IMG/VR virus record: IMGVR_UViG_3300027659_003120
Span: 1 to 64,000 of that record
Source of the DNA: a virus
Length of the DNA stretch: 64,000 nt
Strand: one strand, 5' to 3'
Notes under the pieces: generated by a model
What the model saw: only the letters and a program-made list of their open reading frames with translations
What the model was told of the DNA's origin: nothing
Databases searched by the model: none
Position numbers and translations under genes: made by a program
Part shown: one piece after another, positions 1 through 64,000 of the stretch
Position numbering within the stretch: position 1 is the stretch's first letter
How the letters are laid out: the number at the start of each line of letters is the position of its first letter

Positions 1-842
1 TACTTCTAGATTTGATGGTAATGCTGCATTTGGTTCTTCTATGCAATCATATGCTAATGGAACATCTTTTGTTGCTAATGGTGGTTCTATTGTAGCGCAA
101 ACCGCTAGATTTAATGCCAACACTTCTATAGGAGAAGAATTAACAACGATTACCATTAATGCTGATAATGCCAGAATATCTGCTAATGCTAATGTTGTAT
201 TCGCTAATGTCACACAACTAAGAGTAAATGATACTTCTAGATTTGATGGTAATGCTGCATTTGGTTCTTCTATGCAATCATATGCTAATGGAACATCTTT
301 TGTTGCGCCTAGTGGTTCTGTTGTAGCAGACAATGCTAGAATAGCAGCCAATACAACTGGTGCTCATTTTGTAGCATCAGGTTCTGTTGTAGCAGACAAT
401 GCTAGAATAACAGCGAATACAACTGGTGCTCATTTTGTAGCATCTGATTCTGTTGTAGCAGACAATGCTAGAATAACAGCCAATACAACTGGTGCTCATT
501 TTGTAGCATCTGGTTCTGTCGTAGCCGATAATGCTAGAATAACAGCCAATACAACTGGTGCTCATTTTGTAGCATCTGGTTCTGTCGTAGCCGATAATGC
601 TAGAATAACTACAAACGCAGCATTTGGTTCTTCTATGCAATCATATGCTAATGGAACATCTTTTGTTGCTAATGGTGGTTCTATTGTAGCGCAATCTGCT
701 AGATTTAATGCTAATACTTCTGTTGGAGAAGAACTAAAAACAATTACCATTAATGCTGATAATGCCAGAATATCTGCTAATGCTAATGTTGTATTCGCTA
801 ATGTCACACAACTAAGAGTAAATGATACTTCTAGATTTGATG
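1..842 (+). repeat. Nested intragenic repeats: a 231-nt unit plus about 4.5 tandem 66-nt units
   Basis: 1-76 recurs at 232-307; the block recurs from about 619 to 842; SGSVVADNARITANTTGAHFVA unit at 314, 380, 446, 512, 578. Confidence 0.9.
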
Positions 843-3640
843 GCGATTCTACTTTTATTGGTAATATGTCGGTTGGTGGAAATATGTCCACGAATCAAAA
901 TTTGACGGTTGGAGGAAATTTTACTATTCTGGGTGATACTTTAATTGATACAAATAAAATTATATTACGGGCTACAACTAAGCAAGTTATAGATGCGGCT
1001 GAATTTGATTCTCTTATAGTTAACCGAACTTCAGGTACGGCTTTCATATATGAGGCTAACAATTCAATAAGATTAAATGGACATGGTTTTGCAAATGGTA
1101 ATGTAGTAACATTTACTTCTTTATTTAATGGACTAACAGGTATTTCAAATAGTACTAGTTTTTTTGTTGTATCATCCGGTGCCCCACTTGGCGGCAATGA
1201 ATTTAAAGTAGCACTAACTTCGGGCGGCACTGCAATTGATATTATTAGTGCATCACCAACATCAACAGCAACAGTAAAAAATACAAGTGAAATTGATGCA
1301 GAAATTCGTTGGAACGAAGCCACGAAAAACTGGCAACTAAGCGATAATGCCAATAAAGATTTAACTACTACATTTGCGAACATTAGTACAGCTAATTCAA
1401 TTCTAACAAGCACCGCATCGGCTCAAGCAAACGTAGGTGCAGCTAGAATAGCAGATGTTGCATCTGCTCAAGCAAACACAGGCGCTGGTTTAATAGCATT
1501 AACATCTTCATATGCAATTAATGGGTTAACTGTAAATTCTTTGAATATTGGTGCTCAAGCAGTTATTAATAGTTCGGGCGCATGGGTTGGGTCAAATTCA
1601 GGTCTTGTCGGTGCTCAAGGTGTTCAAGGACGCCAAGGATTTCAAGGTGTTGTCGGTGCTCAAGGAGTTCAAGGTGTTGTCGGTGCTCAAGGTGTTCAAG
1701 GTGTTGCTGGCGCTCAAGGTGTTCAAGGTGTCGTAGGTGCTCAAGGAGTTCAAGGTGTCGTAGGTGCTCAAGGAGTTCAAGGTGTCGTAGGTGCTCAAGG
1801 AGTTCAAGGTGTTGTTGGTGCTCAAGGAGTTCAAGGTGTCGTAGGTGCTCAAGGTGCTCAAGGACGCCAAGGTGCTCAAGGGTTTCAAGGATTTCAAGGT
1901 GTTGTTGGTGCTCAAGGAGTTCAAGGTGTTGTTGGTGCTCAAGGAGTTCAAGGTGTCGTAGGTGCTCAAGGAGTTCAAGGTGTCGTAGGTGCTCAAGGAG
2001 TTCAAGGTGTTGTCGGTGCTCAAGGCGTTCAAGGTGTTGTCGGTGCTCAAGGCGTTCAAGGTGTTGTCGGTGCTCAAGGTGTTCAAGGAACTGCTGGTGC
2101 TCAAGGCGTTCAAGGAACTGCTGGTGCTCAAGGAGTTCAAGGTGTTGTCGGTGCTCAAGGCGTTCAAGGTGTTGTCGGTGCTCAAGGCGTTCAAGGTGCT
2201 ACTGGTGCTCAAGGTGTTCAAGGAACTGCTGGTGCTCAAGGCGTTCAAGGAACTGCTGGTGCTCAAGGAGTTCAAGGTGCTACTGGTGCTCAAGGAGTTC
2301 AAGGTGCTCAAGGGTTTCAAGGATTTCAAGGTGTTGTCGGTGCTCAAGGAGTTGTCGGTGCTCAAGGCGTTCAAGGTGCTCAAGGACGCCAAGGTGTTCA
2401 AGGTGCAACAGGGCCCGGCACAGTATTCGTATGTAACTCAACCAACATTGTAAGTTGCATTGGTGGTAATGGTAGCAGTGGCGCACACAACAACTTCTTT
2501 GGTGAATTTGCTGGTGCAAGCAACTCAACTGGCAACAACAACAACTTTTTTGGTAGATATTCTGGTCGCTGCAACACCACAGGCGGATACAATAACTTCA
2601 TCGGGCGCCTGGCAGGTAACAAAAACACCTTTGGCTGCTTCAACAACTTCTTTGGCAATCAAGCTGGTTTCGGCAACACGACAGGTTGCAGCAACAACTT
2701 CTTTGGTTGCAATGCTGGTTGCAGTAACACCACTGGCAGCCACAACACCTTCTTTGGCGAACAAGCTGGTTATGCTAACACAACTGGATGCCACAACGCC
2801 TTTTTTGGTTATGAAGCTGGTGCCAATAACACCACTGGCTCCTACAACACCTACATTGGCCGCGCCGCTGGAGGCGGTTCCGGTACCAATGGCATCAATA
2901 ACTTCTATGTCGGTAATTGTGCTGGTCGCTACAACACCATTGGCTGCAACAACACCTTTTTTGGTGTACAAGCTGGTTATAGAAACACAACTGGCGTACA
3001 CAACAACTTCATTGGCCTGCTCGCCGGCGCCTGCAACACCATTGGCACCCATAACATCTTCTTTGGACGATGTGCTGGTTATAGTAACACCACGGGCACT
3101 ACCAACATATTTTTAGGTGACCGGGCAGGGCGAGATGTTACCACTGGCATCAACAACCTATTTTTTAGCGAAATGGCAGGCGTTGGCTTGGCTGGTCTCT
3201 GCAACACCACCACAGAGAGCAATCGCATTATTATGGGTAACCTTGGACATACTGAAGCTTATGTAAAAATTGCTTGGACTGTTACCTCGGATGTCCGTGA
3301 TAAGTGTATCTTCGGAAATGTACCACATGGTCGGAGTTTCTTTGAGAAAATTAATCCAATTAAGTTTGCATTCAAAGATAGAATTACTGGTCTCATAAAA
3401 GATGTAGAGGGAAAACAACGATACGGGTTTTCAGCACAAGAAGTCCTGGAAGCTGAAGGGAATAATCCAGTAATTGTAAATTCAGATAATCCAGAATTAC
3501 TAATGATGACTCCTGACCATATGTTACCTATTTTAGTGAATGCGATTAAAGAACTATCAGCAGAAGTAGATGCACTTATTCCTCTAAAAGAATTGGTGAA
3601 TGAATTGAAATTTGAAATAGAAGAATTAAAGAGAAGATAA
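2..3640 (+). CDS. Long tail fibre (5' truncated): N-terminal repeats, collagen-like shaft, Asn/Gly/Cys repeat head, C-terminal peptidase S74 intramolecular chaperone
   Basis: Frame is open from position 2 (TSRFDGNAAFGSSM), so the start lies upstream of the window; about 89 GXY triplets at 1610-2410; NTTGxxNxFxGxxAG repeats; S74 signature SDVRDK...YGFSAQEV...LVNAIKEL from 3287. Confidence 0.85.
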   Translation, partial: TSRFDGNAAFGSSMQSYANGTSFVANGGSIVAQTARFNANTSIGEELTTITINADNARISANANVVFANVTQLRVNDTSRFDGNAAFGSSMQSYANGTSFVAPSGSVVADNARIAANTTGAHFVASGSVVADNARITANTTGAHFVASDSVVADNARITANTTGAHFVASGSVVADNARITANTTGAHFVASGSVVADNARITTNAAFGSSMQSYANGTSFVANGGSIVAQSARFNANTSVGEELKTITINADNARISANANVVFANVTQLRVNDTSRFDGDSTFIGNMSVGGNMSTNQNLTVGGNFTILGDTLIDTNKIILRATTKQVIDAAEFDSLIVNRTSGTAFIYEANNSIRLNGHGFANGNVVTFTSLFNGLTGISNSTSFFVVSSGAPLGGNEFKVALTSGGTAIDIISASPTSTATVKNTSEIDAEIRWNEATKNWQLSDNANKDLTTTFANISTANSILTSTASAQANVGAARIADVASAQANTGAGLIALTSSYAINGLTVNSLNIGAQAVINSSGAWVGSNSGLVGAQGVQGRQGFQGVVGAQGVQGVVGAQGVQGVAGAQGVQGVVGAQGVQGVVGAQGVQGVVGAQGVQGVVGAQGVQGVVGAQGAQGRQGAQGFQGFQGVVGAQGVQGVVGAQGVQGVVGAQGVQGVVGAQGVQGVVGAQGVQGVVGAQGVQGVVGAQGVQGTAGAQGVQGTAGAQGVQGVVGAQGVQGVVGAQGVQGATGAQGVQGTAGAQGVQGTAGAQGVQGATGAQGVQGAQGFQGFQGVVGAQGVVGAQGVQGAQGRQGVQGATGPGTVFVCNSTNIVSCIGGNGSSGAHNNFFGEFAGASNSTGNNNNFFGRYSGRCNTTGGYNNFIGRLAGNKNTFGCFNNFFGNQAGFGNTTGCSNNFFGCNAGCSNTTGSHNTFFGEQAGYANTTGCHNAFFGYEAGANNTTGSYNTYIGRAAGGGSGTNGINNFYVGNCAGRYNTIGCNNTFFGVQAGYRNTTGVHNNFIGLLAGACNTIGTHNIFFGRCAGYSNTTGTTNIFLGDRAGRDVTTGINNLFFSEMAGVGLAGLCNTTTESNRIIMGNLGHTEAYVKIAWTVTSDVRDKCIFGNVPHGRSFFEKINPIKFAFKDRITGLIKDVEGKQRYGFSAQEVLEAEGNNPVIVNSDNPELLMMTPDHMLPILVNAIKELSAEVDALIPLKELVNELKFEIEELKRR
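1610..2410 (+). repeat. Collagen-like (GAQ/GVQ/GVV) coding repeat
   Basis: 9-nt periodic ggtgctcaa/ggagttcaa array. Confidence 0.95.
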
Positions 3641-3641
3641 A

Positions 3642-3974
3642 ATGGCTGCATTTTCTGAAATAGTTATTGAACAGGGCGCAACATTTAGTACTACAATAAA
3701 TGTTGAAGATACTGCTGGTGCTGCAATTAATCTATATGGTTACACCGCAAATTCAATGATGCGTAAATCTTATTATTCATCTAGTGCTACTACGATTACA
3801 TCTACAGTAACCGGTACCGCAAATGGAGAAGTAACTCTTTCCTTAACTTCAGGTACTACTTCAGGATTAACTCCTGGAAGATATGTATATGACGTTATTA
3901 TTACATCATCAACTTCTGTTGTAACAAGAGTTATTGAAGGAATTGTTACTATTTTACCTTCAGTTACGAGATAA
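3642..3974 (+). CDS. Small virion/tail-associated beta-sandwich protein
   Basis: IEQGATFSTTINV...GRYVYDV...RVIEG pattern typical of small structural proteins beside fibres in T4-like phages. Confidence 0.6.
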   Translation: MAAFSEIVIEQGATFSTTINVEDTAGAAINLYGYTANSMMRKSYYSSSATTITSTVTGTANGEVTLSLTSGTTSGLTPGRYVYDVIITSSTSVVTRVIEGIVTILPSVTR

Positions 3975-3976
3975 TA

Positions 3977-4231
3977 ATGGTAACAGCTAGAATTAATTCT
4001 TCAGGTGTAATTGGCATAGTTGCTGTTCGCCCAAATCAAAGAACAACGATTGCTGACCCAAAATTTGCTCCTAAACCTAATGTTGGTTTAGTTGAATTAT
4101 TTGATACCATTATAAGTTCGGCTCAAGATGGAGATGTAATCTCATTTGTTGCAAGTACAGGAAAATTTGAAAATAAATCTATAGAGACTTTATCGGTACC
4201 AGCTACATACATTAATGGCGGTTTATTTTAA
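3977..4231 (+). CDS. Hypothetical tail-associated protein ending NGGLF
   Basis: Tightly packed ORF; C-terminal GGxF motif shared with the next two genes. Confidence 0.6.
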   Translation: MVTARINSSGVIGIVAVRPNQRTTIADPKFAPKPNVGLVELFDTIISSAQDGDVISFVASTGKFENKSIETLSVPATYINGGLF

Positions 4232-4284
4232 CATAAATATGTACATAAGAATAAAAAGATTTTTAAAAAATTAAGGAGAGAAAA

Positions 4285-6129
4285 ATGGCACTAATTCAAG
4301 TAAAATTTTCAGGCGAGACTAATAAACCACCTTCGCTAAATGTAGCGGAACCGGCATATTCTAATGTCTCTAATACCCTTTGGATTGATGATGGTAGAGG
4401 AGTTGTTCCTATTGGTGGTACAGCATACACTGAAAAAATTGATACGGCTGCATCTGCGGCTACTGCAAACGTAATAGTTAAAAGAGACACTACAGGAAAT
4501 GCAGCATTTAATTACATCACTAGTAATGTAATAGGTAATGCAACAAGTTCAGATAAATGGTTTACCCCTAGGTACATAGGTGTTTCTGGAGATGCTAGTG
4601 GTTTAATTTCAGTAGACGGCACTGCAAATGCTAATATTCCATTGATTCTTTCTAATACAGCAGTAACTCCTGGAAATTACGGTGGTTCCACAAATGCAGC
4701 AGTATTTACTGTTGATTCAAAAGGTCGCTTAACAAGTGCGGCTAATATTGCAATTTCCACAACATTATACTATAGTGGTGATAATAATGATGCTAACGGC
4801 AGTCTATCTTTAATTGAAGATTTTTTAAGAATCAAAGGTGGTCCTTCTGGAGGTATTAATACTATTGCAGTAGATGCAAATAATACGATACTTGTTGCAG
4901 TAGATAATACAGTAGTTAGAACTTCAGGTAATCAATCTATTGATGGTGATTTGTCATTAACAGGAAGTTTATTTGTTGCCGGAAACACAACAATAGTTAA
5001 TACAACAACAGTATCTACAGCAGACTCATTAATTAAACTAGCAGCAAATAATACAACAAGTGATATTTTAGATATTGGTTTCTATGGCGTTGCTAATACT
5101 GGCTTAGCCAATACACATCATGGTCTTATCCGTAGAGCAGCTGGCGATTTCTTTTTATTCAAAAATTTAACTTCTGACCCAACATCAAATGTTCTATCAG
5201 CAGGTTCTGTAACTGCTGCTAATACTGCTACCGTTCGTGCAAACTTAACTGGTGGTATGGTTTTCGCTTTAGCAAATACAATTAGTGTTGTTGACGGTGG
5301 TACTGGTGTAGGCACATTTTCTGTTGGTAGCATTCTAGTTGGCGATGGAACAAATTCATTAAAAGTTCTTGCTAATACTGGTACAGCCGGTGCTTACGGT
5401 TCCGCATCAAATACACTTATCCTTACAACTGATGCATATGGGCGCATATCTGCTATTACAAATAGTGCAATTTCTCTAGATATTAGTTCAATTACTTCTG
5501 GCGTTTTAGGAGTTAGTAGAGGTGGTACAAATAATGACACTTATACCACTGGTGCCTCAGTATTCTATGATGGTACTGGAATTAAAACACTTGCTAATAC
5601 AGGTACTGCTGGTGTATATGCAAATGCATCCCATGTTCCTGTTATTACTACTGATGCTTACGGCAGAGTTTCTGGTGTAACCAATACTGCAATTGCAATT
5701 GATGCAAATGCTGTTACTTCTGGCAAATTAGCGATTCTAAGAGGTGGTACAAATAATGACACTTATACCACTGGTGCCGCAGTATTCTATGATGGCACAT
5801 CTATTAAAACTCTCGCTAATACAGGTACTGCTGGTGTATTTGCAAATGCATCTCATGTTCCTGTTATTACCACTGATGCGTTAGGACGTATTTCTAATAT
5901 AACTAACACTGCAATCGTTATTGATACAAGTGCTGTTACTTCTGGTACATTTGGAGTTGTAAGAGGTGGTACTGGCAATAGTTCATTTGCAATTAAAGGT
6001 GTTATTGTTTCTGACCCAACTTCATCAACTGGCGCTTTATCTGCATTGACTTCAGCTACAGAGGGTCATATATTACAAATAGTATCAGGAGTGCCAACTT
6101 TTGGTCATTTAAACGGTGGTTCATTCTAA
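4285..6129 (+). CDS. Tail fibre-like structural protein
   Basis: SD aaggag; N-terminal IQVK..P.SL..AEPA (Mtd_N-like); TVDSKGR/TTDAYGR fibre motifs; 222-nt internal repeat (5518, 5740). Confidence 0.75.
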   Translation: MALIQVKFSGETNKPPSLNVAEPAYSNVSNTLWIDDGRGVVPIGGTAYTEKIDTAASAATANVIVKRDTTGNAAFNYITSNVIGNATSSDKWFTPRYIGVSGDASGLISVDGTANANIPLILSNTAVTPGNYGGSTNAAVFTVDSKGRLTSAANIAISTTLYYSGDNNDANGSLSLIEDFLRIKGGPSGGINTIAVDANNTILVAVDNTVVRTSGNQSIDGDLSLTGSLFVAGNTTIVNTTTVSTADSLIKLAANNTTSDILDIGFYGVANTGLANTHHGLIRRAAGDFFLFKNLTSDPTSNVLSAGSVTAANTATVRANLTGGMVFALANTISVVDGGTGVGTFSVGSILVGDGTNSLKVLANTGTAGAYGSASNTLILTTDAYGRISAITNSAISLDISSITSGVLGVSRGGTNNDTYTTGASVFYDGTGIKTLANTGTAGVYANASHVPVITTDAYGRVSGVTNTAIAIDANAVTSGKLAILRGGTNNDTYTTGAAVFYDGTSIKTLANTGTAGVFANASHVPVITTDALGRISNITNTAIVIDTSAVTSGTFGVVRGGTGNSSFAIKGVIVSDPTSSTGALSALTSATEGHILQIVSGVPTFGHLNGGSF

Positions 6130-6151
6130 ATTATAATGAAAGGGTTTTATT

Positions 6152-6955
6152 ATGGATGTGAGATTACAAAATGCTTATGTAGAGGTTCTGCTTAACAATT
6201 TTATAGAGGTTGTAAAGCAGAATCTATTACTTCAAGCACAACATGAAGTAAATAAAAATGGTTTTAAAGAAGCTGAGTATACGGTAGAAAAATTTAAAGA
6301 AATTTCTGATAATAATATTGTTTATCAAAATAAATTAACTGAAAATGATAATACAATAAATCAGTTAAATAATAGAGTAAATCAATTAATAACTGAAAGA
6401 GATGATATTAAATTACTATCTGCTAAAAACTATACAGACAAACAAGAAAAAGATAGGCTACAAAGCGCAGTTAATGATTATATGAGGCAATTAAAAACTG
6501 CTCAAGAAGACTTGTTATTAATTAAAAATGAATCCCTGTCAGATAAACTAGAAAAAAATAAACTACAAACCGTAGTTAATGATTACATGAGCCAATTGAA
6601 AACTGCTCAGGAAGAATTGTCGTCATTTAAAAATGTATCTCAAGAACTTAATGTTCAAAAAGATAAACTACAAACTGAAGTTAATGGATATATGACGCAA
6701 TTAAAAACTGCTCAGGAAGAATTGTCGTCATTTAAGAATGCATCGCAAGATGTTTTGTCGCAAAATAATAATCGCATTGAAGAACTCACCAGACATATTA
6801 TAAAATTGGAATCAGCATCTTCCGTTAACAAAATTAAAAAAGTTAAACCCGGTGAAATTTCTCAACTTAATCTTCAAGAGGATGAAGTTGAAATAGCAAA
6901 ATTACCAATGGAATATAGTACTAATGATATAGTCAAAGCTGGCGGAACATTCTAA
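6152..6955 (+). CDS. Coiled-coil protein with three LQxxVNxYMxQLKTAQE repeats
   Basis: Heptad-rich sequence with internal repeats; ends AGGTF. Confidence 0.7.
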   Translation: MDVRLQNAYVEVLLNNFIEVVKQNLLLQAQHEVNKNGFKEAEYTVEKFKEISDNNIVYQNKLTENDNTINQLNNRVNQLITERDDIKLLSAKNYTDKQEKDRLQSAVNDYMRQLKTAQEDLLLIKNESLSDKLEKNKLQTVVNDYMSQLKTAQEELSSFKNVSQELNVQKDKLQTEVNGYMTQLKTAQEELSSFKNASQDVLSQNNNRIEELTRHIIKLESASSVNKIKKVKPGEISQLNLQEDEVEIAKLPMEYSTNDIVKAGGTF

Positions 6956-6965
6956 AATTCTGTAA

Positions 6966-9653
6966 ATGAGTGCTCCGCCAGCTCCGTCAAATACAATAAT
7001 TCAGATAAAAAATTCTGGAGCAAGTGGTAATGTACCCAACTCATTATCGCCGGGTGAACTTGCAATCAATTATTTTGATGGTAAACTATATTATGGAAAC
7101 ACCACATCAAGCTCTATTTTATTTGATGTAATAACAGAACCTTCTGGATTAAATCAAGAGATACAATTCAATAATTCTGGTGCTTTTGGCGCATCGCCGA
7201 ATCTTAAATATAATACAGCAAATAATGAATTAATTGTTACTGGTAATGTAATTGTAGCTGGTGATATATCTCCAAACACAGATAATATTTACAGTTTAGG
7301 TACAAGTTCAAACCGCTGGAAAGATTTGTATGTTGGACCAGGATCAATTGACATTGATGGTGTTATTCTTGAAATAATTAACGGGCAATTGGTAATCACC
7401 AGTGCATCGGATATACTTTTAATATCAACAACAGGTCCTTCAGTATCAGTATTAGATAGTGCTAACACTGCAAACTTTGCTAATACTCAAGCAAATGCAG
7501 CTTATAATCTTGCAAATTCAGCAATATCTGTATCCGGTGGTACTATTAATGGAAATTTAATTATTACTGGAGATTTAACTGTTTCAGGTAATACAACAAC
7601 TATTAACACTACAGAATTAAATGTAGCGGATAGTGAAATAGTTCTTAACACCGATTGGCCTTCTGCTATTCCTACTCAAAATGCAGGAATAACAATCAAT
7701 AGAGGATCACTAGCTAATAATCCAAATGTTTTTATTCGTTGGAACGAAACCGATGACTATTGGGTTTTAAAAGATAATGTTGGTGAATTTATTATTGCTA
7801 CAACAGCAAATGTTGGTTCTGGTTTAATAGGGTTAACATCTTCATATGCAATTAATGGGTTAACTGTAAATTCTTTGAATATTGGCAACCAGACAGTTAT
7901 CAGCAGTTCGGGTCAATGGGTGGGTTCAAATACTGGACTTATTGGTGCTCAAGGAGTTCAAGGTGCAACAGGTGTTCAAGGATTTCAAGGTGTTGCTGGT
8001 GCTCAAGGTGTTTTAGGCGCTCAAGGAGTTCAAGGTGCAACTGGTGTTCAAGGATTTCAAGGTGTTGCTGGTGCTCAAGGTGTTTTAGGCGCTCAAGGAG
8101 TTCAAGGTGCAACTGGTGTTCAAGGATTTCAAGGTGTTGCTGGTGCTCAAGGTGTTTTAGGCGCTCAAGGAGTTCAAGGTGCAACTGGTGTTCAAGGATT
8201 TCAAGGTGTTGCTGGTGCTCAAGGTGTTTTAGGCGCTCAAGGAGTTCAAGGTGCAACTGGTGTTCAAGGATTTCAAGGTGTTGCTGGTGCTCAAGGAGAT
8301 GTTGGCGCTCAAGGCGCTACTGGCGTTCAAGGTGCAACTGGTGTTCAAGGATTTCAAGGTGTTGCTGGTGCTCAAGGAGATGTTGGCGCTCAAGGCGCTA
8401 CTGGCGTTCAAGGTCATCAAGGCGTTGCGGGTGCTCAAGGTGTTTTAGGTGCTCAAGGCGTTCAAGGTGCTCAAGGATTTCAAGGAACCGTAGGTGCTCA
8501 AGGAGTTCAAGGTGCAACAGGTGTTCAAGGAGTTCAAGGTGTTGCTGGTGCTCAGGGGGATGTTGGCGCTCAAGGATTTCAAGGTGCTGTTGGTGCTCAA
8601 GGAGTTCAAGGTACTAATGGAACTCAAGGCGCTGTTGGTGCCCAAGGTGCTGTTGGCGCTCAAGGAGTTCAAGGTACTAATGGTACTTTAGGTACTCAAG
8701 GTGCCCAAGGGTTTCAAGGTGATGTTGGTGCCCAAGGTGTTGTTGGTGCCCAAGGTGTTGTTGGTGCTCAAGGAGTTCAAGGTACTAATGGTACTTTAGG
8801 CACTCAAGGTGCTCAAGGGTTTCAAGGTGCTGTTGGTGCTCAAGGAGTTCAAGGAGCAACAGGACCTGTAGCAGGCAGTAACACACAAATCATATTCAAT
8901 GATGCAGGAGCAGCAGGAGCTAGTGCTAATTTAACATTCAACAAAACATCTAATGATTTACTACTTGCAGGCAATGCAAACATCACTGGTAATGTAACAC
9001 TAAGTGGTGCTAACATATCATTGGGTTCAGTTAGTAACGTACATATTACAGGAGGTGCTAACGGATATGTATTAAGCACTGATGGCGACGGCACATTAAG
9101 TTGGATACTAACATCAGCTTCTGGTTCTAATATAGTAATTGACACATTCTCTGGCACTGGTGCACAAACAGTTTTTACTTTATCCAATGCACCAACCTCA
9201 GAAGATTATACACTTATTAATATTGATGGTGTAAGTCAACTACATTCAGCATATACGGTTGTTAATTCGGATGTTACATTAAGTTCTCCGCCGGTTAGCG
9301 GAGCCGCAATTGAGGTAATGTCATTTACACTTGGCGGTGCTGGCGGTGGCGGCACATCTATTAACAATGGCACGAGTAATGTTAAGATTGCAACTTCTGG
9401 TGGTAATGTATCTACCAGTGTGGCAGGCAATTCTAATATTTTTGTAGTTACGGGTACTGGAGCAAACATTAATGGTACACTTGGAATAACAGGTCAAAGT
9501 AATTTAGGTGCAGTCGGTAATGTAGTCATTACAGGAGGTTCGCCAAATTATGTGTTACAGACTGACGGTTCTGGAACATTATCTTGGGTAACACAAAGTG
9601 GTGGAATAACAGCACAAGATTTATTAAGTCCTTTCTTATTAATGGGAGCATAA
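6966..9653 (+). CDS. Collagen-like tail fibre protein
   Basis: Mtd_N-like N-terminus (IQIKNSG..P.SL..GELAIN); about 102 GXY triplets at 7944-8862; VLxTDGxGxLSW motifs. Confidence 0.85.
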   Translation: MSAPPAPSNTIIQIKNSGASGNVPNSLSPGELAINYFDGKLYYGNTTSSSILFDVITEPSGLNQEIQFNNSGAFGASPNLKYNTANNELIVTGNVIVAGDISPNTDNIYSLGTSSNRWKDLYVGPGSIDIDGVILEIINGQLVITSASDILLISTTGPSVSVLDSANTANFANTQANAAYNLANSAISVSGGTINGNLIITGDLTVSGNTTTINTTELNVADSEIVLNTDWPSAIPTQNAGITINRGSLANNPNVFIRWNETDDYWVLKDNVGEFIIATTANVGSGLIGLTSSYAINGLTVNSLNIGNQTVISSSGQWVGSNTGLIGAQGVQGATGVQGFQGVAGAQGVLGAQGVQGATGVQGFQGVAGAQGVLGAQGVQGATGVQGFQGVAGAQGVLGAQGVQGATGVQGFQGVAGAQGVLGAQGVQGATGVQGFQGVAGAQGDVGAQGATGVQGATGVQGFQGVAGAQGDVGAQGATGVQGHQGVAGAQGVLGAQGVQGAQGFQGTVGAQGVQGATGVQGVQGVAGAQGDVGAQGFQGAVGAQGVQGTNGTQGAVGAQGAVGAQGVQGTNGTLGTQGAQGFQGDVGAQGVVGAQGVVGAQGVQGTNGTLGTQGAQGFQGAVGAQGVQGATGPVAGSNTQIIFNDAGAAGASANLTFNKTSNDLLLAGNANITGNVTLSGANISLGSVSNVHITGGANGYVLSTDGDGTLSWILTSASGSNIVIDTFSGTGAQTVFTLSNAPTSEDYTLINIDGVSQLHSAYTVVNSDVTLSSPPVSGAAIEVMSFTLGGAGGGGTSINNGTSNVKIATSGGNVSTSVAGNSNIFVVTGTGANINGTLGITGQSNLGAVGNVVITGGSPNYVLQTDGSGTLSWVTQSGGITAQDLLSPFLLMGA
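7944..8862 (+). repeat. Collagen-like repeat containing tandem 72-nt units
   Basis: [24 protein letters not shown] unit repeated identically (8034, 8106, 8178). Confidence 0.95.
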
Positions 9654-9662
9654 AGAAATATC

Positions 9663-9992
9663 ATGGCAATCACATATAAAGTTTTAGGACAAAGTAATCC
9701 AGCAGCGAATACAGACACCGCTCTGTATACTGTACCAGCAGCTACTTCAGCAGTATGTAGTACTATTGTTGTCTGTAATCAAGCAGCAAGTGCAGCAACA
9801 TTTAGAATTGCAGTAAGAGTAGCTAATGCTTCACTAACAGCATCCCAATATATATCATATGATACTAATATAAATGCAAATGATAGTATTACTATTACTA
9901 TTGGTATTACGTTAGCGGCAACTGATGTAATTAGTGTACGTGCTAGTACAACAACAGTTAGTTTTAACTTATTTGGTTCACAGATAACATGA
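9663..9992 (+). CDS. Small tail-associated beta-sandwich protein
   Basis: YKVLGQSNP..T.T.LYTVP pattern seen beside phage fibres; ATGA overlap with the next gene. Confidence 0.6.
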   Translation: MAITYKVLGQSNPAANTDTALYTVPAATSAVCSTIVVCNQAASAATFRIAVRVANASLTASQYISYDTNINANDSITITIGITLAATDVISVRASTTTVSFNLFGSQIT

Positions 9993-12900
9993 GTATAGCT
10001 TCAGTTAAAAATGATATACTAAGTAAAGAGAGTGTAATTAATGCTTTTACTCCATTAGCACCAACTATTTCTAGTTATAATATACTTGTTGATGCCGTAA
10101 TCATAAATGATACAGCTATAGATACAGCGGGTGGGCAAACTATACAAATAAATGGTACAAGTTTTGCACAAGGCGCAATAATTACACTTGATGGTAGTAC
10201 TGTAACTACAGCATATGTTAGTCCGAATAAACTAACATTCACCGCTCCAGTAAAAACTGCGGGTACATATGCAATCTATGTAGTTAATTTAGATGGTGGC
10301 ACCGCAATTTATATTCCTGGTCTAGTATATAGCGGAACACCTGTTTGGACAAGTGCCGCCGGTAGTTTAGGTAGTATATACGAAACAAACAGCATATCAA
10401 CTACTGCCTTTACAACTACGGGTGATGCACCAATTACATACGCACTTTATAGTGGTACATTACCAGTAGGGTCATCATTAAATACAGACACAGGAGTAAT
10501 AACTGGTACGGCTCCAGTTGATAGTGGTAGTACAGTATATTCATTTACTATAAAAGCAACGGATGCACAATTGCAAGACAGTTTGCAAAGTTTTTCTTTA
10601 ACAATTAATACTGATACGGTTACTTGGTCTAGCCCAGCAAATAACTCTACTACTACTTTAAGTCAAAATACAGCTTCAACCACTGCCTTATCCGCATCTA
10701 GTGCTGCTGGTAAATCTATAACATATACTTCAGATACATTACCAACCGGATTAAGTATTTCTGGTGCCTCAGTTACTGGTTCTCCTACCGTATTAGGAAG
10801 CACAACTTCTTTATTTACAGCCACAGCAGCTACTAGTGGAAGAACTGCTACCCGAACTATTAATTGGACAATAACTGTGGCAAATGATGTATACTTTATG
10901 TATGATTCATTATTACTATCTGGTGGAACATCTACTTCAACTTTTATAGCTGATGAAAGTGTAAATAATTTTGCACTAACCATTGCGGGAGATACCAAGC
11001 CTAACAATTTTAATCCTTATACGCCGGGTTATTACAGCAACTACTTTGATGGTACTGGCGATTACTTATCTGTGGCTGCAGGAAACGCAGCATTGGCATT
11101 TGGAACCGGGGATTTTACTGTTGAATTTTGGGTATACCCTGTAGTATTTGGCTCAGTATCAAATTCAGCACCAACTATGGTTGCAATACACGACGGTGCA
11201 AATAACACAGGTTGGCAACTTTATTTGACTGATGGTTCAATAGGTATTAGAACACACTACAGTAATGTAATGTATTTGACTGCAAGCATGGCTTCATATT
11301 TGGGTGTATGGACTCATATTGCATATGTTAGAAGTAGCGGAACTCAAAAGATATATATGAATGGTGTAGAAAAAGTAAGTACAAGTACTGTATGGAATTG
11401 GACAGATACTACATTAAAAATAGCTAGTCAGGCACAAGATTTTAATGGTTATTTTAGTAATGTACGTCTAGTAAAAGGAACTGCATTATATACCTCAGCA
11501 TTTACACCTCCAACTGCACCTTTGACGGCAATATCTGGTACAAGTGTACTAACCTGCCAAAGTAATCGTTTCATAGACAACTCAACAAACGCATTTACTA
11601 TAATAGTGGCAGGTAATACCAAAGTTGATCCAAAAACCCCATTCGTACCCAATACTCAATATGCTGCATACGGCAGCACCTACTTTGATGGTACGGGGGA
11701 TTATTTGTATACACCCCAAAATGCAGCATTTAGTTTTGGTACTGGGGATTTTACTGTTGAAGGTTGGTACTATCTTACTGCTATAGTAACTGACCAAGCG
11801 TTACTTATGTTAGGCACCGGTGCCAATGGTGCTGGTCCTATATACTGCGGATGGTGGTTGAAATACTCTAGTTATGGTGCACTTACTTTTTATCGGTATG
11901 ATGGAACAGAAACAACCTACAGCTTTTCAACAACGCTTGTTGTTAACACTTGGTACCATATTGCTTGTTCACGTAGTGGTACTAGTTTAAGAATGTTTTT
12001 GAATGGAACTCAGTTAGGGGCAACTGCTACATCAAGTATAAGTTTTAATAATGCTAATAGTGACCCATTACAAATTGGTAAATGTATTACAGGTCAAGGA
12101 ACTTTTTATTATAATGGGTATGTCAGTAATGTTCGTATCGTAAAAGGTACAGCAGTCTACACCAGCAACTTTACTCCAAGTACAACACCACTAACAGCCG
12201 TAACCGGAACCAGTTTACTAACCTGTCAAACAAATCAGCCGGTAAACAACAGTGTTTTCTTAGATAACAGCACTAATGCCTTAGCAATTACCAGTGCAGG
12301 TAATGCAACACAGGGCACGTTTAGCCCGTATGGTGCTAACTGGTCAAACTACTTTGATGGCACTGGGGATTATTTAAGTAGCACTCTTACTGCCATTGGA
12401 ACAAACGATTTTACTGTTGAATATTATTCATATTTGATTAGCCATTCGGGTTCAAACGAGGAATCTGGATATTTTCAAATATCTGGTGTTAACGGAGGAA
12501 TAAGTACCTCCTACTTAGTAGGAGTATGTGCGGCTAGAGCATCTCCGGGAAATGGTAGAGTACTAGTAATTTATATAGGCAGCTCTACTATTCTTACAAC
12601 TTATGTTCTTCCACTTAATACATGGTTTCATACAGCTATTGTAAGACAAAGCAATGTTGTAAAAGTCTATATAAACGGCACCTTAGTCTCAACACCTGCA
12701 ACAATTTCAACTAACTTAACTGGCGCATATTATGCTATAGGTGGAATATATAGTAGTAGTTATTTGATGAATGGTTATATTAGTAATTTTAGAGTAATAT
12801 CCAACACGGCTATATATACTGCAACTTTTACAACTTCAACATCACCGCTTACACCAATCAGCGGCACTTCAGTATTGACTTGCCAATCTAATCAAATTAT

Positions 12901-15511
12901 AGACAATAGTATAAACAACTCTACTATTACAAAAAACGGTGATGTTTCAGTTCAACGGTTCTCACCATTTGGCCCACAAACACAAACAGCAAATACGCAT
13001 AGTGCTTACTTTAGCACAAAAACTGATTTTATAAGCGTACCCGCAACCGCTGCACTCACAACATTTACTGGTGATTTTACATTTGAATGTTGGGTAAATC
13101 CAACAGATACAAGTATTAGTACAACTTGGGGAATTTGGGATAGTAGAAACTCAGGACAAACTGCATCTGCAATGATTTTTTTCTTGACAGGATTAGCTAG
13201 TCCTGTAACTGGTCAGTGGCGATTAAGCTATTATAATAGTGGATCTCAGTATTATGGAACTGGTGTTGTATACGCTAATCAGTGGACTCATGTGGCCTTT
13301 GTTCGCAGTGGCTCAACTCTTACATATTATGTTAATGGTGTAGCCGGTGGCACAACTAGTGTTGGAGCAGGAACAATTTCAGGTAGTGCAACTTCTAATC
13401 CTGTGTATATTGGAACTAAAGACGGTAGTTTAGCCGGTTACGGTAATGTTGGCTATATCAGCAATTTTCGTGTAGTAAAAGGTGTAGCAGTATATACAGG
13501 TAATTTTACAGTACCTACATCACCCCTAGCTGCTACACAGGCTGCGGGTACAAATATAACAGCCATTACAGGTACACAGACCAGCTTGTTAACCCTGCAA
13601 AGCTCAACCTTTGTGGACAACAGCAGCAATAATTTTGTTATAACGGCAGGCGGCACAACTAAACCAAGAACACTGAATCCGTTTGGTTTCACTAATACCC
13701 TAGCAGCATATAGCGCCGCAACATATGGTGCGTCAGCCTACTTTGATGGCTCTGGGGATTATTTGAGTGTGCCTAGCAGTTCTTCATCTTCTTTTGGCAC
13801 AGGTAATTTTACTGTTGAATGTTGGGTTTACATGACTGCAAATAGCAGTTATAGAATGTTATTAGGAAATGGTACTTCTTATCTATGTATTGTTGATGGC
13901 GCATTAAATGCCTATTATTCTGGTGTAAGTATTTCTAGTTCTGCTACTGTTGCTTTAAACACATGGACACATGTTGCGTTTGTACGTTCTGCAGGAACGA
14001 TGTATTTTTATATTAATGGTGCTTTATCCAATTCAACTGCTTTTGCAGGTACTTGGGGTACTACCGGAGTTAGTACCATTGGGTATTCACTAGCTTATAG
14101 TGGGCTTTATTACTATACAGGGTATATTTCTAATTTCCGCATAGTTAATGGTACAGCAGTTTACACCTCAAACTTTGTGCCACCAGCCGCACCTCTAACA
14201 GCCATCACCAATACCAGCTTGCTGCTTAACATGAACAGTGCTGGCATATATGACTCAGCCAGTATGAATGACTTGGAAACTGTAGCCGATGCAAAGATAC
14301 TAGCAACACAAACTCCCTATGCCGGCAGTTACTACAGCAACTACTTTGATGGCACTGGGGATTATTTATTAACTCCATCATCTAGTCAATTTAACTTAAC
14401 TGGTGATTTTACAATTGAATGCTGGATATATAAAAATAATCCGTTGGTTGACGGGAATGGTATATTTGGTATAGGCACAACAGATCCAGACAGTAGTTTG
14501 GTTAGAATATCCGCAGGGGTACTACAATTTTGGTTAGGTGGATCAAATGGAGCCGGACCCGGTACCGGTACAAAAACAGGAATAATATCTTGTGCTACAG
14601 CAATTTCAAGTTATACATGGTATCATGTTGCATTGGTTCGCAGTGGCTCATCAGCAAATAATGTTAAGTTATATCTTAATGGTGTATTAGATGGGCAGGG
14701 TACCGGAACATATCAAGTACCAACTGGTTATTTTGTTATTGGTCGGGATTATCCTACATATTCTATTGAATATTTTCCCGGATACATTTCAAATTTACGT
14801 GTTGTCCACGGAACCGCAGTCTACACCTCAACATTCACCCCAAGCACAACACCGCTAACTGCAATTGCAAACACCCGTCTACTAACCTGCCAGTCAAACC
14901 GTTTTGTAGACAACTCAACTAATGCTTTTGCCATAACAAAATATGATAATACCAGTGTTCAATCGTTTAATCCATTCCAGCGCAATAGTGCTACAACCAT
15001 GTATTTTGATGGTACTGGAGATTATTTAACTGCACCGTACAATCCAGCATTTAATTTTGGTACTGGTAATTTTACTATTGAATTTTGGGTCAATACTGCT
15101 TCAACAGCCGCATACGCAACCGCATTACGATTGGGAGATACTTGGACAACAGGTAGTTGGGCACTTTACTTAAATGATTCTGGTGGTAGTGGAATTCCAA
15201 GTTGGTGGTCATACACACTAAACACCGCACTAAGCACTTCGGGTGCAACAATTAATGACGGTGCTTGGCATCATATTGCATTAGTTAGAAATAGTACTAC
15301 TATGACAATGTATATAGATGGAACTAGTAGAGGAACATTGGCAGTTAGTACTAGTTCTGTTGGAGATACTACTACTAAGTTATGGATTGCCAGGGATTCT
15401 AGTAATGTTCGTGAATTAGCTGGTTACATCAACGACCTCAGAATCACCAAGGGTATTGCACGATATACAACAACCTTTACGCCATCAACTACGGCATTTT
15501 TAACATACTAA
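9989..15511 (+). CDS. Large adhesin: IPT/Ig-like domains followed by seven LamG/ConA-like lectin domains
   Basis: Seven YFDGTGDYL-type...FTVExW...WxHxAxVR...GYISNxR modules; GTLPVGSSLNTDTGVITGT Ig-like motif. Confidence 0.85.
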   Translation: MSIASVKNDILSKESVINAFTPLAPTISSYNILVDAVIINDTAIDTAGGQTIQINGTSFAQGAIITLDGSTVTTAYVSPNKLTFTAPVKTAGTYAIYVVNLDGGTAIYIPGLVYSGTPVWTSAAGSLGSIYETNSISTTAFTTTGDAPITYALYSGTLPVGSSLNTDTGVITGTAPVDSGSTVYSFTIKATDAQLQDSLQSFSLTINTDTVTWSSPANNSTTTLSQNTASTTALSASSAAGKSITYTSDTLPTGLSISGASVTGSPTVLGSTTSLFTATAATSGRTATRTINWTITVANDVYFMYDSLLLSGGTSTSTFIADESVNNFALTIAGDTKPNNFNPYTPGYYSNYFDGTGDYLSVAAGNAALAFGTGDFTVEFWVYPVVFGSVSNSAPTMVAIHDGANNTGWQLYLTDGSIGIRTHYSNVMYLTASMASYLGVWTHIAYVRSSGTQKIYMNGVEKVSTSTVWNWTDTTLKIASQAQDFNGYFSNVRLVKGTALYTSAFTPPTAPLTAISGTSVLTCQSNRFIDNSTNAFTIIVAGNTKVDPKTPFVPNTQYAAYGSTYFDGTGDYLYTPQNAAFSFGTGDFTVEGWYYLTAIVTDQALLMLGTGANGAGPIYCGWWLKYSSYGALTFYRYDGTETTYSFSTTLVVNTWYHIACSRSGTSLRMFLNGTQLGATATSSISFNNANSDPLQIGKCITGQGTFYYNGYVSNVRIVKGTAVYTSNFTPSTTPLTAVTGTSLLTCQTNQPVNNSVFLDNSTNALAITSAGNATQGTFSPYGANWSNYFDGTGDYLSSTLTAIGTNDFTVEYYSYLISHSGSNEESGYFQISGVNGGISTSYLVGVCAARASPGNGRVLVIYIGSSTILTTYVLPLNTWFHTAIVRQSNVVKVYINGTLVSTPATISTNLTGAYYAIGGIYSSSYLMNGYISNFRVISNTAIYTATFTTSTSPLTPISGTSVLTCQSNQIIDNSINNSTITKNGDVSVQRFSPFGPQTQTANTHSAYFSTKTDFISVPATAALTTFTGDFTFECWVNPTDTSISTTWGIWDSRNSGQTASAMIFFLTGLASPVTGQWRLSYYNSGSQYYGTGVVYANQWTHVAFVRSGSTLTYYVNGVAGGTTSVGAGTISGSATSNPVYIGTKDGSLAGYGNVGYISNFRVVKGVAVYTGNFTVPTSPLAATQAAGTNITAITGTQTSLLTLQSSTFVDNSSNNFVITAGGTTKPRTLNPFGFTNTLAAYSAATYGASAYFDGSGDYLSVPSSSSSSFGTGNFTVECWVYMTANSSYRMLLGNGTSYLCIVDGALNAYYSGVSISSSATVALNTWTHVAFVRSAGTMYFYINGALSNSTAFAGTWGTTGVSTIGYSLAYSGLYYYTGYISNFRIVNGTAVYTSNFVPPAAPLTAITNTSLLLNMNSAGIYDSASMNDLETVADAKILATQTPYAGSYYSNYFDGTGDYLLTPSSSQFNLTGDFTIECWIYKNNPLVDGNGIFGIGTTDPDSSLVRISAGVLQFWLGGSNGAGPGTGTKTGIISCATAISSYTWYHVALVRSGSSANNVKLYLNGVLDGQGTGTYQVPTGYFVIGRDYPTYSIEYFPGYISNLRVVHGTAVYTSTFTPSTTPLTAIANTRLLTCQSNRFVDNSTNAFAITKYDNTSVQSFNPFQRNSATTMYFDGTGDYLTAPYNPAFNFGTGNFTIEFWVNTASTAAYATALRLGDTWTTGSWALYLNDSGGSGIPSWWSYTLNTALSTSGATINDGAWHHIALVRNSTTMTMYIDGTSRGTLAVSTSSVGDTTTKLWIARDSSNVRELAGYINDLRITKGIARYTTTFTPSTTAFLTY

Positions 15512-15545
15512 TAAGAACTAAATACTACACTAAGGACAAGATACA

Positions 15546-17411
15546 ATGGCATTGACAGTAATTAAACCATCAGGAATAGATACAGCCGGTAACTATACAG
15601 TTAACGACATAACTGTTTCTGCCAATGCGTCTATTGCTAATCTTACTGTCACTACTTCAAGTAACTTAGGCGCAGTAGCAAATGTACATATCTATGGAGG
15701 TTCTAACGGAAATGTACTAAGCACAGATGGCTCAGGAATATTGAGTTGGTCCGCAGGTGGTGGCGGTGCTCAAGGTGCTACTGGTGCTCAAGGAGTTCAA
15801 GGTGCTACTGGTGCTCAAGGTGCTACTGGTGCTCAAGGTGCTACTGGTGCTCAAGGAGTTCAAGGTGCTACAGGCGCTCAAGGTGCTACTGGTGCTCAAG
15901 GTGCTACTGGTGCTCAAGGTGCAACTGGTGTTCAAGGATTTCAAGGTGTTGCTGGTGCTCAAGGTGTTTTAGGCGCTCAAGGAGTTCAAGGTGCAACTGG
16001 TGTTCAAGGTGCTACAGGTGTTCAAGGATTTCAAGGTGTTGCTGGTGCTCAAGGTGTTTTAGGTGCTCAAGGCGTTCAAGGAACTGCTGGTGCTCAAGGT
16101 GTTTTAGGTGCTCAAGGAGTTCAAGGTGCTACTGGTGCTCAAGGCGTTCAAGGAACTGCTGGTGCACAAGGTGCTACAGGTGCTCAAGGAGTTCAAGGTG
16201 CAACTGGTGTTCAAGGATTTCAAGGAACTGCTGGTGCACAAGGTGCTACAGGCGCACAAGGTGATATTGGCGCTCAAGGTGCTACAGGTGTTCAAGGAGT
16301 TCAAGGTGTCTTAGGTGCTCAAGGAGTTCAAGGCGCTCAAGGGTTTCAAGGTGATGTTGGCGCTCAAGGTACTGTAGGTGCTCAAGGTGCTACAGGTGTT
16401 CAAGGATTTCAAGGTGTAGCTGGCGCTCAAGGTACTGTTGGTGCTCAAGGCGCTACAGGCGCACAAGGTGATGTTGGCGCTCAAGGCGCTACAGGCGCAC
16501 AAGGTGCTGTTGGTGCTCAAGGCGCTACAGGCGCACAAGGTGATATTGGCGCTCAAGGTGCTACTGGTGCTCAAGGAGTTCAAGGTGTTGCTGGCGCTCA
16601 AGGTACTGTAGGTGCTCAAGGCGCTACAGGCGCACAAGGTGATATTGGCGCTCAAGGTGCTGTTGGTGCTCAAGGAGTTCAAGGTGCTACAGGCGCACAA
16701 GGTACTGTAGGTGCTCAAGGTGCTACAGGTGTTCAAGGCGCTACAGGCGCACAAGGTGATATTGGCGCTCAAGGAGTTCAAGGCGCTCAAGGGTTTCAAG
16801 GTGATGTTGGCGCTCAAGGTACTGTAGGTGCTCAAGGTGCTACAGGTGTTCAAGGAGTTCAAGGTGTTGCTGGCGCTCAAGGTACTGTAGGTGCTCAAGG
16901 CGCTACAGGCGCACAAGGTGATATTGGCGCTCAAGGTGCTGTTGGTGCTCAAGGAACTGCTGGTACAGGTGCTCAAGGAGTTCAAGGTGCTACTGGTGCT
17001 CAAGGAGTTCAAGGTGCTACTGGTGCTCAAGGAGTTCAAGGTGCTACTGGTGCTCAAGGAGTTCAAGGTGCCACTGGGTCTACATCAAGAGTAGTTTCTA
17101 TTGCAGACGGTACATCAATTACCATTAATGGTGATACGACTGATATTGCTACACAAACAAATACTCAATCAGCAGGCACACTAACAATAAATGCTATTAC
17201 CGGAACACTAGTAAACGGTCAAAAAATAATATTAAGACTACAATCTACAAATGTTCAAACTTTCTCCTGGAATGCAATATTTTCAGGTTCAACCGATTTA
17301 TCTTTACCCACAGCGTCATCGGGTAGTAGTAAATATGATTTTGTTGGGTTCATATATAATACCACAGCTACAAAATGGCAATTATTAGCTAAAACTTTTG
17401 GATTTACATAA
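15546..17411 (+). CDS. Collagen-like fibre protein
   Basis: About 145 GXY triplets at 15765-17075 with one G-T interruption; compact C-terminal beta domain. Confidence 0.85.
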
Positions 17412-17421
17412 AAGAGGAAAT

Positions 17422-17643
17422 ATGGAAGATATTATTAATACAATTGACAATAAAGTTCAAATAATTTTTGAAAGAACTTCAACAACTAACATGACGTTCA
17501 GAGATGCATTGTGGTTTACACAAGAAGAATATAATGCACTTACACCAGAAAATATTTTAACTCTACAACAAGAAAGATTTGATAACTGGGAGGCTCTTGT
17601 CAATTCTCCGCCAACAGAATCAAGTGATGTTATAGACGTTTAA
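17422..17643 (+). CDS. Hypothetical protein
   Basis: ATG at 17422 preceded by SD agagga; preferred over the TTG at 17398. Confidence 0.6.
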   Translation: MEDIINTIDNKVQIIFERTSTTNMTFRDALWFTQEEYNALTPENILTLQQERFDNWEALVNSPPTESSDVIDV

Positions 17644-17645
17644 GT

Positions 17646-20600
17646 ATGGCAACTAAATATTGGCGGGTAGGGGGGACAAACACCTGGAGTAGTACTGCCA
17701 ATTGGTCAGACGTAAGTCCAACTGGTGCGACCGGCGCCGCTATTCCTGTTATTGGTGATGATGTTGTTATTAGTAATGTTGGGCAAACAGCTGGAACAAT
17801 AAACATTACAGCAACTGCAACCGCAAAGTTGAATTCGTGGACTGTTATAGGCGGCACCTGGACTGTTGCTGGATCTCAGCAAGTTAATATTGCAGGTACT
17901 TTTGATTGTCAAAATGTTACTTGGACTAATACCGGTACTCTTTCTCTGCAAGGAACAGGTGGGTCATATGATATCACCGCCAGTGGTACAACTTTTAATT
18001 GTGCTGTTCAATTTAATGGATTCATTGTTGCCGGCTCTAGTTTTAATTTACTATCGGCATTCACTACTGGTGCAACTCAAACCACAACATTGACTGCGGG
18101 TACTTTAATATTAAATAATTTTACATTAACAACCGGAATATTCAACACCAACGCAACCAACACCAGACAAATTCAATTTGGTACTGGTAATATAGCGTTA
18201 ATACATACTACCGCAGCAACAACGGTGTTGGTGCTAAGTAATTATACAAATTTTTCTTGTTCTGGAACTGGCGGATTTACTTCGGCTATGTCTGTTACTA
18301 GAACATTTAATGTTGGTAGCACAGGCGCAACCAATTCAATTACAGCTAATCTTGCATTAACGTCTGGTTCAAGTGTACCAAGCTTTACCGCAGGTGGGTG
18401 GTTTAATCATTTAAATTTTACGGGCAGTAGTGTTACTGTGGCAACGCTTACTGTTAACATAAATTCACTTACATTAGCAAGTGGTAGTACATATACTGCA
18501 TTAACAGTAAATGCTGTAGGCACAGGTACTATAACTTCGGCTGGAAAATCATTAACAGCATTCACTGTCAATCATACGGGTACAACTACTCTTAGTGCTG
18601 CACTTAGTACGGGCGTGACTGCTACTACCACGCTAACTCAAGGCACGCTAGATTTGGGTGGATTTACGTTAACTACTGGGGCATTCAGTTCAAGCAATAG
18701 TAATACTCGTGCAATTGCTTTTGGTACTGGCAATATTGCATTGTCACATACTACCGCAGCAACCACTGTGTTGAATATGGCCACGGCTACAGGATTTACT
18801 TGGACAGGTACAGGTGGATTTACTGTGGCTGCTATGAGTAATACAAGAACATTTAGTTTTGGCAGTACTGCCGGCGGCACAACCACTAATGCACCTAACT
18901 TAACATTTACCAGTGGTGCTAGTATTGCAACAATAACCACCGCCGGTTGGTTTAATAAACTGGATTATGGAACTACCTCTTTCACTCAAGGGACAACAGC
19001 ACTAAACTTAAATGGATTAACATTATCAAGTAGTGGAACATATACTTCATTGAGTCCAACTATGAGAGGTACTGGTACTATAACTTCAAATGGAAAAACA
19101 ATAGCAGCATTCACTGTTAATCATGCAGGAACAACTACATTAGCGTCTGCATTAAGTTGTACTACTTATACTCAAACAGCAGGCACTATAAACCGTGCAG
19201 GTTTTAACTTATCATGTTCTAGCACAGCAACATATACAGCAGGTACAATAGCCGGTAATGGTACTATAAATTGCACCACATTTACCGTTTCTGGAACACT
19301 CACGCAAACTGTTGGTGGTATTTCAGCTAGTACAAGTTTTGTAATAACATCAGGTAGTTTCACATACGATGGAGGTACATTATTTGCAGTACCTACATTT
19401 ACTCATACTGCAGGTACTGTAACATTTAATATATCGTATGCATTAACTACAACCGGTACTTATACACACACAGCCGGCACAATAAACTTAGCAGATGGAG
19501 TAACATTATCTACTGGTATATTCAGTTCAAACAATACTAATACTCGTAGTATTGCATTTGGTACTGGCAATATCAATCTTACACATACTTCCGCAGCAAC
19601 CACGGTGTTGAGCATGGCCACTGCAACTGGATTTACATACACCGGTACAGGTGGATTTACTGTAGCTGCTATGTCCGCTACAAAAACATTTGTTTTTGGT
19701 ACCACTGGTGGCACTACATCTATTGCACCAAACTTAACATTTACAACTGGCGCCAGCGTTGCAACACTAACCACCGGCAGTTGGTTTAATACATTAGATT
19801 TTGGAACAACCTCATTCATTTTAGGAACAACATCACTAAACTTAAATGGATTAACATTATCAACTAGTGGCACCAGTACCTCATATAACTTGTTAACAGT
19901 AACTATGAGAGGCACTGGTACTATGAATAAAGGTGCTGGGGTGGGCAGGGCAATAGCAGCAATGACTATTAATCATACCGGTACTACTACGCTAGTCACC
20001 GGTCTCCAGATAAATGGTGCTCTTACTCTGACAGAGGGAACTTTGGATGGCGGTCTTGGCTATGGTATACAGTGTAATACATTTGCAAGTACCGGTACCG
20101 CAACTAGATCAATTACAGGACCCGACGGCAGCGTGATTAATGTAATGGGTTCTGGTGCTACCGCTTTTTCTAATGATTCGGCTGCTGGTATAACAATTGT
20201 TGGGTATACTATCAATATGAACAGTGATTCAGCAAAAACATTTGCGGGCGGCGGAGGATCTTATGCAGCACTGACTCAAAGCTATACAGACTTTTACGCA
20301 GTGGGCCCAGGTGTATTGACAATATCAGGTAACAATTCATTTACTAATTTAAAATATAATCAAGACCTGGGGTCGATCAGGACGTGTACAATTACATTTA
20401 CTATCTCAACAACACAAACAGTTACTGACTTTACTCTTTCCGGTGCAGCAGGCAACGTAATTACAATTAACAGTAGTACCCCAGGTACACAAGCTACTTT
20501 GAGTAAGTCGAGTGGAACTGTGAGTGTGGATTATCTATCAATAAAGGATTCTAATGCCACCGGTGGAGCAACTTGGTATGCCGGAGCAAACAGTGTGGAT

Positions 20601-20681
20601 GCGGGTAATAACACCGGATGGATATTTACGGCGCCGCCGTCACCATCTACAGCTGGAGGCAAGTTCTTTTTATTTTTTTAG
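17646..20681 (+). CDS. Thr/Gly-rich beta-helix adhesin/tail-associated protein
   Basis: YWRVGGTNTWSSTANWS N-terminus; three long internal repeats (NTRxIxFGTGNIxLxHT); C-terminal YAGANSVDAGNNTGW. Confidence 0.75.
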   Translation: MATKYWRVGGTNTWSSTANWSDVSPTGATGAAIPVIGDDVVISNVGQTAGTINITATATAKLNSWTVIGGTWTVAGSQQVNIAGTFDCQNVTWTNTGTLSLQGTGGSYDITASGTTFNCAVQFNGFIVAGSSFNLLSAFTTGATQTTTLTAGTLILNNFTLTTGIFNTNATNTRQIQFGTGNIALIHTTAATTVLVLSNYTNFSCSGTGGFTSAMSVTRTFNVGSTGATNSITANLALTSGSSVPSFTAGGWFNHLNFTGSSVTVATLTVNINSLTLASGSTYTALTVNAVGTGTITSAGKSLTAFTVNHTGTTTLSAALSTGVTATTTLTQGTLDLGGFTLTTGAFSSSNSNTRAIAFGTGNIALSHTTAATTVLNMATATGFTWTGTGGFTVAAMSNTRTFSFGSTAGGTTTNAPNLTFTSGASIATITTAGWFNKLDYGTTSFTQGTTALNLNGLTLSSSGTYTSLSPTMRGTGTITSNGKTIAAFTVNHAGTTTLASALSCTTYTQTAGTINRAGFNLSCSSTATYTAGTIAGNGTINCTTFTVSGTLTQTVGGISASTSFVITSGSFTYDGGTLFAVPTFTHTAGTVTFNISYALTTTGTYTHTAGTINLADGVTLSTGIFSSNNTNTRSIAFGTGNINLTHTSAATTVLSMATATGFTYTGTGGFTVAAMSATKTFVFGTTGGTTSIAPNLTFTTGASVATLTTGSWFNTLDFGTTSFILGTTSLNLNGLTLSTSGTSTSYNLLTVTMRGTGTMNKGAGVGRAIAAMTINHTGTTTLVTGLQINGALTLTEGTLDGGLGYGIQCNTFASTGTATRSITGPDGSVINVMGSGATAFSNDSAAGITIVGYTINMNSDSAKTFAGGGGSYAALTQSYTDFYAVGPGVLTISGNNSFTNLKYNQDLGSIRTCTITFTISTTQTVTDFTLSGAAGNVITINSSTPGTQATLSKSSGTVSVDYLSIKDSNATGGATWYAGANSVDAGNNTGWIFTAPPSPSTAGGKFFLFF

Positions 20682-20703
20682 ATAGATTAAAAGGTACTTT
20701 CAA

Positions 20704-20723
20704 AAAGCATCTATGGGTGCTTT
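20704..20723 (+). terminator. Possible terminator hairpin ending the fibre operon
   Basis: aaagcatc-tatg-ggtgcttt stem; weak U-tract. Confidence 0.4.
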
Positions 20724-20750
20724 AATAGTGGTATAATTACAAGCTAAGTC

Positions 20751-20779
20751 TTGACATTTTTATATCTATGTGTTATAAT
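20751..20779 (+). promoter_or_regulatory. Consensus sigma70 promoter for the modification cluster
   Basis: TTGACA-17-TATAAT with extended -10 TG. Confidence 0.85.
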
Positions 20780-20803
20780 GTAGTATAATTTATAGGAAAT
20801 ATT

Positions 20804-21448
20804 ATGAAAAAAATCTTAATTGCAACACCATGTCTTGACCAAAAAGTTGATGCTTATTTTGTCCATAGTCTTTGTGAATCTATCAAACTTGGTATTAAAA
20901 ATGACCTTGATATTAGGTGTGTCTTTCTTGCCAATGAGAGCATTCTTCCAATGGCAAGAAATGAACTCTTTGCACTAGCATATAAAGAAAACTATGACAT
21001 AATGGTTTTCATTGATGATGATGAAAGTTGGAAAGAACACGCACTAATTGAAATCATTCAATCAAATAAAGATGTTGTAGCTTTGCCTGTCGTAAATAAA
21101 AGCGACACGGTTATCGGATTTAATGTTTGGTTAAACAAAGATTCAGAAAAAGATCCATCTGATGGTTATATAAAAATCAATAAATGCGGTACAGGATTTC
21201 TAAAACTATCAAGAAAAGTAATTGAGGACCTCTGGAACTCAAACACAGAGTTGATGTTTAGAAACAAAAAACTGAAAAATATTTGTGAGTATACATATGT
21301 GAATGGTGATTTTATTGGCGAAGATATCACACTCACTAAAAAAATCAAAGAACTTGGATATGACATTTGGTTAAATCCAAATTATACAGTTTCCCATATT
21401 GGCAATAAAATGTACAAGGGAGACTTTAAGGCTAAAAATAATTTATGA
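20804..21448 (+). CDS. GT-A fold glycosyltransferase-like protein
   Basis: ILIATP, ES.LP.ARN, FIDDD (DxD), GTGF, GED motifs. Confidence 0.75.
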   Translation: MKKILIATPCLDQKVDAYFVHSLCESIKLGIKNDLDIRCVFLANESILPMARNELFALAYKENYDIMVFIDDDESWKEHALIEIIQSNKDVVALPVVNKSDTVIGFNVWLNKDSEKDPSDGYIKINKCGTGFLKLSRKVIEDLWNSNTELMFRNKKLKNICEYTYVNGDFIGEDITLTKKIKELGYDIWLNPNYTVSHIGNKMYKGDFKAKNNL

Positions 21449-22197
21449 TTGATGTTATTATTCCGACAATGTGGATGGCTGAAATAACGCTAGATGCAAT
21501 ACAAAAATATTGCAAAAATCCAAAAGTCAGTAAAGTCATACTGATAGACAACAATGCCAAGATGCGACCTAAAGCATTTTCTAAAATTGCATCCGATTCA
21601 AAAATACAATACGTGTCATACGGAAAAAACCTATATGTAAATCCATCATGGAATGAAGGATATTACAGGTCCGAATCTGACATTATTGCAATCATCAATG
21701 ATGACATAATTGTGAGTGATGATGTATTTGATTTAGTATTGAAACACAATCCAGAGCCTGGCGATTTGATTGGTGTAAATCTGCGTGGTCGTCAAAACAA
21801 TTATAAGATTGATGATATCATTGACACCGAAGAAGAGATTGTTAAATTAAATTATAACAAGAATTCTCCTATTGGTGGGCAAGCATGGGCATTTGGAATT
21901 TGTTTGTTCATGCACAGAAAAACCTATAGAGTTATTCCTAGCATTTATCAGATTTGGTACGGCGATGATTATCTAGCGCAGAGTGCAAAAAATGTATATG
22001 CAATCAATAGCAATAAGATAAAAGGTACCATATCTGAAACTCTTAAAAAGTTTAATAATCCAAATGATGATATTTCTAAACGAATTGAGTTAGACTCTAA
22101 AAATTTTATAAGATTTAATCATTTCCAAAACGGAAAGAACTGGGATATACCAAAAAAAATGATTTCTACATATGAACGTCAAAGAAAATCTACATGA
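21445..22197 (+). CDS. Glycosyltransferase family 2
   Basis: DVIIPT, ILIDN, INDDI, WYGDD. Confidence 0.8.
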   Translation: MIDVIIPTMWMAEITLDAIQKYCKNPKVSKVILIDNNAKMRPKAFSKIASDSKIQYVSYGKNLYVNPSWNEGYYRSESDIIAIINDDIIVSDDVFDLVLKHNPEPGDLIGVNLRGRQNNYKIDDIIDTEEEIVKLNYNKNSPIGGQAWAFGICLFMHRKTYRVIPSIYQIWYGDDYLAQSAKNVYAINSNKIKGTISETLKKFNNPNDDISKRIELDSKNFIRFNHFQNGKNWDIPKKMISTYERQRKST

Positions 22198-23102
22198 AAC
22201 AAATTATGAAGTATAGTATTTTTCACATACAAGGTGGCATCGGTAAACATATTGCAGCAACAGCAGTTGCAAAAGCAATTAAGAACAATCATCCAGATAG
22301 AAAACTAATTGTTGTTTGTGCTTATTCGGACATTTTCATAAATTTATCTTTTGTTGACCGTGTTTTTAATATAGGTAATACGAGATATTTTTACCAAGAA
22401 TACATTCAAGATAAAGATTCTATAATTTTTCACCATGAGCCTTACTACACAACAAATCACATTCACAAAAGAAAAAAACTCATTGAAAATTGGTGTGATT
22501 TATATAATCTAAAGTACAACGATGAAACGCCCGAATTGAAATTCAATAAACTACAATTTGATGTTTCTAAAACTGTTTGGGGTAGAAAAAAACCAATAAT
22601 GGTTCTACACACAAATGGTGGCATGATGACAACTGATGCTAAACCATATGCTTGGACAAGAGATATGCCTACTGACATTGCTCAAGAATTAGTTGAACAC
22701 TACAAAAAAGACTATCACATTTTTCAAATCACCAAAATAAATTCTCCTAAGTTAAAGAATGTTGAGCATGTATTTGCTACACCAGAACAGTCATTATCAC
22801 TAATGGAATTGTTTAGTATTTTTCTTCACAGTAAAAAAAGAGTATTAATTGACTCCTGTATGCAACATGCCGCGGCTGCAATGAAACGGAAATCAACTGT
22901 GTTATGGAATGGAACAAGCCCAAAAGTTTTTGGATATGAATTACATGATAATATATGCACTGATATACCATATAATTTTAAGCTTCCGGGCAGTTATCTG
23001 TTTGATTTTGACTTTAATGGGAATGAGGTTGAGTATCCGTTCGCAGATGATGTAAAATTATACGATATAAATAAAATCATAGAATCTATTGATAAACAAT
23101 GA
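22194..23102 (+). CDS. GT-B fold (GT9-like) glycosyltransferase
   Basis: GGIGK N-terminal motif; IDSCMQHAAAA resembles the GT9 DSGxxHxAAA motif. Confidence 0.65.
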   Translation: MKQIMKYSIFHIQGGIGKHIAATAVAKAIKNNHPDRKLIVVCAYSDIFINLSFVDRVFNIGNTRYFYQEYIQDKDSIIFHHEPYYTTNHIHKRKKLIENWCDLYNLKYNDETPELKFNKLQFDVSKTVWGRKKPIMVLHTNGGMMTTDAKPYAWTRDMPTDIAQELVEHYKKDYHIFQITKINSPKLKNVEHVFATPEQSLSLMELFSIFLHSKKRVLIDSCMQHAAAAMKRKSTVLWNGTSPKVFGYELHDNICTDIPYNFKLPGSYLFDFDFNGNEVEYPFADDVKLYDINKIIESIDKQ

Positions 23103-23114
23103 AGGAGATGTGAA

Positions 23115-24068
23115 ATGAAAGAAATGATTAAAGAAATTATTCGTGAAGAAATGATGAGAGCTTCCATGAAAAAATATTACTTCATGTCGGGTTTACCTCG
23201 GTCTGGAAGCACTCTGCTATCTTCAATTTTAAACCAGAATCCTAGAATGTATTCCGGACCCAGTTCTCCTGTTGTAGCTATTATGCTTGCCCTGGAGAAT
23301 GCAATCTCAAGTGATGAATTATTTTTGGCTTTTCCGAAAACTGACCAAGCAGGAAAAATAATTAGTAGTGTTATTGAAAATTATTATTCTGATGTTGATA
23401 AACCGGTTATCATTGATAAAAATCGTTCATGGGTAAATCGTATGCATTATATTCCAGGTTATTTTGGAGTTGAAGCAAAAATTCTTTGCCCAGTAAGAAA
23501 CATGGATGAAATTCTGACTTCATTTATTACTATGCATCGTAGAAATCCATTTGAGATAAATGGTAAAATTAATTTCATTGATGAGATGTTGATTAAAAAT
23601 AATATACCACTGAATGATGAAAATAGATGCCAACTTCTATCGGGACCTAATGGAATTATTGGTCAAAGTTATGGCGGTATTCAACAAGCTATGATGGACG
23701 GCAAACAAAAACAACTTCATTTTATTGAGTATGATGATTTAATGAATGAACCTAAAGAAACGATGCGTAAAATTTATGAATTTTTAGATGAAGAATATTT
23801 TGAACATGATTTTTCAAAGATAGAAAATATACATAAAGAAAATGATGCGGCCGTATATGGTCTTTCAGATATGCATGATGTTCGGAATAATTTAGAAAAG
23901 ATTTCTAAGGACCCAAAAGAAGTATTGCCCGAGTCTATACTTGAAAAATGTCAAGGAACTGAATTTTGGAGAAATGTAAACGAAGATTACACTGAAGAAG
24001 TAGAAGATTTTACACCAAATGAAACCCCTCCCTCAAATGAAGATAACACAAAACTTATAGGACAATAA
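23115..24068 (+). CDS. Sulfotransferase
   Basis: 5'-PSB loop GLPRSGSTLL; VRN...S 3'-PB region; IEYDDL..P. Confidence 0.85.
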   Translation: MKEMIKEIIREEMMRASMKKYYFMSGLPRSGSTLLSSILNQNPRMYSGPSSPVVAIMLALENAISSDELFLAFPKTDQAGKIISSVIENYYSDVDKPVIIDKNRSWVNRMHYIPGYFGVEAKILCPVRNMDEILTSFITMHRRNPFEINGKINFIDEMLIKNNIPLNDENRCQLLSGPNGIIGQSYGGIQQAMMDGKQKQLHFIEYDDLMNEPKETMRKIYEFLDEEYFEHDFSKIENIHKENDAAVYGLSDMHDVRNNLEKISKDPKEVLPESILEKCQGTEFWRNVNEDYTEEVEDFTPNETPPSNEDNTKLIGQ

Positions 24069-24069
24069 A

Positions 24070-24357
24070 ATGGAAAAAACACCAAAAACACTTGTACAAA
24101 TTCAAGGCACCATTAAATCAGCTAGAGACAGCGTTTGGGTCATCACAGATGAAATTGAAAAACTAACTGCTGGTGCATTACCAAATGAAAACCATAAAGG
24201 CAACATCGGCCGAAATGTTGAACATCTAAAATTGGTTGTTGCAGATACTGAGATTGTTAATTCAGGTGAAGACATTGCCGACCTTATTGCAGCAATTGCC
24301 ACAGGCGAAGCAAAACTTGCTGAGAATATCTGGCCAGCAGCCGACAATACTGAATAA
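24070..24357 (+). CDS. Hypothetical protein
   Basis: Packed ORF with phage-like codon usage. Confidence 0.6.
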   Translation: MEKTPKTLVQIQGTIKSARDSVWVITDEIEKLTAGALPNENHKGNIGRNVEHLKLVVADTEIVNSGEDIADLIAAIATGEAKLAENIWPAADNTE

Positions 24358-24374
24358 AAAATTTAATTTATATT

Positions 24375-25232
24375 ATGAAAAAAATTCTAATTATGGGATT
24401 ACCTGGTTCAGGTAAAACTTACCTCGCAGAAAAACTCAAAACATATCTTGAGTATAATGGTGATATTTTTAAAGTAAATCCATATAAGATGATGAATCTG
24501 GAAAGTGGACTTGGCCAAACACCATCAAAAGTTTCTGTTGATTGGTTTAATGCAGATGAAGTGCGTAAGAGATTTAACGACTGGGATTTTAGTAAAGAAG
24601 GCCGTATTCGTCAAAGCATACGAATGTTTGAATTTGCTATGAAATGTTCCAGTGATTTTGTCATATGTGATTTTGTTGCACCGCTGCCAGAAATGCGTCA
24701 CAATTTTAAAGCAGATTGGACAATTTGGATGGACACAATTGATGCTGGTAGATATGAGGACACGAATAAGGCTTTCGTTTCACCAGACTTATATGATTTT
24801 AGAATTACTGAACAGAATGCAGAAAAATGGGTTAAGTTTATTGGAAATCACATTCTTGAAAATATACGCAGACCAAGATTTGATTGGCAAAAAGAAACTG
24901 TGCAGATGCTGGGGCGTTGGCAACCTTGGCATCCTGGTCATAGAGCATTGTTTGATAGGGCAATTGAAAAGACTGGGCAAGTAGTTATACAGATTAGGGA
25001 TTGTCAGGGATGGCAAGGTTCTAATCCATTTGCAATTGAGCAAGTCAAAAATTATATTCAAAGAGACTTGGATCCGGTATATCAAGGGCAGTACGAAATT
25101 CAGATTGTGCCAAATATTGTCAACATTACATATGGGCGTGACGTTGGTTATAAGATAGAACAAGAGGTATTTACTGAAGAGATTCATTCAATCTCAGCGA
25201 CTAAGATTCGTAATGAAATGGGAATCGGATGA
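24375..25232 (+). CDS. APS kinase (CysC-like) fused to a HxGH nucleotidyltransferase domain
   Basis: GLPGSGKT P-loop, NADEVR, DFSKEGR; C-terminal GRWQPWHPGH, YGRDVG, ISATKIR. Confidence 0.75.
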   Translation: MKKILIMGLPGSGKTYLAEKLKTYLEYNGDIFKVNPYKMMNLESGLGQTPSKVSVDWFNADEVRKRFNDWDFSKEGRIRQSIRMFEFAMKCSSDFVICDFVAPLPEMRHNFKADWTIWMDTIDAGRYEDTNKAFVSPDLYDFRITEQNAEKWVKFIGNHILENIRRPRFDWQKETVQMLGRWQPWHPGHRALFDRAIEKTGQVVIQIRDCQGWQGSNPFAIEQVKNYIQRDLDPVYQGQYEIQIVPNIVNITYGRDVGYKIEQEVFTEEIHSISATKIRNEMGIG

Positions 25233-25936
25233 TTTATAATGAACCTTATCCACACCATATAATAGATAATTTTATTGATGATGAGATTGCTCATAAATTG
25301 TCAAATGACTTTATGAGTTATGATTCCCCAAATTGGTTTATTTACAACAATCAAATTGAAGTCAAAAAATCATGTAACAACTGGTACAATTTTCCAGAAG
25401 AAACGTATAAGTTTTTTCAGTATTTGAATTCTTCAACATTTGTTCAGAGTTTGTCGGATTTAACTGGTGTACAACTTATACCGGACCATGGATTACATGG
25501 CGCTGGTTGGCATATTCAACCCGCCCAAGGTAAACTGAATGTACATTTGGACTATTCAATTCATCCTAAGCTAGGTTTAGAGCGTAGATTCAATTTAATT
25601 TTTTACCTAACACCAAACTGGAATACATCTTGGGGAGGAAATCTTGAATTGTGGTCACATAACTCAGAGAATAATTCTCCAAAAGAATTGATAAAAATTG
25701 TGGAAAACAAATTCAATCGTGCATTAATTTTTGATACCACTTATAATTCATGGCATGGTTTTTCACAACCAATAACTTGCCCAGAAGGTGTATATAGAAA
25801 GAGTATTGCAATGTACTATCTATGTGAACCATCAAAAACTGCATCCAAACGACATAGAGCATTATTTTCAACAACTGAAGAACAGAAGAATAATGGGAGC
25901 GTTCTAAAATTGATTCAAGATAGGATTAAATTATGA
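25229..25936 (+). CDS. 2OG-Fe(II) oxygenase (prolyl-hydroxylase-like)
   Basis: HLD (HxD), distal WHG, RKS; GGNLELW. Confidence 0.85.
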   Translation: MIYNEPYPHHIIDNFIDDEIAHKLSNDFMSYDSPNWFIYNNQIEVKKSCNNWYNFPEETYKFFQYLNSSTFVQSLSDLTGVQLIPDHGLHGAGWHIQPAQGKLNVHLDYSIHPKLGLERRFNLIFYLTPNWNTSWGGNLELWSHNSENNSPKELIKIVENKFNRALIFDTTYNSWHGFSQPITCPEGVYRKSIAMYYLCEPSKTASKRHRALFSTTEEQKNNGSVLKLIQDRIKL

Positions 25937-28278
25937 CAGAAACATGTACAGATAAAATTGTTGAGATACTAAAATCTAAAAAAATTGATAGTTTTGAAGT
26001 TCGTGGCGGCACAGATAAAATCTCTGGGCACAGCTACTCTGAGATATATGGAAAACATTTAAACAAATACTTAGACAAAAAAGGATCTCTCCTGGAAATA
26101 GGAGTATTTTGGGGCGGTTCTGCGGTTTTATGGAACGACTTACTTCCTAATTTTAATTTGTGTTTGTTGGATATAGTAAATGTAATCACTCCAGATAATT
26201 GGGAACAACTTGATAAGAATAGGATGGAATATCTAATTGCAGATGCTTACAATGATGTAACAAGAAACCAGATAAAAGAAAAATATCCAGATGGATTTGA
26301 TGTTATTACTGAAGATGGTCCTCACACTTTAGATAGTCAGTTAAGTTGTATTAAACTTTATTTGCCTCTAATCAAAGAAGATGGAGTAATGATTATTGAG
26401 GACATTGCAAATATAGAAAATTTAAATACATTAATGAAATCAGTTGATAGTAATTATGATTGTATTTCATATGATTATAGGCATATAAAAAATCGTTCGG
26501 ATGATATTGTTTTAGTTATTAAAAAAAGAATGAAAAAATGTAAAATAGTAATGACTGCTATGTTTAAGAATGAGGCATCAGTGACGAAAAAGATGCTTGA
26601 ATCTTGCTACAAATATATTGATTTTTGGGTTGTTCAAGATAATGGATCCACAGACGGAACAGATAAAATAGTTAAAGATTTTTTTACAGAGAAAAATATA
26701 CCCGGCCACTATTATCAAGTAGAAGAAGGTTGGGTTGGTTTTGGATGGAATAGAGACCACTTAATACAAGTGTGCCAGAGTATTGACCATGGGTGCGACT
26801 GGATTTTAAAAATGGATTGTGATGAAACTTTAGAAGTTGATGCTGATTTTGATTGGTCTTTACTTGATGATAAGTCTCAACATTCATTTCATATACCAGC
26901 TGTACAGCCTGGATTATTATATTACAGGGCATGGATGTGGAATGCACAAATGCCTTGGAGATTTAATCACGACCCGTGCCACGAAACTAGTTACTGTGAT
27001 ATAGAGGGTATTGGCGAAAACTACAATAGATTCAACTTGCCTCTTTCTTTTAGACAGGTTGGAACCAGAGGAGGTCAAAGTTGGACTGTGCCAACAAAGT
27101 TTATTAGTGATGCATTAATACTTGAAGAAAAAATGATTCGTGAAAATACAATGTTAACAGATTCATATCATTTTTGGTATATTGGAAAAAGTTATAGTGA
27201 TGCATATTCTAGCAATGCTTTTCCTTTAGGCGAATCTCAACAGAAAGAATATGCGAGAAGAACAATTTATTATTTTCAAGAATTTTTAAATTTCACTCAC
27301 GATTTTGCAAATACAAAAAAATCAAAACATATTGACGAAACCGCTTACATGTCTCTGTTGTTAATGGGAGATGCAAATTGGTATTTAGGACAAAAAGAAT
27401 CTAGTGTTGAATGTTATAAATTAGCTGCTCAATTTGCACCAGAAAGAAATGAACATTTATATCTTTTAGCTGAGAAGAATAAATATCTTGGAAATTTTAA
27501 AGAAATGTTAATTTGTACCTCTATAATGATGCAACCCGAAAGAACAAATCCATTTCCAAAATATATTAACTTCATTGATCCAACTTTATATCACGATGGC
27601 GGTGATAGGATTAAAAATTTACACGCCGAGGCTTTTTCATATGTTCAATCTATTTGTGTTGCCGAACAAGAACCAGTTGAATTTTTACCAGTACAAAAAA
27701 ATATTATGACAAATTTTAATATAAACAAAAATTATCAAAACAGAATGTTTATTGTGGATAATTTTTATGAGAATCCAGATTCTATTAGGCAACATGCACT
27801 CACAATGGAATTCAAAGAAGACATAAGATATTATAAAGGTTTAAGAACGACTACACACTTTCACCCAAATGGAATTAAAGAATCATTTGAATCTATAATG
27901 GGTAAAAAAATTAACAATTTTGATGGAGGCATCAATGGTTGTTTTCAAATAACTACAGCAAATGATGTTCAGGTGTATCATTATGATTTACAAACTTGGG
28001 CTGCTATGATATACTTGACGCCAAATGCTCCTATTGAAAGTGGAACTAGATTACATCGCTCAAAGATTAATGGCACAAGACATTCAAGTGAGCCCAATAT
28101 AGATGATGCGTTTACTGGTGGCTTCTTGGATTCTACAAAATTTGAGGTTACCGATTCGGCTGCTAATATATACAATAGACTAGTCATTATGGATGCAAAA
28201 TGTATTCATTCAGCAGGTGCATATTTTGGCGACAACAAATATAATGGTAGACTAACTCATTTATTCTTTTTTGATTAA
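25933..28278 (+). CDS. Multidomain protein: SAM methyltransferase + GT2 + TPR-like + 2OG-Fe(II) oxygenase
   Basis: LEIGVFWGGS/EDGPH; QDNGSTDGT/MDCDE; helical ERNEH region; VDNFYENPD...HYD...HSA...GRL. Confidence 0.8.
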   Translation: MTETCTDKIVEILKSKKIDSFEVRGGTDKISGHSYSEIYGKHLNKYLDKKGSLLEIGVFWGGSAVLWNDLLPNFNLCLLDIVNVITPDNWEQLDKNRMEYLIADAYNDVTRNQIKEKYPDGFDVITEDGPHTLDSQLSCIKLYLPLIKEDGVMIIEDIANIENLNTLMKSVDSNYDCISYDYRHIKNRSDDIVLVIKKRMKKCKIVMTAMFKNEASVTKKMLESCYKYIDFWVVQDNGSTDGTDKIVKDFFTEKNIPGHYYQVEEGWVGFGWNRDHLIQVCQSIDHGCDWILKMDCDETLEVDADFDWSLLDDKSQHSFHIPAVQPGLLYYRAWMWNAQMPWRFNHDPCHETSYCDIEGIGENYNRFNLPLSFRQVGTRGGQSWTVPTKFISDALILEEKMIRENTMLTDSYHFWYIGKSYSDAYSSNAFPLGESQQKEYARRTIYYFQEFLNFTHDFANTKKSKHIDETAYMSLLLMGDANWYLGQKESSVECYKLAAQFAPERNEHLYLLAEKNKYLGNFKEMLICTSIMMQPERTNPFPKYINFIDPTLYHDGGDRIKNLHAEAFSYVQSICVAEQEPVEFLPVQKNIMTNFNINKNYQNRMFIVDNFYENPDSIRQHALTMEFKEDIRYYKGLRTTTHFHPNGIKESFESIMGKKINNFDGGINGCFQITTANDVQVYHYDLQTWAAMIYLTPNAPIESGTRLHRSKINGTRHSSEPNIDDAFTGGFLDSTKFEVTDSAANIYNRLVIMDAKCIHSAGAYFGDNKYNGRLTHLFFFD

Positions 28279-28280
28279 TT

Positions 28281-29552
28281 ATGAAAAATTTGAAATTTAG
28301 TATTATTACTCCATCACATGATCCAGGAAACATTCCTTACTTGTTAGAAGCATTTGAAAGTTTGTGTGAACAAACTCATGCCAATTGGGAATGGATATTA
28401 GCTATAAACAATAAATTTTTACCACAACTTGTTCCAAAGATAATCAAAGAACATCCAAAAGTAAAAATATATCATACTTATATTGAATCATCAAATATTG
28501 GTGCAATTAAGCATGAATCATTTTTCTTGGGTGAGGGTGATGTTTTAGTAGAACTAGACCATGATGATATGCTTACTTCTAATTGTTTGAAGAAATTAAA
28601 CGAAGCATATCAAGATGATGATGTTGGATTTGTTTATAGTGATAATGCAACATTACATATGGAGAACAATTTTATTCCATTTAATAATTCATACGGCTGG
28701 ACACATAGGCCGTTTGAGTGGAAAGACAAAGAACTCATTGCAATGAATTCTTTCAAACCAACAAGCCATGCAATGTCTTATATTTGGTTTGCTCCAGACC
28801 ATGTTAGGTCATGGAGAAAAGAACATTATGTCAATATTGGTGGACATAATCCTGATATGTTTGTTTGTGAAGACCATGAATTGTGTATTAGAACTTACCT
28901 AACTACAAAAATGGTTTTTATACCTGAACCACTTTATGTTTACAGAATAACAGGAAACAATACTTCTATAAACAAAAGAAATCCAGAAATTCAACAAAAG
29001 ACTAAAGAACTACATGCTCAGTATGCACAAAAATTGGCAGAGAAAGATGCTAAGGATAGAAAATTATTATGTGTGGATATTGGTGGAGGTTTGAATCCTT
29101 ATCCAAATTATTTATCTATTGATTTAAGAAAAGATGCGGATGTCATACATGACTTAAATGATGGTATACCTCTCAGAGATAACACGGTAGGTGTACTAAA
29201 CGCAAGTCATATACTAGAACACTTGCACGATAAGACGAAAATAATGGCAGAAATACATCGTGTATTAGCACCGGGAGGATGGGCGTTCATTCAAGTTCCA
29301 AGTACCGATGGAAGAGGTGCATTTCAAGACCCAACACATGTTAGTTACTGGAACGAAAATTGCTTTTTATATTATACCGATGCATATTTGGCTAATTTTA
29401 TAGATAACAAAGATATCCGTTTTCAAGAATATCGTAGAGAGACATACTTTCCTAATGAATGGATGAAAAATCTAGGCGTATGTGTCACGGACGCTTGGTT
29501 AGTTGCAATTAAAGATGATATGCCAAGATTACCTGGTCCATTAAAGATATAA
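28281..29552 (+). CDS. GT2 glycosyltransferase fused to a class I methyltransferase
   Basis: FSIITP, ELDHDD, EDHEL; VDIGGG, SHILEHL, RVLAPGG, DPTH. Confidence 0.85.
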   Translation: MKNLKFSIITPSHDPGNIPYLLEAFESLCEQTHANWEWILAINNKFLPQLVPKIIKEHPKVKIYHTYIESSNIGAIKHESFFLGEGDVLVELDHDDMLTSNCLKKLNEAYQDDDVGFVYSDNATLHMENNFIPFNNSYGWTHRPFEWKDKELIAMNSFKPTSHAMSYIWFAPDHVRSWRKEHYVNIGGHNPDMFVCEDHELCIRTYLTTKMVFIPEPLYVYRITGNNTSINKRNPEIQQKTKELHAQYAQKLAEKDAKDRKLLCVDIGGGLNPYPNYLSIDLRKDADVIHDLNDGIPLRDNTVGVLNASHILEHLHDKTKIMAEIHRVLAPGGWAFIQVPSTDGRGAFQDPTHVSYWNENCFLYYTDAYLANFIDNKDIRFQEYRRETYFPNEWMKNLGVCVTDAWLVAIKDDMPRLPGPLKI

Positions 29553-29555
29553 ATA
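29548..29555 (+). promoter_or_regulatory. T4-type late promoter
   Basis: TATAAATA upstream of gp13. Confidence 0.75.
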
Positions 29556-29579
29556 GATAATAACTATTGGAAACTATAA

Positions 29580-30539
29580 ATGGCTAAACCCACAACTAGA
29601 GCAACATTCAAAGACTACTGCTTACGCAGATTAGGTCATCCAGTGATTCAAATCAATGTAGACGATGACCAGGTTGAAGACCGCATAGATGATGCACTAC
29701 AATTCTTTGAGGACTATCATTTTGATGGTTGCGAAGAAATTTATATGAAACATAAAATCACACAAACTGACATTAACCGCAGGTATATTCCTTGCCCAGA
29801 TGCAGTTATTTTTGTGACCGGTATCATACCATTTGACCAGTCTTCTTCATCAATCAATATGTTTGATTTGCGTTACCAATTGCGGTTGCATGATTTATAT
29901 GACTTCACATCCGTGTCATATGTTTCATATGAGATTACCATGCAACACATTCGTACTTTGAATTTATTGTTCTCCGGAACACCGATGTTCAGATTTAATC
30001 GTAAACAAAATAAAATTTTCTTAGACATTGATTGGTCTAGAGATTTACTAGTTGGAGATTATGTAGTGGTTCAGTGTTATCGTGCTATGCGACCAGACAC
30101 TGTTACTTTAACTGGCACATTAGCAGGCAACACAGTTTCTAATATCATTGTTGGAACATCAACAATATTTGACCAAGAAGTAATTGAGAATGATTTTATT
30201 ACTCTGTCAAGCGGAGAAGAAGTTCAAATTAGTAAAATAAATTCTCCAACAAATATACAAATTATTGGAACCGGGTTATCTTCAAATGTAACATCCAACA
30301 CCGCAACTAAAACCGGCATTTCTGATGTATGGGATGATAGATTTCTTAAAAGATATGGTACAGCATTAATTAAAAAACAGTGGGGAGAAAATTTGAAAAA
30401 ATTTGGAGGAATTCAGATGCCTGGTGGCGTAACTCTAAATGGAAAAGAAATTTGGGACGAAGCAGACACTGAAATTAAATCTATAGAAGAAGAAATGTAT
30501 AATTTTAATAGTTTACCTAGTGAAATATTTACAGGTTAA
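29580..30539 (+). CDS. gp13: Neck protein gp13
   Basis: LRRLGHPVIQINVDDDQVEDRIDDALQ; QWGENLKKF..QMPGGVTLNG. Confidence 0.92.
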   Translation: MAKPTTRATFKDYCLRRLGHPVIQINVDDDQVEDRIDDALQFFEDYHFDGCEEIYMKHKITQTDINRRYIPCPDAVIFVTGIIPFDQSSSSINMFDLRYQLRLHDLYDFTSVSYVSYEITMQHIRTLNLLFSGTPMFRFNRKQNKIFLDIDWSRDLLVGDYVVVQCYRAMRPDTVTLTGTLAGNTVSNIIVGTSTIFDQEVIENDFITLSSGEEVQISKINSPTNIQIIGTGLSSNVTSNTATKTGISDVWDDRFLKRYGTALIKKQWGENLKKFGGIQMPGGVTLNGKEIWDEADTEIKSIEEEMYNFNSLPSEIFTG

Positions 30540-30551
30540 TCGGAGTTTAAA

Positions 30552-31457
30552 ATTCCTACTAATTTCTATTTTAACAATTTTCCTCAACATCAAATAACTA
30601 GTGAGCAATTACTAGTAGAGGACCTCGTCATAGAAGCCATGCAAATACATGGTATGGATGTTTTCTATCTTCCAAGAACAAGTAGAGATTCTGTTGATAT
30701 GTTATATGGTGAAGACACTATAAAAGAATATCGCACTGCTCATGCTATAGAAATGTACCTTGAAAATGTTACAGGTATGGATGGCGAAGGTGATTTTATT
30801 TCTAAATTTGGTCTAGAAATTAGAGATGAATTAACTTTACTTTTAGCCAGAAGACGTTTCTCGGCTACAGTGCCTTTAACACGCCCGAGAGAAGGTGATT
30901 TAGTTTATATTCCTTTAGTAAAGAACTTTTTTGAAATTTCTTTTATTGAACATGAAAATGACCAAGCAATGTTCTATACTCTTGGTAGAGGGCGAGCTGG
31001 TAATGTATATGTTTATGCATTGAAATTAAAACAATTTGTATTTAGTGAAGAAATAATATCTACCGGAATTGATGAAATTGATGACCAAATATTTAATAGT
31101 TATAAACGTGTTTCATTACCATTAGCAAATACTGTTGTATTTCCAGCAGGTACCGGTTCATTTGTTCCTGGAGAAATTATTTACCAAGGCACTTCATTAG
31201 CCACAGCAAACGCACAAGCAATAGTGTATTCATATACCGCACACAGTTCAATAGATGTAATTAGAGTTCAAGGAACATTTACTACTGCTAATGTACGTGG
31301 AAATACAAGTAGTGCATTAAGAAAAACTATTGGGTATAATGATGACTCTCAAGTTGGTAATAATATATTTGAAGATTTTGCTGATAATGTTAGAGTAGAA
31401 ACAGAAGCAGATTCTATTTTAGATTTCTCTGAAAATAATCCATTTGGAGAAGCTTAA
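30552..31457 (+). CDS. gp14: Neck protein gp14 (probable ATT start)
   Basis: Conserved-looking PTNFYFNNF..EQLLVEDLVIE precedes the ATG at 30639 in frame; SD GGAG at 30542; SKFGLEIRDE, RPREGDL, DFSENNPFG. Confidence 0.85.
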   Translation: MPTNFYFNNFPQHQITSEQLLVEDLVIEAMQIHGMDVFYLPRTSRDSVDMLYGEDTIKEYRTAHAIEMYLENVTGMDGEGDFISKFGLEIRDELTLLLARRRFSATVPLTRPREGDLVYIPLVKNFFEISFIEHENDQAMFYTLGRGRAGNVYVYALKLKQFVFSEEIISTGIDEIDDQIFNSYKRVSLPLANTVVFPAGTGSFVPGEIIYQGTSLATANAQAIVYSYTAHSSIDVIRVQGTFTTANVRGNTSSALRKTIGYNDDSQVGNNIFEDFADNVRVETEADSILDFSENNPFGEA

Positions 31458-31459
31458 AA

Positions 31460-32461
31460 ATGTTAAATAATTCTCATTTTTATAATAGAACAATACGAAA
31501 AGTTGTAGTAGGGTTTGGTACAATATTCAATGATATATTATTGGTTCGTTATAATAGAGCAGGAACTGTAGAGCATGAAAGAATTCGTGTGCCGCTTACA
31601 TACAGCCCTAAAGAAAAATTTATTACTAGACTTACATCAGACCCAGATTTAACAAAATCTATAGCCACTTATGTACCAAGAATATCTTTTGATTTGGTTG
31701 GTCTAGCTTACGATTCTTCAAGAAAATTTAACACAATAAATAAAAACTTCTCTGTCAACACTGTTTCCGGTGCAGCAAGTTCTCAATATGCTCCAGTTCC
31801 GTATAATTTTGATTTTAATTTATCAATTTATGTCCGAAATACTGAAGATGGCACACAAATTTTAGAACAAATATTGCCGTATTTTACGCCAGATTTTACT
31901 GTAACATTAGATTACATTTCAACTTTGGGGCGAAAATATGATATGCCAGTTATACTCAATAGTGTAACTCCAGAAATAGAGTATGAAGGAGATATGTCCA
32001 GCACTAGAATTGTTATCTGGAACTTGACATTCACTGCTAAGGCTTATATTTTTCCTCCTGTAAATACTGCAGGATTAATTAAGCAAGCTAACACTAACAT
32101 ATTTACAGATACCAGAAGCACTCTATCACAAAAAGTTTATGTAGATTATGCAAACGGTTCTGGTGTTTTAGTTACTGGTGAAGGGTTTAGAGATATCGCA
32201 AATACGAAAACCGGAACTATTGTTTATTTTGCTAATAATAGTTTAGGAATTTTAGTAGTTTCTGACATGAATGAGTTACTAGAAGAAAATGATGTTATTG
32301 TTGGAGATTATTCTAATGCTAGATATACGATAGACACTGTTGATATGAATCCACTAAGGACTGTAGCAATAATAACAGTACCAGACCCAATCACCGCAAA
32401 CGCATCTTCTAATTATTCATATACAGAAACAATTACTGAATTTCCAAATTCTCTAACATGA
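31460..32461 (+). CDS. gp15: Tail sheath stabiliser/terminator gp15
   Basis: FYNRTIRKVVVGFGTIFNDI; QILEQILPYF.P. Confidence 0.9.
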   Translation: MLNNSHFYNRTIRKVVVGFGTIFNDILLVRYNRAGTVEHERIRVPLTYSPKEKFITRLTSDPDLTKSIATYVPRISFDLVGLAYDSSRKFNTINKNFSVNTVSGAASSQYAPVPYNFDFNLSIYVRNTEDGTQILEQILPYFTPDFTVTLDYISTLGRKYDMPVILNSVTPEIEYEGDMSSTRIVIWNLTFTAKAYIFPPVNTAGLIKQANTNIFTDTRSTLSQKVYVDYANGSGVLVTGEGFRDIANTKTGTIVYFANNSLGILVVSDMNELLEENDVIVGDYSNARYTIDTVDMNPLRTVAIITVPDPITANASSNYSYTETITEFPNSLT

Positions 32462-32844
32462 AAAAATTAAATGAAAATCTATCTAATATTTTCGGAGTCC
32501 GTCCATTAGAGGAAGGAGAGTCTTCTTTAGTTGAAATTATACCATCTGAAGTTGATTCTGATTTTGAATTTGCTAGAAATAACATTAGATTATTAGCAGA
32601 AAAAGGACAAGTTGCTGTAGACCATATTATTCAAGTAGCAAAAGCAACAGACCATCCTAGAGCTTATGAAGTTGTTGCAACTCTTATCAAAAGTATGTCT
32701 GAGGTAAACAAAGATTTGATTGAACTACAAAAAAGAAAAAAAGATTTATCACCAATTAAAGAACCAACTATTGTGAATGTAGAGAAGGCAGTGTTCGTTG
32801 GCTCTACACGAGAATTAATTAATCAAATTAAACAGGTACAGTAA
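32458..32844 (+). CDS. gp16: Terminase small subunit gp16
   Basis: DFEFARNN, HPRAYEV, VFVGST. Confidence 0.9.
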   Translation: MKKLNENLSNIFGVRPLEEGESSLVEIIPSEVDSDFEFARNNIRLLAEKGQVAVDHIIQVAKATDHPRAYEVVATLIKSMSEVNKDLIELQKRKKDLSPIKEPTIVNVEKAVFVGSTRELINQIKQVQ

Positions 32845-32845
32845 A

Positions 32846-33283
32846 ATGGAAGAACTCATTCAACAATTAAAGGTAATATTAGCTACGAACTTTGCTTTAT
32901 ATTTAAAGACACATAATTATCATTGGAACATAGAAGGTTCAAATTTTCCTCAATATCATACATTTTTAGATGTTCTGTATAATGCAATATTCCTTCAAAA
33001 TGATCCTATAGCAGAACACATTAGGTATCTTGATGCATATGCACCAGGTTCGTTTACTAGATTTCAAGAGCTATCTACTGTTAAAGACCAATACTTAATA
33101 CCAACCCCCAATAAGATGTTTGAAGAATTAAAAGAGGATAATGAAAAATACATCATAGAATTGAGGGCTGGCATTGAATTAGCAGACGATGCAGACGAGC
33201 CTGCAATTGGAAATTTTCTACAAGAGTTGTTAGGCGCACACCAAAAACATTCTTGGATGTTAAGAAGCATTCTTAAATCATGA
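32846..33283 (+). CDS. dps: Dps-like ferritin family protein
   Basis: HNYHWNIEG..F..H; D.IAE ferroxidase residues; KHSWML. Confidence 0.85.
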   Translation: MEELIQQLKVILATNFALYLKTHNYHWNIEGSNFPQYHTFLDVLYNAIFLQNDPIAEHIRYLDAYAPGSFTRFQELSTVKDQYLIPTPNKMFEELKEDNEKYIIELRAGIELADDADEPAIGNFLQELLGAHQKHSWMLRSILKS

Positions 33284-34911
33284 TAGATGGTTATTTAGGT
33301 AATTCAAAACTAAAAAAACCTGGCATAGAAATAGAATATTCCCAGGAACAATTAATTGAAATTACAAAGTGCATTAAAGACCCAGTACATTTTATTAAAA
33401 ACTATGTAAAGATTGTCAATGTAGACAGAGGTTTGATTTCATTTGATATGTGGCCATTTCAAGAAGAAATGATTCGTGGATTTCATAGTAATCGGTTCTC
33501 AATATGTAAAATGCCTCGGCAGATTGGAAAAACTACTACATCAGCAAGTTATATGCTTTGGTGTATATTATTTTCAGATGATTATAAGATAGCCATCTTA
33601 GCGAATAAAGGTGATTTGGCAAGAGAGATTTTAGGAAGAATAAAGTATGCTTACGAATATTTACCTATTTGGTTACAACAAGGTATTATTGAATGGAACA
33701 AAGGAAACATTATTCTTGAAAATGGTTCCATGATATCAGCATATGCTACAAGCGCAAGTGGTGTCCGTGGAGGTACTTATAATTTAGTTTTTCTTGATGA
33801 ATTTGCTTTCGTTCCGCACAATATGGCACAAGAATTTTTTACGTCCACCTATCCGGTAATCTCTTCTGGTAAAAGCACAAAGGTTATTATAGTATCAACT
33901 CCTCATGGATTAAATCAATTTTACAAGATGTGGATAGATGCGGTTGAGCAAAGGTCTACTTACATACCTTTTGAGGTACACTGGTCTATGGTGCCAGGGC
34001 GTGATGAAAAATGGAAAGAAGAAACGATTAGAAACACAAGCGAAGAGCAATTTAGGCAGGAATTTGAATGCGAATTTTTAGGTTCTTCGGCTACATTGAT
34101 ACCGGGTTCTAAATTAAAATCTCTTGTTTTTAGTAAGCCACTATCGTCAAAAGAAGGTATTGATATATACGAAGAACCAAAATCTGGGCATACTTATATC
34201 GCTATTGTAGATTCGGCCGAAGGAGTTGCGAGAGATTATTCGGTGGTTTCAATAGTTGATGTAACAGAGATACCTTATAGACATGTTGCTAAGTACCGGG
34301 ATAATAAGATATCTCCTCTTATCTTTCCTACAATGGTTTATAATATTGCCAATAAATATAACCGCGCTTATATACTAGTAGAGACTAATAATATTGGTCA
34401 GCAAGTTGTTGACATTTTACATTTTGATTTGGAATATGAAAATATATTTAGAATTGAAAGCCATGAGATAAAAGGACAACACATTTCAAGTGGGTTTAAA
34501 AAAGGCGCAGCTTATGGGGTTAAAACTTCCAAAACAGTAAAAAAGATTGGTTGCGCTAATTTAAAGACATTGATTGAGAGCGATAAGCTTTCTACTCCAG
34601 ATTTTGACACTATCGCCGAACTAAATACATTCGTGAGGAATAAAGATTCTTATGCCGCAGAAGAAGGCAATAATGATGATATTGTAATGACTTTGGTACT
34701 TTTTTCATGGCTAACAGCACAAAGTTATTTTAAAGAAATCACAAATTCCGATGTTAGACAGAAATTGTTGGACGAAAGAAACATTCAAATGGATGAAGAA
34801 ATGTTGCCTATGGGTATTTTGAATGACGGGCTGGAAGAACAAAAACACTTTGATGGCGAAGACCTCTGGACTTTAACTAAGAACAGAGGGTATTTTTCGT
34901 CAACTTTATAA
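33280..34911 (+). CDS. gp17: Terminase large subunit gp17
   Basis: PRQIGKTT Walker A, FLDEFAF Walker B, STPHG, DDIVM. Confidence 0.95.
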   Translation: MIDGYLGNSKLKKPGIEIEYSQEQLIEITKCIKDPVHFIKNYVKIVNVDRGLISFDMWPFQEEMIRGFHSNRFSICKMPRQIGKTTTSASYMLWCILFSDDYKIAILANKGDLAREILGRIKYAYEYLPIWLQQGIIEWNKGNIILENGSMISAYATSASGVRGGTYNLVFLDEFAFVPHNMAQEFFTSTYPVISSGKSTKVIIVSTPHGLNQFYKMWIDAVEQRSTYIPFEVHWSMVPGRDEKWKEETIRNTSEEQFRQEFECEFLGSSATLIPGSKLKSLVFSKPLSSKEGIDIYEEPKSGHTYIAIVDSAEGVARDYSVVSIVDVTEIPYRHVAKYRDNKISPLIFPTMVYNIANKYNRAYILVETNNIGQQVVDILHFDLEYENIFRIESHEIKGQHISSGFKKGAAYGVKTSKTVKKIGCANLKTLIESDKLSTPDFDTIAELNTFVRNKDSYAAEEGNNDDIVMTLVLFSWLTAQSYFKEITNSDVRQKLLDERNIQMDEEMLPMGILNDGLEEQKHFDGEDLWTLTKNRGYFSSTL

Positions 34912-34914
34912 AAT

Positions 34915-34929
34915 CATAAATAGATAATA
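34915..34929 (+). promoter_or_regulatory. Late promoter-like element upstream of gp18
   Basis: CATAAATAGATAATA; core also found at 29549 and 38932. Confidence 0.65.
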
Positions 34930-34966
34930 CAATTTAGTTCTATAATAATAAAAAGGAGAACACAAA

Positions 34967-36649
34967 ATGGCTTTCCAATTATCACCAGGTGTTAATGTCT
35001 CTGAAATTGACTTGACAACAGTGGTTCCTTCTGTTGCAACTACAATAGGAGGTTTAACCGGCGAATTTTTATGGGGACCGGCTAACGAAATCACTATCAT
35101 TAACAATGAAGTACAACTTGCAGAAAGATTTGGTAAACCTGATGCAAATACTGCTCAGACTTTTTTTACCGCAGCTAACTTTCTTTCTTATGGTTCGGAT
35201 TTAAGAGTTGTTCGTTCTGTTGGCGCTAACGCTAAAAATGCTACTGCAAATAGTTCAGCAAACACAGTATTAATTGAAAACAATACTGATTATGAACAAA
35301 ATCATTCATCAAATACTACAACAAGTTTTCATGCAAAATGGGCTGGAGCTTTAGGAAATTCTATCAAAGTTTCTATGGCCGATTCCCTATCAAATACTAC
35401 TTTATATTCAGCTTGGACTTACTCTGGAGAGTTTGATTCTATACCAGCAACTTCAACTTTTGCTTCACGTACAAGTTCTGCTAATGATGAAATGCATATT
35501 ATAGTTTTAGATGTTACAGGTAAACTATCAGGCACAGCTGGAACAATTCTAGAAAAATTTGCATTCGTTTCTAAAGCATCTGATGCTAAAAATCCAGACG
35601 GTTCTTCTAATTACTATGTAGATGTAATAAATTCTCGGTCAAAATATTTATGGTGGGGTGGGCATCTTGCAGCCAATTGGGGAACATCTTCTGCTGCTAC
35701 AGTCAATTATGCAAATATGACGGCAAACACCACTGCAACATTATCGGGTGGAATAGACGTAACACCTACAGCAGGTAATATTAACACTTCCTCAGATAAA
35801 TTTGCTAATCCAGATGCTGTAGATGTTTCATTAATAATGGCTGGACCTACTACTGGAACAACAATTCCTAATTATTTAATTGCTTTAGCTGAAAGTCGTA
35901 AAGATTGTGTAGTTTTTGTTTCTCCGCCAAAGAGTGATGTTGTATATGCTGGCGCTGGAGCAGAAGTCACAAACATAACAACAACAGCAGGAACATACAC
36001 TAAATCTAGTTTTGCAGTTATGGATACAGGTTGGAAATATCAATTTGATAAGTATAATGATGTTTATCGTTGGGTACCTCTAAACGGTGATATTGCTGGA
36101 CTATGCGCTAGAACAGACAATGAAAGAGACCCATGGTTTTCACCTGCTGGATTAAATAGAGGTGTAATTAAAAATGTTGTTAAACTTGCGTGGAATCCAA
36201 CAAAAGCTGAACGGGATACTTTATATAAACTAGGCGTTAATCCTGTTGTTACTTTTCCTGGTGAAGGCACTATTCTATATGGTGATAAAACACTATTGAA
36301 TAAACCAAGTGCATTTGATAGAATAAATGTTAGAAGATTGTTCATCGTATTAGAAAAATCTATTGCTAAAGCAGCAAGGTCTTCTTTGTTTGAATTCAAT
36401 GATGAATTTACAAGAGCATCTTTCATTAATCTTGTAGAACCATTTTTGCGAGATGTGCAGGGTCGCAGAGGAATATATGATTTCCGTGTTGTATGTGATA
36501 CAACAAATAACACAGGAGAAATTATTGACAAGAATCAATTTGTTGGTGACATATACATTAAACCGGCACGGTCTATCAATTACATTCAACTGAATTTCGT
36601 TGCAGTAAGAACTGGCGTAGCATTTGAAGAAATTGTTGGAAAATTTTAA
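34967..36649 (+). CDS. gp18: Tail sheath protein gp18
   Basis: LSPGVNVSEIDLT; PWFSPAG.NRG; FDRINVRRLF. Confidence 0.97.
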   Translation: MAFQLSPGVNVSEIDLTTVVPSVATTIGGLTGEFLWGPANEITIINNEVQLAERFGKPDANTAQTFFTAANFLSYGSDLRVVRSVGANAKNATANSSANTVLIENNTDYEQNHSSNTTTSFHAKWAGALGNSIKVSMADSLSNTTLYSAWTYSGEFDSIPATSTFASRTSSANDEMHIIVLDVTGKLSGTAGTILEKFAFVSKASDAKNPDGSSNYYVDVINSRSKYLWWGGHLAANWGTSSAATVNYANMTANTTATLSGGIDVTPTAGNINTSSDKFANPDAVDVSLIMAGPTTGTTIPNYLIALAESRKDCVVFVSPPKSDVVYAGAGAEVTNITTTAGTYTKSSFAVMDTGWKYQFDKYNDVYRWVPLNGDIAGLCARTDNERDPWFSPAGLNRGVIKNVVKLAWNPTKAERDTLYKLGVNPVVTFPGEGTILYGDKTLLNKPSAFDRINVRRLFIVLEKSIAKAARSSLFEFNDEFTRASFINLVEPFLRDVQGRRGIYDFRVVCDTTNNTGEIIDKNQFVGDIYIKPARSINYIQLNFVAVRTGVAFEEIVGKF

Positions 36650-36677
36650 TAAATATAGAGAGATAGGAGAAAAATAA

Positions 36678-37223
36678 ATGGCATTTAACATTAACGAATT
36701 CCGCTCTCAGATGCAGGGAGATGGAGCAAGACCAAATTTATTTGAAGTCACGCTTCCTTTTCCCGCATTCTCTTTGCCCGGAAATGCACAAACTAAATTG
36801 AGTTTTTTATGTAAAACTGCTCAATTGCCAGGTTCATCATTAGGAACAATTCCAATCCAATATTTCGGACGAGAATTAAAATTTGCTGGAAATAGGTCAT
36901 TTCAAGATTGGAGTATCACCATCATTAATGATGAAGATTTCCTTATCAGAAATGCATTTGAGCGTTGGATGAATGGTATCAATAGTCACAATCTAAATAT
37001 TCGTAACCCAATTGCGGCAACACAATTAGGATACAGTGTAGATGGTGAAGTTCGTCAATATGGAAAATCAGGTTCTGTTCTGAAGAAATACAAATTTATT
37101 GGATTATTCCCAACAGACCTCTCAGCAATTGATGTTGATTGGGGTTCTAATGATGCAATTGAAGATTTTACTGTTAACCTTACCTATCAATGGTGGGAAT
37201 CAGTAGAGGATGCAGTAGTCTAA
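36678..37223 (+). CDS. gp19: Tail tube protein gp19
   Basis: GARPNLFEV; GRELKFAG.R.F.DW; INDEDF. Confidence 0.95.
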   Translation: MAFNINEFRSQMQGDGARPNLFEVTLPFPAFSLPGNAQTKLSFLCKTAQLPGSSLGTIPIQYFGRELKFAGNRSFQDWSITIINDEDFLIRNAFERWMNGINSHNLNIRNPIAATQLGYSVDGEVRQYGKSGSVLKKYKFIGLFPTDLSAIDVDWGSNDAIEDFTVNLTYQWWESVEDAVV

Positions 37224-37227
37224 GTAG

Positions 37228-37255
37228 GAGGGGAACTCACGTTTCCCTCTTTTTT
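37228..37255 (+). terminator. Rho-independent terminator after gp19
   Basis: gaggggaac-tcac-gtttccctc followed by a T-run. Confidence 0.85.
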
Positions 37256-37275
37256 ATAATGTAAAGGAAATAACC

Positions 37276-38943
37276 TTGGCAATCAAGCTATTCGGTTTCA
37301 CATTAGGTGAAAAAGATATTGTTCAGAAACAAGCACCTGAACAATCTTCTTTTGCGCTTCCAACAGACACGTTGGATGACGGCGCAGTTACAATTACACA
37401 AAATTCTCATTACGGTACCTATGTAGATTTAGAAGGTTCCGTTCGTAATGAATTGGAATTAATTACACGCTATCGTGAAATGGCAAATCATCCAGAGTGT
37501 GATATGGCAATCACTGAAATCGTTGATGAAGCAATTAGCCATGATGATAAAGGTAAAGTTGTTGACATTAAGATGGATGACTTAAAACAACCAGAAAGTA
37601 TTAAGAAAAAAATAAGAGATGAATTTAAAAACATATTAGGTATGTTAAATTTTTCTAATTTATCAGATGATATTTTTAGACGCTGGTATGTTGACGGAAG
37701 AATTTACTTTCATATAATTGTAAATGAAAAAAATCCTAAAGAAGGTATACAAGAATTAAGATACATTGACCCACGAAAAATTAGAAAAGTTCGTGAGATA
37801 CAAAAAGGTAAAGATATCAAAACAAATGCTGATATTATTAAATCGTTAGCAGAGTATTATGTTTATAATGATAAAATTAGTTCTACAAATAACTATTCAG
37901 CTGGTTCGGCTGGGTCTGTAAATTCCGGTTTAAAAATTGCTCCTGATTCCATTATAAATGTGACTTCTGGTATGATGGATGCAAAAAATACTTTTATCAT
38001 TTCATACTTACATAAAGCAATAAAACCTTTAAATCAATTGCGTATGATTGAAGATGCAATTGTTATCTACCGAGTGTCAAGAGCACCAGAACGCAGAGTG
38101 TTTTATATAGATGTTGGCAATTTACCTAAAGGTAAAGCAGAACAATATCTACGTGATGTTATGATTAAGTATAAAAATAAAGTTGTGTATGATGCTCAAA
38201 CTGGTGAATTGCGTGATGACAGAAAACACATGTCAATGCTTGAAGATTTTTGGTTACCTCGTAGAGAAGGCGGTAAAGGCACAGAGATAACAACACTACC
38301 AGCCGGTCAAAATCTTGGTCAAATGGAAGATGTACAATACTTTCAAAAGAAATTATTACAATCATTAAATGTGCCATACTCTAGACTTGAACCTCAAGGC
38401 GGTGGATTAGTTGGATTAGGAAGAACAACCGAAGTTACACGAGATGAATTAAAATTTAATAAATTTATTGTAAAGTTGCGTAATAAATTCTCTCAAATTT
38501 TTGACCATGCACTAAAAGTACAACTGTCTTTAAAAGGTATATGTTCTCAAGAAGAATGGGAAACTTTTAAAGAAGAAATATTTTATGATTACATAAAAGA
38601 TAATAATTTTACAGAATTACGAGATGCAGAATTACTAACTCAAAGATTGCAAACATTAACACTAATAGATCCATACGTTGGCAGATATTACTCACAAGAA
38701 TGGGTAAATAAAAATGTTTTACATTTGACTGACGATGAATTAGAAGAAATGAAAAAACAAATAGATTCAGAGCCTGCGCCAGTTCAAGTTGGTCCTGACG
38801 GAAACCCAGTGGGTCAAGAACAAGCTACTCCGGAAGAATTTCCACCAGAAGATAATGTGACAGAAAAAGACACAACAGAATCCGAAACACCAGATTTAGA
38901 TAATGTTGTACAAAAGTTTAGTAGAAAATTAATAAATAGATAA
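37276..38943 (+). CDS. gp20: Portal protein gp20 (TTG start)
   Basis: RAPERRVFYIDVGNLPK.KAEQY; EDFWLPRREGGKGTEITTLP. Confidence 0.97.
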   Translation: MAIKLFGFTLGEKDIVQKQAPEQSSFALPTDTLDDGAVTITQNSHYGTYVDLEGSVRNELELITRYREMANHPECDMAITEIVDEAISHDDKGKVVDIKMDDLKQPESIKKKIRDEFKNILGMLNFSNLSDDIFRRWYVDGRIYFHIIVNEKNPKEGIQELRYIDPRKIRKVREIQKGKDIKTNADIIKSLAEYYVYNDKISSTNNYSAGSAGSVNSGLKIAPDSIINVTSGMMDAKNTFIISYLHKAIKPLNQLRMIEDAIVIYRVSRAPERRVFYIDVGNLPKGKAEQYLRDVMIKYKNKVVYDAQTGELRDDRKHMSMLEDFWLPRREGGKGTEITTLPAGQNLGQMEDVQYFQKKLLQSLNVPYSRLEPQGGGLVGLGRTTEVTRDELKFNKFIVKLRNKFSQIFDHALKVQLSLKGICSQEEWETFKEEIFYDYIKDNNFTELRDAELLTQRLQTLTLIDPYVGRYYSQEWVNKNVLHLTDDELEEMKKQIDSEPAPVQVGPDGNPVGQEQATPEEFPPEDNVTEKDTTESETPDLDNVVQKFSRKLINR

Positions 38944-38956
38944 TAAAAGGAATAAC

Positions 38957-39277
38957 ATGGACTCAAGACAATTTATAGATTTACTAGGAGCAGGAGAAAG
39001 TTCTGATGCTAAAGACGCATTAGGAGAATTGATTTCGTCTACTGCATTTGAAGCATTAAATTCTAGAAAACAAGAAATTGCTTCTACACTTTTTGGCGGA
39101 AATCAACCAGAACCTGAAATGCAAGAAGAAGCTAATGAAGTAACGCCTGAACAAGGTAAAAAAATGATGGATAGTGATGACCCTAATGTGTATAATAAAA
39201 TAAAGAAAATACCAACACCAATAGTTCCTAAGAAAAAAGTAACCGACCCAGAGCCTAATACAACAGTAACAAAATGA
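38957..39277 (+). CDS. Small acidic prohead core-like protein (gp67 position)
   Basis: Position after the portal; acidic; late-promoter-like motif at 38932. Confidence 0.5.
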   Translation: MDSRQFIDLLGAGESSDAKDALGELISSTAFEALNSRKQEIASTLFGGNQPEPEMQEEANEVTPEQGKKMMDSDDPNVYNKIKKIPTPIVPKKKVTDPEPNTTVTK

Positions 39278-39981
39278 AATTATTATCTGAGTTTAAAAAT
39301 TTAATTGAACTAGAAGAGAAACAAGATTTCTCTAAATTTGATGCACTTATTCGTGCTGGATTAGGTAATAAGGCGCAAATTCAAAGATTGCATACCATAT
39401 TAGGAAAAATGTCGGAAGAAAAACCTAATTTTTCAGTAGCAGACCGAGCAATCATTCAAAACATTTTTAATAAAATGGTGGATTTAATTACAAATAATTC
39501 ACAAATTTTTAGACAAACTCGTAAAGCAGTTTCGGAAGAAATAGAAGAGCCAGAAATTATTAGTGAAGATGTACATAAAGAGCCACCTTTTATTTTATTA
39601 CTGAAAAGAACTGCGGTAAGATTATATCCAGGTAATCTTAAAGTTGCAACATATCATAATCAAAAATTAGATAGAGATTTTGCAATACCATTTAAGACAA
39701 CTGGTGCTGGAGATATACAATCAGAGGAAGTAGTTAACGAACAAGACATAGTAGAAAATGTAATGGACACTTTACATAAAATTGTAGATGGTAAATCTGC
39801 TCAGAAAGTTAAGTTCGCTACTGGCGAAACTCGTAAAGTTGACCAATATACAGCATCTGCAATAACACAAGTACATAAAGCACTTAATCCATTAAACAAA
39901 AAGAAATTTGCAGATATGGTTCATAAATCACCTGGTCATTTTTCTAAAGCATCAGATTTTGCATTCAGTAAAGCAAAATGA
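39274..39981 (+). CDS. Hypothetical head-module protein
   Basis: ATGA-overlapped ORF inside the head operon. Confidence 0.6.
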   Translation: MKLLSEFKNLIELEEKQDFSKFDALIRAGLGNKAQIQRLHTILGKMSEEKPNFSVADRAIIQNIFNKMVDLITNNSQIFRQTRKAVSEEIEEPEIISEDVHKEPPFILLLKRTAVRLYPGNLKVATYHNQKLDRDFAIPFKTTGAGDIQSEEVVNEQDIVENVMDTLHKIVDGKSAQKVKFATGETRKVDQYTASAITQVHKALNPLNKKKFADMVHKSPGHFSKASDFAFSKAK

Positions 39982-40409
39982 ATTTTATTAATTTATTAAT
40001 TGAGCATAAATATAATGAAGCAAAAGAAATAATTTATGCTCAATTGAATGAAATTTCTTCTAAGAAATTAGAGGAAATAAAACGCACTGTAGCAGCAGAT
40101 ATATATGAAGAAGTTGAAGTTGTAGATGAGGCTAATGTTCAAACTATAGGAAGAATTTCTAAAGTAAGAAGAAGAATAAGAAGAAATAAACAAGGAAGAA
40201 TTGTACTTCAAAGAAATATAAGAAAGTCTGCAATAAAAGGTTTTAGAATTTCTGGAAATACAGTTAAGCGTATATCTGCAATATCAAGAATAAAGAAATC
40301 TAGGAAATTAAAAAAGTATTGGAACACAAAAGGAAGAGCAAAGTTAACTAGAACATTACTAAGAAGAAAAATGTCTATGCGGCGCCGAACCTCAATAGGA
40401 ATAAAATAA
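39978..40409 (+). CDS. Prohead core protein, gp68-like
   Basis: Highly basic C-terminus (RRKMSMRRR..GIK); synteny. Confidence 0.6.
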   Translation: MNFINLLIEHKYNEAKEIIYAQLNEISSKKLEEIKRTVAADIYEEVEVVDEANVQTIGRISKVRRRIRRNKQGRIVLQRNIRKSAIKGFRISGNTVKRISAISRIKKSRKLKKYWNTKGRAKLTRTLLRRKMSMRRRTSIGIK

Positions 40410-40410
40410 A

Positions 40411-40779
40411 ATGGCATTTGAAATAACAAACCAATTAAGAAGCCCTAGTATTATTAGGGTAGAAGGTGCTTCAACCGTAAATGTTAATATAAGTCAATTA
40501 TCTACAAACACTGCATTAGAAACTGTAGTGTCTGCTAATATCAAACGCATCGCTTGGTCAACCGGCGGTAGCATAGTCGTTGGTAGACATGACGCAAGTA
40601 ATACCTTAATAACTTTAGCCACATTATTTAATAGTGGGCAAATAAATTTTGATGAATTAGGTACTACTTTAGCCAATACTAATACAGGTAATGTTACAGT
40701 TACTATTAATACTAGCGGTACTGTTATATTAGAGGTGTCTAAAAATACAACTTATTCAACAGATTTGGACAGAACATAA
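40411..40779 (+). CDS. Hypothetical head-module protein
   Basis: Packed ORF before gp21. Confidence 0.6.
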   Translation: MAFEITNQLRSPSIIRVEGASTVNVNISQLSTNTALETVVSANIKRIAWSTGGSIVVGRHDASNTLITLATLFNSGQINFDELGTTLANTNTGNVTVTINTSGTVILEVSKNTTYSTDLDRT

Positions 40780-40780
40780 A

Positions 40781-41431
40781 ATGAAACTGATTACAGAAAC
40801 TATAGAAAACGTCAAATACTTATTTGAAAAAACCGAAAGTGGAAAGAAAAATCTTTTCATTGAAGGTGTATTTCTTGTTGGCGAACAAGCCAATAAAAAT
40901 CGTAGAGTATATAAAATGAATACTCTACGAGAAGAAGTTAATCGTTACACAAATGAATACATAACAACCAATCGGGCATTAGGTGAGTTAGGTCATCCAG
41001 ATACTCCATCAATTAATCTTGAGAGAGTATCACATAAAATAATTTCATTAAAAGAAAACGGAAATGTATTCATAGGAAAAGCGCAAATTTTAGAAACTCC
41101 ATATGGCAACATTGTAAAAAACTTCATTGATTCTGGTGTCAGTCTTGGTGTTTCTTCTAGAGGTATGGGTTCTTTAATTCCAGGAGAAGATGGAATTAAC
41201 ATTGTAGGCGAAGATTTTCGTTTAGCAACTGCGGCGGACATTGTTGCGGACCCATCTGCACCAGGTGCTTTTATAAATGGTATCATGGAAAACAAAGAAT
41301 GGTTATTCGTTGAAGGTCGTTTTGTAGAAATTGATATTGATAGAACGAAACGAGAGATTCAGAAAGCCCCAAGAAAAGAAGTTGAAAAAGTAGCCGCACG
41401 GCTCTTTGAAAATTTTCTATCAAAACTTTAA
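40781..41431 (+). CDS. gp21: Prohead protease gp21
   Basis: ALGELGHP; GVSSRGMGS; DIVADPSAP. Confidence 0.95.
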   Translation: MKLITETIENVKYLFEKTESGKKNLFIEGVFLVGEQANKNRRVYKMNTLREEVNRYTNEYITTNRALGELGHPDTPSINLERVSHKIISLKENGNVFIGKAQILETPYGNIVKNFIDSGVSLGVSSRGMGSLIPGEDGINIVGEDFRLATAADIVADPSAPGAFINGIMENKEWLFVEGRFVEIDIDRTKREIQKAPRKEVEKVAARLFENFLSKL

Positions 41432-41435
41432 TTTT

Positions 41436-41443
41436 TATAAATA
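41436..41443 (+). promoter_or_regulatory. T4-type late promoter
   Basis: TATAAATA upstream of gp22. Confidence 0.8.
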
Positions 41444-41467
41444 AATATACACAAAAGGAGATTCCTA

Positions 41468-42439
41468 ATGGCTACAAATAAACTTTTAGAGGCGGCTGCT
41501 GAAATTCTTGCATCAGGCAAGGGTAAAAATGCTATGCCTCCAGAAAAGCTACCTGCAGAAATACATGATGCCGGCGGTCCAACACCAGAAAATGCTAAAC
41601 CGGATGATGATTCTCACAAAATTACGCCGTCAACAAAAAGCGCAACCGCTCCTACAACTCATTCAACTAAAAAAGAAGAAGTTGAAGAAGAAGAATATGA
41701 ATTAGATTTATCTGAAGATATTAATTCTTTATTCTCAGATGATGATACAATTTCTGAAGAATTTAAACAAAAAGTTACTACAATTTTTGAAGCTCGTGTC
41801 TATGACCGTGTTAAACAAATTGAAGAAAACATTGAAGAACAATATGCGTCCATGCTAGAAGAAGCCGTGGAAACAGTTAAAGAAGACTTAACCGAAAAAG
41901 TAAATGATTACATTTCTTATGTGGTTGAGCAATGGATGTCCGATAATGAAATCGCAATAGAAAAAGGAATTCGTTCCGAATTAACTGAAGATTTTATTTC
42001 TGGACTCCGTAATTTATTTGCAGAACACTATATTGATGTTCCTACAGATAAAGTAGATTTAGTTGATGAGTTGTCTAGTAAAGTTGATGAACTTGAAGAT
42101 AAACTCAACGAAGAAGTAGAACGCTCAGTAGAATATCGTAAAGCTCTTACTGAAGCCTATAAAAATGAAGTTACCCGAGATGTGTGTGAAGGTTTAACAG
42201 ATACACAAGTTGAAAAAATTAAAACACTCGCAGAGAGTGTGGATTTTTCTACAGAGGAAGAATACCAAGAAAAACTTGTAACTATCCGCGAAAATTATTT
42301 CCCATCTGGAGTAAAAAAGGCAGACGAAGCCCTACTTCACGAACAAGTAATTGACAATGGACAAGAAGAAATTAAACAGTCTAATGACCCATTCATTAAT
42401 TCCATTGTTCAGTCAATTTCAAAAACAAACAGATTTTAA
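41468..42439 (+). CDS. gp22: Prohead scaffold gp22
   Basis: SEEFKQK..TIFEA; YVVEQWM..NE.AIE.GI; acidic coiled coil. Confidence 0.92.
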   Translation: MATNKLLEAAAEILASGKGKNAMPPEKLPAEIHDAGGPTPENAKPDDDSHKITPSTKSATAPTTHSTKKEEVEEEEYELDLSEDINSLFSDDDTISEEFKQKVTTIFEARVYDRVKQIEENIEEQYASMLEEAVETVKEDLTEKVNDYISYVVEQWMSDNEIAIEKGIRSELTEDFISGLRNLFAEHYIDVPTDKVDLVDELSSKVDELEDKLNEEVERSVEYRKALTEAYKNEVTRDVCEGLTDTQVEKIKTLAESVDFSTEEEYQEKLVTIRENYFPSGVKKADEALLHEQVIDNGQEEIKQSNDPFINSIVQSISKTNRF

Positions 42440-42459
42440 TTAAACCAAGGAGACTCTAA

Positions 42460-43788
42460 ATGTATCTTTCCGAAGACCTACAAAAAAAATGGGCACCTGT
42501 TCTAGAACACAGTGACCTTCCAAAAATTACTGATCCATACCGTCGTGCAGTTACTGCATTGGTGTTGGAAAATCAACAAACAGCTATGTTGAAAGAAGCT
42601 GGAATCAATGAAGTAGCAACTAATGCTGCAGGCACAGGTGGTTTTGGCGGTGGTGCTACTGCCACAGGCCCTGTTGCCGGTTTTGACCCAATTCTTATCA
42701 GTTTGGTTCGCCGTTCTTTACCTAATCTTATTGCATATGATGTTTGCGGTGTTCAGCCAATGACTGGACCTACAGGCATGATTTTTGCAATGCGTTCAAT
42801 GTATGGTACTGACCGTGTGCCTTCAACAGGTACAGAAGCCTTCTACAACGAAGCTAATACAAACTTTTCTGCTGCTGGTGCTGCTCTTAACCAACAAACA
42901 TTTGGATTAAAAGCAAGTACATCCGATCGTCTATATGGCGTTTTTGATGCTAACACATCTACAGGACTTGTAACAGCTTCTGGTGAAGGTGACGCATTCC
43001 AAGAAATGGGTTTCTCAATTGAGAAAGTTACTGTTACTGCTAAAACTCGTCAGTTAAAAGCAGAATACACAATGGAACTTGCACAAGACTTGAAAGCAGT
43101 TCACGGATTAGATGCAGAAACTGAATTAAGTAATATTCTTTCTACAGAAATTCTTGCTGAAATTAATCGTGAAATTTTACGCACAATTTACACTGTTGCT
43201 AAAGTTGGTTGCAAAGTTGGCACAACAACAGTTGGTACTTTTGACCTTGATACAGATTCCAATGGTCGTTGGATGGTTGAAAAAGTTAAAGGTCTTGCTT
43301 TCCAAATTGAACGTGAAGCAAATGCCATCGCTAAATTGACACGGCGCGGTAAAGGTAATGTGCTAATCTGTTCTTCTGATGTGGCTTCTGCTCTTGCAAT
43401 GGCAGGCATTTTAGATTACAGTTCTGGCATGGCAGCAGCAGTTAACTTAACTGTAGATGATACAGGTAATACTTTTGCTGGTACATTGTTCGGTAGAATT
43501 AAAGTGTATGTTGATCCTTATTTTGCAGTTGCTAGTTCGTCAGAATTCGCTGTACTAGGGTACAAAGGTACAAACGCATATGATGCAGGTTTGTTCTATT
43601 GCCCATACGTTCCATTACAAATGGTTCGTGCAGTTGATACTACTACTTTTGCACCAAAAATTGGTTTCAAAACACGTTATGGCATTGTTGCTAATCCATT
43701 CGCAGAAGGTACCGCACAAGGTGCTGGCGCATTGAATCCAGCTGCAAGCATGTACTACAGAGCATTCAAAATCTCTAATATCATGTAA
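42460..43788 (+). CDS. gp23: Major capsid protein gp23
   Basis: GVQPMTGPTG; ELAQDLKAVHGLDAE.EL; FYCPYVPL; GFKTRYG. Confidence 0.98.
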   Translation: MYLSEDLQKKWAPVLEHSDLPKITDPYRRAVTALVLENQQTAMLKEAGINEVATNAAGTGGFGGGATATGPVAGFDPILISLVRRSLPNLIAYDVCGVQPMTGPTGMIFAMRSMYGTDRVPSTGTEAFYNEANTNFSAAGAALNQQTFGLKASTSDRLYGVFDANTSTGLVTASGEGDAFQEMGFSIEKVTVTAKTRQLKAEYTMELAQDLKAVHGLDAETELSNILSTEILAEINREILRTIYTVAKVGCKVGTTTVGTFDLDTDSNGRWMVEKVKGLAFQIEREANAIAKLTRRGKGNVLICSSDVASALAMAGILDYSSGMAAAVNLTVDDTGNTFAGTLFGRIKVYVDPYFAVASSSEFAVLGYKGTNAYDAGLFYCPYVPLQMVRAVDTTTFAPKIGFKTRYGIVANPFAEGTAQGAGALNPAASMYYRAFKISNIM

Positions 43789-43820
43789 GCTTAACCCTCC
43801 TTAAAGAGAGGGATTTTAAA

Positions 43821-43851
43821 AGAGGAGTTCTCACGGGCTCCTCTTTTTTTT
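43821..43851 (+). terminator. Rho-independent terminator after gp23
   Basis: agaggagttc-tcac-gggctcctct followed by a T-run. Confidence 0.9.
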
Positions 43852-43854
43852 GTG

Positions 43855-43862
43855 TATAAATA
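43855..43862 (+). promoter_or_regulatory. T4-type late promoter
   Basis: TATAAATA just upstream of the gp3 ATG. Confidence 0.7.
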
Positions 43863-43867
43863 TTCAT

Positions 43868-44404
43868 ATGGCAAATACAGCAATAATAACACCGTCAAAT
43901 CAGAATTTTTTACACCCAAATAAGTTTCAATTAACTTTTTCTCGGGTACCAAATATTCAATATTTTTGTCAAGCAGTAACAGTGCCTGGTATTTCTATGG
44001 GCGAAATACCAGTGGCTACACCATTCGTTGAAAAATATTCTCCTGGTGAAAAAGCAATCTATGATATGCTTAATGTAACTTTTGCTATTGATGAAGAGAT
44101 GCAATCTTGGATTGAAATTCATAACTGGATTCGTGCTATGACTTTTCCAGAAAGTTATGAACAATATCAAGAATTACCAAGACTCGCAAGAAATATTGGT
44201 AATCCAAAAACACCACAATTTTCTGATGCAACACTTACAGTATATTCGTCTGCATATACTCCTCTGTATAGGTTTAAATTTGTTGATGTATTTCCCACAT
44301 CATTAGCATCATTTATACTAGCAACACAAGATTCACCGGATAGTATTTTAACATCCGATGCAACATTCAGATTTACCTACTATCATATTGACAAATTATT
44401 CTAA
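43868..44404 (+). CDS. gp3: Tail tube terminator gp3-like
   Basis: NFL.P..F; YFCQ...PG; EIHNWI; FSDATL; FPTSL; synteny after gp23. Confidence 0.8.
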   Translation: MANTAIITPSNQNFLHPNKFQLTFSRVPNIQYFCQAVTVPGISMGEIPVATPFVEKYSPGEKAIYDMLNVTFAIDEEMQSWIEIHNWIRAMTFPESYEQYQELPRLARNIGNPKTPQFSDATLTVYSSAYTPLYRFKFVDVFPTSLASFILATQDSPDSILTSDATFRFTYYHIDKLF

Positions 44405-44416
44405 ATGATGTATACT
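44388..44416 (+). promoter_or_regulatory. sigma70 promoter upstream of uvsY
   Basis: TTGACA-17-TATACT. Confidence 0.7.
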
Positions 44417-44435
44417 CCATGTAGGAGGATTTAAT

Positions 44436-44870
44436 ATGACTAAAATTGATGATTTATTAAGTGAATGGGCTACAGACTCTAAAATAGACAGAACAGAGCC
44501 TGGAAAAGCACTAATTGATATTCCAAAACTTCACAGTAAGTATTTGAATATTCTATCAAGAAATAAGTTGCTATGTAAAGAATCTGAATTCAAATATTCC
44601 AAAATGAAAAAGATTAAATGGGAATATTACACAGGTAAAATGGGTGATGATGATTTAAAAAAATATGGTTGGAATGCATTTCCATTTACCATCAAATCAG
44701 AAATATCTATTTTTATGGAATCAGATGATGACCTTAATAAACTTATAGCAAGTAAAATGATTTATGAAGAAGTTGTTAGTTGTTGCGAATTGATAATGAA
44801 AGAGTTGCATAGTAGAACTTTTCAATTAAAAACATTTGTAGATTGGGAAAAATTTATTCAAGGTATCTAA
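44436..44870 (+). CDS. uvsY: Recombination mediator UvsY
   Basis: W..DSKID; IPKLHSKY; KWEYYTGK. Confidence 0.9.
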   Translation: MTKIDDLLSEWATDSKIDRTEPGKALIDIPKLHSKYLNILSRNKLLCKESEFKYSKMKKIKWEYYTGKMGDDDLKKYGWNAFPFTIKSEISIFMESDDDLNKLIASKMIYEEVVSCCELIMKELHSRTFQLKTFVDWEKFIQGI

Positions 44871-46333
44871 TGGACAATATAATTATTAGTAAGGTGAACG
44901 AAGCTTATATAAAAATAGATTGCGAAAAAAGTATTGCACAAGAACTTTCGGATCATTTTACTTTTTATGTTCCGGGGTACCAATTTGTACCCTCATATAA
45001 AAATAGGTTGTGGGACGGAAAAATTAGGTTGATGGATTTACGAACTAATTTTTTGTATTATGGATTAATTCCATATATAAAAGCATTTTGTGAAACCAGA
45101 AATTATAATATATTTTTTGAACCTGATGTTAACCTCACTAATAATTTCTCTATTAAAGAATCCCTAGAATTTGTAGAAACATTAAATTTGCCATTAGTGC
45201 CAAGAGATTATCAATTAGAGGCATTTGTTCATGCGATACGGAATAAGCGAACACTTCTACTATCGCCAACAGCATCAGGAAAATCTTTAATAATCTATTT
45301 GATTCTGCGTAAAATTCAAAGCGAGACTAGCAAAAAAGGACTATTGATTGTTCCAACTACATCATTGGTGCAACAGATGTATTCTGATTTTCAATCTTAT
45401 GGTTATGATTCGGAACAATACTGCCATCAGCAATATGCAGGTAAAGATAAAACTACAGATAAATTTTTAACTATCAGTACATGGCAATCAGTATACACTA
45501 GAGATAAAGAATATTTTGAACAATTTGATTTTGTTTTTGGAGATGAGGCGCATCAATTCAAGGCAAAATCATTAGGCACTATTATGACAGGTTTAACTAA
45601 TACTGAATTTCGTATTGGTTGTACAGGTACCCTGGATGGCACTCAAACTCATAAATTAGTATTAGAAGGATTATTTGGTCCTGTATTCAAAGTAACAACA
45701 ACCAAAGAGTTGATTGATAATAAACAATTGACAGATTTTAAAATCAAATGTTTAGTATTAAAATATCCAGAAGTTATTTGCAAATTATCCAAGTCTTGGG
45801 ACTATCAAGCAGAAATTGATTACATAGTTCAAAATACGCAAAGAAATACTTTTATTAAAAATCTAGCATTGTCACTAAAAGGAAATTCTCTAATACTTTT
45901 TCAATTGGTACAAAAGCAAGGTAAAGAATTATATAAAATTATTGATTCTGAAAAAAATAATCGCAAAGTTTTCTTTGTGTATGGTGCCACTGATGTTGAA
46001 ACTAGAGAATCTATTCGTGCGATTACAGAAAAAGAAACAGATGCAATTATAGTTGCTTCATATGGAACTTTTGCTACCGGGATAAATATAAGAAATCTAC
46101 ATAATGTAGTCTTTGCTTCACCCTCAAAATCACGAATAAGAAATTTACAATCAATAGGTCGTGGTTTACGAATAGGTGAAAATAAAACTCAATGTATCTT
46201 ATTTGATATATCTGATGATTTCAGAGTAGGAAAACATACTAATTTTACTCTCAAACATTTAGTTGAGCGTTTAAAAATATATGACTCGGAAAACTTTGTA
46301 TATAAATTATATAATATAGATTTAAAAATATAA
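44870..46333 (+). CDS. uvsW: SF2 helicase UvsW
   Basis: WDGKIRL; PTASGKS; DEAH; QSIGRGLR; ATG overlaps the uvsY stop. Confidence 0.95.
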   Translation: MDNIIISKVNEAYIKIDCEKSIAQELSDHFTFYVPGYQFVPSYKNRLWDGKIRLMDLRTNFLYYGLIPYIKAFCETRNYNIFFEPDVNLTNNFSIKESLEFVETLNLPLVPRDYQLEAFVHAIRNKRTLLLSPTASGKSLIIYLILRKIQSETSKKGLLIVPTTSLVQQMYSDFQSYGYDSEQYCHQQYAGKDKTTDKFLTISTWQSVYTRDKEYFEQFDFVFGDEAHQFKAKSLGTIMTGLTNTEFRIGCTGTLDGTQTHKLVLEGLFGPVFKVTTTKELIDNKQLTDFKIKCLVLKYPEVICKLSKSWDYQAEIDYIVQNTQRNTFIKNLALSLKGNSLILFQLVQKQGKELYKIIDSEKNNRKVFFVYGATDVETRESIRAITEKETDAIIVASYGTFATGINIRNLHNVVFASPSKSRIRNLQSIGRGLRIGENKTQCILFDISDDFRVGKHTNFTLKHLVERLKIYDSENFVYKLYNIDLKI

Positions 46334-46340
46334 AAAAAGC

Positions 46341-46369
46341 TTTACTTTTTTCTGAAAGTGTGTTATAAT
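46341..46369 (+). promoter_or_regulatory. sigma70-like promoter
   Basis: TTTACT-17-TATAAT with TG extension. Confidence 0.65.
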
Positions 46370-46398
46370 GATGTTGCTCACAATAGGAGATATAACAA

Positions 46399-46833
46399 AT
46401 GCAAGAAGAAATTAAAATTATAAGATTAAATGATGGAGAGGATATTATATCTTCTTACCATGTAGATGAGTCTGATGAAGGCTTAATAGTCAATAATCCA
46501 ATGACTCTCTTCTTTAAGAGGTTAGGCTCTACTCGGTCTGTTGTTATGATGGCACCATGGTTACCAATTGAACTAATATGTAATACATCTACAAGAATAA
46601 ATAATAGTCAAATTTTAACTATAATGGAACCTAGGAAATCACTTATAGAATATTACCTTAATGCTGTGAATAATATCACAGAAAATATACGAATGAATGA
46701 AGACTCTATAGATGAATCTTTACTGGACAATAATCATCAAGAAGATGATGATTTGGATGAAGAAGACTCTATAGAAGAGGATGTAGAAATACATAAGCTT
46801 CTAGAAGGTACATCTAAAGTAACATTACATTGA
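46399..46833 (+). CDS. Hypothetical protein, possibly Sm-like fold with acidic tail
   Basis: IKIIRLNDGEDII..PW pattern; position before gp55; SD ggag. Confidence 0.6.
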   Translation: MQEEIKIIRLNDGEDIISSYHVDESDEGLIVNNPMTLFFKRLGSTRSVVMMAPWLPIELICNTSTRINNSQILTIMEPRKSLIEYYLNAVNNITENIRMNEDSIDESLLDNNHQEDDDLDEEDSIEEDVEIHKLLEGTSKVTLH

Positions 46834-46854
46834 TACTTAACGAACCCACAAGGC

Positions 46855-46883
46855 ATTATACTATGAACAAAAAATCTTGTCAA
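46855..46883 (-). promoter_or_regulatory. Antisense consensus sigma70 promoter
   Basis: Plus strand ATTATA(46855-60)-17-TGTCAA(46878-83), i.e. TTGACA-17-TATAAT on the minus strand. Confidence 0.75.
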
Positions 46884-46905
46884 GTCTTTTTTTAGGAAAT
46901 ATTGA

Positions 46906-47505
46906 ATGAAACCAAAACACTATGTTAATAATACCGATTTTCTAAATGCTCTAATAGAGTATAAATTGGTATGCAAAAAAGCAGAGATGGAAAATACGAC
47001 TGAACCTCTTATACCAAATTATATTGGTGAGTGTTTTCTTAAAATTGCTAACCATCTCTCACGAAAACCTAATTTTGTACTCTACTCATTTAGGGAAGAA
47101 ATGGTAGGAGATGGAATTGAAAATTGTATTATGTATTTTAGAAATTTTGATCCAATAAAATCTTCTAATCCATTTGCTTATTTTACCCAAATTATTTACT
47201 TTGCTTTTTTGCGTAGAATACAGAAAGAGAAGAAACAGATGTATGTAAAATATAAAGCAACTGAACAGTCTAGTATACTCCATGACGGTGAGTATTATGA
47301 AGACGTAGAAGGTAATATGAAACAATTTGCACTGTATGACAATCTATCCGAATTCATCCAAACATATGAGGCAAAAAGAAATGAGAAAAAAATAACAAAA
47401 CTAAAAGTTCTTGATAAATTTTTAGAAGATAGTTTACCAGAAATTCTTAACGAATCGCTTGACAACACCCAAAAAACGGAGTATAATGATGCTAGTGCTA
47501 CCTGA
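46906..47505 (+). CDS. gp55: Late transcription sigma factor gp55
   Basis: HYVNN..FL; YIGECFLKIA; NPFAYFTQI..AFLRRI.KEKKQ. Confidence 0.95.
   Translation: MKPKHYVNNTDFLNALIEYKLVCKKAEMENTTEPLIPNYIGECFLKIANHLSRKPNFVLYSFREEMVGDGIENCIMYFRNFDPIKSSNPFAYFTQIIYFAFLRRIQKEKKQMYVKYKATEQSSILHDGEYYEDVEGNMKQFALYDNLSEFIQTYEAKRNEKKITKLKVLDKFLEDSLPEILNESLDNTQKTEYNDASAT
47459..47487 (+). promoter_or_regulatory. sigma70 promoter within the 3' end of gp55
   Basis: TTGACA-17-TATAAT. Confidence 0.7.
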
Positions 47506-47938
47506 AAACATATTAGGTAAACCTGTTGGTTTTACCTGCTCAACTTTTGATTTATTACATGCTGGACATATTTTGATGTTAGCAGAAGCCAAATCGGTAT
47601 GTGAATACCTAATTGTAGGATTACAGTTGGACCCATCTATTGATAGACCAGAAAACAAAAATAAACCAGTGCAGTCTATAGTTGAAAGATATGTGCAATT
47701 ATCAGCAGTGAAATTTGTGGATGAAATTATCGTCTATCAAAATGAAAAAGATTTGGAAGATTTATTAATGTTTTTACCAATTACAATTCGGATTATTGGA
47801 GAAGAATATCGTGATAAGAATTTCACAGGAAAAGAAATTTGTGAACAGCGAGGAATTAGAATTTTTTACAATGACAGAAAACATAGTTTTTCTACCACTG
47901 AATTGAGAAAGAGAATTTCTAGCAAAAACACACTATGA
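47486..47938 (+). CDS. TagD-like cytidylyltransferase
   Basis: STFDLLHAGH (HxGH); VDEIIVY; SFSTTELR; exact start uncertain. Confidence 0.85.
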   Translation: MMLVLPENILGKPVGFTCSTFDLLHAGHILMLAEAKSVCEYLIVGLQLDPSIDRPENKNKPVQSIVERYVQLSAVKFVDEIIVYQNEKDLEDLLMFLPITIRIIGEEYRDKNFTGKEICEQRGIRIFYNDRKHSFSTTELRKRISSKNTL

Positions 47939-49005
47939 AAATTTGTTTAATTAATGATACACATGCTGGTGCAAGAGGTGATAGTTTATTGTTCAATGAA
48001 TTCTTTTTTAAGTTTTGGGAAGGAACTTTCTTTCCGTACTTAAAAGAACATAACATTAAACAGATTATACATTTAGGTGATGTTGTAGACCGCAGAAAAT
48101 ATATTAATTACATTATATTAAATCAATGGCGAAAAAGATTCTTTGATGTATTAGAGCGTGAAAACATTCAGATGGATATAATTGTAGGTAACCACGATGT
48201 TACCTATAAGAATACCAATGAAATTAATGCAATGCATGAGTTGTTTAACAAATATAATAATGTTAATGTCTTTATTGAGCCAGTTGAAAGAATTTATGAT
48301 GAATTGCAAATCGCCCTTGTTCCATGGATTAATTCCTCAAATCATGAAAGTACATTACAGTTCTTAGATAAAACTACATCTGAATTAGTATTTGGTCATT
48401 TTGAAATTTCTGGTTTTGAAATGGACCGAGGCAGCATTTGTCACAATGGATTGAACAAAAAAATATTTGATAGATTTGATATGGTTTTATCCGGTCATTT
48501 TCATCATAAATCTTCTGATGGCACAATTCATTATCTTGGCAACCAATATGAAATTTCTTGGGCAGACTTTAATGACCAAAGAGGATTTCATGTTTTTGAT
48601 ACCGAAACTAGAGAACTAACTTTTATTCCAAATCCTCATAAAATATTTTATAAAATTAACTATGATGATTCTACCGAGTCTTTTGAACATTGGAAAAAAT
48701 ATGATTTTACACAACACCAAAATTCTTTTATTAAAATTGTTGTAATTAATAAAACAAATGCATACTTATTTGATTATGTTTTGGAACAATTGAATAACGC
48801 TGGTGCTGCTGATGTTGCTGTGGTAGAAGATTTTTCTGATACCTCTATTGAAGATGCCGAAGAAATGGTGAATCAATCTGAAGATACCATTTCTATTCTT
48901 TCCAAATTTATTGATGGGTTAAGTGTTGATGTTGATTCAGATAAACTTAAAAAACTTATGCGTGAGTTATATGTTGAGTCTTTGAATGTTGAAATAATTG
49001 AATGA
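47935..49005 (+). CDS. gp47: Recombination endonuclease gp47 (Mre11/SbcD-like)
   Basis: DTH, LGD..DRR, GNHD, GHFH. Confidence 0.93.
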   Translation: MKICLINDTHAGARGDSLLFNEFFFKFWEGTFFPYLKEHNIKQIIHLGDVVDRRKYINYIILNQWRKRFFDVLERENIQMDIIVGNHDVTYKNTNEINAMHELFNKYNNVNVFIEPVERIYDELQIALVPWINSSNHESTLQFLDKTTSELVFGHFEISGFEMDRGSICHNGLNKKIFDRFDMVLSGHFHHKSSDGTIHYLGNQYEISWADFNDQRGFHVFDTETRELTFIPNPHKIFYKINYDDSTESFEHWKKYDFTQHQNSFIKIVVINKTNAYLFDYVLEQLNNAGAADVAVVEDFSDTSIEDAEEMVNQSEDTISILSKFIDGLSVDVDSDKLKKLMRELYVESLNVEIIE

Positions 49006-50714
49006 TATTTTTTAAGTATATAAAGTTTCGTAATTTTCTAAGTACCGGTAATTATTTTACTGAAATTGCATTAGATAATTCTACCAACACATTAGTTGTT
49101 GGTACTAATGGTTCAGGTAAATCTACCTTACTTGATGCATTGTGTTTTGTGCTATTTGGTAAACCCTTTCGTGGAATCAATAAGCCACAGTTATGCAATT
49201 CTATCAATCAAAAAGATTGTTTGGTTGAATGTGGTTTTGACATTGGTAATAAAAAATATAAAATCATTCGTGGCATAAAGCCTAATGTTTTTGAAATTTA
49301 TATTGATGGTGAATTGTTAAATCAAGATGCTGCGTCCAGAGATTATCAAGAGCATTTAGAAAAATTTATTTTAAAATTAAATTACAAGTCGTTCACACAA
49401 ATTGTTATATTAGGGTCTGCATCTTTTGTTCCATTTATGCAATTATCTTCTTCCGATAGAAGAGCGATTATTGAAGATTTACTAGATATTCAAATATTTT
49501 CCGTAATGAATGGAGTAGTTAAAGATAGATTATCTGTAAATAAAGATTCAATTATTCGTAATAAGAGTAAGAATGATATACTCTCTACGAAATATGATAT
49601 CCAGAAAGAACACATACAAAAGTTAAAACAAAATAATGAAGAACAAATTACAGTAAAAGAAAATGAAATTTCAAATGTTGTTGTGATAATAGAAAATGTA
49701 CAATCTACAGTAAATACATTGAGTTTGGAAGTGGTACAGTTGCACCAATTGATAACAGATAAATCTACAATAGAATCTAAAATAAAAAAACTACATCAAT
49801 TTGAAACACAAATTGAAACTAATATATCAGATTTCGGAAAAAAGTTAAAGTTTTATGAATCAAATGATTCTTGCCCAACATGTAAACAAGTAATAGAACT
49901 GGATTTTAAGACTACACAAATTACGGAACTCAATAGTAAAACACATAAATGTTCGGATGGATTAATTACATTAGAATCACAAATTTTGGAACAACAAGCC
50001 AAGTTAAATGATATACAAAAAATATCATTGCAGATTCAATGTAGGCAAGTTGATATTGCTTCCAACACTATGTCTATCGTAGAATCTAATAAGTATATTG
50101 GTAAATTACAAAAAGAAATAAAACAACTTTCTGAAACAAAAGAAGATTTGTCTATTGAAACTAATAAGCTTGCTGATTTACAAAAACAGTTAGAGGAATT
50201 GAATAACGAAAAGAAAGTGTTTTTAGATGAAAGATTATACTTAGATGCTGCTGGGCTGTTATTAAAAGATACTGGTATTAAAACTAAAATTATCAAACAG
50301 TATTTACCTATCATAAACAAATTAGTAAATAAGTATTTGGCGTCTTTAGATTTCTTTGTTAATTTTAATCTAAGTGAAACTTTTAGTGAAACTATTAAAT
50401 CCCGGCACAGAGATGAATTTTCTTATGAATCTTTTAGTGAAGGTGAAAAGCAACGAATTGATATGGCACTTATGTTAACGTGGCGGGCTGTTGCGAAACT
50501 TAAAAATTCCACTAATACAAATTTATTAATATTGGATGAAGTGTTTGATAGTAGCCTAGATAATAATGGCACCGAATATTTGATGACGATTTTACAAATG
50601 CTTGAGGATGTTAATCTGTTTGTAATTTCCCATAAAGGTGACATTCTACAAGATAAATTTAGGTCAATAATTAGGTTTGAGAAGGTTAATAATTTTTCAA
50701 GGATAGTAAAATGA
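49002..50714 (+). CDS. gp46: Recombination ATPase gp46 (Rad50/SbcC-like)
   Basis: NGSGKST; CPTC zinc hook; FSEGEK; LDEVFDSSLD. Confidence 0.95.
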   Translation: MIFFKYIKFRNFLSTGNYFTEIALDNSTNTLVVGTNGSGKSTLLDALCFVLFGKPFRGINKPQLCNSINQKDCLVECGFDIGNKKYKIIRGIKPNVFEIYIDGELLNQDAASRDYQEHLEKFILKLNYKSFTQIVILGSASFVPFMQLSSSDRRAIIEDLLDIQIFSVMNGVVKDRLSVNKDSIIRNKSKNDILSTKYDIQKEHIQKLKQNNEEQITVKENEISNVVVIIENVQSTVNTLSLEVVQLHQLITDKSTIESKIKKLHQFETQIETNISDFGKKLKFYESNDSCPTCKQVIELDFKTTQITELNSKTHKCSDGLITLESQILEQQAKLNDIQKISLQIQCRQVDIASNTMSIVESNKYIGKLQKEIKQLSETKEDLSIETNKLADLQKQLEELNNEKKVFLDERLYLDAAGLLLKDTGIKTKIIKQYLPIINKLVNKYLASLDFFVNFNLSETFSETIKSRHRDEFSYESFSEGEKQRIDMALMLTWRAVAKLKNSTNTNLLILDEVFDSSLDNNGTEYLMTILQMLEDVNLFVISHKGDILQDKFRSIIRFEKVNNFSRIVK

Positions 50715-51304
50715 TAGAAGATGAGTACATAGTTTTAAATACGGACAAAACCGCTAAATCGCCAACAAGGATTACAGAAGAAAAAATCACACAGTTTCAA
50801 ATTTTACCAGAAGGTAATGTAGCATTAAATACTGTAATAGAAGAGTTTGATATAACTCAAATTTCTCAGCCAGAAATTCAAACTTTTATCAAACGATTAA
50901 AGTTTACAATGAAACATTATCAGGGACTTGGTTTATCTGCCAATCAATGTGGTTATAAATTTAGAATGTTTATTATTGGTACTGATAGTTTTCAAATGAC
51001 ATGTATAAACCCAAAGATTATTGAGACATTTGGTGAAATGAAACCTTTGCGAGAAGGATGCTTATCTTACCCTGCTTTATTTTTAAATGTTCCTAGGTAT
51101 GAAAATATTCGTGTGGAGTATTATGATGAAGACACCCAAAAAAGAGATTTGTCTATTAATGGATTAACTGCTCAGTGCTTTCAACACGAATTAGAACATC
51201 TAAATGGTAAAACATTTACAGAGAATATTAAACCTCTTGCTCTATTAATGGCAAGAAAAAGACAAAAAAATACTATTAAGAAAATTATTAGGAGTACAAA
51301 ATGA
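50711..51304 (+). CDS. def: Peptide deformylase
   Basis: GLGLSANQ, EGCLS, QHELEH. Confidence 0.92.
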   Translation: MIEDEYIVLNTDKTAKSPTRITEEKITQFQILPEGNVALNTVIEEFDITQISQPEIQTFIKRLKFTMKHYQGLGLSANQCGYKFRMFIIGTDSFQMTCINPKIIETFGEMKPLREGCLSYPALFLNVPRYENIRVEYYDEDTQKRDLSINGLTAQCFQHELEHLNGKTFTENIKPLALLMARKRQKNTIKKIIRSTK

Positions 51305-51672
51305 GTGATGTAAAAGTCCAAGAAACAACTGAGTATGAAAGTTGCCTTGATTTTGAAAGTGATGATATCAACGATGTTTCCAAATTCATGGATGGTCATG
51401 AAGAACAAAAAGAAGAACTTCCTGTAGTTGAAGTTGATGATTCACTGCTTACCAGAGACCAATTCTTTAAGAAGTATTGGAAAGGTATGCCAACTTTTGA
51501 CCAGAATGATAATCCTCCATGGAAACAAATTTATGTAAACTTCCGAAATGAAGGAGATTACAATGCATTTGCCAAGTTGATTGACCAAGCATTAACTGAT
51601 AAGAGCAAAAGTATTTGGTATCCAAAACTTGACATTGAAGAAAACTCTTTGAATCGTTGGATTGTAGAATGA
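51301..51672 (+). CDS. Acidic hypothetical protein coupled to the GREB1-like GT
   Basis: ATGA overlaps at both ends; WKGMP.F.Q, SIWYP motifs. Confidence 0.65.
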   Translation: MSDVKVQETTEYESCLDFESDDINDVSKFMDGHEEQKEELPVVEVDDSLLTRDQFFKKYWKGMPTFDQNDNPPWKQIYVNFRNEGDYNAFAKLIDQALTDKSKSIWYPKLDIEENSLNRWIVE

Positions 51673-52571
51673 CTAATCCTAAGTATCCAGTTTATATTAT
51701 ATCTAAAGGTCGGCATGAATCTATGTTGACTTCTCGGTCACTTGCTCGTATGAAGATTCCTCATTACATTGCAATTGAACCACAGGACTTAGAGAATTAT
51801 GAAAAAGCATTGGATGAATTTAATATTCGCCCATATGTAACATTATTAGTTGCGCCATTCAGCAATCACGGAGATGGTCCAGGTCGTGCTAGAAATTGGT
51901 GTTGGGACCATGCGATTGAAATTGGTACAGAAAAACATTGGGTACTAGATGACAACATTTCTGATTTCTACCGATTGAATCAGAACAAACGATATCGTGT
52001 TGAGTCTGGTGTTATTTTCAGAGCAGCCGAAGATTTTGTTGACCGCTTTGAGAATGTGCCAATCTCGGGCTTTCAGTATAGATTCTTCATTGCGCCAAAC
52101 TCTAAGTATCCACCTTTCGTAACAAACACACGAATCTATTCCTGTTTGTTAATCTCTAATGATTGTAAACATCGTTGGCGTGGTCGTTACAATGAAGACA
52201 CCGATATTTGTCTCCGTGTATTGAAAGATGGAGATTGCACTATTCAATTCAATGCATTCTTGCAAGGCAAAGCAGCAACACAAACAGTTAAAGGTGGTAA
52301 CACCGAAGAGTTTTACCATAAAGAATTTGCGGATGATGAAAACTTCAAGAAGACTGGTTATAACAGTAGCGGCACAATTAACAAATCACAGATGCTTGCT
52401 GATATGCATCCTGATGTTGCAAGAGTTGTTTGGCGTTATGGTCGTTGGCATCATTATGTAGACTACAATCCATTCAAAGTCAACAAACTAAAAATGAAGT
52501 CCAACATCGTAATTCCAGAAGGCAACAATGAATATGGAATGAAGTTGATTCATAACTGGAAAGCAGATTAA
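51669..52571 (+). CDS. GREB1/TET-associated (TAGT)-like glycosyltransferase
   Basis: YPVYIISKGR, ARNWCWDH, WVLDDNI, RIYSCLL, WRGRYNEDTD, KGGNT. Confidence 0.75.
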   Translation: MTNPKYPVYIISKGRHESMLTSRSLARMKIPHYIAIEPQDLENYEKALDEFNIRPYVTLLVAPFSNHGDGPGRARNWCWDHAIEIGTEKHWVLDDNISDFYRLNQNKRYRVESGVIFRAAEDFVDRFENVPISGFQYRFFIAPNSKYPPFVTNTRIYSCLLISNDCKHRWRGRYNEDTDICLRVLKDGDCTIQFNAFLQGKAATQTVKGGNTEEFYHKEFADDENFKKTGYNSSGTINKSQMLADMHPDVARVVWRYGRWHHYVDYNPFKVNKLKMKSNIVIPEGNNEYGMKLIHNWKAD

Positions 52572-53416
52572 TGAGTATCGTTGATGAAATAGGTAAAGAG
52601 AGTCTAAAGCGATATCTTGAAAACTGTGCTAAGGTTGCAGATATAGATATTGATGCAGCATTCAAAGTTACTTTGAATTGTATGAAGGCGCATGATGGTG
52701 CAATCATACCAGATGATGAAATGCGTCAAATGAAAGACCTTGAGAACAGATGGTATGCATCATTGGAAACAGGAACTCCTGACTATTCTGTTTACACTGA
52801 TGCTTATTATTTCTGTGAAGTTTGGATGTGCTGGTCAAAATATTCCAGAAGATATCTCAAAGAAATCAATGCACCAAAGTCTATGTTTGGTAAAAGTATA
52901 GTTGAATATATAGGTAATGTAGACAATGTGGTTGACTTAGGTTGCGGTTTCGGTTATACTACAGTTGGTATGAAAGAAATGTTTCCTAATTCCAATGTTT
53001 ATGGTACAAATCTAAAAGATAGTTACCAGTACAAGATGGCAACAGAGTTGGGCGACAAACATAATTTTAAAATCATTGAGAATCTTACACAAGTTGAAAA
53101 GCCAGGAACAAGCTTGTTTTTTGCTTCCGAATACTTTGAGCATTTTGACCGACCGATTGAGCATTTGATTGATGTAATTGAACAAGGCTCACCAACTTAT
53201 ATGTTGATTGCTAACACATTCAACGGAAAAGCCATCGGTCACTTCAATCAATACAAAGATGGTACCGAAGTGTATGATGGAAAACATATGGGAAGATTGT
53301 TCGCAAAAACACTCAGGAAATATGGTTATAAAACAGTTAATACCGCTTGTTGGAATAGTAGACCAGCTTTTTGGCAGAGAGAAAGTAGTTGTTTTTTAAC
53401 AACAGATATCAAATAA
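52571..53416 (+). CDS. Class I SAM-dependent methyltransferase-like protein
   Basis: VVDLGCGFG; SEYFEH. Confidence 0.7.
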   Translation: MSIVDEIGKESLKRYLENCAKVADIDIDAAFKVTLNCMKAHDGAIIPDDEMRQMKDLENRWYASLETGTPDYSVYTDAYYFCEVWMCWSKYSRRYLKEINAPKSMFGKSIVEYIGNVDNVVDLGCGFGYTTVGMKEMFPNSNVYGTNLKDSYQYKMATELGDKHNFKIIENLTQVEKPGTSLFFASEYFEHFDRPIEHLIDVIEQGSPTYMLIANTFNGKAIGHFNQYKDGTEVYDGKHMGRLFAKTLRKYGYKTVNTACWNSRPAFWQRESSCFLTTDIK

Positions 53417-53447
53417 TACTTGACAATCCCTGTGGTTGTGTTACAAT
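53388..53447 (+). promoter_or_regulatory. sigma70-like promoter with upstream GTTG-N8-CAAC palindrome
   Basis: GTTGttttttaaCAAC 53388-403; TTGACA 53420-16-TACAAT. Confidence 0.6.
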
Positions 53448-53472
53448 TCATTTATGAAATTTAGGAACACCT

Positions 53473-55752
53473 ATGGAATTCACTCAAGAATCTAAGACTC
53501 AACTAGCCAAACTGATGGCTACCGAGAATGTTACTGTAGAACACCGTAAGGTGCAAACTGCAACATTCAACCTAACTACCCGAATACTTACTCTTCCTAT
53601 ATGGAAAGATATGTCTGGTGATATGTATGACTTGCTGACAGGTCATGAAGTTGGTCACGCACTAGAAACACCAGAAGAAGGTTGGCATAATGCTTTAACT
53701 GGAACAGGGAAATTCAATAAAAATTACAAAAACTTCTTGAATGTTGTAGAAGATTCTCGCATTGAAAAGAAAATGAAACGGCGTTTTCCTGGATTAAAAC
53801 CAGCATTCATTCGTGCGTATAAACAATTAATAGAACAAGATTTTTTTGGCATTAAGAATTATGATATTAATGGATTGTCTTTTATTGACAGGCTGAACCT
53901 CTATACTAAAGCAGGAGTTTCATTAGGTATTAATTTTACTGATATAGAATTAAATTTGTTATCTGGCGTAGAAGCCTGTGAAACCTGGAATGATGTTCTA
54001 GAAATTACTGAATCTATTTACGAATATTCTAAGGATGAACAACAACAAAATCAAAAAGAAAAATATTACACATTGCAAAACACCGATTTTGATGAATCCG
54101 ATGAAGATTCAGACTCTGATTTTAAAGATGATTATGTTGAAACAGATGAGGATTTGGACGACAATAATGAATCTGAAGAAGATGGTGTAGATGAAGACGA
54201 ATCGGAAGAAGATTCATCAGACAATTATAATGAATTTTTACGGGAAAAAGAATCAAAATCCACAACAAGTGAAAATTTTGTACCGTCATGCGAAACTGAT
54301 GAGTTCTTTAGAAAAAACGAAGCCAAATTACTTTCTGAAAAATCTAAAGAATATGTTTATTTAAATATTCCTACTCCTAATTTATCTGAGATTATTACAC
54401 CACATAAAATAGTACATGATTTAATGCAAAAGTTTTGGAAAGACTATTATCATTTTAGACCATTATCTAATAGTTTTGGTATTATGCAAGATAAACTATT
54501 GAAGGAATTTAAAAGCAAAAACGAACAATATGTGTCTCTACTTGCAAAAGAATTTGAAATGCTTAAGGCTGCTAGAAAATTTGCTAAACAAAAAATTAGC
54601 GAAACTGGTGATATTGATGTTAATCGTATTTGCCGATACAAAATTGATGATAACATTTTTAAAAAATCAACATATGTACCTAACGGAAAATCACATGGGT
54701 TAATATTATTATTGGACCGTTCTGGTTCTATGTCTAGTAATTTACATGCATCTATTGAACAGGTTATGGTATTAGCTATGTTTTGCCGCAAAGTGAATAT
54801 TCCTTTTGTATTTTATGGTTTCGGCAATGAAGATAGTGGATTTGGGTATGACCACAATAGAAGCCCAGGTTCCTCTTTTTCTACTAATTCAAATGAAATA
54901 CGAATGTCTAATGTTTATCTAAGAGAATATTTAAATTCTCAAATGACTGCTACCGAATTTAATTGCGCCTTGAAAAACTTAATTACTTTATCTGAGGCAT
55001 TCGGTTCAAACAAACGTGGATTAGCTATTCCTTGCCCAAGAAGTGAGCATTTATCTAATACTCCTATGACCGAAGCATTGGTTGCATTAAGACCAATTTT
55101 AATGCAATTTAAGAAAAAACACAATATTGATATAGTTAATACTGTTATTATGCATGACGGCGATGCAGATTCTATCCGTACTTATCATACAACTAACACC
55201 AATTCTAAAGGAGAAAAATATCAAACTTATGCTCAATTTAGTACGATTCGTGATAATATTGTATTGAGAGATAAAAATAATAAATTTGAAGATATACTCA
55301 TTGAAGATAAACGAGAGTGTGAAATAAAAAAATCAATATTTAAATGGTATCGTAAAAGTACAGGCACTAAAATAATTGGTTTTTTTATTGCGGGAACTGG
55401 TAGTAGTTTGCGTAATGGAATACAAAATCGTTATTATGATGCTGATGGTAAAAGTTTTGCAGAACATAGATGGGTTGCAAATGATATGACTGCTTATGCT
55501 AAAACTAAAGAAAAAGTTAGAGAGTTGGCATCAAGAGTTAGAGTGGAAAAATTTCTAGAATCTAATAATGAAGGATATAATAAGTTTTTCATTATACCTG
55601 GCGGAGAAGATTTGCTTGTTGAAAATGAATCTCTTCAAATAACTGGTACAGTAACAGCAAGTAAGTTAAAAAGTGCATTCATTAAAATGAATAAAAGAAG
55701 ACAAATCAGTAGAGTTTTGGTCAATAGATTTATAAAAGAAATTGCCGTATGA
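53473..55752 (+). CDS. HExxH metallopeptidase-like + VWA (CobT-like) protein
   Basis: HEVGH; acidic linker; DRSGSMS MIDAS, TP and DG motifs. Confidence 0.8.
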   Translation: MEFTQESKTQLAKLMATENVTVEHRKVQTATFNLTTRILTLPIWKDMSGDMYDLLTGHEVGHALETPEEGWHNALTGTGKFNKNYKNFLNVVEDSRIEKKMKRRFPGLKPAFIRAYKQLIEQDFFGIKNYDINGLSFIDRLNLYTKAGVSLGINFTDIELNLLSGVEACETWNDVLEITESIYEYSKDEQQQNQKEKYYTLQNTDFDESDEDSDSDFKDDYVETDEDLDDNNESEEDGVDEDESEEDSSDNYNEFLREKESKSTTSENFVPSCETDEFFRKNEAKLLSEKSKEYVYLNIPTPNLSEIITPHKIVHDLMQKFWKDYYHFRPLSNSFGIMQDKLLKEFKSKNEQYVSLLAKEFEMLKAARKFAKQKISETGDIDVNRICRYKIDDNIFKKSTYVPNGKSHGLILLLDRSGSMSSNLHASIEQVMVLAMFCRKVNIPFVFYGFGNEDSGFGYDHNRSPGSSFSTNSNEIRMSNVYLREYLNSQMTATEFNCALKNLITLSEAFGSNKRGLAIPCPRSEHLSNTPMTEALVALRPILMQFKKKHNIDIVNTVIMHDGDADSIRTYHTTNTNSKGEKYQTYAQFSTIRDNIVLRDKNNKFEDILIEDKRECEIKKSIFKWYRKSTGTKIIGFFIAGTGSSLRNGIQNRYYDADGKSFAEHRWVANDMTAYAKTKEKVRELASRVRVEKFLESNNEGYNKFFIIPGGEDLLVENESLQITGTVTASKLKSAFIKMNKRRQISRVLVNRFIKEIAV

Positions 55753-55762
55753 ACTTTTAATA

Positions 55763-55815
55763 TGTTGTATATTTACAACAATATACTTGACAGAATAATT
55801 TTTCCGTGTTATAAT
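55763..55815 (+). promoter_or_regulatory. sigma70 promoter with upstream TGTTGTA-N4-TACAACA palindrome
   Basis: Palindrome 55763-80; TTGACA 55787-17-TATAAT. Confidence 0.8.
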
Positions 55816-55848
55816 GATATATTGATTAGTTGAAAAGGAATTTAAATT

Positions 55849-57003
55849 ATGCGTACTCCAAATATTACTTCTCGCCAAAAATTTATTACTCTTGCATTGT
55901 CAACTGGTAAGAATACTCTTACCCGACAAGAAATTAAATTTATTTGTGATGAAAATAAATTAGGATATCCTCAATGGTTTTTGAATGATACTGCTTACCG
56001 AAAATCTCGTGGTGTTTATTCCGTAAGTAATTTACAGAATACTTCCCAAACAGTCAATCTATCTGCTCAAGTTATACCTATGAAAAAAGTAGAAAGTGAA
56101 CCTATTATTAAAAATAAGATTTCTAATATTACTACAGATTTAGAAATTGGTGATTTGATTCCTAAAGTGTATAAGAATTATGTTCCTTTTGGAAATTTTG
56201 AAGACTTGTTATCTGTTGTTCAGAGTAAACAATTTTTTCCAATTTTTATTACTGGTCAATCTGGTAATGGAAAAACAATGTCGGTTGAACAAGCTTGCGC
56301 TAAAGCACAAAGAAAATTTGTATGTGTCAGCATGACGCCAGAAACCGATGAGGGCGACCTTTTAGGTAATTATGTTCTAATAAATGGACAAATGGAATGG
56401 CGTGATGGTCCTGTAACTACAGCGGCTCGTCAGGGTGCGGTATTGTGTATTGACGAAATTGATTACGGCGCACAAAATCTATCTTGTTTGCAAAGAATTT
56501 TAGAAGGCAAACCTTTTCTGCTAAAGAAAAAAGGTGAATTGATTTATCCTGAGAATGGTTTTACTGTTGTTGCTACAGCAAACACAAAGGGTAAAGGTTC
56601 TGAAGATGGGCGATATATGTTTACTAATGTATTGAATGAGGCTTTCCTAGAACGATTTTTGAATACATATGAGCAAGAATTTCCTCCTGTAGCAATTGAG
56701 AAAAGAATTATCAAAAAAGAATTGACTTCGGTTGGGCGCACCGACGATTCTTTTGCTGACAAACTAGTTGTTTGGGCTGATGTAATACGAAAAACATTCC
56801 TTGAAGGTGGTATTGACGAAATCATTTCTACCCGTAGACTTGTGCATATTTGTAAAACATATGGTGTATATGGTGATAAAATGAAATCTATTTCATTATG
56901 TCTAAATCGTTTTGATATGGATACCAAATTGTCTTTCCTAGATTTATATTCAAAACTAGAGAATCCAACAGTTGAACCAATTATGCCAATAATGCAAGAA
57001 TAA
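55849..57003 (+). CDS. MoxR/CobS-like AAA+ ATPase
   Basis: GQSGNGKT; IDEID; ATANTKG; NEAFLERF; STRRL. Confidence 0.9.
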   Translation: MRTPNITSRQKFITLALSTGKNTLTRQEIKFICDENKLGYPQWFLNDTAYRKSRGVYSVSNLQNTSQTVNLSAQVIPMKKVESEPIIKNKISNITTDLEIGDLIPKVYKNYVPFGNFEDLLSVVQSKQFFPIFITGQSGNGKTMSVEQACAKAQRKFVCVSMTPETDEGDLLGNYVLINGQMEWRDGPVTTAARQGAVLCIDEIDYGAQNLSCLQRILEGKPFLLKKKGELIYPENGFTVVATANTKGKGSEDGRYMFTNVLNEAFLERFLNTYEQEFPPVAIEKRIIKKELTSVGRTDDSFADKLVVWADVIRKTFLEGGIDEIISTRRLVHICKTYGVYGDKMKSISLCLNRFDMDTKLSFLDLYSKLENPTVEPIMPIMQE

Positions 57004-57027
57004 TTTAATCATTTACCATAAAAAGTA

Positions 57028-57056
57028 TTGACATATGTTTGTTTTTTTGCTATAAT
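57028..57056 (+). promoter_or_regulatory. Consensus sigma70 promoter
   Basis: TTGACA-17-TATAAT with TG extension. Confidence 0.85.
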
Positions 57057-57120
57057 GATGAATCTTGAGAAACACCACCTCTCAAGTGTCTTCTAAAGTG
57101 TGGTTTTTTTATGGATTTTT

Positions 57121-57402
57121 ATGTCTAAATTGAATGTTAAAGAAAAAATGCTTGCTGTTTTGAGCAAGTCTGAAGGTTACAATACCTTCACTGTGTCTCA
57201 AGCACAAGCCCGTTTCGGTATCACAAATGTGGCCGCACGGATTAATGAGTTGCGGGATGAAGGTAATGCTATTTACACCAACAGAAAAACTCTTTCTAAT
57301 GGTCGCAAAATTTCTTTCTATCGCCTCGGTACTCCTACAAAGAGTATGGTTGCAGAAGGAATTAAATCCCTGCGTTCTAAAGGTCAGAACATTTTTGCCT
57401 AA
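57121..57402 (+). CDS. Small basic winged-HTH-like protein
   Basis: ARFGITNVAARINELRDEG..I helix-turn-helix pattern. Confidence 0.65.
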   Translation: MSKLNVKEKMLAVLSKSEGYNTFTVSQAQARFGITNVAARINELRDEGNAIYTNRKTLSNGRKISFYRLGTPTKSMVAEGIKSLRSKGQNIFA

Positions 57403-57420
57403 TTTTTAGGTAACTTTTGT

Positions 57421-57459
57421 ATAAGTTGTGATATATAATAGTATCACAACTTATTTTTT
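57421..57459 (+). other. Perfect 13-bp inverted repeat with TATAAT in the loop (terminator and/or promoter)
   Basis: ataagttgtgata-tataatag-tatcacaacttat followed by a T-run. Confidence 0.7.
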
Positions 57460-57470
57460 ATGGATTAATT

Positions 57471-58286
57471 ATGGAAATAAAAATAAAATCGGAAGATATG
57501 AAGAAGAATAAACTCTTTGTGGCTACACCAATGTATGGTGGTATGGCACATGGAATGTATATGAAATCTTCTTTAGACCTTCAAGGAATAATGTCTAAGT
57601 ATGGAGTGGAAACTAGATTCTCATTTCTATTTAATGAATCATTAATAACAAGAGCAAGAAATTATTTAGTAGATGAATTTCTGCGTTCAGAATGTACTCA
57701 TTTACTATTCATAGATTCGGATATACATTACAACCCAGAAGATGTGGTTGCACTTTTGGCATTAGATAAAGATGTTATTGGTGGACCTTATCCTAAAAAA
57801 TCTATCAACTGGAACAATGTGGCACTCGGAGCCCGTAATCATCCAAATATGGCTCCACATGAATTAGAAGGTCTCGTTGGCGATTATGTATTTAATGTTG
57901 TTAAAGGCACTCAACAATTCACAGTGACTGAGCCTCTTGAAGTGATGGAAATTGGCACAGGCTATATGATGATTAAACGTAGTGTTTTTTCTGTTATGGA
58001 AACTGCATATCCACAATTGAGGTACAAACCAGACCATGTCGGTCAAGCACATTTTGATGGCAGTCGTTATATCCATGCATATTTTGATACGATTATTGAC
58101 ACATTAGATAGTGCAACTGGCGGTGGCTCTGACCGGTATCTTTCAGAGGATTATATGTTCTGTCAATTGTGGCGCAAAACTGGTGGGTCTATTTTTCTAT
58201 GCCCATGGATGAAAACACAACATATTGGCACATATCCATTTTCTGGCAATCTTTCTAAAATTGCAGAGTTAACTGGTAAATTGTAA
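57471..58286 (+). CDS. GT-A fold glycosyltransferase-like protein
   Basis: VATPMYGG, ESLITRARN, FIDSD, GTG, LSEDY.FC; related to 20804. Confidence 0.75.
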   Translation: MEIKIKSEDMKKNKLFVATPMYGGMAHGMYMKSSLDLQGIMSKYGVETRFSFLFNESLITRARNYLVDEFLRSECTHLLFIDSDIHYNPEDVVALLALDKDVIGGPYPKKSINWNNVALGARNHPNMAPHELEGLVGDYVFNVVKGTQQFTVTEPLEVMEIGTGYMMIKRSVFSVMETAYPQLRYKPDHVGQAHFDGSRYIHAYFDTIIDTLDSATGGGSDRYLSEDYMFCQLWRKTGGSIFLCPWMKTQHIGTYPFSGNLSKIAELTGKL

Positions 58287-58619
58287 ATGAACTTGGTTAA
58301 AATGTCTCAAAATTCTTCCACTGGTGGTCGTAAATTTGACGGCGATAAATTAGAATATGGATTAATTCCTCCATTAGCCCTGCAGGAAATGGTAAGAGTT
58401 TTAACTTTTGGATGCAAAAAATATGAAAGAGATAATTGGAAAAAAGTTCCTGAATCTAAACGAAGATATTTTGATGCATTAGAACGACACCTCTGGGCAT
58501 GGAAAATGGGTGAACAACTAGACCCAGAATCTGGTATGCATCACCTAGCACATGCTATGTGTTGTTTATCATTTTTATTTGAGCATGATGTTAAGTATTC
58601 TCTTGACAAAGCTGAATAA
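58287..58619 (+). CDS. dATP/dGTP diphosphohydrolase-like (DUF5664) protein
   Basis: KFDGDK; G..KY..DNW; DPESG.HHLAHA. Confidence 0.8.
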   Translation: MNLVKMSQNSSTGGRKFDGDKLEYGLIPPLALQEMVRVLTFGCKKYERDNWKKVPESKRRYFDALERHLWAWKMGEQLDPESGMHHLAHAMCCLSFLFEHDVKYSLDKAE

Positions 58620-58631
58620 ATGTTGTATAAT
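58603..58631 (+). promoter_or_regulatory. sigma70 promoter upstream of gp45
   Basis: TTGACA-17-TATAAT. Confidence 0.8.
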
Positions 58632-58651
58632 TAAATTTTTGAAAGTATATT

Positions 58652-59335
58652 ATGAAATTGTCTAAAGACACACTAACGGTATTAAAAAACTTTGCGACTA
58701 TCAATGATGGCATTATGTTTCGCAAAGGTAGTGTATTGCGTACTTGTGATGCACAAAAGCAAGTATTGGCTGAAACTACAATCGCAGAAACGATTGATGA
58801 AGATTTTGGTATCTATGACTTGAATAAATTTCTTGCAGTTCTAGGATTGCATGAAGATAATTCACAACTTCAAATTGATATGGCAACTAAATCGGCTATC
58901 ATCAATGACACCACTGGTCGTAGTAAAATCACATATCGTATTTGTGATTCAGTTATGATTAAAAATGTATTAGACAAATCTGTTAAGATGCCAGAACCAG
59001 AGGTAACTTTCACACTGAAACAAGAAGACCTTGAATTTATTTTGCGTTCTGCATCTATTCTTGCTACTCCTCACATTGCAGTAACGTCTGATGGAAATAA
59101 AGTTTTTGTATCTGCTCTTGATGACAAAAATACATCTACACATACCAATCAACTTGAGGTTGGAAATGGTAATCAAAAGAAATATAAAATGGTGTTCAAG
59201 ACTGAGAACATGAAAATGATTTCTGGTGTATATGAAGTTTCTATTTCATTTAAGGGTATTGCACATTTTAAAAATACTAAAAAACCATTACAGTATTGGA
59301 TTGCTACAGAACTCGGCTCAACAAACGAAGGTTGA
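58652..59335 (+). CDS. gp45: Sliding clamp gp45
   Basis: MKLSKDTL.VLKNFATIN; FGIYDLN.FL; Y.IA.E. Confidence 0.95.
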   Translation: MKLSKDTLTVLKNFATINDGIMFRKGSVLRTCDAQKQVLAETTIAETIDEDFGIYDLNKFLAVLGLHEDNSQLQIDMATKSAIINDTTGRSKITYRICDSVMIKNVLDKSVKMPEPEVTFTLKQEDLEFILRSASILATPHIAVTSDGNKVFVSALDDKNTSTHTNQLEVGNGNQKKYKMVFKTENMKMISGVYEVSISFKGIAHFKNTKKPLQYWIATELGSTNEG

Positions 59336-59364
59336 TTTTTTGATTTTTTTATTATGGAGTTTTT

Positions 59365-60297
59365 ATGCAACATTTATTGTGGACAGAATCACATCGTCCA
59401 AAAACAATTGAGGAGTGTATTTTACCTGAACGATTGAAAAAGCCGTTTCAGGAATATGTTAATACAAAGAAGATTCCACACTTGCTATTATCCGGTGGTG
59501 CAGGTGTAGGAAAAACAACAGTTGCGAAAGCAATGTGTAATCAGATTGATGCAGATTACATTATGATTAATGGTTCCGATGAATCGGGCATTGATGTTTT
59601 TCGTACTAAGATTAAGGACTTTGCATCGTCAATGTCCTTCACTGGCGGGCGTAAGGTTATTATCATTGATGAGGCTGATTATTTAAATCCAAACTCAACA
59701 CAACCTGCATTGCGTAATGCAATGGAAGAGTTTGCATCAAACTGTTCTTTTATTTTTACTTGCAATTTTAAAAATCGTATCATTGACCCATTACATAGCC
59801 GCTGTGCTGTGGTTGACTTTACTCTGAGAAATGAAGACAAGACAAAAATGGCGACTCAGTTTTTCAAGCGAATTCAATTAATATTACAAAGTGAAAAAGT
59901 TGAGTATGAAGATATGGTAATCGCTGAATTAATCAAAAAACATTTTCCCGACTTTCGGCGAATACTAAATGAGTTACAACGATACTCACAATTTGGTAAG
60001 ATTGATGTGGGCATTCTTACTCACATAGGTGAAGTATCAATTGCAGAAATCATTAAGCACCTAAAGAACAAAGATTTTGGTGCAATTCGTAAGTGGGTTG
60101 CTACTGCTGATTTTGATGCAGCAACCCTATATCGTAAACTATATGACAACCTTTATGATGTATTACAACCTCAGAGCATACCTCAAGCAGTTATCATTCT
60201 AGCAGATTATCAGTATAAGCAAGCATTTGTTGCCGATGTTGAAATCAATACTGTCGCATGTCTAACAGAAATTATGGTAAGTGTAGAGTTCAAATGA
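59365..60297 (+). CDS. gp44: Clamp loader large subunit gp44
   Basis: GVGKTT; IIDEAD; PLHSRC; FPDFRR. Confidence 0.95.
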   Translation: MQHLLWTESHRPKTIEECILPERLKKPFQEYVNTKKIPHLLLSGGAGVGKTTVAKAMCNQIDADYIMINGSDESGIDVFRTKIKDFASSMSFTGGRKVIIIDEADYLNPNSTQPALRNAMEEFASNCSFIFTCNFKNRIIDPLHSRCAVVDFTLRNEDKTKMATQFFKRIQLILQSEKVEYEDMVIAELIKKHFPDFRRILNELQRYSQFGKIDVGILTHIGEVSIAEIIKHLKNKDFGAIRKWVATADFDAATLYRKLYDNLYDVLQPQSIPQAVIILADYQYKQAFVADVEINTVACLTEIMVSVEFK

Positions 60298-60479
60298 AAG
60301 ATTATGAAGTACATCCTATTGGAACATTTACTGAGATTAAATTCTCAAGGGCGTTAGTTGATGCAATTGAACAGATTACACAACAGTATGGAAATGGTAT
60401 TGTGCCCAATTCTGTTTTCAATGCATACTGTAAATTAAAAACACATTATGATGTTCAACTTGAATCGGAAAATATATGA
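60294..60479 (+). CDS. Hypothetical protein
   Basis: ATGA overlaps at both ends. Confidence 0.55.
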   Translation: MKDYEVHPIGTFTEIKFSRALVDAIEQITQQYGNGIVPNSVFNAYCKLKTHYDVQLESENI

Positions 60480-60961
60480 TTAGAAATGTTTTTGGTGATT
60501 ATCAAATCACGGGCAAAGATTATGCCATAATAATCTTGAGAGAATTAATATTATCACAGTTTATTTCAATAACACCTAATCTTAAAACAGATAAGGGTGT
60601 TAATAGTGATAGATATATTAATGTAGCAGGATTTTATTTTATATACAACAATGAAGAATTGGTTTATATCGGTTACACAAATCATAGTATTCATGGAAGA
60701 ATTGGTAGATTTTTTGCAGGTGTTAGGGGCACCGAAAGGTATGATGAAAACCATCCCGCAGCCTATAAGTTTGTTGCAAAGTATGGATGTAAATGTGAAA
60801 ACGTGTTTTTAAAAATTATTCCTGTTGATTATAATTCATTATTGTCCGATATTACTATGACCGATATAGAAGATGAATTGATTCAATCTATGAAGCCCAC
60901 ATTAAATAATGAAATTTATAGAAATAGAGATGTGTTATCACATTCTTTTGAGTTGCAATGA
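60476..60961 (+). CDS. GIY-YIG-like nuclease domain protein
   Basis: GFY..YIG, downstream R, E and PxLN motifs. Confidence 0.6.
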   Translation: MIRNVFGDYQITGKDYAIIILRELILSQFISITPNLKTDKGVNSDRYINVAGFYFIYNNEELVYIGYTNHSIHGRIGRFFAGVRGTERYDENHPAAYKFVAKYGCKCENVFLKIIPVDYNSLLSDITMTDIEDELIQSMKPTLNNEIYRNRDVLSHSFELQ

Positions 60962-61245
60962 ATAAATTATTAAAGCCAACATTTGATTGGATTCGTGATG
61001 ATTTTAAATCTAACTCTTTTCGCTTTTGTATTGAGCTTTTGGCTTGGGCTATTAGCATCGGTTGCGCCATTACTATGGCAGCAACAGTCCCTAATCCGCC
61101 TCTGCTTATCTTGTATCCTATTTGGATTACTGGTTGCGCTCTCTACGCTTGGGCTGCTTTTACTAGGAAATCCTTTGGCATGTTGGCTAACTATATGCTA
61201 TTAGTTACGATTGATAGTGTAGGATTGATTAGAATGCTAACATGA
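60958..61245 (+). CDS. Small membrane protein
   Basis: Three hydrophobic segments; overlapped on both sides. Confidence 0.65.
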   Translation: MNKLLKPTFDWIRDDFKSNSFRFCIELLAWAISIGCAITMAATVPNPPLLILYPIWITGCALYAWAAFTRKSFGMLANYMLLVTIDSVGLIRMLT

Positions 61246-61628
61246 GTAATCCATTTGAATATGTAAATCAAATTCTGCAGGGTAAAAAGCAGTTAATTGT
61301 TGATGGTGCGACCGAGAAATTATATGAGCCATTTCTCGTAAATCGGGCGCTTTCCTACCACAAAGACTGTATTATGTATGCTAATGAGATGAATCGTAGG
61401 CATTTCATAGATAAAAAACTACAGAATGATTTTTTGATAAATACTATTAGGTCCTATAAAAGACCTTTCAATAAGTGGATTAAGGCTGAAAAAAGTGAAG
61501 ATATAGCATGTATAAAGACCTATTTTGGTCTCTCGGATGCTAAAGCACGGGAAGCATTAAAACTCCTTAATGAAGAGCAAATCCTAGAATTAAAAGAAAA
61601 AACCGATATTGGCGGATTAAGGAAATGA
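61242..61628 (+). CDS. gp62: Clamp loader small subunit gp62
   Basis: YEPFLVNRALS; ANEMN; KAREAL; C-terminal GG. Confidence 0.9.
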   Translation: MSNPFEYVNQILQGKKQLIVDGATEKLYEPFLVNRALSYHKDCIMYANEMNRRHFIDKKLQNDFLINTIRSYKRPFNKWIKAEKSEDIACIKTYFGLSDAKAREALKLLNEEQILELKEKTDIGGLRK

Positions 61629-61629
61629 A

Positions 61630-62025
61630 ATGGTTAATTTATCAACCTTTATTGAGGTGTCACTAAAAGAACAAGATGATTTCTTGAAAGTGCGGGAAAC
61701 ATTAACCAGAATTGGTGTGTCTTCTCGTAGAGAAAAGATTTTATATCAGTCGTGTCATATTTTACATAAAAGAGGCCAATATTATATTGTCCATTTCAAA
61801 GAGCTATTTGCTTTGGATGGTAAAGACTCAAGTATAGTAGATAATGATATAGAAAGACGAAATGCCATAGCAAAGCTTTTAGAAGAATGGGAATTGGTAA
61901 AAATTGTTAATCCAGAAATTATGATAGATAAAATTGCACCAATACATCAAATTAAAATTATATCATTTCGTGAAAAAGACCAGTGGGAATTAGTAAGTAA
62001 GTATAACATCGGAAAAAAACTTTAA
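61630..62025 (+). CDS. regA: Translational repressor RegA
   Basis: DDFLKVRETLTRIG; LYQSCHILHK.G.Y.IVHFKELF. Confidence 0.97.
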   Translation: MVNLSTFIEVSLKEQDDFLKVRETLTRIGVSSRREKILYQSCHILHKRGQYYIVHFKELFALDGKDSSIVDNDIERRNAIAKLLEEWELVKIVNPEIMIDKIAPIHQIKIISFREKDQWELVSKYNIGKKL

Positions 62026-62042
62026 TGGTTGTTGAATATATT

Positions 62043-62228
62043 ATGAGAATAATTAAAGAAAAAATTGTAGAACTAAAAAATATATACTCTGGAGAGATTG
62101 TTTTCTCTAGTAATTTGTATGAAAAAAGAGTTGATGGCACAATGACATTTATTCAAGTTTATAAATCGGAAGATCCGCAAAGAAAATATCTTGTAAATTC
62201 TGCTGCGTTTGTAAAAGTGCATAAATAA
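62043..62228 (+). CDS. Hypothetical protein
   Basis: Small ORF after regA; start could also be 62025. Confidence 0.5.
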   Translation: MRIIKEKIVELKNIYSGEIVFSSNLYEKRVDGTMTFIQVYKSEDPQRKYLVNSAAFVKVHK

Positions 62229-62230
62229 AA

Positions 62231-62352
62231 GTACCCACCTTAGGGCTGTTTGATGCTACGGTATAAGGCGTCCGTGTAATTACACCTTCAGTACGTTAAT
62301 CTGGACCAGTATAAGGTAAGCTGGAGTTATGCCTTCGGGATAACATTTTTTT
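62231..62352 (+). ncRNA. Candidate structured RNA (two pseudoknots, kissing loop, cUUCGg hairpin)
   Basis: Locally GC-richer intergenic tract; manual pairing described in findings; CATAAATA at 62220 upstream. Confidence 0.55.
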
Positions 62353-62354
62353 AA

Positions 62355-62371
62355 CTTGCTTTTTAAAGGAG
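62355..62371 (+). promoter_or_regulatory. ROSE-like RNA thermometer hairpin
   Basis: cUUGCUu pairs with aAGGAg with a bulged G, sequestering the SD. Confidence 0.55.
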
Positions 62372-62380
62372 AAAACAACT

Positions 62381-62596
62381 ATGTTGTTATACGCAAACAT
62401 GGCTATTGATGCGATTCAAAATGCCAAAAATACCTTTCTTGACAACTCTGTTAAGGAAGAATCTATTAAAAAACCACTCAAAGCATTTGTTGAATCTCAA
62501 AGAGTATTCACTAAACAAATAGCTAAGTCTTTTTCTGATATAACTACAGCATACTCATCATATGATTATGCTAGTATCTTTAAACCGACTAAGTAA
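62381..62596 (+). CDS. Small amphipathic helical protein (phasin-like, tentative)
   Basis: Strong SD aaggag; amphipathic pattern. Confidence 0.55.
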   Translation: MLLYANMAIDAIQNAKNTFLDNSVKEESIKKPLKAFVESQRVFTKQIAKSFSDITTAYSSYDYASIFKPTK

Positions 62597-62615
62597 TTTT
62601 TTAAAGGAGAACTAT

Positions 62616-63065
62616 ATGACATTGCATAAATTTACACACCTGTATCCTTCGGTTGTTGGATTTGATAGACTTTTAGATACCTTTGATAATATGTTATCTG
62701 AAAAACCTACAACATTTCCACCACATAATATTATTAAAATTGATGACAATAATTATTCTGTTGAACTAGCAGTTGCTGGTTTCAATGAAGATGAAATTAG
62801 TGTTGAAATTTTAAAAGGTAATTTGACCATCAGTGGCACAAAAAGAAAAACTGAAGGAGAAACAAATTATCTATATCATGGAATTGGCGTTCGTTCATTT
62901 CAAAAGAATGTTAGATTAGCTGATACTGTAGAGGTTGCAGGAGCAATTTTAGATAATGGTATTCTTACTGTGAAACTTGTTAATATTACACCGATTGAAA
63001 AACAACCGGTAAAAATTGCAATTAAAACAGTAGGTAAAACTCAACTTTTGCAAGAAAGAGTTTAA
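62616..63065 (+). CDS. hsp20: Small heat shock protein Hsp20/IbpA
   Basis: GFDRL; FPPHNI; ELAVAGF; GI..RSF; A.LDNGIL; SD aaggag before ATG 62616. Confidence 0.93.
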   Translation: MTLHKFTHLYPSVVGFDRLLDTFDNMLSEKPTTFPPHNIIKIDDNNYSVELAVAGFNEDEISVEILKGNLTISGTKRKTEGETNYLYHGIGVRSFQKNVRLADTVEVAGAILDNGILTVKLVNITPIEKQPVKIAIKTVGKTQLLQERV

Positions 63066-63072
63066 AAAACAC

Positions 63073-63101
63073 TTGACTTTTCTGCCTATTTGTGCTATAA
63101 T
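63073..63101 (+). promoter_or_regulatory. sigma70 promoter
   Basis: TTGACT-17-TATAAT with TG extension. Confidence 0.75.
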
Positions 63102-63126
63102 ACAGCATTAATAGGTAGATTATATT

Positions 63127-64000
63127 ATGAAAATTGCTCTCGCTTCCGACGTACACCTTGAGTTTGGTCAACTTGAAATTAAAAACACCGAGAATGCCGA
63201 TGTGCTTATTCTATCGGGCGATATCTGTGTTGCTAAGGACTTGAATGACCGGGCTGATATTAACATCCTTGGTGAATCACACAAGTCTAATAGATACCAT
63301 GCGTTTTTTCAAAAGTGCTCCGAAGAATTTAAGAATGTGATATACATTGCAGGAAATCATGAGCATTATCACGGTGATTTTGCTGTGTCTATCCCACGAA
63401 TTCGTGAGAAACTTGCATACTTGCCTAACATTCATTTTCTTGATAAAGAGTTTATTGCATTTGATGATGTAACTTTCATTGGTGGTACTCTTTGGACAGA
63501 TATGAACGAAGAAGACCCAAACACACTATACTCAATCAAGAGACATATGAATGATTACCAAATCATTAAGAACTCTAACCGAGAAGTGAGTATTAAGTCG
63601 CCAATCTTTGAAATTAATGATGATGGTTCTACCGATTATACAAAAATTTTAAGTTATCACCGTCAAACTCGTGCAGCAACATTCTGCCCAGAAGATTCTG
63701 TTGAAGACCATAAGGCAATGTTGAACTTTATCCATGAAACTGCTGTAGGTGTACAAGAAAAGTTTGTTGTTGTGGGTCACCACTCGCCATCTAAACTTTC
63801 TACAAAACCTCAATATGAGGATGATGTGATAGTTAATGGCGCTTACTCTTCTGATTTGTCGGAGTTCATTCTGGACCATCCGCAGATTAAGGTATGGACA
63901 CATGGTCACACTCACCATAAGTTTGACTATATGCTTGGCTCTACTCGTATTATCTGCAACCCTCGTGGTTACATTAATTACGAACCAGATGCTGATTTTT
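63127..64000 (+). CDS. Calcineurin-like metallophosphoesterase (3' truncated; absent from the ORF track)
   Basis: Manual translation: MKIALASDVHLEFG, SGDI, GNHEHY, GHH.P, HGHTH, NPRGY. Confidence 0.88.
   Translation, partial: MKIALASDVHLEFGQLEIKNTENADVLILSGDICVAKDLNDRADINILGESHKSNRYHAFFQKCSEEFKNVIYIAGNHEHYHGDFAVSIPRIREKLAYLPNIHFLDKEFIAFDDVTFIGGTLWTDMNEEDPNTLYSIKRHMNDYQIIKNSNREVSIKSPIFEINDDGSTDYTKILSYHRQTRAATFCPEDSVEDHKAMLNFIHETAVGVQEKFVVVGHHSPSKLSTKPQYEDDVIVNGAYSSDLSEFILDHPQIKVWTHGHTHHKFDYMLGSTRIICNPRGYINYEPDADF

Follow-up and report, generated by a model that had tools for sequence, protein, structure and literature searches.

What do nine closely packed genes, set among the virion genes of a freshwater T4-like phage, modify, and do they act as one pathway? 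In the window (the whole 64,000-nucleotide stretch analysed here), nine plus-strand open reading frames, o1 to o9, occupy positions 20804-29552 with their ends overlapping or nearly abutting; all features below lie on the same strand. Genes for collagen-like and Thr-rich fibres lie upstream, and gp13, gp14 and gp15 lie downstream. A preliminary description had read the locus as a single self-contained operon with five glycosyltransferase (GT) domains, a sulfotransferase, a sulfate-activation fusion, two 2OG-Fe(II) oxygenase domains, two methyltransferase (MT) domains and a TPR-like region, acting on virion fibres or on the host surface. The position, the gene count and this domain inventory were confirmed. 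The cluster is, however, not one operon but is assembled from two modules, A (o1-o6) and B (o7-o9), each of which is mobile on its own.

Module A: glycosyltransferases, a sulfotransferase and a sulfate-activation protein

Module A encodes an A197-like GT-A, a GT2, a GT9-like GT-B, a sulfotransferase, a 95-residue protein and a fusion of an APS kinase with an HxGH nucleotidyltransferase. The product of o1 (20804-21448; 214 residues) is a small viral GT-A glycosyltransferase (phrog_1574, 1e-19), whose Pfam GT2 score of 17.5 bits was below the cut-off; the family profile matched the viral GT-A A197 of STIV (E = 0.0012), and D71 in the DDDE motif was invariant. The GT2 glycosyltransferase o2 (21445-22197; 250 residues; PF00535, 25.9 bits) is a short form, unlike the 450-residue o2 of L006 (98% identical) and similar relatives, which has an extra Methyltransf_24-like domain at its C-terminus. 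No Pfam match was obtained for o3 itself (22194-23102; 302 residues), and its assignment as a GT9-like (heptosyltransferase-like) GT-B comes from its profile and its Atlas cluster, in which 45% of members carried PF01075 (GT9; score 0.98). A distant homologue in L058 matched PF01075 at 22.1 bits, and in the PDB the o3 family profile found WaaC/WaaF heptosyltransferases only (E = 0.008), over a D-S/T-x-x-x-H-x-A-A motif.

The PAPS-type sulfotransferase o4 (23115-24068; 317 residues) was detected by both PF13469 (2.4e-15) and PF00685 (8.6e-12). Its best matches, TPST and NoeE, were weak, and its 5'-PSB loop (G26, R29, G31) and 3'-PB pair (R128, S136) were invariant in 16 relatives with identities down to 22%. 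The conserved acidic protein o5 (24070-24357; 95 residues) gave no family match and no lead in the Atlas search; its gene invariably separated the sulfotransferase gene from that of the kinase fusion, in an order (o4-o5-o6) that was fixed in about 20 loci.

The candidate PAPS synthase o6 (24375-25232) joins an APS-kinase domain (residues 1-165) to a minimal HxGH nucleotidyltransferase (172-285), as judged by profile and fold. When the family profile was searched against the PDB, 17 of the top 18 matches were APS kinases or APS-kinase domains (E = 1e-15 to 4e-12), including those of bifunctional PAPS synthetases and SAT/APS kinases; the one exception was adenylate kinase 9. In VIA-align, the AF2 model (pLDDT 92) matched APS kinases with Z scores of 17.8 and 17.7. 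The APS-kinase half of the sulfate-activation fusion named earlier is therefore a solid assignment. The C-terminal domain was nearest to PPAT (Z = 10.7) and NMNAT (Z = 10.2) and not to ATP sulfurylase. In P0236, the fusion partner of this small domain is a canonical APS kinase, and we propose that the small domain is ATP-sulfurylase-like in function. The cluster is self-contained for sulfate activation only and has no nucleotide-sugar genes.

An alternative is that o6 is no more than an auxiliary gene for sulfur assimilation (a viral 'cysC') and raises cysteine synthesis in the host, and that its sulfotransferase neighbour is incidental and uses host PAPS. Freshwater virome studies widely list viral cysC among auxiliary metabolic genes, and o6 is far commoner than module A, with >600 contigs (~7,776 protein matches) as against 27 contigs for the sulfotransferase query. 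Furthermore, Sano-like siphophages carry o6 homologues near a gene annotated 'cysteine dioxygenase' and have no sulfotransferase, and o6 is absent from those cultured cyanophages that bear sulfotransferases. Nevertheless, a sulfotransferase scored above the Pfam cut-off in 24 of 37 o6-bearing records, usually within ~10 kb, yet o4 matches occurred in only 10 of 50,697 phage records. Together with the fixed gene order, this makes the auxiliary role improbable.

Module B: oxygenases, glycosyltransferases and methyltransferases

Module B consists of a P4H/OGFOD1-like oxygenase, a fusion of a methyltransferase with a SunS-like GT-A/TPR region and an oxygenase, and a GT2 fused to a methyltransferase. 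The 2OG-Fe(II) oxygenase o7 (25229-25936; 235 residues; PF13640, 2.1e-14) matched OGFOD1 at 2.9e-6. In o8 (25933-28278; AF2 model pLDDT 88.7) four parts follow one another: a sugar-O-methyltransferase-like domain (residues 1-198), a GT-A of the GT2 type (205-380), TPR-like helical repeats (387-579) and a DSBH oxygenase (600-781). The first part resembled SpnK (VIA-align Z = 19.4), and the C-terminal oxygenase is a DUF6445 domain similar to OGFOD1 (Z = 14.4). Over residues 165-515, o8 matched the peptide glycosyltransferases SunS and ThuS, at 1e-15 in Foldseek and with a VIA Z of 20.4 for 292 aligned residues, and LH3 and AspH were also matched. The last gene, o9 (28281-29552; 423 residues), encodes a GT2 (PF00535, 2.5e-10) fused to a class-I methyltransferase (PF08241, 1.8e-8).

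The preliminary description had raised the possibility that catalytic residues were degenerate, but those of the cluster's enzymes were intact and invariant among relatives. The HxD...H...R residues were kept in both oxygenase domains (H106, D108, H176 and R190 of o7 in 19 sequences; H683, D685, H759 and R773 of o8), as were the DCDE motif of o8 (295-298), D93-H-D95-D96 of o9 and D266, G268 and G270 in the D-x-G-x-G motif of o9, which had a mean column identity of 77%.

The architecture of o8 is that of protein and peptide modifiers, namely SunS/ThuS, the collagen hydroxylase-glycosyltransferase LH3, the TPR-bearing AspH, and OGFOD1. An analogy for virion modification is mycobacteriophage Omega, in which GT and MT genes adjoin the major head gene and the MT shares 32% identity with the o8 MT domain. 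Could the modules, instead of decorating a structural protein, make a sulfated, methylated oligosaccharide or a modified peptide that is soluble or secreted, such as a Nod-factor-like signal or a secondary metabolite? The substrate of SunS is a small secreted peptide, the MT part of o8 is similar to SpnK and MycE, which O-methylate macrolide sugars, and the best curated match of o4, weak at 26.6 bits, was the Nod-factor sulfotransferase NoeE. NodU-like carbamoyltransferases were present near the sulfotransferases in L045 and L078, and metabolite synthesis has been proposed for the dioxygenase arrays of cyanophages (Iyer et al. 2010; PMC2938197). We consider such a product improbable, since the nine genes include no chitin-oligomer synthase, NRPS, precursor peptide or exporter, and the association with fibre type described below would not be accounted for.

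It is also conceivable that the target of the GTs, oxygenases and methyltransferases is the phage DNA, which they would hypermodify along the lines of the pathways that glycosylate hydroxymethyl-pyrimidines. Phages are known in which a methyltransferase, a 2OG dioxygenase and GT-A or GT-B enzymes act together on DNA (bioRxiv 10.1101/2023.12.21.572611), and early expression would suit DNA modification. This idea appears very improbable. The oxygenases were of the P4H/OGFOD1 and DUF6445 types and not TET/JBP, the methyltransferases were sugar-O-MT-like and class I and not C5-cytosine enzymes, and no TET/JBP or thymidylate-synthase-like gene was found in the 92-kb record (~51% complete). Both the TPR domain and the association with fibre type indicate protein instead.

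Each module accompanies one type of fibre repeat

We surveyed about 180 loci from IMG/VR. Both modules, wherever present, were always located between fibre genes and gp13, and most relatives carried only one of them. The near-identical relative L007 was without o7-o9; it has lost module B, which indicates that this module is dispensable in nature.

The co-occurrence with collagen fibres suggested as a check in the preliminary description was observed for module B. In 20/20 distinct o8 loci with 4 kb or more of sequence upstream, 130-591 collagen triplets were present within 8 kb, compared to 1/14 loci without o8 (Fisher p = 1.5e-8). Across whole records, four consecutive G-X-Q triplets were found in 36/46 records with o8 and 6/43 without (p = 7e-10); the 10 o8 records lacking such runs were all fragments, and six records had the runs without o8. 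In each of the o8 loci, Gln made up 42-86% of the Y residues, whereas collagens were of the G-P-I, G-X-S or G-X-T type where o8 was absent. Module A tracked a different repeat, as NTTG-repeat fibres were encoded directly upstream in 9/12 module A loci, and upstream in 1/66 loci without the module (p = 1e-8). Module A appeared in 5 separate places on the o6 tree, and in 3-4 of 4 independent pairs the repeat fibre changed together with it, with no change in the opposite direction. Independent contrasts were too few in the phylogenetically controlled tests (1-2 for module B and 4 for module A), with a sign test p of 0.125 at best. As the modules adjoin the fibre genes, much of the association could arise from co-inheritance by linkage, or from a shared ancestry of the phages sampled.

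Both repeat types occur in fibre f1 of the window. Its Gly-X-Gln collagen-like region (1601-2419; residues 521-793), a candidate substrate of module B, has 91 triplets with Gln at Y in 63 and a single Pro. It is followed by 14 copies of a repeat with a strict 17-residue period and the consensus N-x-F-F-G-x-x-A-G-x-x-N-T-T-G-x-x (2489-3205; residues 817-1055), a candidate substrate of module A. A second Gly-X-Gln region lies in f4 (7935-8870; residues 324-635; 104 triplets, Gln at Y in 63; PF01391, 7.9e-48). The region in f7 (15756-17084; residues 71-513; PF01391, 2e-66) is of a Gly-X-Gln/Thr type, with Gln at Y in 84 and Thr in 31 of 147 triplets; Pro and Lys make up 0.3% and 0.8% of the whole protein. 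Since the collagens associated with module B are without Lys, and those of this phage almost without Pro, a role of o7 and o8 as prolyl or lysyl hydroxylases of the classical collagen type is excluded. Directly upstream of the cluster promoter, f8 (17646-20681; 1011 residues) is fibre-like in its composition (23% Thr) and internal repeats. It gave no family match, had homologues only in L006 (65%) and L021 (36%), and is a possible further substrate.

Fibres or host surface as the target

That each module travels with one type of fibre repeat suggests that the phage probably decorates its own fibres rather than the host surface. We estimate a probability of roughly 55% that the nine enzymes are two cytoplasmic sets that modify these fibres post-translationally. 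Module B would be the companion of the Gly-X-Gln collagen-like fibres. Its two oxygenase domains may hydroxylate a fibre residue other than Lys and, in this phage, other than Pro; sugars would be added by two glycosyltransferases, the GT-A of o8, guided by the TPR region, and the GT2 of o9, and the methyltransferase domains of o8 and o9 could then O-methylate these sugars. In module A, the glycosyltransferases o1, o2 and o3 are predicted to build a short glycan on the 17-residue NTTG-repeat fibres, for subsequent sulfation by o4. PAPS would be supplied by o6, with APS formed from ATP and sulfate by the small HxGH domain and phosphorylated by the APS-kinase domain.

In aquatic T4-like phages, glycosyltransferase islands at this position have been described before; the 'host recognition cluster' between VrlC and gp14, like the islands of cyano- and pelagimyophages, was interpreted as modifying the host O-chain (PMC7029224). 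The enzymes could remodel a host surface glycan (LPS O-chain, capsule or S-layer) early in infection and block superinfection by competing phages. The early-type promoter kept in seven relatives fits such a role. In cultured cyanophages, related oxygenase/GT clusters with nucleotide-sugar genes lie apart from the virion genes, and some relatives add epimerase/dehydrogenase-like and carbamoyltransferase genes, which are typical of polysaccharide loci. However, the nine proteins are soluble, with no membrane segments (maximum Kyte-Doolittle score over 19 residues, 1.43), and the nine genes include no Gtr-type flippase, polymerase, priming transferase, bactoprenol transferase or exporter. The GT-A/TPR/oxygenase architecture of o8 fits modifiers of proteins and peptides, and the tracking of G-X-Q collagen by module B and of NTTG repeats by module A would be left without explanation. 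We therefore regard the host surface as an unlikely target. Of the two targets put forward in the preliminary description, fibres have gained comparative support, and the host surface was without specific support.

Promoters of the cluster

A sigma70-type (early-type) promoter with an extended -10 element, TTGACA-17-TG-n-TATAAT, is located at 20751-20779. It matches at 12/12 positions and is the sole perfect sigma70 site within the structural block. TTGACA-17-TATA[AC/G]T was found upstream of o1 in L006, L009, L011, L012, L013, L014 and L015 despite their differing flanks. Transcription from this promoter could provide the enzymes early, ahead of the late fibre proteins. We note that a promoter of this type is no less suited to host takeover than to virion modification.

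The earlier statement that the cluster is under a sigma70 rather than a late promoter holds for the sigma70 site, but the late-promoter-like motif TATAAATA is also present inside the cluster, in the 3' end of o3 (23066-23073), 49 nt before o4. This internal motif may sustain expression of the sulfation genes late in infection. Its ATAAATA core was conserved in 16/20 related loci, where [TC]ATAAATA was found 43-52 nt before the sulfotransferase start, while nearby third codon positions varied. TATAAATA recurs at 29548-29555, 32 nt before gp13, and other structural genes of the window have TATAAATA at the same spacing.

Gene content of the cluster

The sequence belongs to a 91.8-kb IMG/VR virus record, about 51% complete, from a T4-like myophage; its major capsid protein and those of cultured cyanomyophages share about 62% identity at most. 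Near-identical sequence was found again in metagenomes of freshwater and lakes, sampled in about 20 studies. psbA was absent from this partial (~51%) record, which therefore provided no clue to the host from that gene. Fibre genes occupy positions 41-20681 and encode three collagen-like proteins (f1, f4 and f7, the last at 15546-17411), an 1840-aa protein with seven LamG domains and a 1011-aa protein containing 23% Thr, while gp13, gp14 and gp15 are found at 29580, 30639 and 31460, respectively. Between the fibres and gp13 lie the nine packed genes reported in the preliminary description (o1-o9; 20804-29552, + strand), and their ends overlap or abut. The cluster thus occupies the position of the T4-like 'host recognition cluster', in the structural region from the fibre/baseplate genes to the neck genes gp13/gp14.

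Each of the domain classes named in that description was recovered using Pfam, family profiles and AF2 models. The first gene, o1, encodes a viral GT-A glycosyltransferase (GT) of about 200 aa, which scored below the Pfam GT2 cut-off and whose family profile matches STIV A197 (E 0.0012). It is followed by a GT2 enzyme identified by Pfam (o2) and a GT9-like GT-B protein (o3), which has no Pfam match and was assigned from three weak, concordant lines; a single-sequence PDB search with o3 yielded nothing usable. The o4 protein passed the Pfam sulfotransferase cut-offs, and both of its PAPS-binding motifs, the 5'-phosphosulfate loop (G26, R29, G31) and the 3'-phosphate pair (R128, S136), are invariant in 16 sequences with identities down to 22%. 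A conserved 95-aa protein without a family is encoded by o5, and an Atlas search with it gave no lead. An APS kinase joined to a small HxGH domain (o6, 24375-25232) precedes a P4H/OGFOD1-type oxygenase with an invariant HxD...H...R motif (o7), a four-part fusion (o8; AF2 model pLDDT 88.7) and a GT2 domain fused to a class-I methyltransferase (MT), with invariant DxD and SAM motifs (o9). Degenerate catalytic residues had been named beforehand as a possible refutation of a modifying role; in o8, the DCDE motif and residues H683, D685, H759 and R773 are invariant in 34 homologues, so this objection does not apply.

The o2 gene (21445-22197) encodes only 250 aa. A Methyltransf_24-like C-terminal domain of about 200 aa is gone from it and kept in the 98% identical copy of the related locus L006 (L006:5077-6429). 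Most relatives encode o2 homologues of 420-450 aa, and both lengths were seen among relatives; o2 of the window has lost the MT-like C-terminal domain that L006 retains.

Two separately recurring modules

The cluster had been described as one self-contained operon. This did not hold when all window proteins were compared by tblastn with 108, and then 80, fetched IMG/VR loci, since the cluster consists of two units that recur separately. The series o1-o2-o3-o4-o5, with or without o6, was seen in about 25 loci, and o7-o8-o9 in about 70, each immediately before gp13; we refer to o1-o6 as module A and to o7-o9 as module B. In otherwise syntenic relatives, the position before gp13 was occupied by either module alone, by both or by none. 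At least 215 IMG/VR loci carry o8, and at least 600 carry o6. The two were present together only in the window, in a near-identical relative (the contig of L006/L114) and in the contig of L024/L116, and partly in L164 and L175. In L007, o6 leads straight to gp13 and only the last ~25 nt of o9 are left (L007:2480-2660, compared with window positions 25150-25260 and 29480-29610), and gp13-gp15 are 98-100% identical to those of the window (99% for gp13). This arrangement marks the recent, clean loss of all 4.3 kb of module B.

In a megablast search of 50,697 phage records, the region as a whole had no match, and neither full module was found in a cultured phage in these records, which contained single domains only. 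Related oxygenase and GT clusters are present in cultured cyanophages, elsewhere in the genome.

Sulfate activation by o6

With a family profile built from 50 diverse o6 homologues, the top PDB matches were APS kinases (E down to 1e-15). The AF2 model of o6 (pLDDT 92) aligned to APS kinases with VIA Z scores of 17.8 and 17.7, compared to 14.5 for gluconate kinase, and the best Foldseek matches were likewise APS kinases. Both profile and fold, therefore, establish the N-terminal half of o6, a P-loop kinase, as an APS kinase. A minimal HxGH nucleotidyltransferase makes up the C-terminal 110 residues, in which H186 and H189 are invariant and G254-R255 is GRD-like; it is nearest to, and significantly matched only by, NMNAT (E 2.5e-11) and PPAT (Z 10.7). 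ATP-sulfurylase motifs align to this domain only below significance, and it is not recognisably an ATP sulfurylase.

Two independent facts tie the small domain to sulfate. In one relative (P0236) it is joined to a complete, canonical APS kinase (5.7e-63), and a sulfotransferase above the Pfam cut-off was present in 24 of the 37 viral records with o6; matches to o4 occurred in only 10 of the 50,697 phage records. The small domain thus has the functional tie to APS kinase and sulfotransferase that would link it to ATP sulfurylase, and an APS-forming role for the second half of o6 is reasonable and somewhat favoured. Sano- and Salvo-like siphophages, which encode an o6 homologue (32-38% identical) and no sulfotransferase, count against a universal link between the two. 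The NMNAT-like domain, along with a NADAR neighbour in Sano-like phages, prompted us to consider a role of o6 in NAD salvage (NR kinase plus NMNAT). This reading was dropped, as the kinase is specifically APS-kinase-like and tracks sulfotransferases. Supply of ADP-heptose to the GT9-like o3 was also discarded, since o6 occurs far more often with a sulfotransferase than with o3.

A number of further observations were made at loci carrying o6. In L109 (Stenotrophomonas phage Bhz60) and L110 (Xylella phage Bacata), the o6 homologue adjoins a NADAR-domain gene, a MazG gene and a 'cysteine dioxygenase' gene (~5995-6735). With about 7,776 homologues scored, o6 was 74-88% identical across more than 600 viral contigs in which gp13 was only 33-55% identical, and in the window and loci L033-L108 its conservation was far above that of the adjoining neck proteins. 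A NodU/CmcH-type carbamoyltransferase (PF16861, 2.6e-60) lies beside the sulfotransferase, upstream of o6, in L045 (L045:2886-4580) and, with the same layout, in L078, which suggests further glycan decorations in other cassettes. At many o6-bearing loci, L061:4664-6433, L086:4999-6765 and L099:4810-6480 among them, the sulfotransferase forms the N-terminal third of a 557-606-aa protein, of which the remaining ~350 residues had no Pfam match.

Enzymes of module B

The AF2 model of o8 comprises an SpnK/MycE-like sugar-O-methyltransferase, a GT-A domain, helical repeats spanning about 190 residues and a double-stranded beta-helix oxygenase. Its nearest structures were SunS and ThuS (Foldseek 1e-15; VIA Z 20.4, rmsd 4.2 over 292 residues, model residues 165-515), and as a fold match of a predicted model, o8 shows the SunS-like order, with the GT-A domain ahead of a TPR-like domain for substrate binding. 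Lower matches were to LH3, a collagen hydroxylase-glycosyltransferase (Foldseek, ~640 columns), AspH (TPR and oxygenase) and OGFOD1. All of these structural matches (SunS, ThuS, LH3, AspH and OGFOD1) act on proteins or peptides.

As in a collagen hydroxylase system, 2OG-Fe(II) oxygenases with an intact HxD...H...R motif are encoded together with GT and collagen genes. The substrate of a collagen Lys/Pro hydroxylase was not found: in each of the 20 module-B loci, Lys took up only 0-0.6% of the X and Y positions, and Pro made up 0.3% in the window and 2-29%, mostly at X, in the other loci. Since these phage collagens are without Lys, and here almost without Pro, the hydroxylated residue must differ from that of LH3-type systems. 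Lys is excluded as the target and, in this phage, so is Pro; speculative candidates are Thr, Gln and Asn.

A different architecture was seen in L013 (record G041), where only the C-terminal DUF6445-type oxygenase domain of o8 is present (9804-10454; 7e-72), in a 641-aa protein behind module A. L014, a sister contig of the L013 lineage, has a large G-V-Q collagen gene, so the same oxygenase-collagen pairing is found in another arrangement.

Pairing of the modules with fibre repeats

Co-occurrence of the cluster with collagen fibres across T4-like genomes had been proposed as a check, and it provided our main result, the association of each module with one type of fibre repeat. Module B tracks collagen of the G-X-Q (Gly-X-Gln) type. 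All 20 distinct o8 loci for which 4 kb or more of upstream sequence was available had 130-591 collagen triplets within 8 kb, as against 1 of 14 loci without o8 (p 1.5e-8); this and the other association figures are inflated by linkage and shared descent, since the modules adjoin fibre genes. Gln occupied 42-86% of Y positions in each o8 locus, and Lys was absent (0-0.6%). Collagens of loci without o8 were of the G-P-I, G-X-S and G-X-T types, with the G-X-Q type only in L078. At the level of whole records, searched with a DNA pattern, four consecutive G-X-Q triplets were present in 36/46 records with o8 and 6/43 others (p 7e-10), and a reversed control pattern gave no matches.

Module A is associated with a different repeat. 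The gene before it usually encodes a Gly-rich fibre of 1000-1500 aa whose building unit is a 17-residue repeat, N-x-F-F-G-x-x-A-G-x-x-N-T-T-G-x-x (NTTG repeat), and f1 of the window has 14 copies (aa 817-1055; 2489-3205) behind its collagen region. Repeats of this type were found upstream in 9 of 12 module-A loci, compared to 1 of 66 others (p 1e-8). Module A appears at five separate places in the o6 tree, and the repeat fibre changes in the same way in three to four of four independent pairs and never in the opposite direction; four contrasts, even all in the right direction, cannot reach significance. The gp13 tree, with 19 usable rows and one or two contrasts, was uninformative, and these controlled tests are underpowered. 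Most records are fragments.

The f1 protein (41-3640) consists of an N-terminal part, the G-X-Q collagen region, the NTTG repeats and a C-terminus with an S-D-x-R-x-K-like motif in the last ~120 aa, which we take to resemble the self-cleaving chaperone domains of tail fibres and spikes.

Decoration of fibres or of the host surface

The matches of o8 to modifiers of proteins and peptides, the lack of membrane segments and the two module-fibre associations make decoration of the virion fibres in the cytoplasm the most economical model, to which we assign a probability of about 0.55. Module B would hydroxylate, glycosylate and O-methylate the G-X-Q collagen fibres, and module A would build a sulfated glycan on the NTTG-repeat fibres using PAPS supplied by o6. 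The preliminary description had left the choice between virion fibres and the host surface, along a single pathway; the pairing of modules with fibre repeats favours the former, and the single pathway gives way to two modules.

A comparable island, the hypervariable 'host recognition cluster' of pelagimyophages and cyanomyophages, carries many GTs and fibres, the latter with collagen repeats and YadA-like domains among them, between VrlC and gp14 (Zaragoza-Solas et al., 2020; PMC7029224). Its GTs were interpreted as modifiers of the host O-chain, and sulfotransferases go unmentioned (PMC7029224). The present cluster is likewise an island in the structural region, from baseplate/fibre to neck genes, combining GTs with fibres that include collagen repeats. 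It differs from the published cluster in having two defined modules, each with one fibre repeat type, and one of them with a sulfate-activation gene. Remodelling of the host surface appears unlikely here, because the membrane parts of a Gtr/Oac-type system (flippase, bactoprenol glucosyltransferase and serotype-specific transferase) were not found. None of the nine proteins has a hydrophobic segment (maximum 19-residue Kyte-Doolittle score 1.43), and nothing resembling a flippase, polymerase or priming transferase was detected among them. The remaining readings rank lower still. For genes of DNA hypermodification (a ThyS-like hydroxymethylase or a TET/JBP 5mYOX enzyme), there were no PF00303 or PF12851 matches in the 92-kb record, which is ~51% complete, and the TET model matched no control genome either.

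Fibre decoration could extend to a broader, more tentative picture, in which interchangeable cassettes of aquatic T4-like phages match the chemistry of the fibre repeats. Lys-free G-X-Q triple helices would then bear an undescribed modification, and NTTG fibres a sulfated glycan fed by a 285-aa minimal PAPS synthase with a new, NMNAT-like type of ATP sulfurylase; the abundant viral 'cysC' genes and 'LPS' GTs of freshwater viromes would serve virion decoration and not host metabolism. If this is true, these genes, counted as auxiliary metabolic genes in viromes, need reinterpretation, and the minimal PAPS synthase, the modifier of Lys-free G-X-Q collagen and a soluble GT9-like protein glycosyltransferase become testable enzymologies. 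GT islands in the fibre region are common in marine and freshwater T4-like phages and have so far been assumed to change the host surface. If the cassettes decorate fibre repeats, studies of host range and receptor binding must reckon with glycosylated, sulfated fibres, and the module-fibre associations name the candidate substrate-enzyme pairs.

Relation to known systems

This kind of system is already known; what appears to be novel is the presence of two cassettes, their pairing with fibre repeats, the sulfation arm with a candidate minimal PAPS synthase and a cassette for Lys-free G-X-Q collagen. LH3 (PLOD3) and mimivirus L230, like o8, hold a GT-A domain and a 2OG-Fe(II) oxygenase in one polypeptide, and L230 is encoded alongside collagen-like proteins of the virus. 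Unlike either, o8 adds a TPR region and a sugar-O-methyltransferase, and its oxygenase is OGFOD1/DUF6445-like and not of the PLOD type. SunS and ThuS, the glycocin S-glycosyltransferases, share with o8 a GT-A domain and, after it, a helical TPR-like domain to hold the peptide substrate, but SunS, which does not come from a phage, acts on a small bacteriocin precursor and has neither an oxygenase nor an MT domain.

In mycobacteriophages, glycosylation of the virion is established; Freeman and colleagues are said to have described it in 2023 for phages of the Che8, Corndog and Omega type. These also have GT and MT genes among virion genes, with gp16 (GT) and gp17 (MT) of Omega located after the major head gene; Omega gp17 is 32% identical to the MT domain of o8. 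A further viral likeness is that of o1 to the GT-A protein A197 of STIV. The mycobacteriophage targets, however, are capsid and tail-tube subunits, and sulfation, hydroxylation and PAPS synthesis are not known to be involved there; the likeness to the present cluster lies in the gene arrangement.

Bifunctional PAPS synthases (animal PAPSS1/2, and bacterial and fungal ATP-sulfurylase/APS-kinase fusions) resemble o6 in joining an APS kinase to an HxxH-type nucleotidyltransferase. The N-to-C order is that of PAPSS1, and both halves align to 1x6v (Z 16.7). In contrast to the ~550-630 aa of these enzymes, o6 has 285 aa, and its second domain, of ~110 aa, has no significant ATP-sulfurylase match. 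Bacterial operons combining 2OG hydroxylases, MT fusions, sulfotransferases and PAPS synthetases were predicted earlier, with co-encoded tail-collar/collagen-like proteins as proposed substrates, to be hydroxylated first and sulfated next (Iyer, Abhiman, de Souza & Aravind, 2010; PMC2938197). Those loci are bacterial, their oxygenases come from other families (beta-hydroxylase, PhyH) and their PAPS synthetases are canonical. In the present lytic-type T4-like phage, hydroxylation belongs to one mobile module and sulfation to another, which is centred on a glycan.

Transcription

The perfect sigma70 promoter noted previously is real. It lies at 20751; of the six perfect sites in the window, no other falls within the structural block. 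Seven relatives retain TTGACA-17-TATA[AC/G]T ahead of o1 despite differing flanks. A hairpin at ~20703-20725 was considered as a terminator and rejected, being too weak and without a T-run. Motifs of the form NATAAATA lie 26-53 nt before several structural genes, including gp13. The view that the cluster uses a sigma70 in place of a late promoter is correct as to the sigma70 site, but a late-type motif is also present inside the cluster, 49 nt before o4. This motif, [TC]ATAAATA at 23066-23073, falls in the coding end of o3 (codons D-I-N-K); 16 of 20 loci retain its ATAAATA core (ATA and AAT codons), although the third positions of adjoining codons vary. The motif could serve the sulfation genes as a late promoter embedded in o3, and conservation of the core before o4 would mean that late transcription may also reach module B and the second half of module A.

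Four lake metatranscriptome libraries contained contigs over parts of o2, o4, o5, o6 and gp13-15 at 95-100% identity, which is compatible with expression, or possibly with DNA carry-over; the absence of cover by these RNA-library contigs over f8, the Thr-rich fibre-like gene, and o7-o8 carries no weight. Transcript starts are hinted at, only weakly, by contig ends near 23111/23128 and 29579/29580. RNA-library contigs also pile up over the collagen repeat of f7 (15600-16200; summed depth 30-166, with many joints and loose ends), probably through cross-mapping of collagen repeats from many related phages. The five further perfect TTGACA-17-TATAAT sites, at 47459, 55787, 57028 and 58603 on the + strand and 46883 on the - strand, all lie outside the structural block and are presumably the early promoters of this phage.

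What the first reader, a model, noticed from the sequence alone, without database searches (positions are those of the whole stretch)
62220..62352. Compact multi-pseudoknot RNA between a late-promoter motif and a cUUCGg/U-tract hairpin
Seen (manual pairing): hairpin CCC-ACCUUA-GGG (62234-45), whose loop is exactly complementary to UAAGGU in the loop of CCAGU/GCUGG (62306-24); pseudoknot A, stem GAUGCU/GGCGUC (62252-72) with loop ACGG pairing to CUGU (62246-49); pseudoknot B of the same topology, stem UUCAG/CUGGA (62287-305) with loop UACG pairing to CGUG (62273-76); then GUUAU-G-CC-UUCG-GG-AUAAC and a 7-nt U-tract. GUAUAAGG occurs twice. I do not recognise it as a tRNA, riboswitch or ribozyme. 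Inference: a discrete ~120-nt phage RNA (decoy for a type III toxin or other defence protein, nuclease-resistant RNA, or ribozyme) or a complex leader controlling the hsp20 operon.
Basis: partly seen in the sequence, partly recalled or inferred. Interest (0 to 1): 0.8.

Follow-up and report, generated by a model that had tools for sequence, protein, structure and literature searches.

The report
Pseudoknotted RNA module before phage hsp20
The gap before this lake phage's small heat-shock operon encodes a real, conserved RNA of one hairpin and three interlocked pseudoknots that matches no catalogued family; it sits ahead of a bacterial-type (ROSE-like) temperature-sensing hairpin, and its own job is still unknown.

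Summary
The finding is real. One claim fails. The H1-loop/H4-loop kiss is broken in about half of the relatives. The H4 loop instead co-varies perfectly with three bases just 5' of hairpin H3, which makes a third pseudoknot.

No Rfam family, tRNA or cultured-phage sequence matches. Each of six phage records searched holds one copy. The module starts about one base after a T4-type late promoter. A bulged-G UUCG hairpin follows, then a CUYGCU/AGGAG hairpin that masks the ribosome-binding site; together these resemble short ROSE-like RNA thermometers. In 86% of 85 distinct copies the 71-aa ORF/hsp20 operon lies downstream.

The module is also portable. It occurs without hsp20, upstream of a late promoter, beside a tRNA, and before the terminase operon of an unrelated phage.

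Best reading (about 0.4): an autonomously folding 5' leader domain that protects and organises the message. A factor-binding aptamer or a discrete small RNA remain open. Earlier follow-ups of this scan found the same family on other genomes and reached similar conclusions.

The parts
62220..62227 (+). T4-type late-promoter motif (CATAAATA). The predicted start is about 62233, one base before H1.
   Evidence: Sequence. An NNTAAATA motif lies upstream of the first module in 109 of 119 distinct leaders (TATAAATA in 71). The first helix begins 2-8 nt after it. The position of the start is inferred from T4 late promoters.
62234..62245 (+). Hairpin H1: CCC/GGG stem with an invariant ACCUUA loop. The loop's partner is unknown.
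   Evidence: 97.9% paired; one pair changes on both sides (C-G to U-A). The loop bases are invariant.
62246..62272 (+). Pseudoknot A. Stem H2 is 62252-57 with 62267-72. Its loop ACGG (62258-61) pairs with CUGU (62246-49).
   Evidence: Loop helix 99.5% paired, with C-G to U-A in 2 sequences and U-G/C-G exchange in 16. H2 is 93% paired. Five of its 6 pairs change on both sides in the wider set.
62273..62305 (+). Pseudoknot B. Stem H3 is 62287-91 with 62301-05. Its loop UACG (62292-95) pairs with CGUG (62273-76). The linker holds N-AAUU-N' (62277-82) inside the palindrome GUGUAAUUACAC.
   Evidence: Loop helix 99% paired, with U-A 28, G-C 10 and A-U 7 at one pair. All 5 H3 pairs change on both sides. 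The lone pair 62277/62282 is U-A 24, C-G 19, A-U 5. The full palindromic hairpin fails at one pair in 20 of 48.
62284..62286 (+). 5' strand (ACC) of pseudoknot C. It pairs with GGU at 62315-17 in the H4 loop.
   Evidence: 100% paired; the third pair is U-A 26 / C-G 22. The same arrangement (RCY with RGU) co-varies in the short form.
62306..62324 (+). Hairpin H4: CCAG/CUGG stem with a nearly invariant 11-nt loop UAUAAGGUAAG.
   Evidence: 100% paired; A-U 29 / U-A 19 at one pair. The loop is conserved.
62326..62344 (+). Stable hairpin with a bulged G (62331) and a C(UUCG)G cap. It corresponds to the GC-rich first hairpin of short ROSE-like leaders.
   Evidence: 100% paired; 3 pairs change on both sides. 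The loop is UUCG in 110 of 126 leaders. Predicted -6.3 kcal/mol at 37 C.
62346..62352 (+). U7 tract after the hairpin. It looks like a terminator in this phage but is not conserved.
   Evidence: Sequence. Relatives have 1-7 U in the 9 nt after the stem, often after 1-3 A.
62355..62371 (+). ROSE-like hairpin, outside the finding's coordinates. CUUGCU pairs with the AGGAG ribosome-binding site, leaving G62358 bulged.
   Evidence: CUYGCU-N3-9-AGGAG is present in 114 of about 118 true leaders, with 24 different loop sequences. Predicted -3.3 kcal/mol at 5 C and +0.9 at 37 C. Rfam ROSE_3 aligns to this part of relative L184 below threshold.
62381..62596 (+). 71-aa ORF of unknown function, the first gene of the operon.
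   Evidence: No Pfam family. 52 related loci. Weak phasin-like lead only.
62616..63065 (+). hsp20 small heat-shock protein gene.
   Evidence: Pfam HSP20 at 1.2e-16; PHROG 432 at 2.3e-31.

Best explanation
62234-62324 encodes an autonomously folding RNA module made of a 5' hairpin and three interlocked H-type pseudoknots. In this phage it forms the 5' end of the late transcript of the ORF71-hsp20 operon. It is followed by a heat-stable bulged-G UUCG hairpin and by a weak hairpin in which CUUGCU masks the AGGAG ribosome-binding site (a ROSE-like thermosensor).

Shown: the fold, its conservation, one copy per phage record searched, its position after the late-promoter motif, and its usual linkage to the hsp20 operon.

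Inferred: the module acts in cis and needs no ligand. It would give the message a compact, nuclease-resistant 5' end with 0-3 unpaired bases, and so slow 5'-end-dependent decay. It would also keep upstream sequence from interfering with the marginally stable thermosensor hairpin. Translation itself would be gated by temperature-dependent melting of the 62355-71 hairpin, not by the module.
For: - Fold: covariation. The many G-U pairs fit only the + strand.
- Position: the first helix begins 2-8 nt after NNTAAATA in about 90% of leaders. In the window H1 starts 6 nt after CATAAATA.
- Linkage: 73 of 85 copies are followed by the UUCG hairpin and the SD-masking hairpin. Downstream genes belong to only two families, upstream genes to at least 8.
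- Interchangeability: other compact modules take the same place. These are a short form, or a GGGAUGGGAAC hairpin plus another pseudoknot. Phage C48C1 has only the two-hairpin leader.
- No coupling to an expression platform: the linker between H4 and the UUCG hairpin varies in length and sequence.
- Metatranscriptome contigs from 3 lake runs run from the module through the hairpin into the ORFs.
- Literature: the stable 5' hairpin of short ROSE-like leaders is thought to aid folding and mRNA stability, and disrupting it derepresses the thermometer (PMC3669281).
Against: - A simple hairpin would be enough for 5' protection. Three pseudoknots with invariant loops (ACCUUA; UAUNARGUAAG) suggest that something specific is recognised.
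- In one clade a late promoter lies between the module and the hsp20 leader, so there the module is not in the late 5' UTR.
- About 5 of 85 copies lack hsp20 downstream. One sits 8 nt before a tRNA-Thr. Others sit before a terminase operon in an unrelated phage.
- No transcript ends were mapped. The RNA-library contigs may include DNA.
Confidence: 0.4

Rival explanations
1. The module is an aptamer for a conserved small molecule or protein. Candidates include the neighbouring RegA repressor, RNA polymerase, or a ribosomal component. It would control read-through of the UUCG/U7 hairpin, as a riboswitch, attenuator or put-like antiterminator does, or it would control translation.
For: - Loop and junction bases are nearly invariant across divergent phages.
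- The module is portable between different downstream genes and phage types, as aptamers are.
- In the window it lies exactly between a promoter and a terminator-like hairpin with U7.
- regA is the commonest upstream neighbour: 44 of 95 distinct upstream gene ends.
Against: - No conserved alternative pairing links the module to the hairpin, and the spacer varies.
- The U-tract is not conserved.
- The genes served share no metabolic theme.
- Other modules substitute for it.
- No Rfam riboswitch or antiterminator family matches.
Confidence: 0.22
2. The module is released as a discrete, stable small RNA of about 95-120 nt that acts in trans, for example as a decoy or regulator. It would be made from the late promoter to the hairpin/U7, or by processing.
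For: - The late promoter and a strong terminator-like hairpin flank it in this clade.
- It is self-contained and occurs without hsp20. In L218 it lies 8 nt upstream of a tRNA-Thr, where RNase P cleavage would free it.
- It is a compact pseudoknotted fold.
Against: - Most relatives lack a good U-tract.
- One clade has no promoter directly upstream of the module.
- RNA-library contigs continue from the module into the ORFs in 3 runs.
- No target or partner gene is evident. There are no tandem repeats and no defence genes nearby.
Confidence: 0.2
3. The conservation reflects a DNA-level element, such as a protein-binding palindrome or a recombination cassette, or simply recent horizontal spread. 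On this reading the RNA has no function.
For: - A perfect 12-bp palindrome GTGTAATTACAC lies at 62274-85.
- The cassette is mosaic and mobile between phages.
- The intergenic DNA is 80-84% identical where the neighbouring protein is only 38-58% identical.
Against: - Compensatory changes keep 98% of pairs, including G-U pairs that would be A-C on the other strand.
- The outer palindrome positions are not conserved, whereas the competing pseudoknot pairs are.
Confidence: 0.04

Closest known systems
Short two-hairpin ROSE-like RNA thermometers of Pseudomonas ibpA (Rfam ROSE_3, RF02523; Krajewski et al. 2013, PMC3669281)
   Same: Both are 5' UTRs of a small heat-shock gene. Both have a stable GC-rich first hairpin, then a short hairpin in which U(U/C)GCU imperfectly pairs with the SD, leaving a bulged G. 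The start codon is left free. The ROSE_3 model aligns to exactly this part of a relative.
   Different: This resemblance concerns 62326-62371, not the module in question. The score is far below the family threshold (16 against 43 bits), and the window gives no hit at all. The upstream pseudoknot module has no counterpart in ROSE elements, whose 5' parts are plain hairpins. The host is a phage, and the predicted melting range is lower.
Pseudoknot at the 5' end of the T4 gene 32 mRNA leader
   Same: Both are small H-type pseudoknots at the 5' end of a leader in a T4-type phage, followed by an AU-rich unstructured stretch before the ribosome-binding site (my knowledge; mentioned in PMC10690425).
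   Different: Gene 32 has a single pseudoknot that nucleates binding of its own product. Here there are three interlocked pseudoknots. No nucleic-acid-binding product is encoded downstream, and no sequence similarity was seen.
5'-terminal stem-loops that stabilise E. coli mRNAs (ompA type)
   Same: A structured element within a few bases of the 5' end; predicted 0-3 unpaired bases. This role was proposed for ROSE hairpin I (PMC3669281).
   Different: The known stabilisers are simple hairpins without conserved loops. Stabilisation was not tested here.
Chains of small pseudoknots (tmRNA PK2-PK4; the pseudoknot domain upstream of the TMV tRNA-like structure)
   Same: Both are serial H-type pseudoknots with short loops that act as structural or protective domains (my knowledge).
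   Different: There is no tRNA-like domain or tag reading frame (ARAGORN found none). The location and the organism differ.
Bulk catalogue of candidate structured RNAs from IMG/VR (Fremin et al. 2023, PMC10690425)
   Same: It mined the same kind of viral contigs, so the motif may be among its 8,495 unnamed candidates.
   Different: The main text mentions no hsp20, heat shock or thermometer. The supplementary models are not held, so overlap could not be checked.

Membership tests
ROSE / ROSE-like RNA thermometer | Lies in the 5' UTR of a small heat-shock protein gene | tested here: met
   hsp20 lies at 62616-63065 behind the 71-aa ORF. Leaders in relatives precede only these two gene families.
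ROSE / ROSE-like RNA thermometer | In the 3'-proximal hairpin, U(U/C)GCU imperfectly pairs with the SD, with a bulged G (PMC3669281) | tested here: met
   CUUGCU at 62355-60 pairs with AGGAG at 62367-71, and G62358 is bulged. The motif is present in 114 of about 118 leaders with 24 different loops. It lies outside the finding's coordinates.
ROSE / ROSE-like RNA thermometer | Reaches the Rfam gathering score for ROSE, ROSE_2 or ROSE_3 | tested here: not met
   No ROSE hit in the window at E up to 10. ROSE_3 scores 16 bits against 43 on relative L184.
ROSE / ROSE-like RNA thermometer | The 5' part consists of one to three plain hairpins | tested here: not met
   62234-62324 forms a hairpin plus three pseudoknots supported by covariation.
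ROSE / ROSE-like RNA thermometer | The SD hairpin melts with temperature and derepresses translation | not testable with these tools
   Only predicted energies are available: -3.3 kcal/mol at 5 C, -0.7 at 25 C, +0.9 at 37 C.
Riboswitch (aptamer plus expression platform) | Conserved mutually exclusive pairing between the aptamer and a terminator or SD hairpin | tested here: inconclusive
   No such pairing was seen by eye. The spacer to the hairpin varies from 0 to 9 nt and in sequence. No systematic search for alternative folds was made.
Riboswitch (aptamer plus expression platform) | Matches a known aptamer family | tested here: not met
   Rfam 15 gave nothing at gathering score in the window or in 20 related loci apart from tRNAs, and nothing relevant at E up to 10.
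Intrinsic terminator | GC-rich hairpin immediately followed by a conserved U-tract | tested here: inconclusive
   The window has the hairpin plus U7. The simple scan does not call it, probably because the bulge interrupts the stem. In relatives the U run is short or set off by A's.
Type III toxin-antitoxin RNA (ToxI-like) | Tandem direct repeats next to a toxin gene | tested here: not met
   No tandem repeats. No PADLOC family matches the neighbouring proteins.
tRNA / tmRNA / tRNA-like | Cloverleaf or tRNA-like domain detectable | tested here: not met
   ARAGORN finds none in the window. No Rfam tRNA or tmRNA hit at this place.

The most novel reading that the evidence does not exclude
The module is a portable sensor or binding RNA of a new class. 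It would be a pseudoknot aptamer that recognises a conserved host or phage factor (RNA polymerase, the ribosome, RegA or a metabolite) and lets phages tune late operons. Alternatively it is freed as a trans-acting small RNA. Its invariant loops and its spread between unrelated phages would then reflect that target.
Probability: 0.25. Interest if true: 0.8.

Novelty: new variant of a known kind. Interest (0 to 1): 0.6.

Why it matters
This is a well-supported structured RNA family with no entry in Rfam. It is common in uncultured T4-like lake phages: more than 100 distinct sequences, and one copy in each of the six phage records searched.

It joins a bacterial-type RNA thermometer to a compact triple-pseudoknot domain, and it shows that phages carry such leaders on an auxiliary chaperone operon. 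I found no paper that describes a phage-borne ROSE-like thermometer.

If the module only stabilises the message, it is a compact, portable, natural 5' stability element. If it binds a factor, it would be a new class of phage riboregulator. Either way the fold is defined precisely enough here for direct probing and reporter tests.

Tried and rejected
- Minimum-free-energy folding gave no signal on either strand (z = 0.06 and -0.53). It cannot see pseudoknots.
- Rfam at gathering and at E-value thresholds on the window, 20 loci and L184 gave only tRNAs and noise, plus a sub-threshold ROSE_3 match.
- ARAGORN found nothing in the window.
- blastn of three leader variants against 50,697 cultured or deposited phage records found no match.
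- An exact-pattern scan of one genome per 185,579 prokaryote species gave one true hit, on a 1.8-kb contig in a MAG (probably phage DNA), and three chance hits.
- The H1/H4 six-base kiss was rejected on covariation. A shorter register, CUU with AAG, stacking on pseudoknot C, is possible. Both sides are invariant, so it cannot be tested this way.
- The GUGUAAUUACAC hairpin was rejected in favour of pseudoknot B, except for its inner pair.
- Leader peptide: the AUG at 62253 opens only 8 codons and is lost or truncated in relatives.
- The motifs AACTYGCTT and GCCTTCGGG do not recur elsewhere in the window.
- Metatranscriptome runs were available only as assembled contigs. They show presence and continuity, not transcript ends, strand or level, and DNA carry-over cannot be excluded.
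- The 71-aa protein has no Pfam, PHROG (weak only) or PADLOC family; there is only a weak phasin-like lead.
- The supplementary tables of the IMG/VR structured-RNA catalogue are not held.

Full report
**Setting**

The window is part of a 91.8-kb record of an uncultured T4-like phage, about half complete. The local gene order is:
- clamp-loader genes;
- regA at 61630-62025 (Pfam Translat_reg, 4e-47);
- a 67-aa ORF at 62025-62228;
- a 152-nt gap;
- a 71-aa ORF of unknown function at 62381-62596;
- hsp20 at 62616-63065 (Pfam HSP20, 1e-16);
- a strong sigma-70-type promoter;
- a metallophosphoesterase gene.

The finding occupies the gap.

Thermodynamic folding alone gives no support: z = 0.06 on the + strand and -0.53 on the - strand. 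So I turned to relatives.
- The 71-aa protein recovered 52 loci from IMG/VR.
- In several of them the gap is 80-84% identical to the window over about 150 nt, although the adjacent protein is only 38-58% identical. That was the first sign of a constrained non-coding element.
- Together they gave more than 100 distinct copies in two forms. The 'long' form is the window's. The 'short' form lacks one hairpin unit.

**The fold**

On 48 distinct long-form sequences (alignment A1) I scored these elements:
- H1: 62234-36 with 62243-45;
- pseudoknot A: H2 62252-57 with 62267-72, and 62246-49 with 62258-61;
- pseudoknot B: H3 62287-91 with 62301-05, and 62273-76 with 62292-95;
- H4: 62306-09 with 62321-24;
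- the bulged-G UUCG hairpin: 62327-33 with 62338-43;
- two extra interactions described below.

The results:
- 98.4% of cells pair, and 15 of 36 pairs change on both sides.
- No shuffle of 500 reaches these values, and sliding the 3' partner by 1-3 columns drops pairing to 27-45%.
- Pseudoknot B is the strongest. One loop pair is U-A in 28 sequences, G-C in 10 and A-U in 7, and C-G in L205. All five H3 pairs co-vary.
- Pseudoknot A's loop helix is 99.5% paired, with one C-G to U-A exchange and 16 U-G to C-G exchanges.
- H2 showed only one-sided changes in A1. More distant copies replace it wholesale (GAUACA/UGUAUC, AAUGC/GCAUU, GAUGUU/AAUAUC), and five of its six pairs then change on both sides.
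- Frequent G-U pairs, which would be A-C on the opposite strand, fix the RNA on the + strand.
- The short form is 100% paired, with 10 co-varying pairs.

The six-base kiss between the H1 loop (ACCUUA) and the H4 loop (UAAGGU) is exact in the window. Its central C-G is unpaired in 26 of 48 relatives, and a U-A is unpaired in 13. Instead G62315 co-varies perfectly with C62286: C-G in 22 sequences, U-A in 26, 100% paired.
- ACC at 62284-86, just 5' of H3, therefore pairs with GGU at 62315-17 in the H4 loop. This is a third pseudoknot.
- The short form has the same arrangement, RCY with RGU, with U-A in 19 and C-G in 10.
- The partner of the H1 loop is unknown. A three-base CUU/AAG contact that would stack on pseudoknot C is possible. 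Both sides are invariant, so covariation cannot test it.
- The palindrome GUGUAAUUACAC does not fold as a four-pair hairpin, because one pair fails in 20 of 48. Its innermost pair around AAUU does co-vary: U-A 24, C-G 19, A-U 5.
- The second GUAUAAGG and the U7 tract are not conserved.

**What surrounds it**

Upstream, an NNTAAATA late-promoter motif precedes the first structured module in 109 of 119 distinct leaders. It is TATAAATA in 71 and CATAAATA, as here, in 7. The first helix starts 2-8 nt after it. By analogy with T4, where the start lies about six bases after the motif (my knowledge), transcription would start at about 62233, one base before H1.

Downstream, the UUCG hairpin keeps a conserved top (Y-G-CC-UUCG-GG-R, with the G bulged) over a freely co-varying base.

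After an AU-rich spacer comes a motif flagged by another first-stage note (e1-6063091). CUYGCU pairs with the AGGAG ribosome-binding site and leaves a bulged G (62355-71).
- I found it in 114 of about 118 true leaders, with 24 different loop sequences of 3-9 nt. That is the pattern expected of a hairpin whose stem is fixed by function.
- Its predicted stability is marginal: -3.3 kcal/mol at 5 C, -0.7 at 25 C and +0.9 at 37 C.
- U(U/C)GCU against the SD in the 3'-proximal hairpin is the hallmark of ROSE-like thermometers of small heat-shock genes. The Pseudomonas ibpA versions consist of just a stable GC-rich hairpin plus this sensor hairpin (PMC3669281; PMC4166951).
- Rfam ROSE_3 aligns to exactly these two hairpins in relative L184, but far below threshold (16 against 43 bits, E = 0.35). 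The window itself gives no ROSE hit.

So 62326-62371 works like a short ROSE-like leader without qualifying as an Rfam member. The finding proper, 62234-62324, lies upstream of it.

**Linkage and portability**

- The covariance model R1, built from A1, finds one copy in the window's record. It also finds one in each of five relatives of 136-203 kb, four of them at least 98% complete.
- Genes behind the leaders fall into two families only: the 71-98-aa ORF (56 distinct) and hsp20 (48), plus one rubredoxin-like ORF. One metatranscriptome contig joins 62351 to 62599, which is a relative that lacks the small ORF.
- Genes in front fall into at least 8 unrelated families, with regA the commonest.
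- The 5' domain itself is mosaic. Some leaders carry the window's module. Others carry the short form behind a GGGAUGGGAAC hairpin. Others carry that hairpin plus a different co-varying H-type pseudoknot, or all of these in series.
- Phage C48C1 (Kyanoviridae) is the best hsp20 match among deposited phages. It has only a bulged-G hairpin and the CUUGCU/AGGAG hairpin.

Earlier follow-up notes of this scan on other genomes said that such modules also occur away from hsp20, so I tested this. Of 85 distinct long-form copies with enough flanking sequence:
- 73 are followed by the UUCG hairpin and the SD-masking hairpin;
- 4 have a TATAAATA motif directly after H4, so the module there lies upstream of the late promoter, a few bases after the regA stop codon;
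- about 5 have neither the UUCG hairpin nor the SD-masking hairpin behind them.

Among those exceptions:
- two follow regA but precede a carbamoyltransferase-like gene or an unknown 281-aa gene;
- one divergent copy lies 8 nt upstream of a tRNA-Thr, between a DNA methyltransferase and an HNH endonuclease gene;
- another precedes a PHROG-3900 gene and the terminase large subunit of a non-T4-like phage, where only near-identical relatives carry it.

The module is therefore self-contained and has moved between contexts and phage types.

**Is it known?**

- Rfam 15 has no match.
- blastn finds nothing in 50,697 phage records.
- One genome per prokaryote species holds a single true copy, on a 1.8-kb contig.
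- Literature searches found no description of a phage hsp20 leader or a phage-borne ROSE-like thermometer.
- A bulk catalogue of IMG/VR structured-RNA candidates (PMC10690425) may contain it unnamed. Its text does not mention it, and its supplements are not held.
- Within this scan the same family has been reported and followed up on other genomes, with matching conclusions.

**Expression**

Eighteen lake or freshwater metatranscriptome runs hold the stretch. Only assembled contigs were available. In three runs a contig runs from the module through the hairpin and U7 into the ORFs (62166-62638, 62247-82882 read as 62247-62882, and 62246-62707). That is consistent with read-through. Contigs cannot show ends, strand or level, and DNA carry-over cannot be excluded.

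**How it most likely works**

I commit, at about 0.4, to a cis-acting structural role.
- The module gives the late ORF71-hsp20 message a compact, pseudoknotted 5' end with 0-3 unpaired bases. That should impede 5'-end-dependent decay.
- It would also insulate the weak thermosensor hairpin from misfolding. This is an elaborated version of the role proposed for the stable first hairpin of ROSE-like leaders (PMC3669281).
- The 62355-71 hairpin does the temperature gating.

In favour: the position at the predicted 5' end, free substitution by other compact modules, leaders that work without it, and no conserved coupling to the downstream hairpins.

Against: the fold is far more elaborate than protection requires, its loop bases are invariant, one clade has the module upstream of the late promoter, and it also occurs next to a tRNA and before a terminase operon.

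These points keep two rivals open:
- a factor-binding aptamer, attenuator or antiterminator (about 0.22);
- a discrete trans-acting small RNA (about 0.2).

Strand-specific covariation largely excludes a purely DNA-level explanation.

**Verdict**

The element is a new structured-RNA family attached to a known kind of regulator. Its own function is unresolved, and the fold is defined well enough for direct experiments.

Noticed in passing
window 62355-62371: ROSE-like hairpin: CUUGCU pairs with the AGGAG ribosome-binding site of the 71-aa ORF, with a bulged G. The copy of UUUUUAAAGGAGAA before hsp20 (62600-62613) lacks the anti-SD. Another first-stage reader flagged this as a separate finding.
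   Followed up: partly
window 63073-63101: Near-consensus sigma-70 promoter (TTGACT, 17 nt with TG, TATAAT) directly after hsp20 and before the metallophosphoesterase gene (63127 onward). This marks an early-type unit next to the late hsp20 unit.
   Followed up: no
window 62381-62596: The 71-aa ORF belongs to a family of 71-98-aa phage proteins that often sits between the leader and hsp20. It has no Pfam family and only a weak phasin-like lead in the protein atlas (score 0.88).
   Followed up: partly
L006, L014, L025, L037, L184 and others, upstream of the UUCG hairpin: Alternative 5' modules in relatives: a hairpin with invariant GGGAUGGGAAC, followed by a small H-type pseudoknot with an A-rich third loop whose two stems co-vary by eye. 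It loosely resembles a preQ1-I aptamer but gets no Rfam hit at E up to 10.
   Followed up: partly
L218:7672-7850: A divergent copy of the module ends 8 nt before a tRNA-Thr(UGU) gene in a contig that is not T4-like (DNA methyltransferase upstream; PHROG-3900 protein and HNH endonuclease downstream).
   Followed up: partly
L221:8673-8801, L258, L259: A copy of the module lies upstream of a PHROG-3900 gene and the terminase large subunit in an unrelated phage lineage. It is absent or barely detectable in that lineage's more distant relatives, which suggests recent acquisition.
   Followed up: partly
L186, L189, L193, L199, L217: In this clade the module starts a few bases after the regA stop codon, and a TATAAATA late promoter follows it directly. 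The hsp20 leader hairpins come after that, so the module there lies outside the late 5' UTR.
   Followed up: partly
window 62274-62285: Perfect 12-bp palindrome GTGTAATTACAC. Only the inner N-AAUU-N' stays self-complementary in relatives (UAAUUA, CAAUUG, AAAUUU). This fits a closing base pair, and equally an intermolecular kissing (dimerisation) site.
   Followed up: partly
L017, L038, L043, L047, about 1.2-2.5 kb downstream of the leader: Clusters of tRNA genes lie shortly downstream of the hsp20 region in several relatives. None lies in this window.
   Followed up: no
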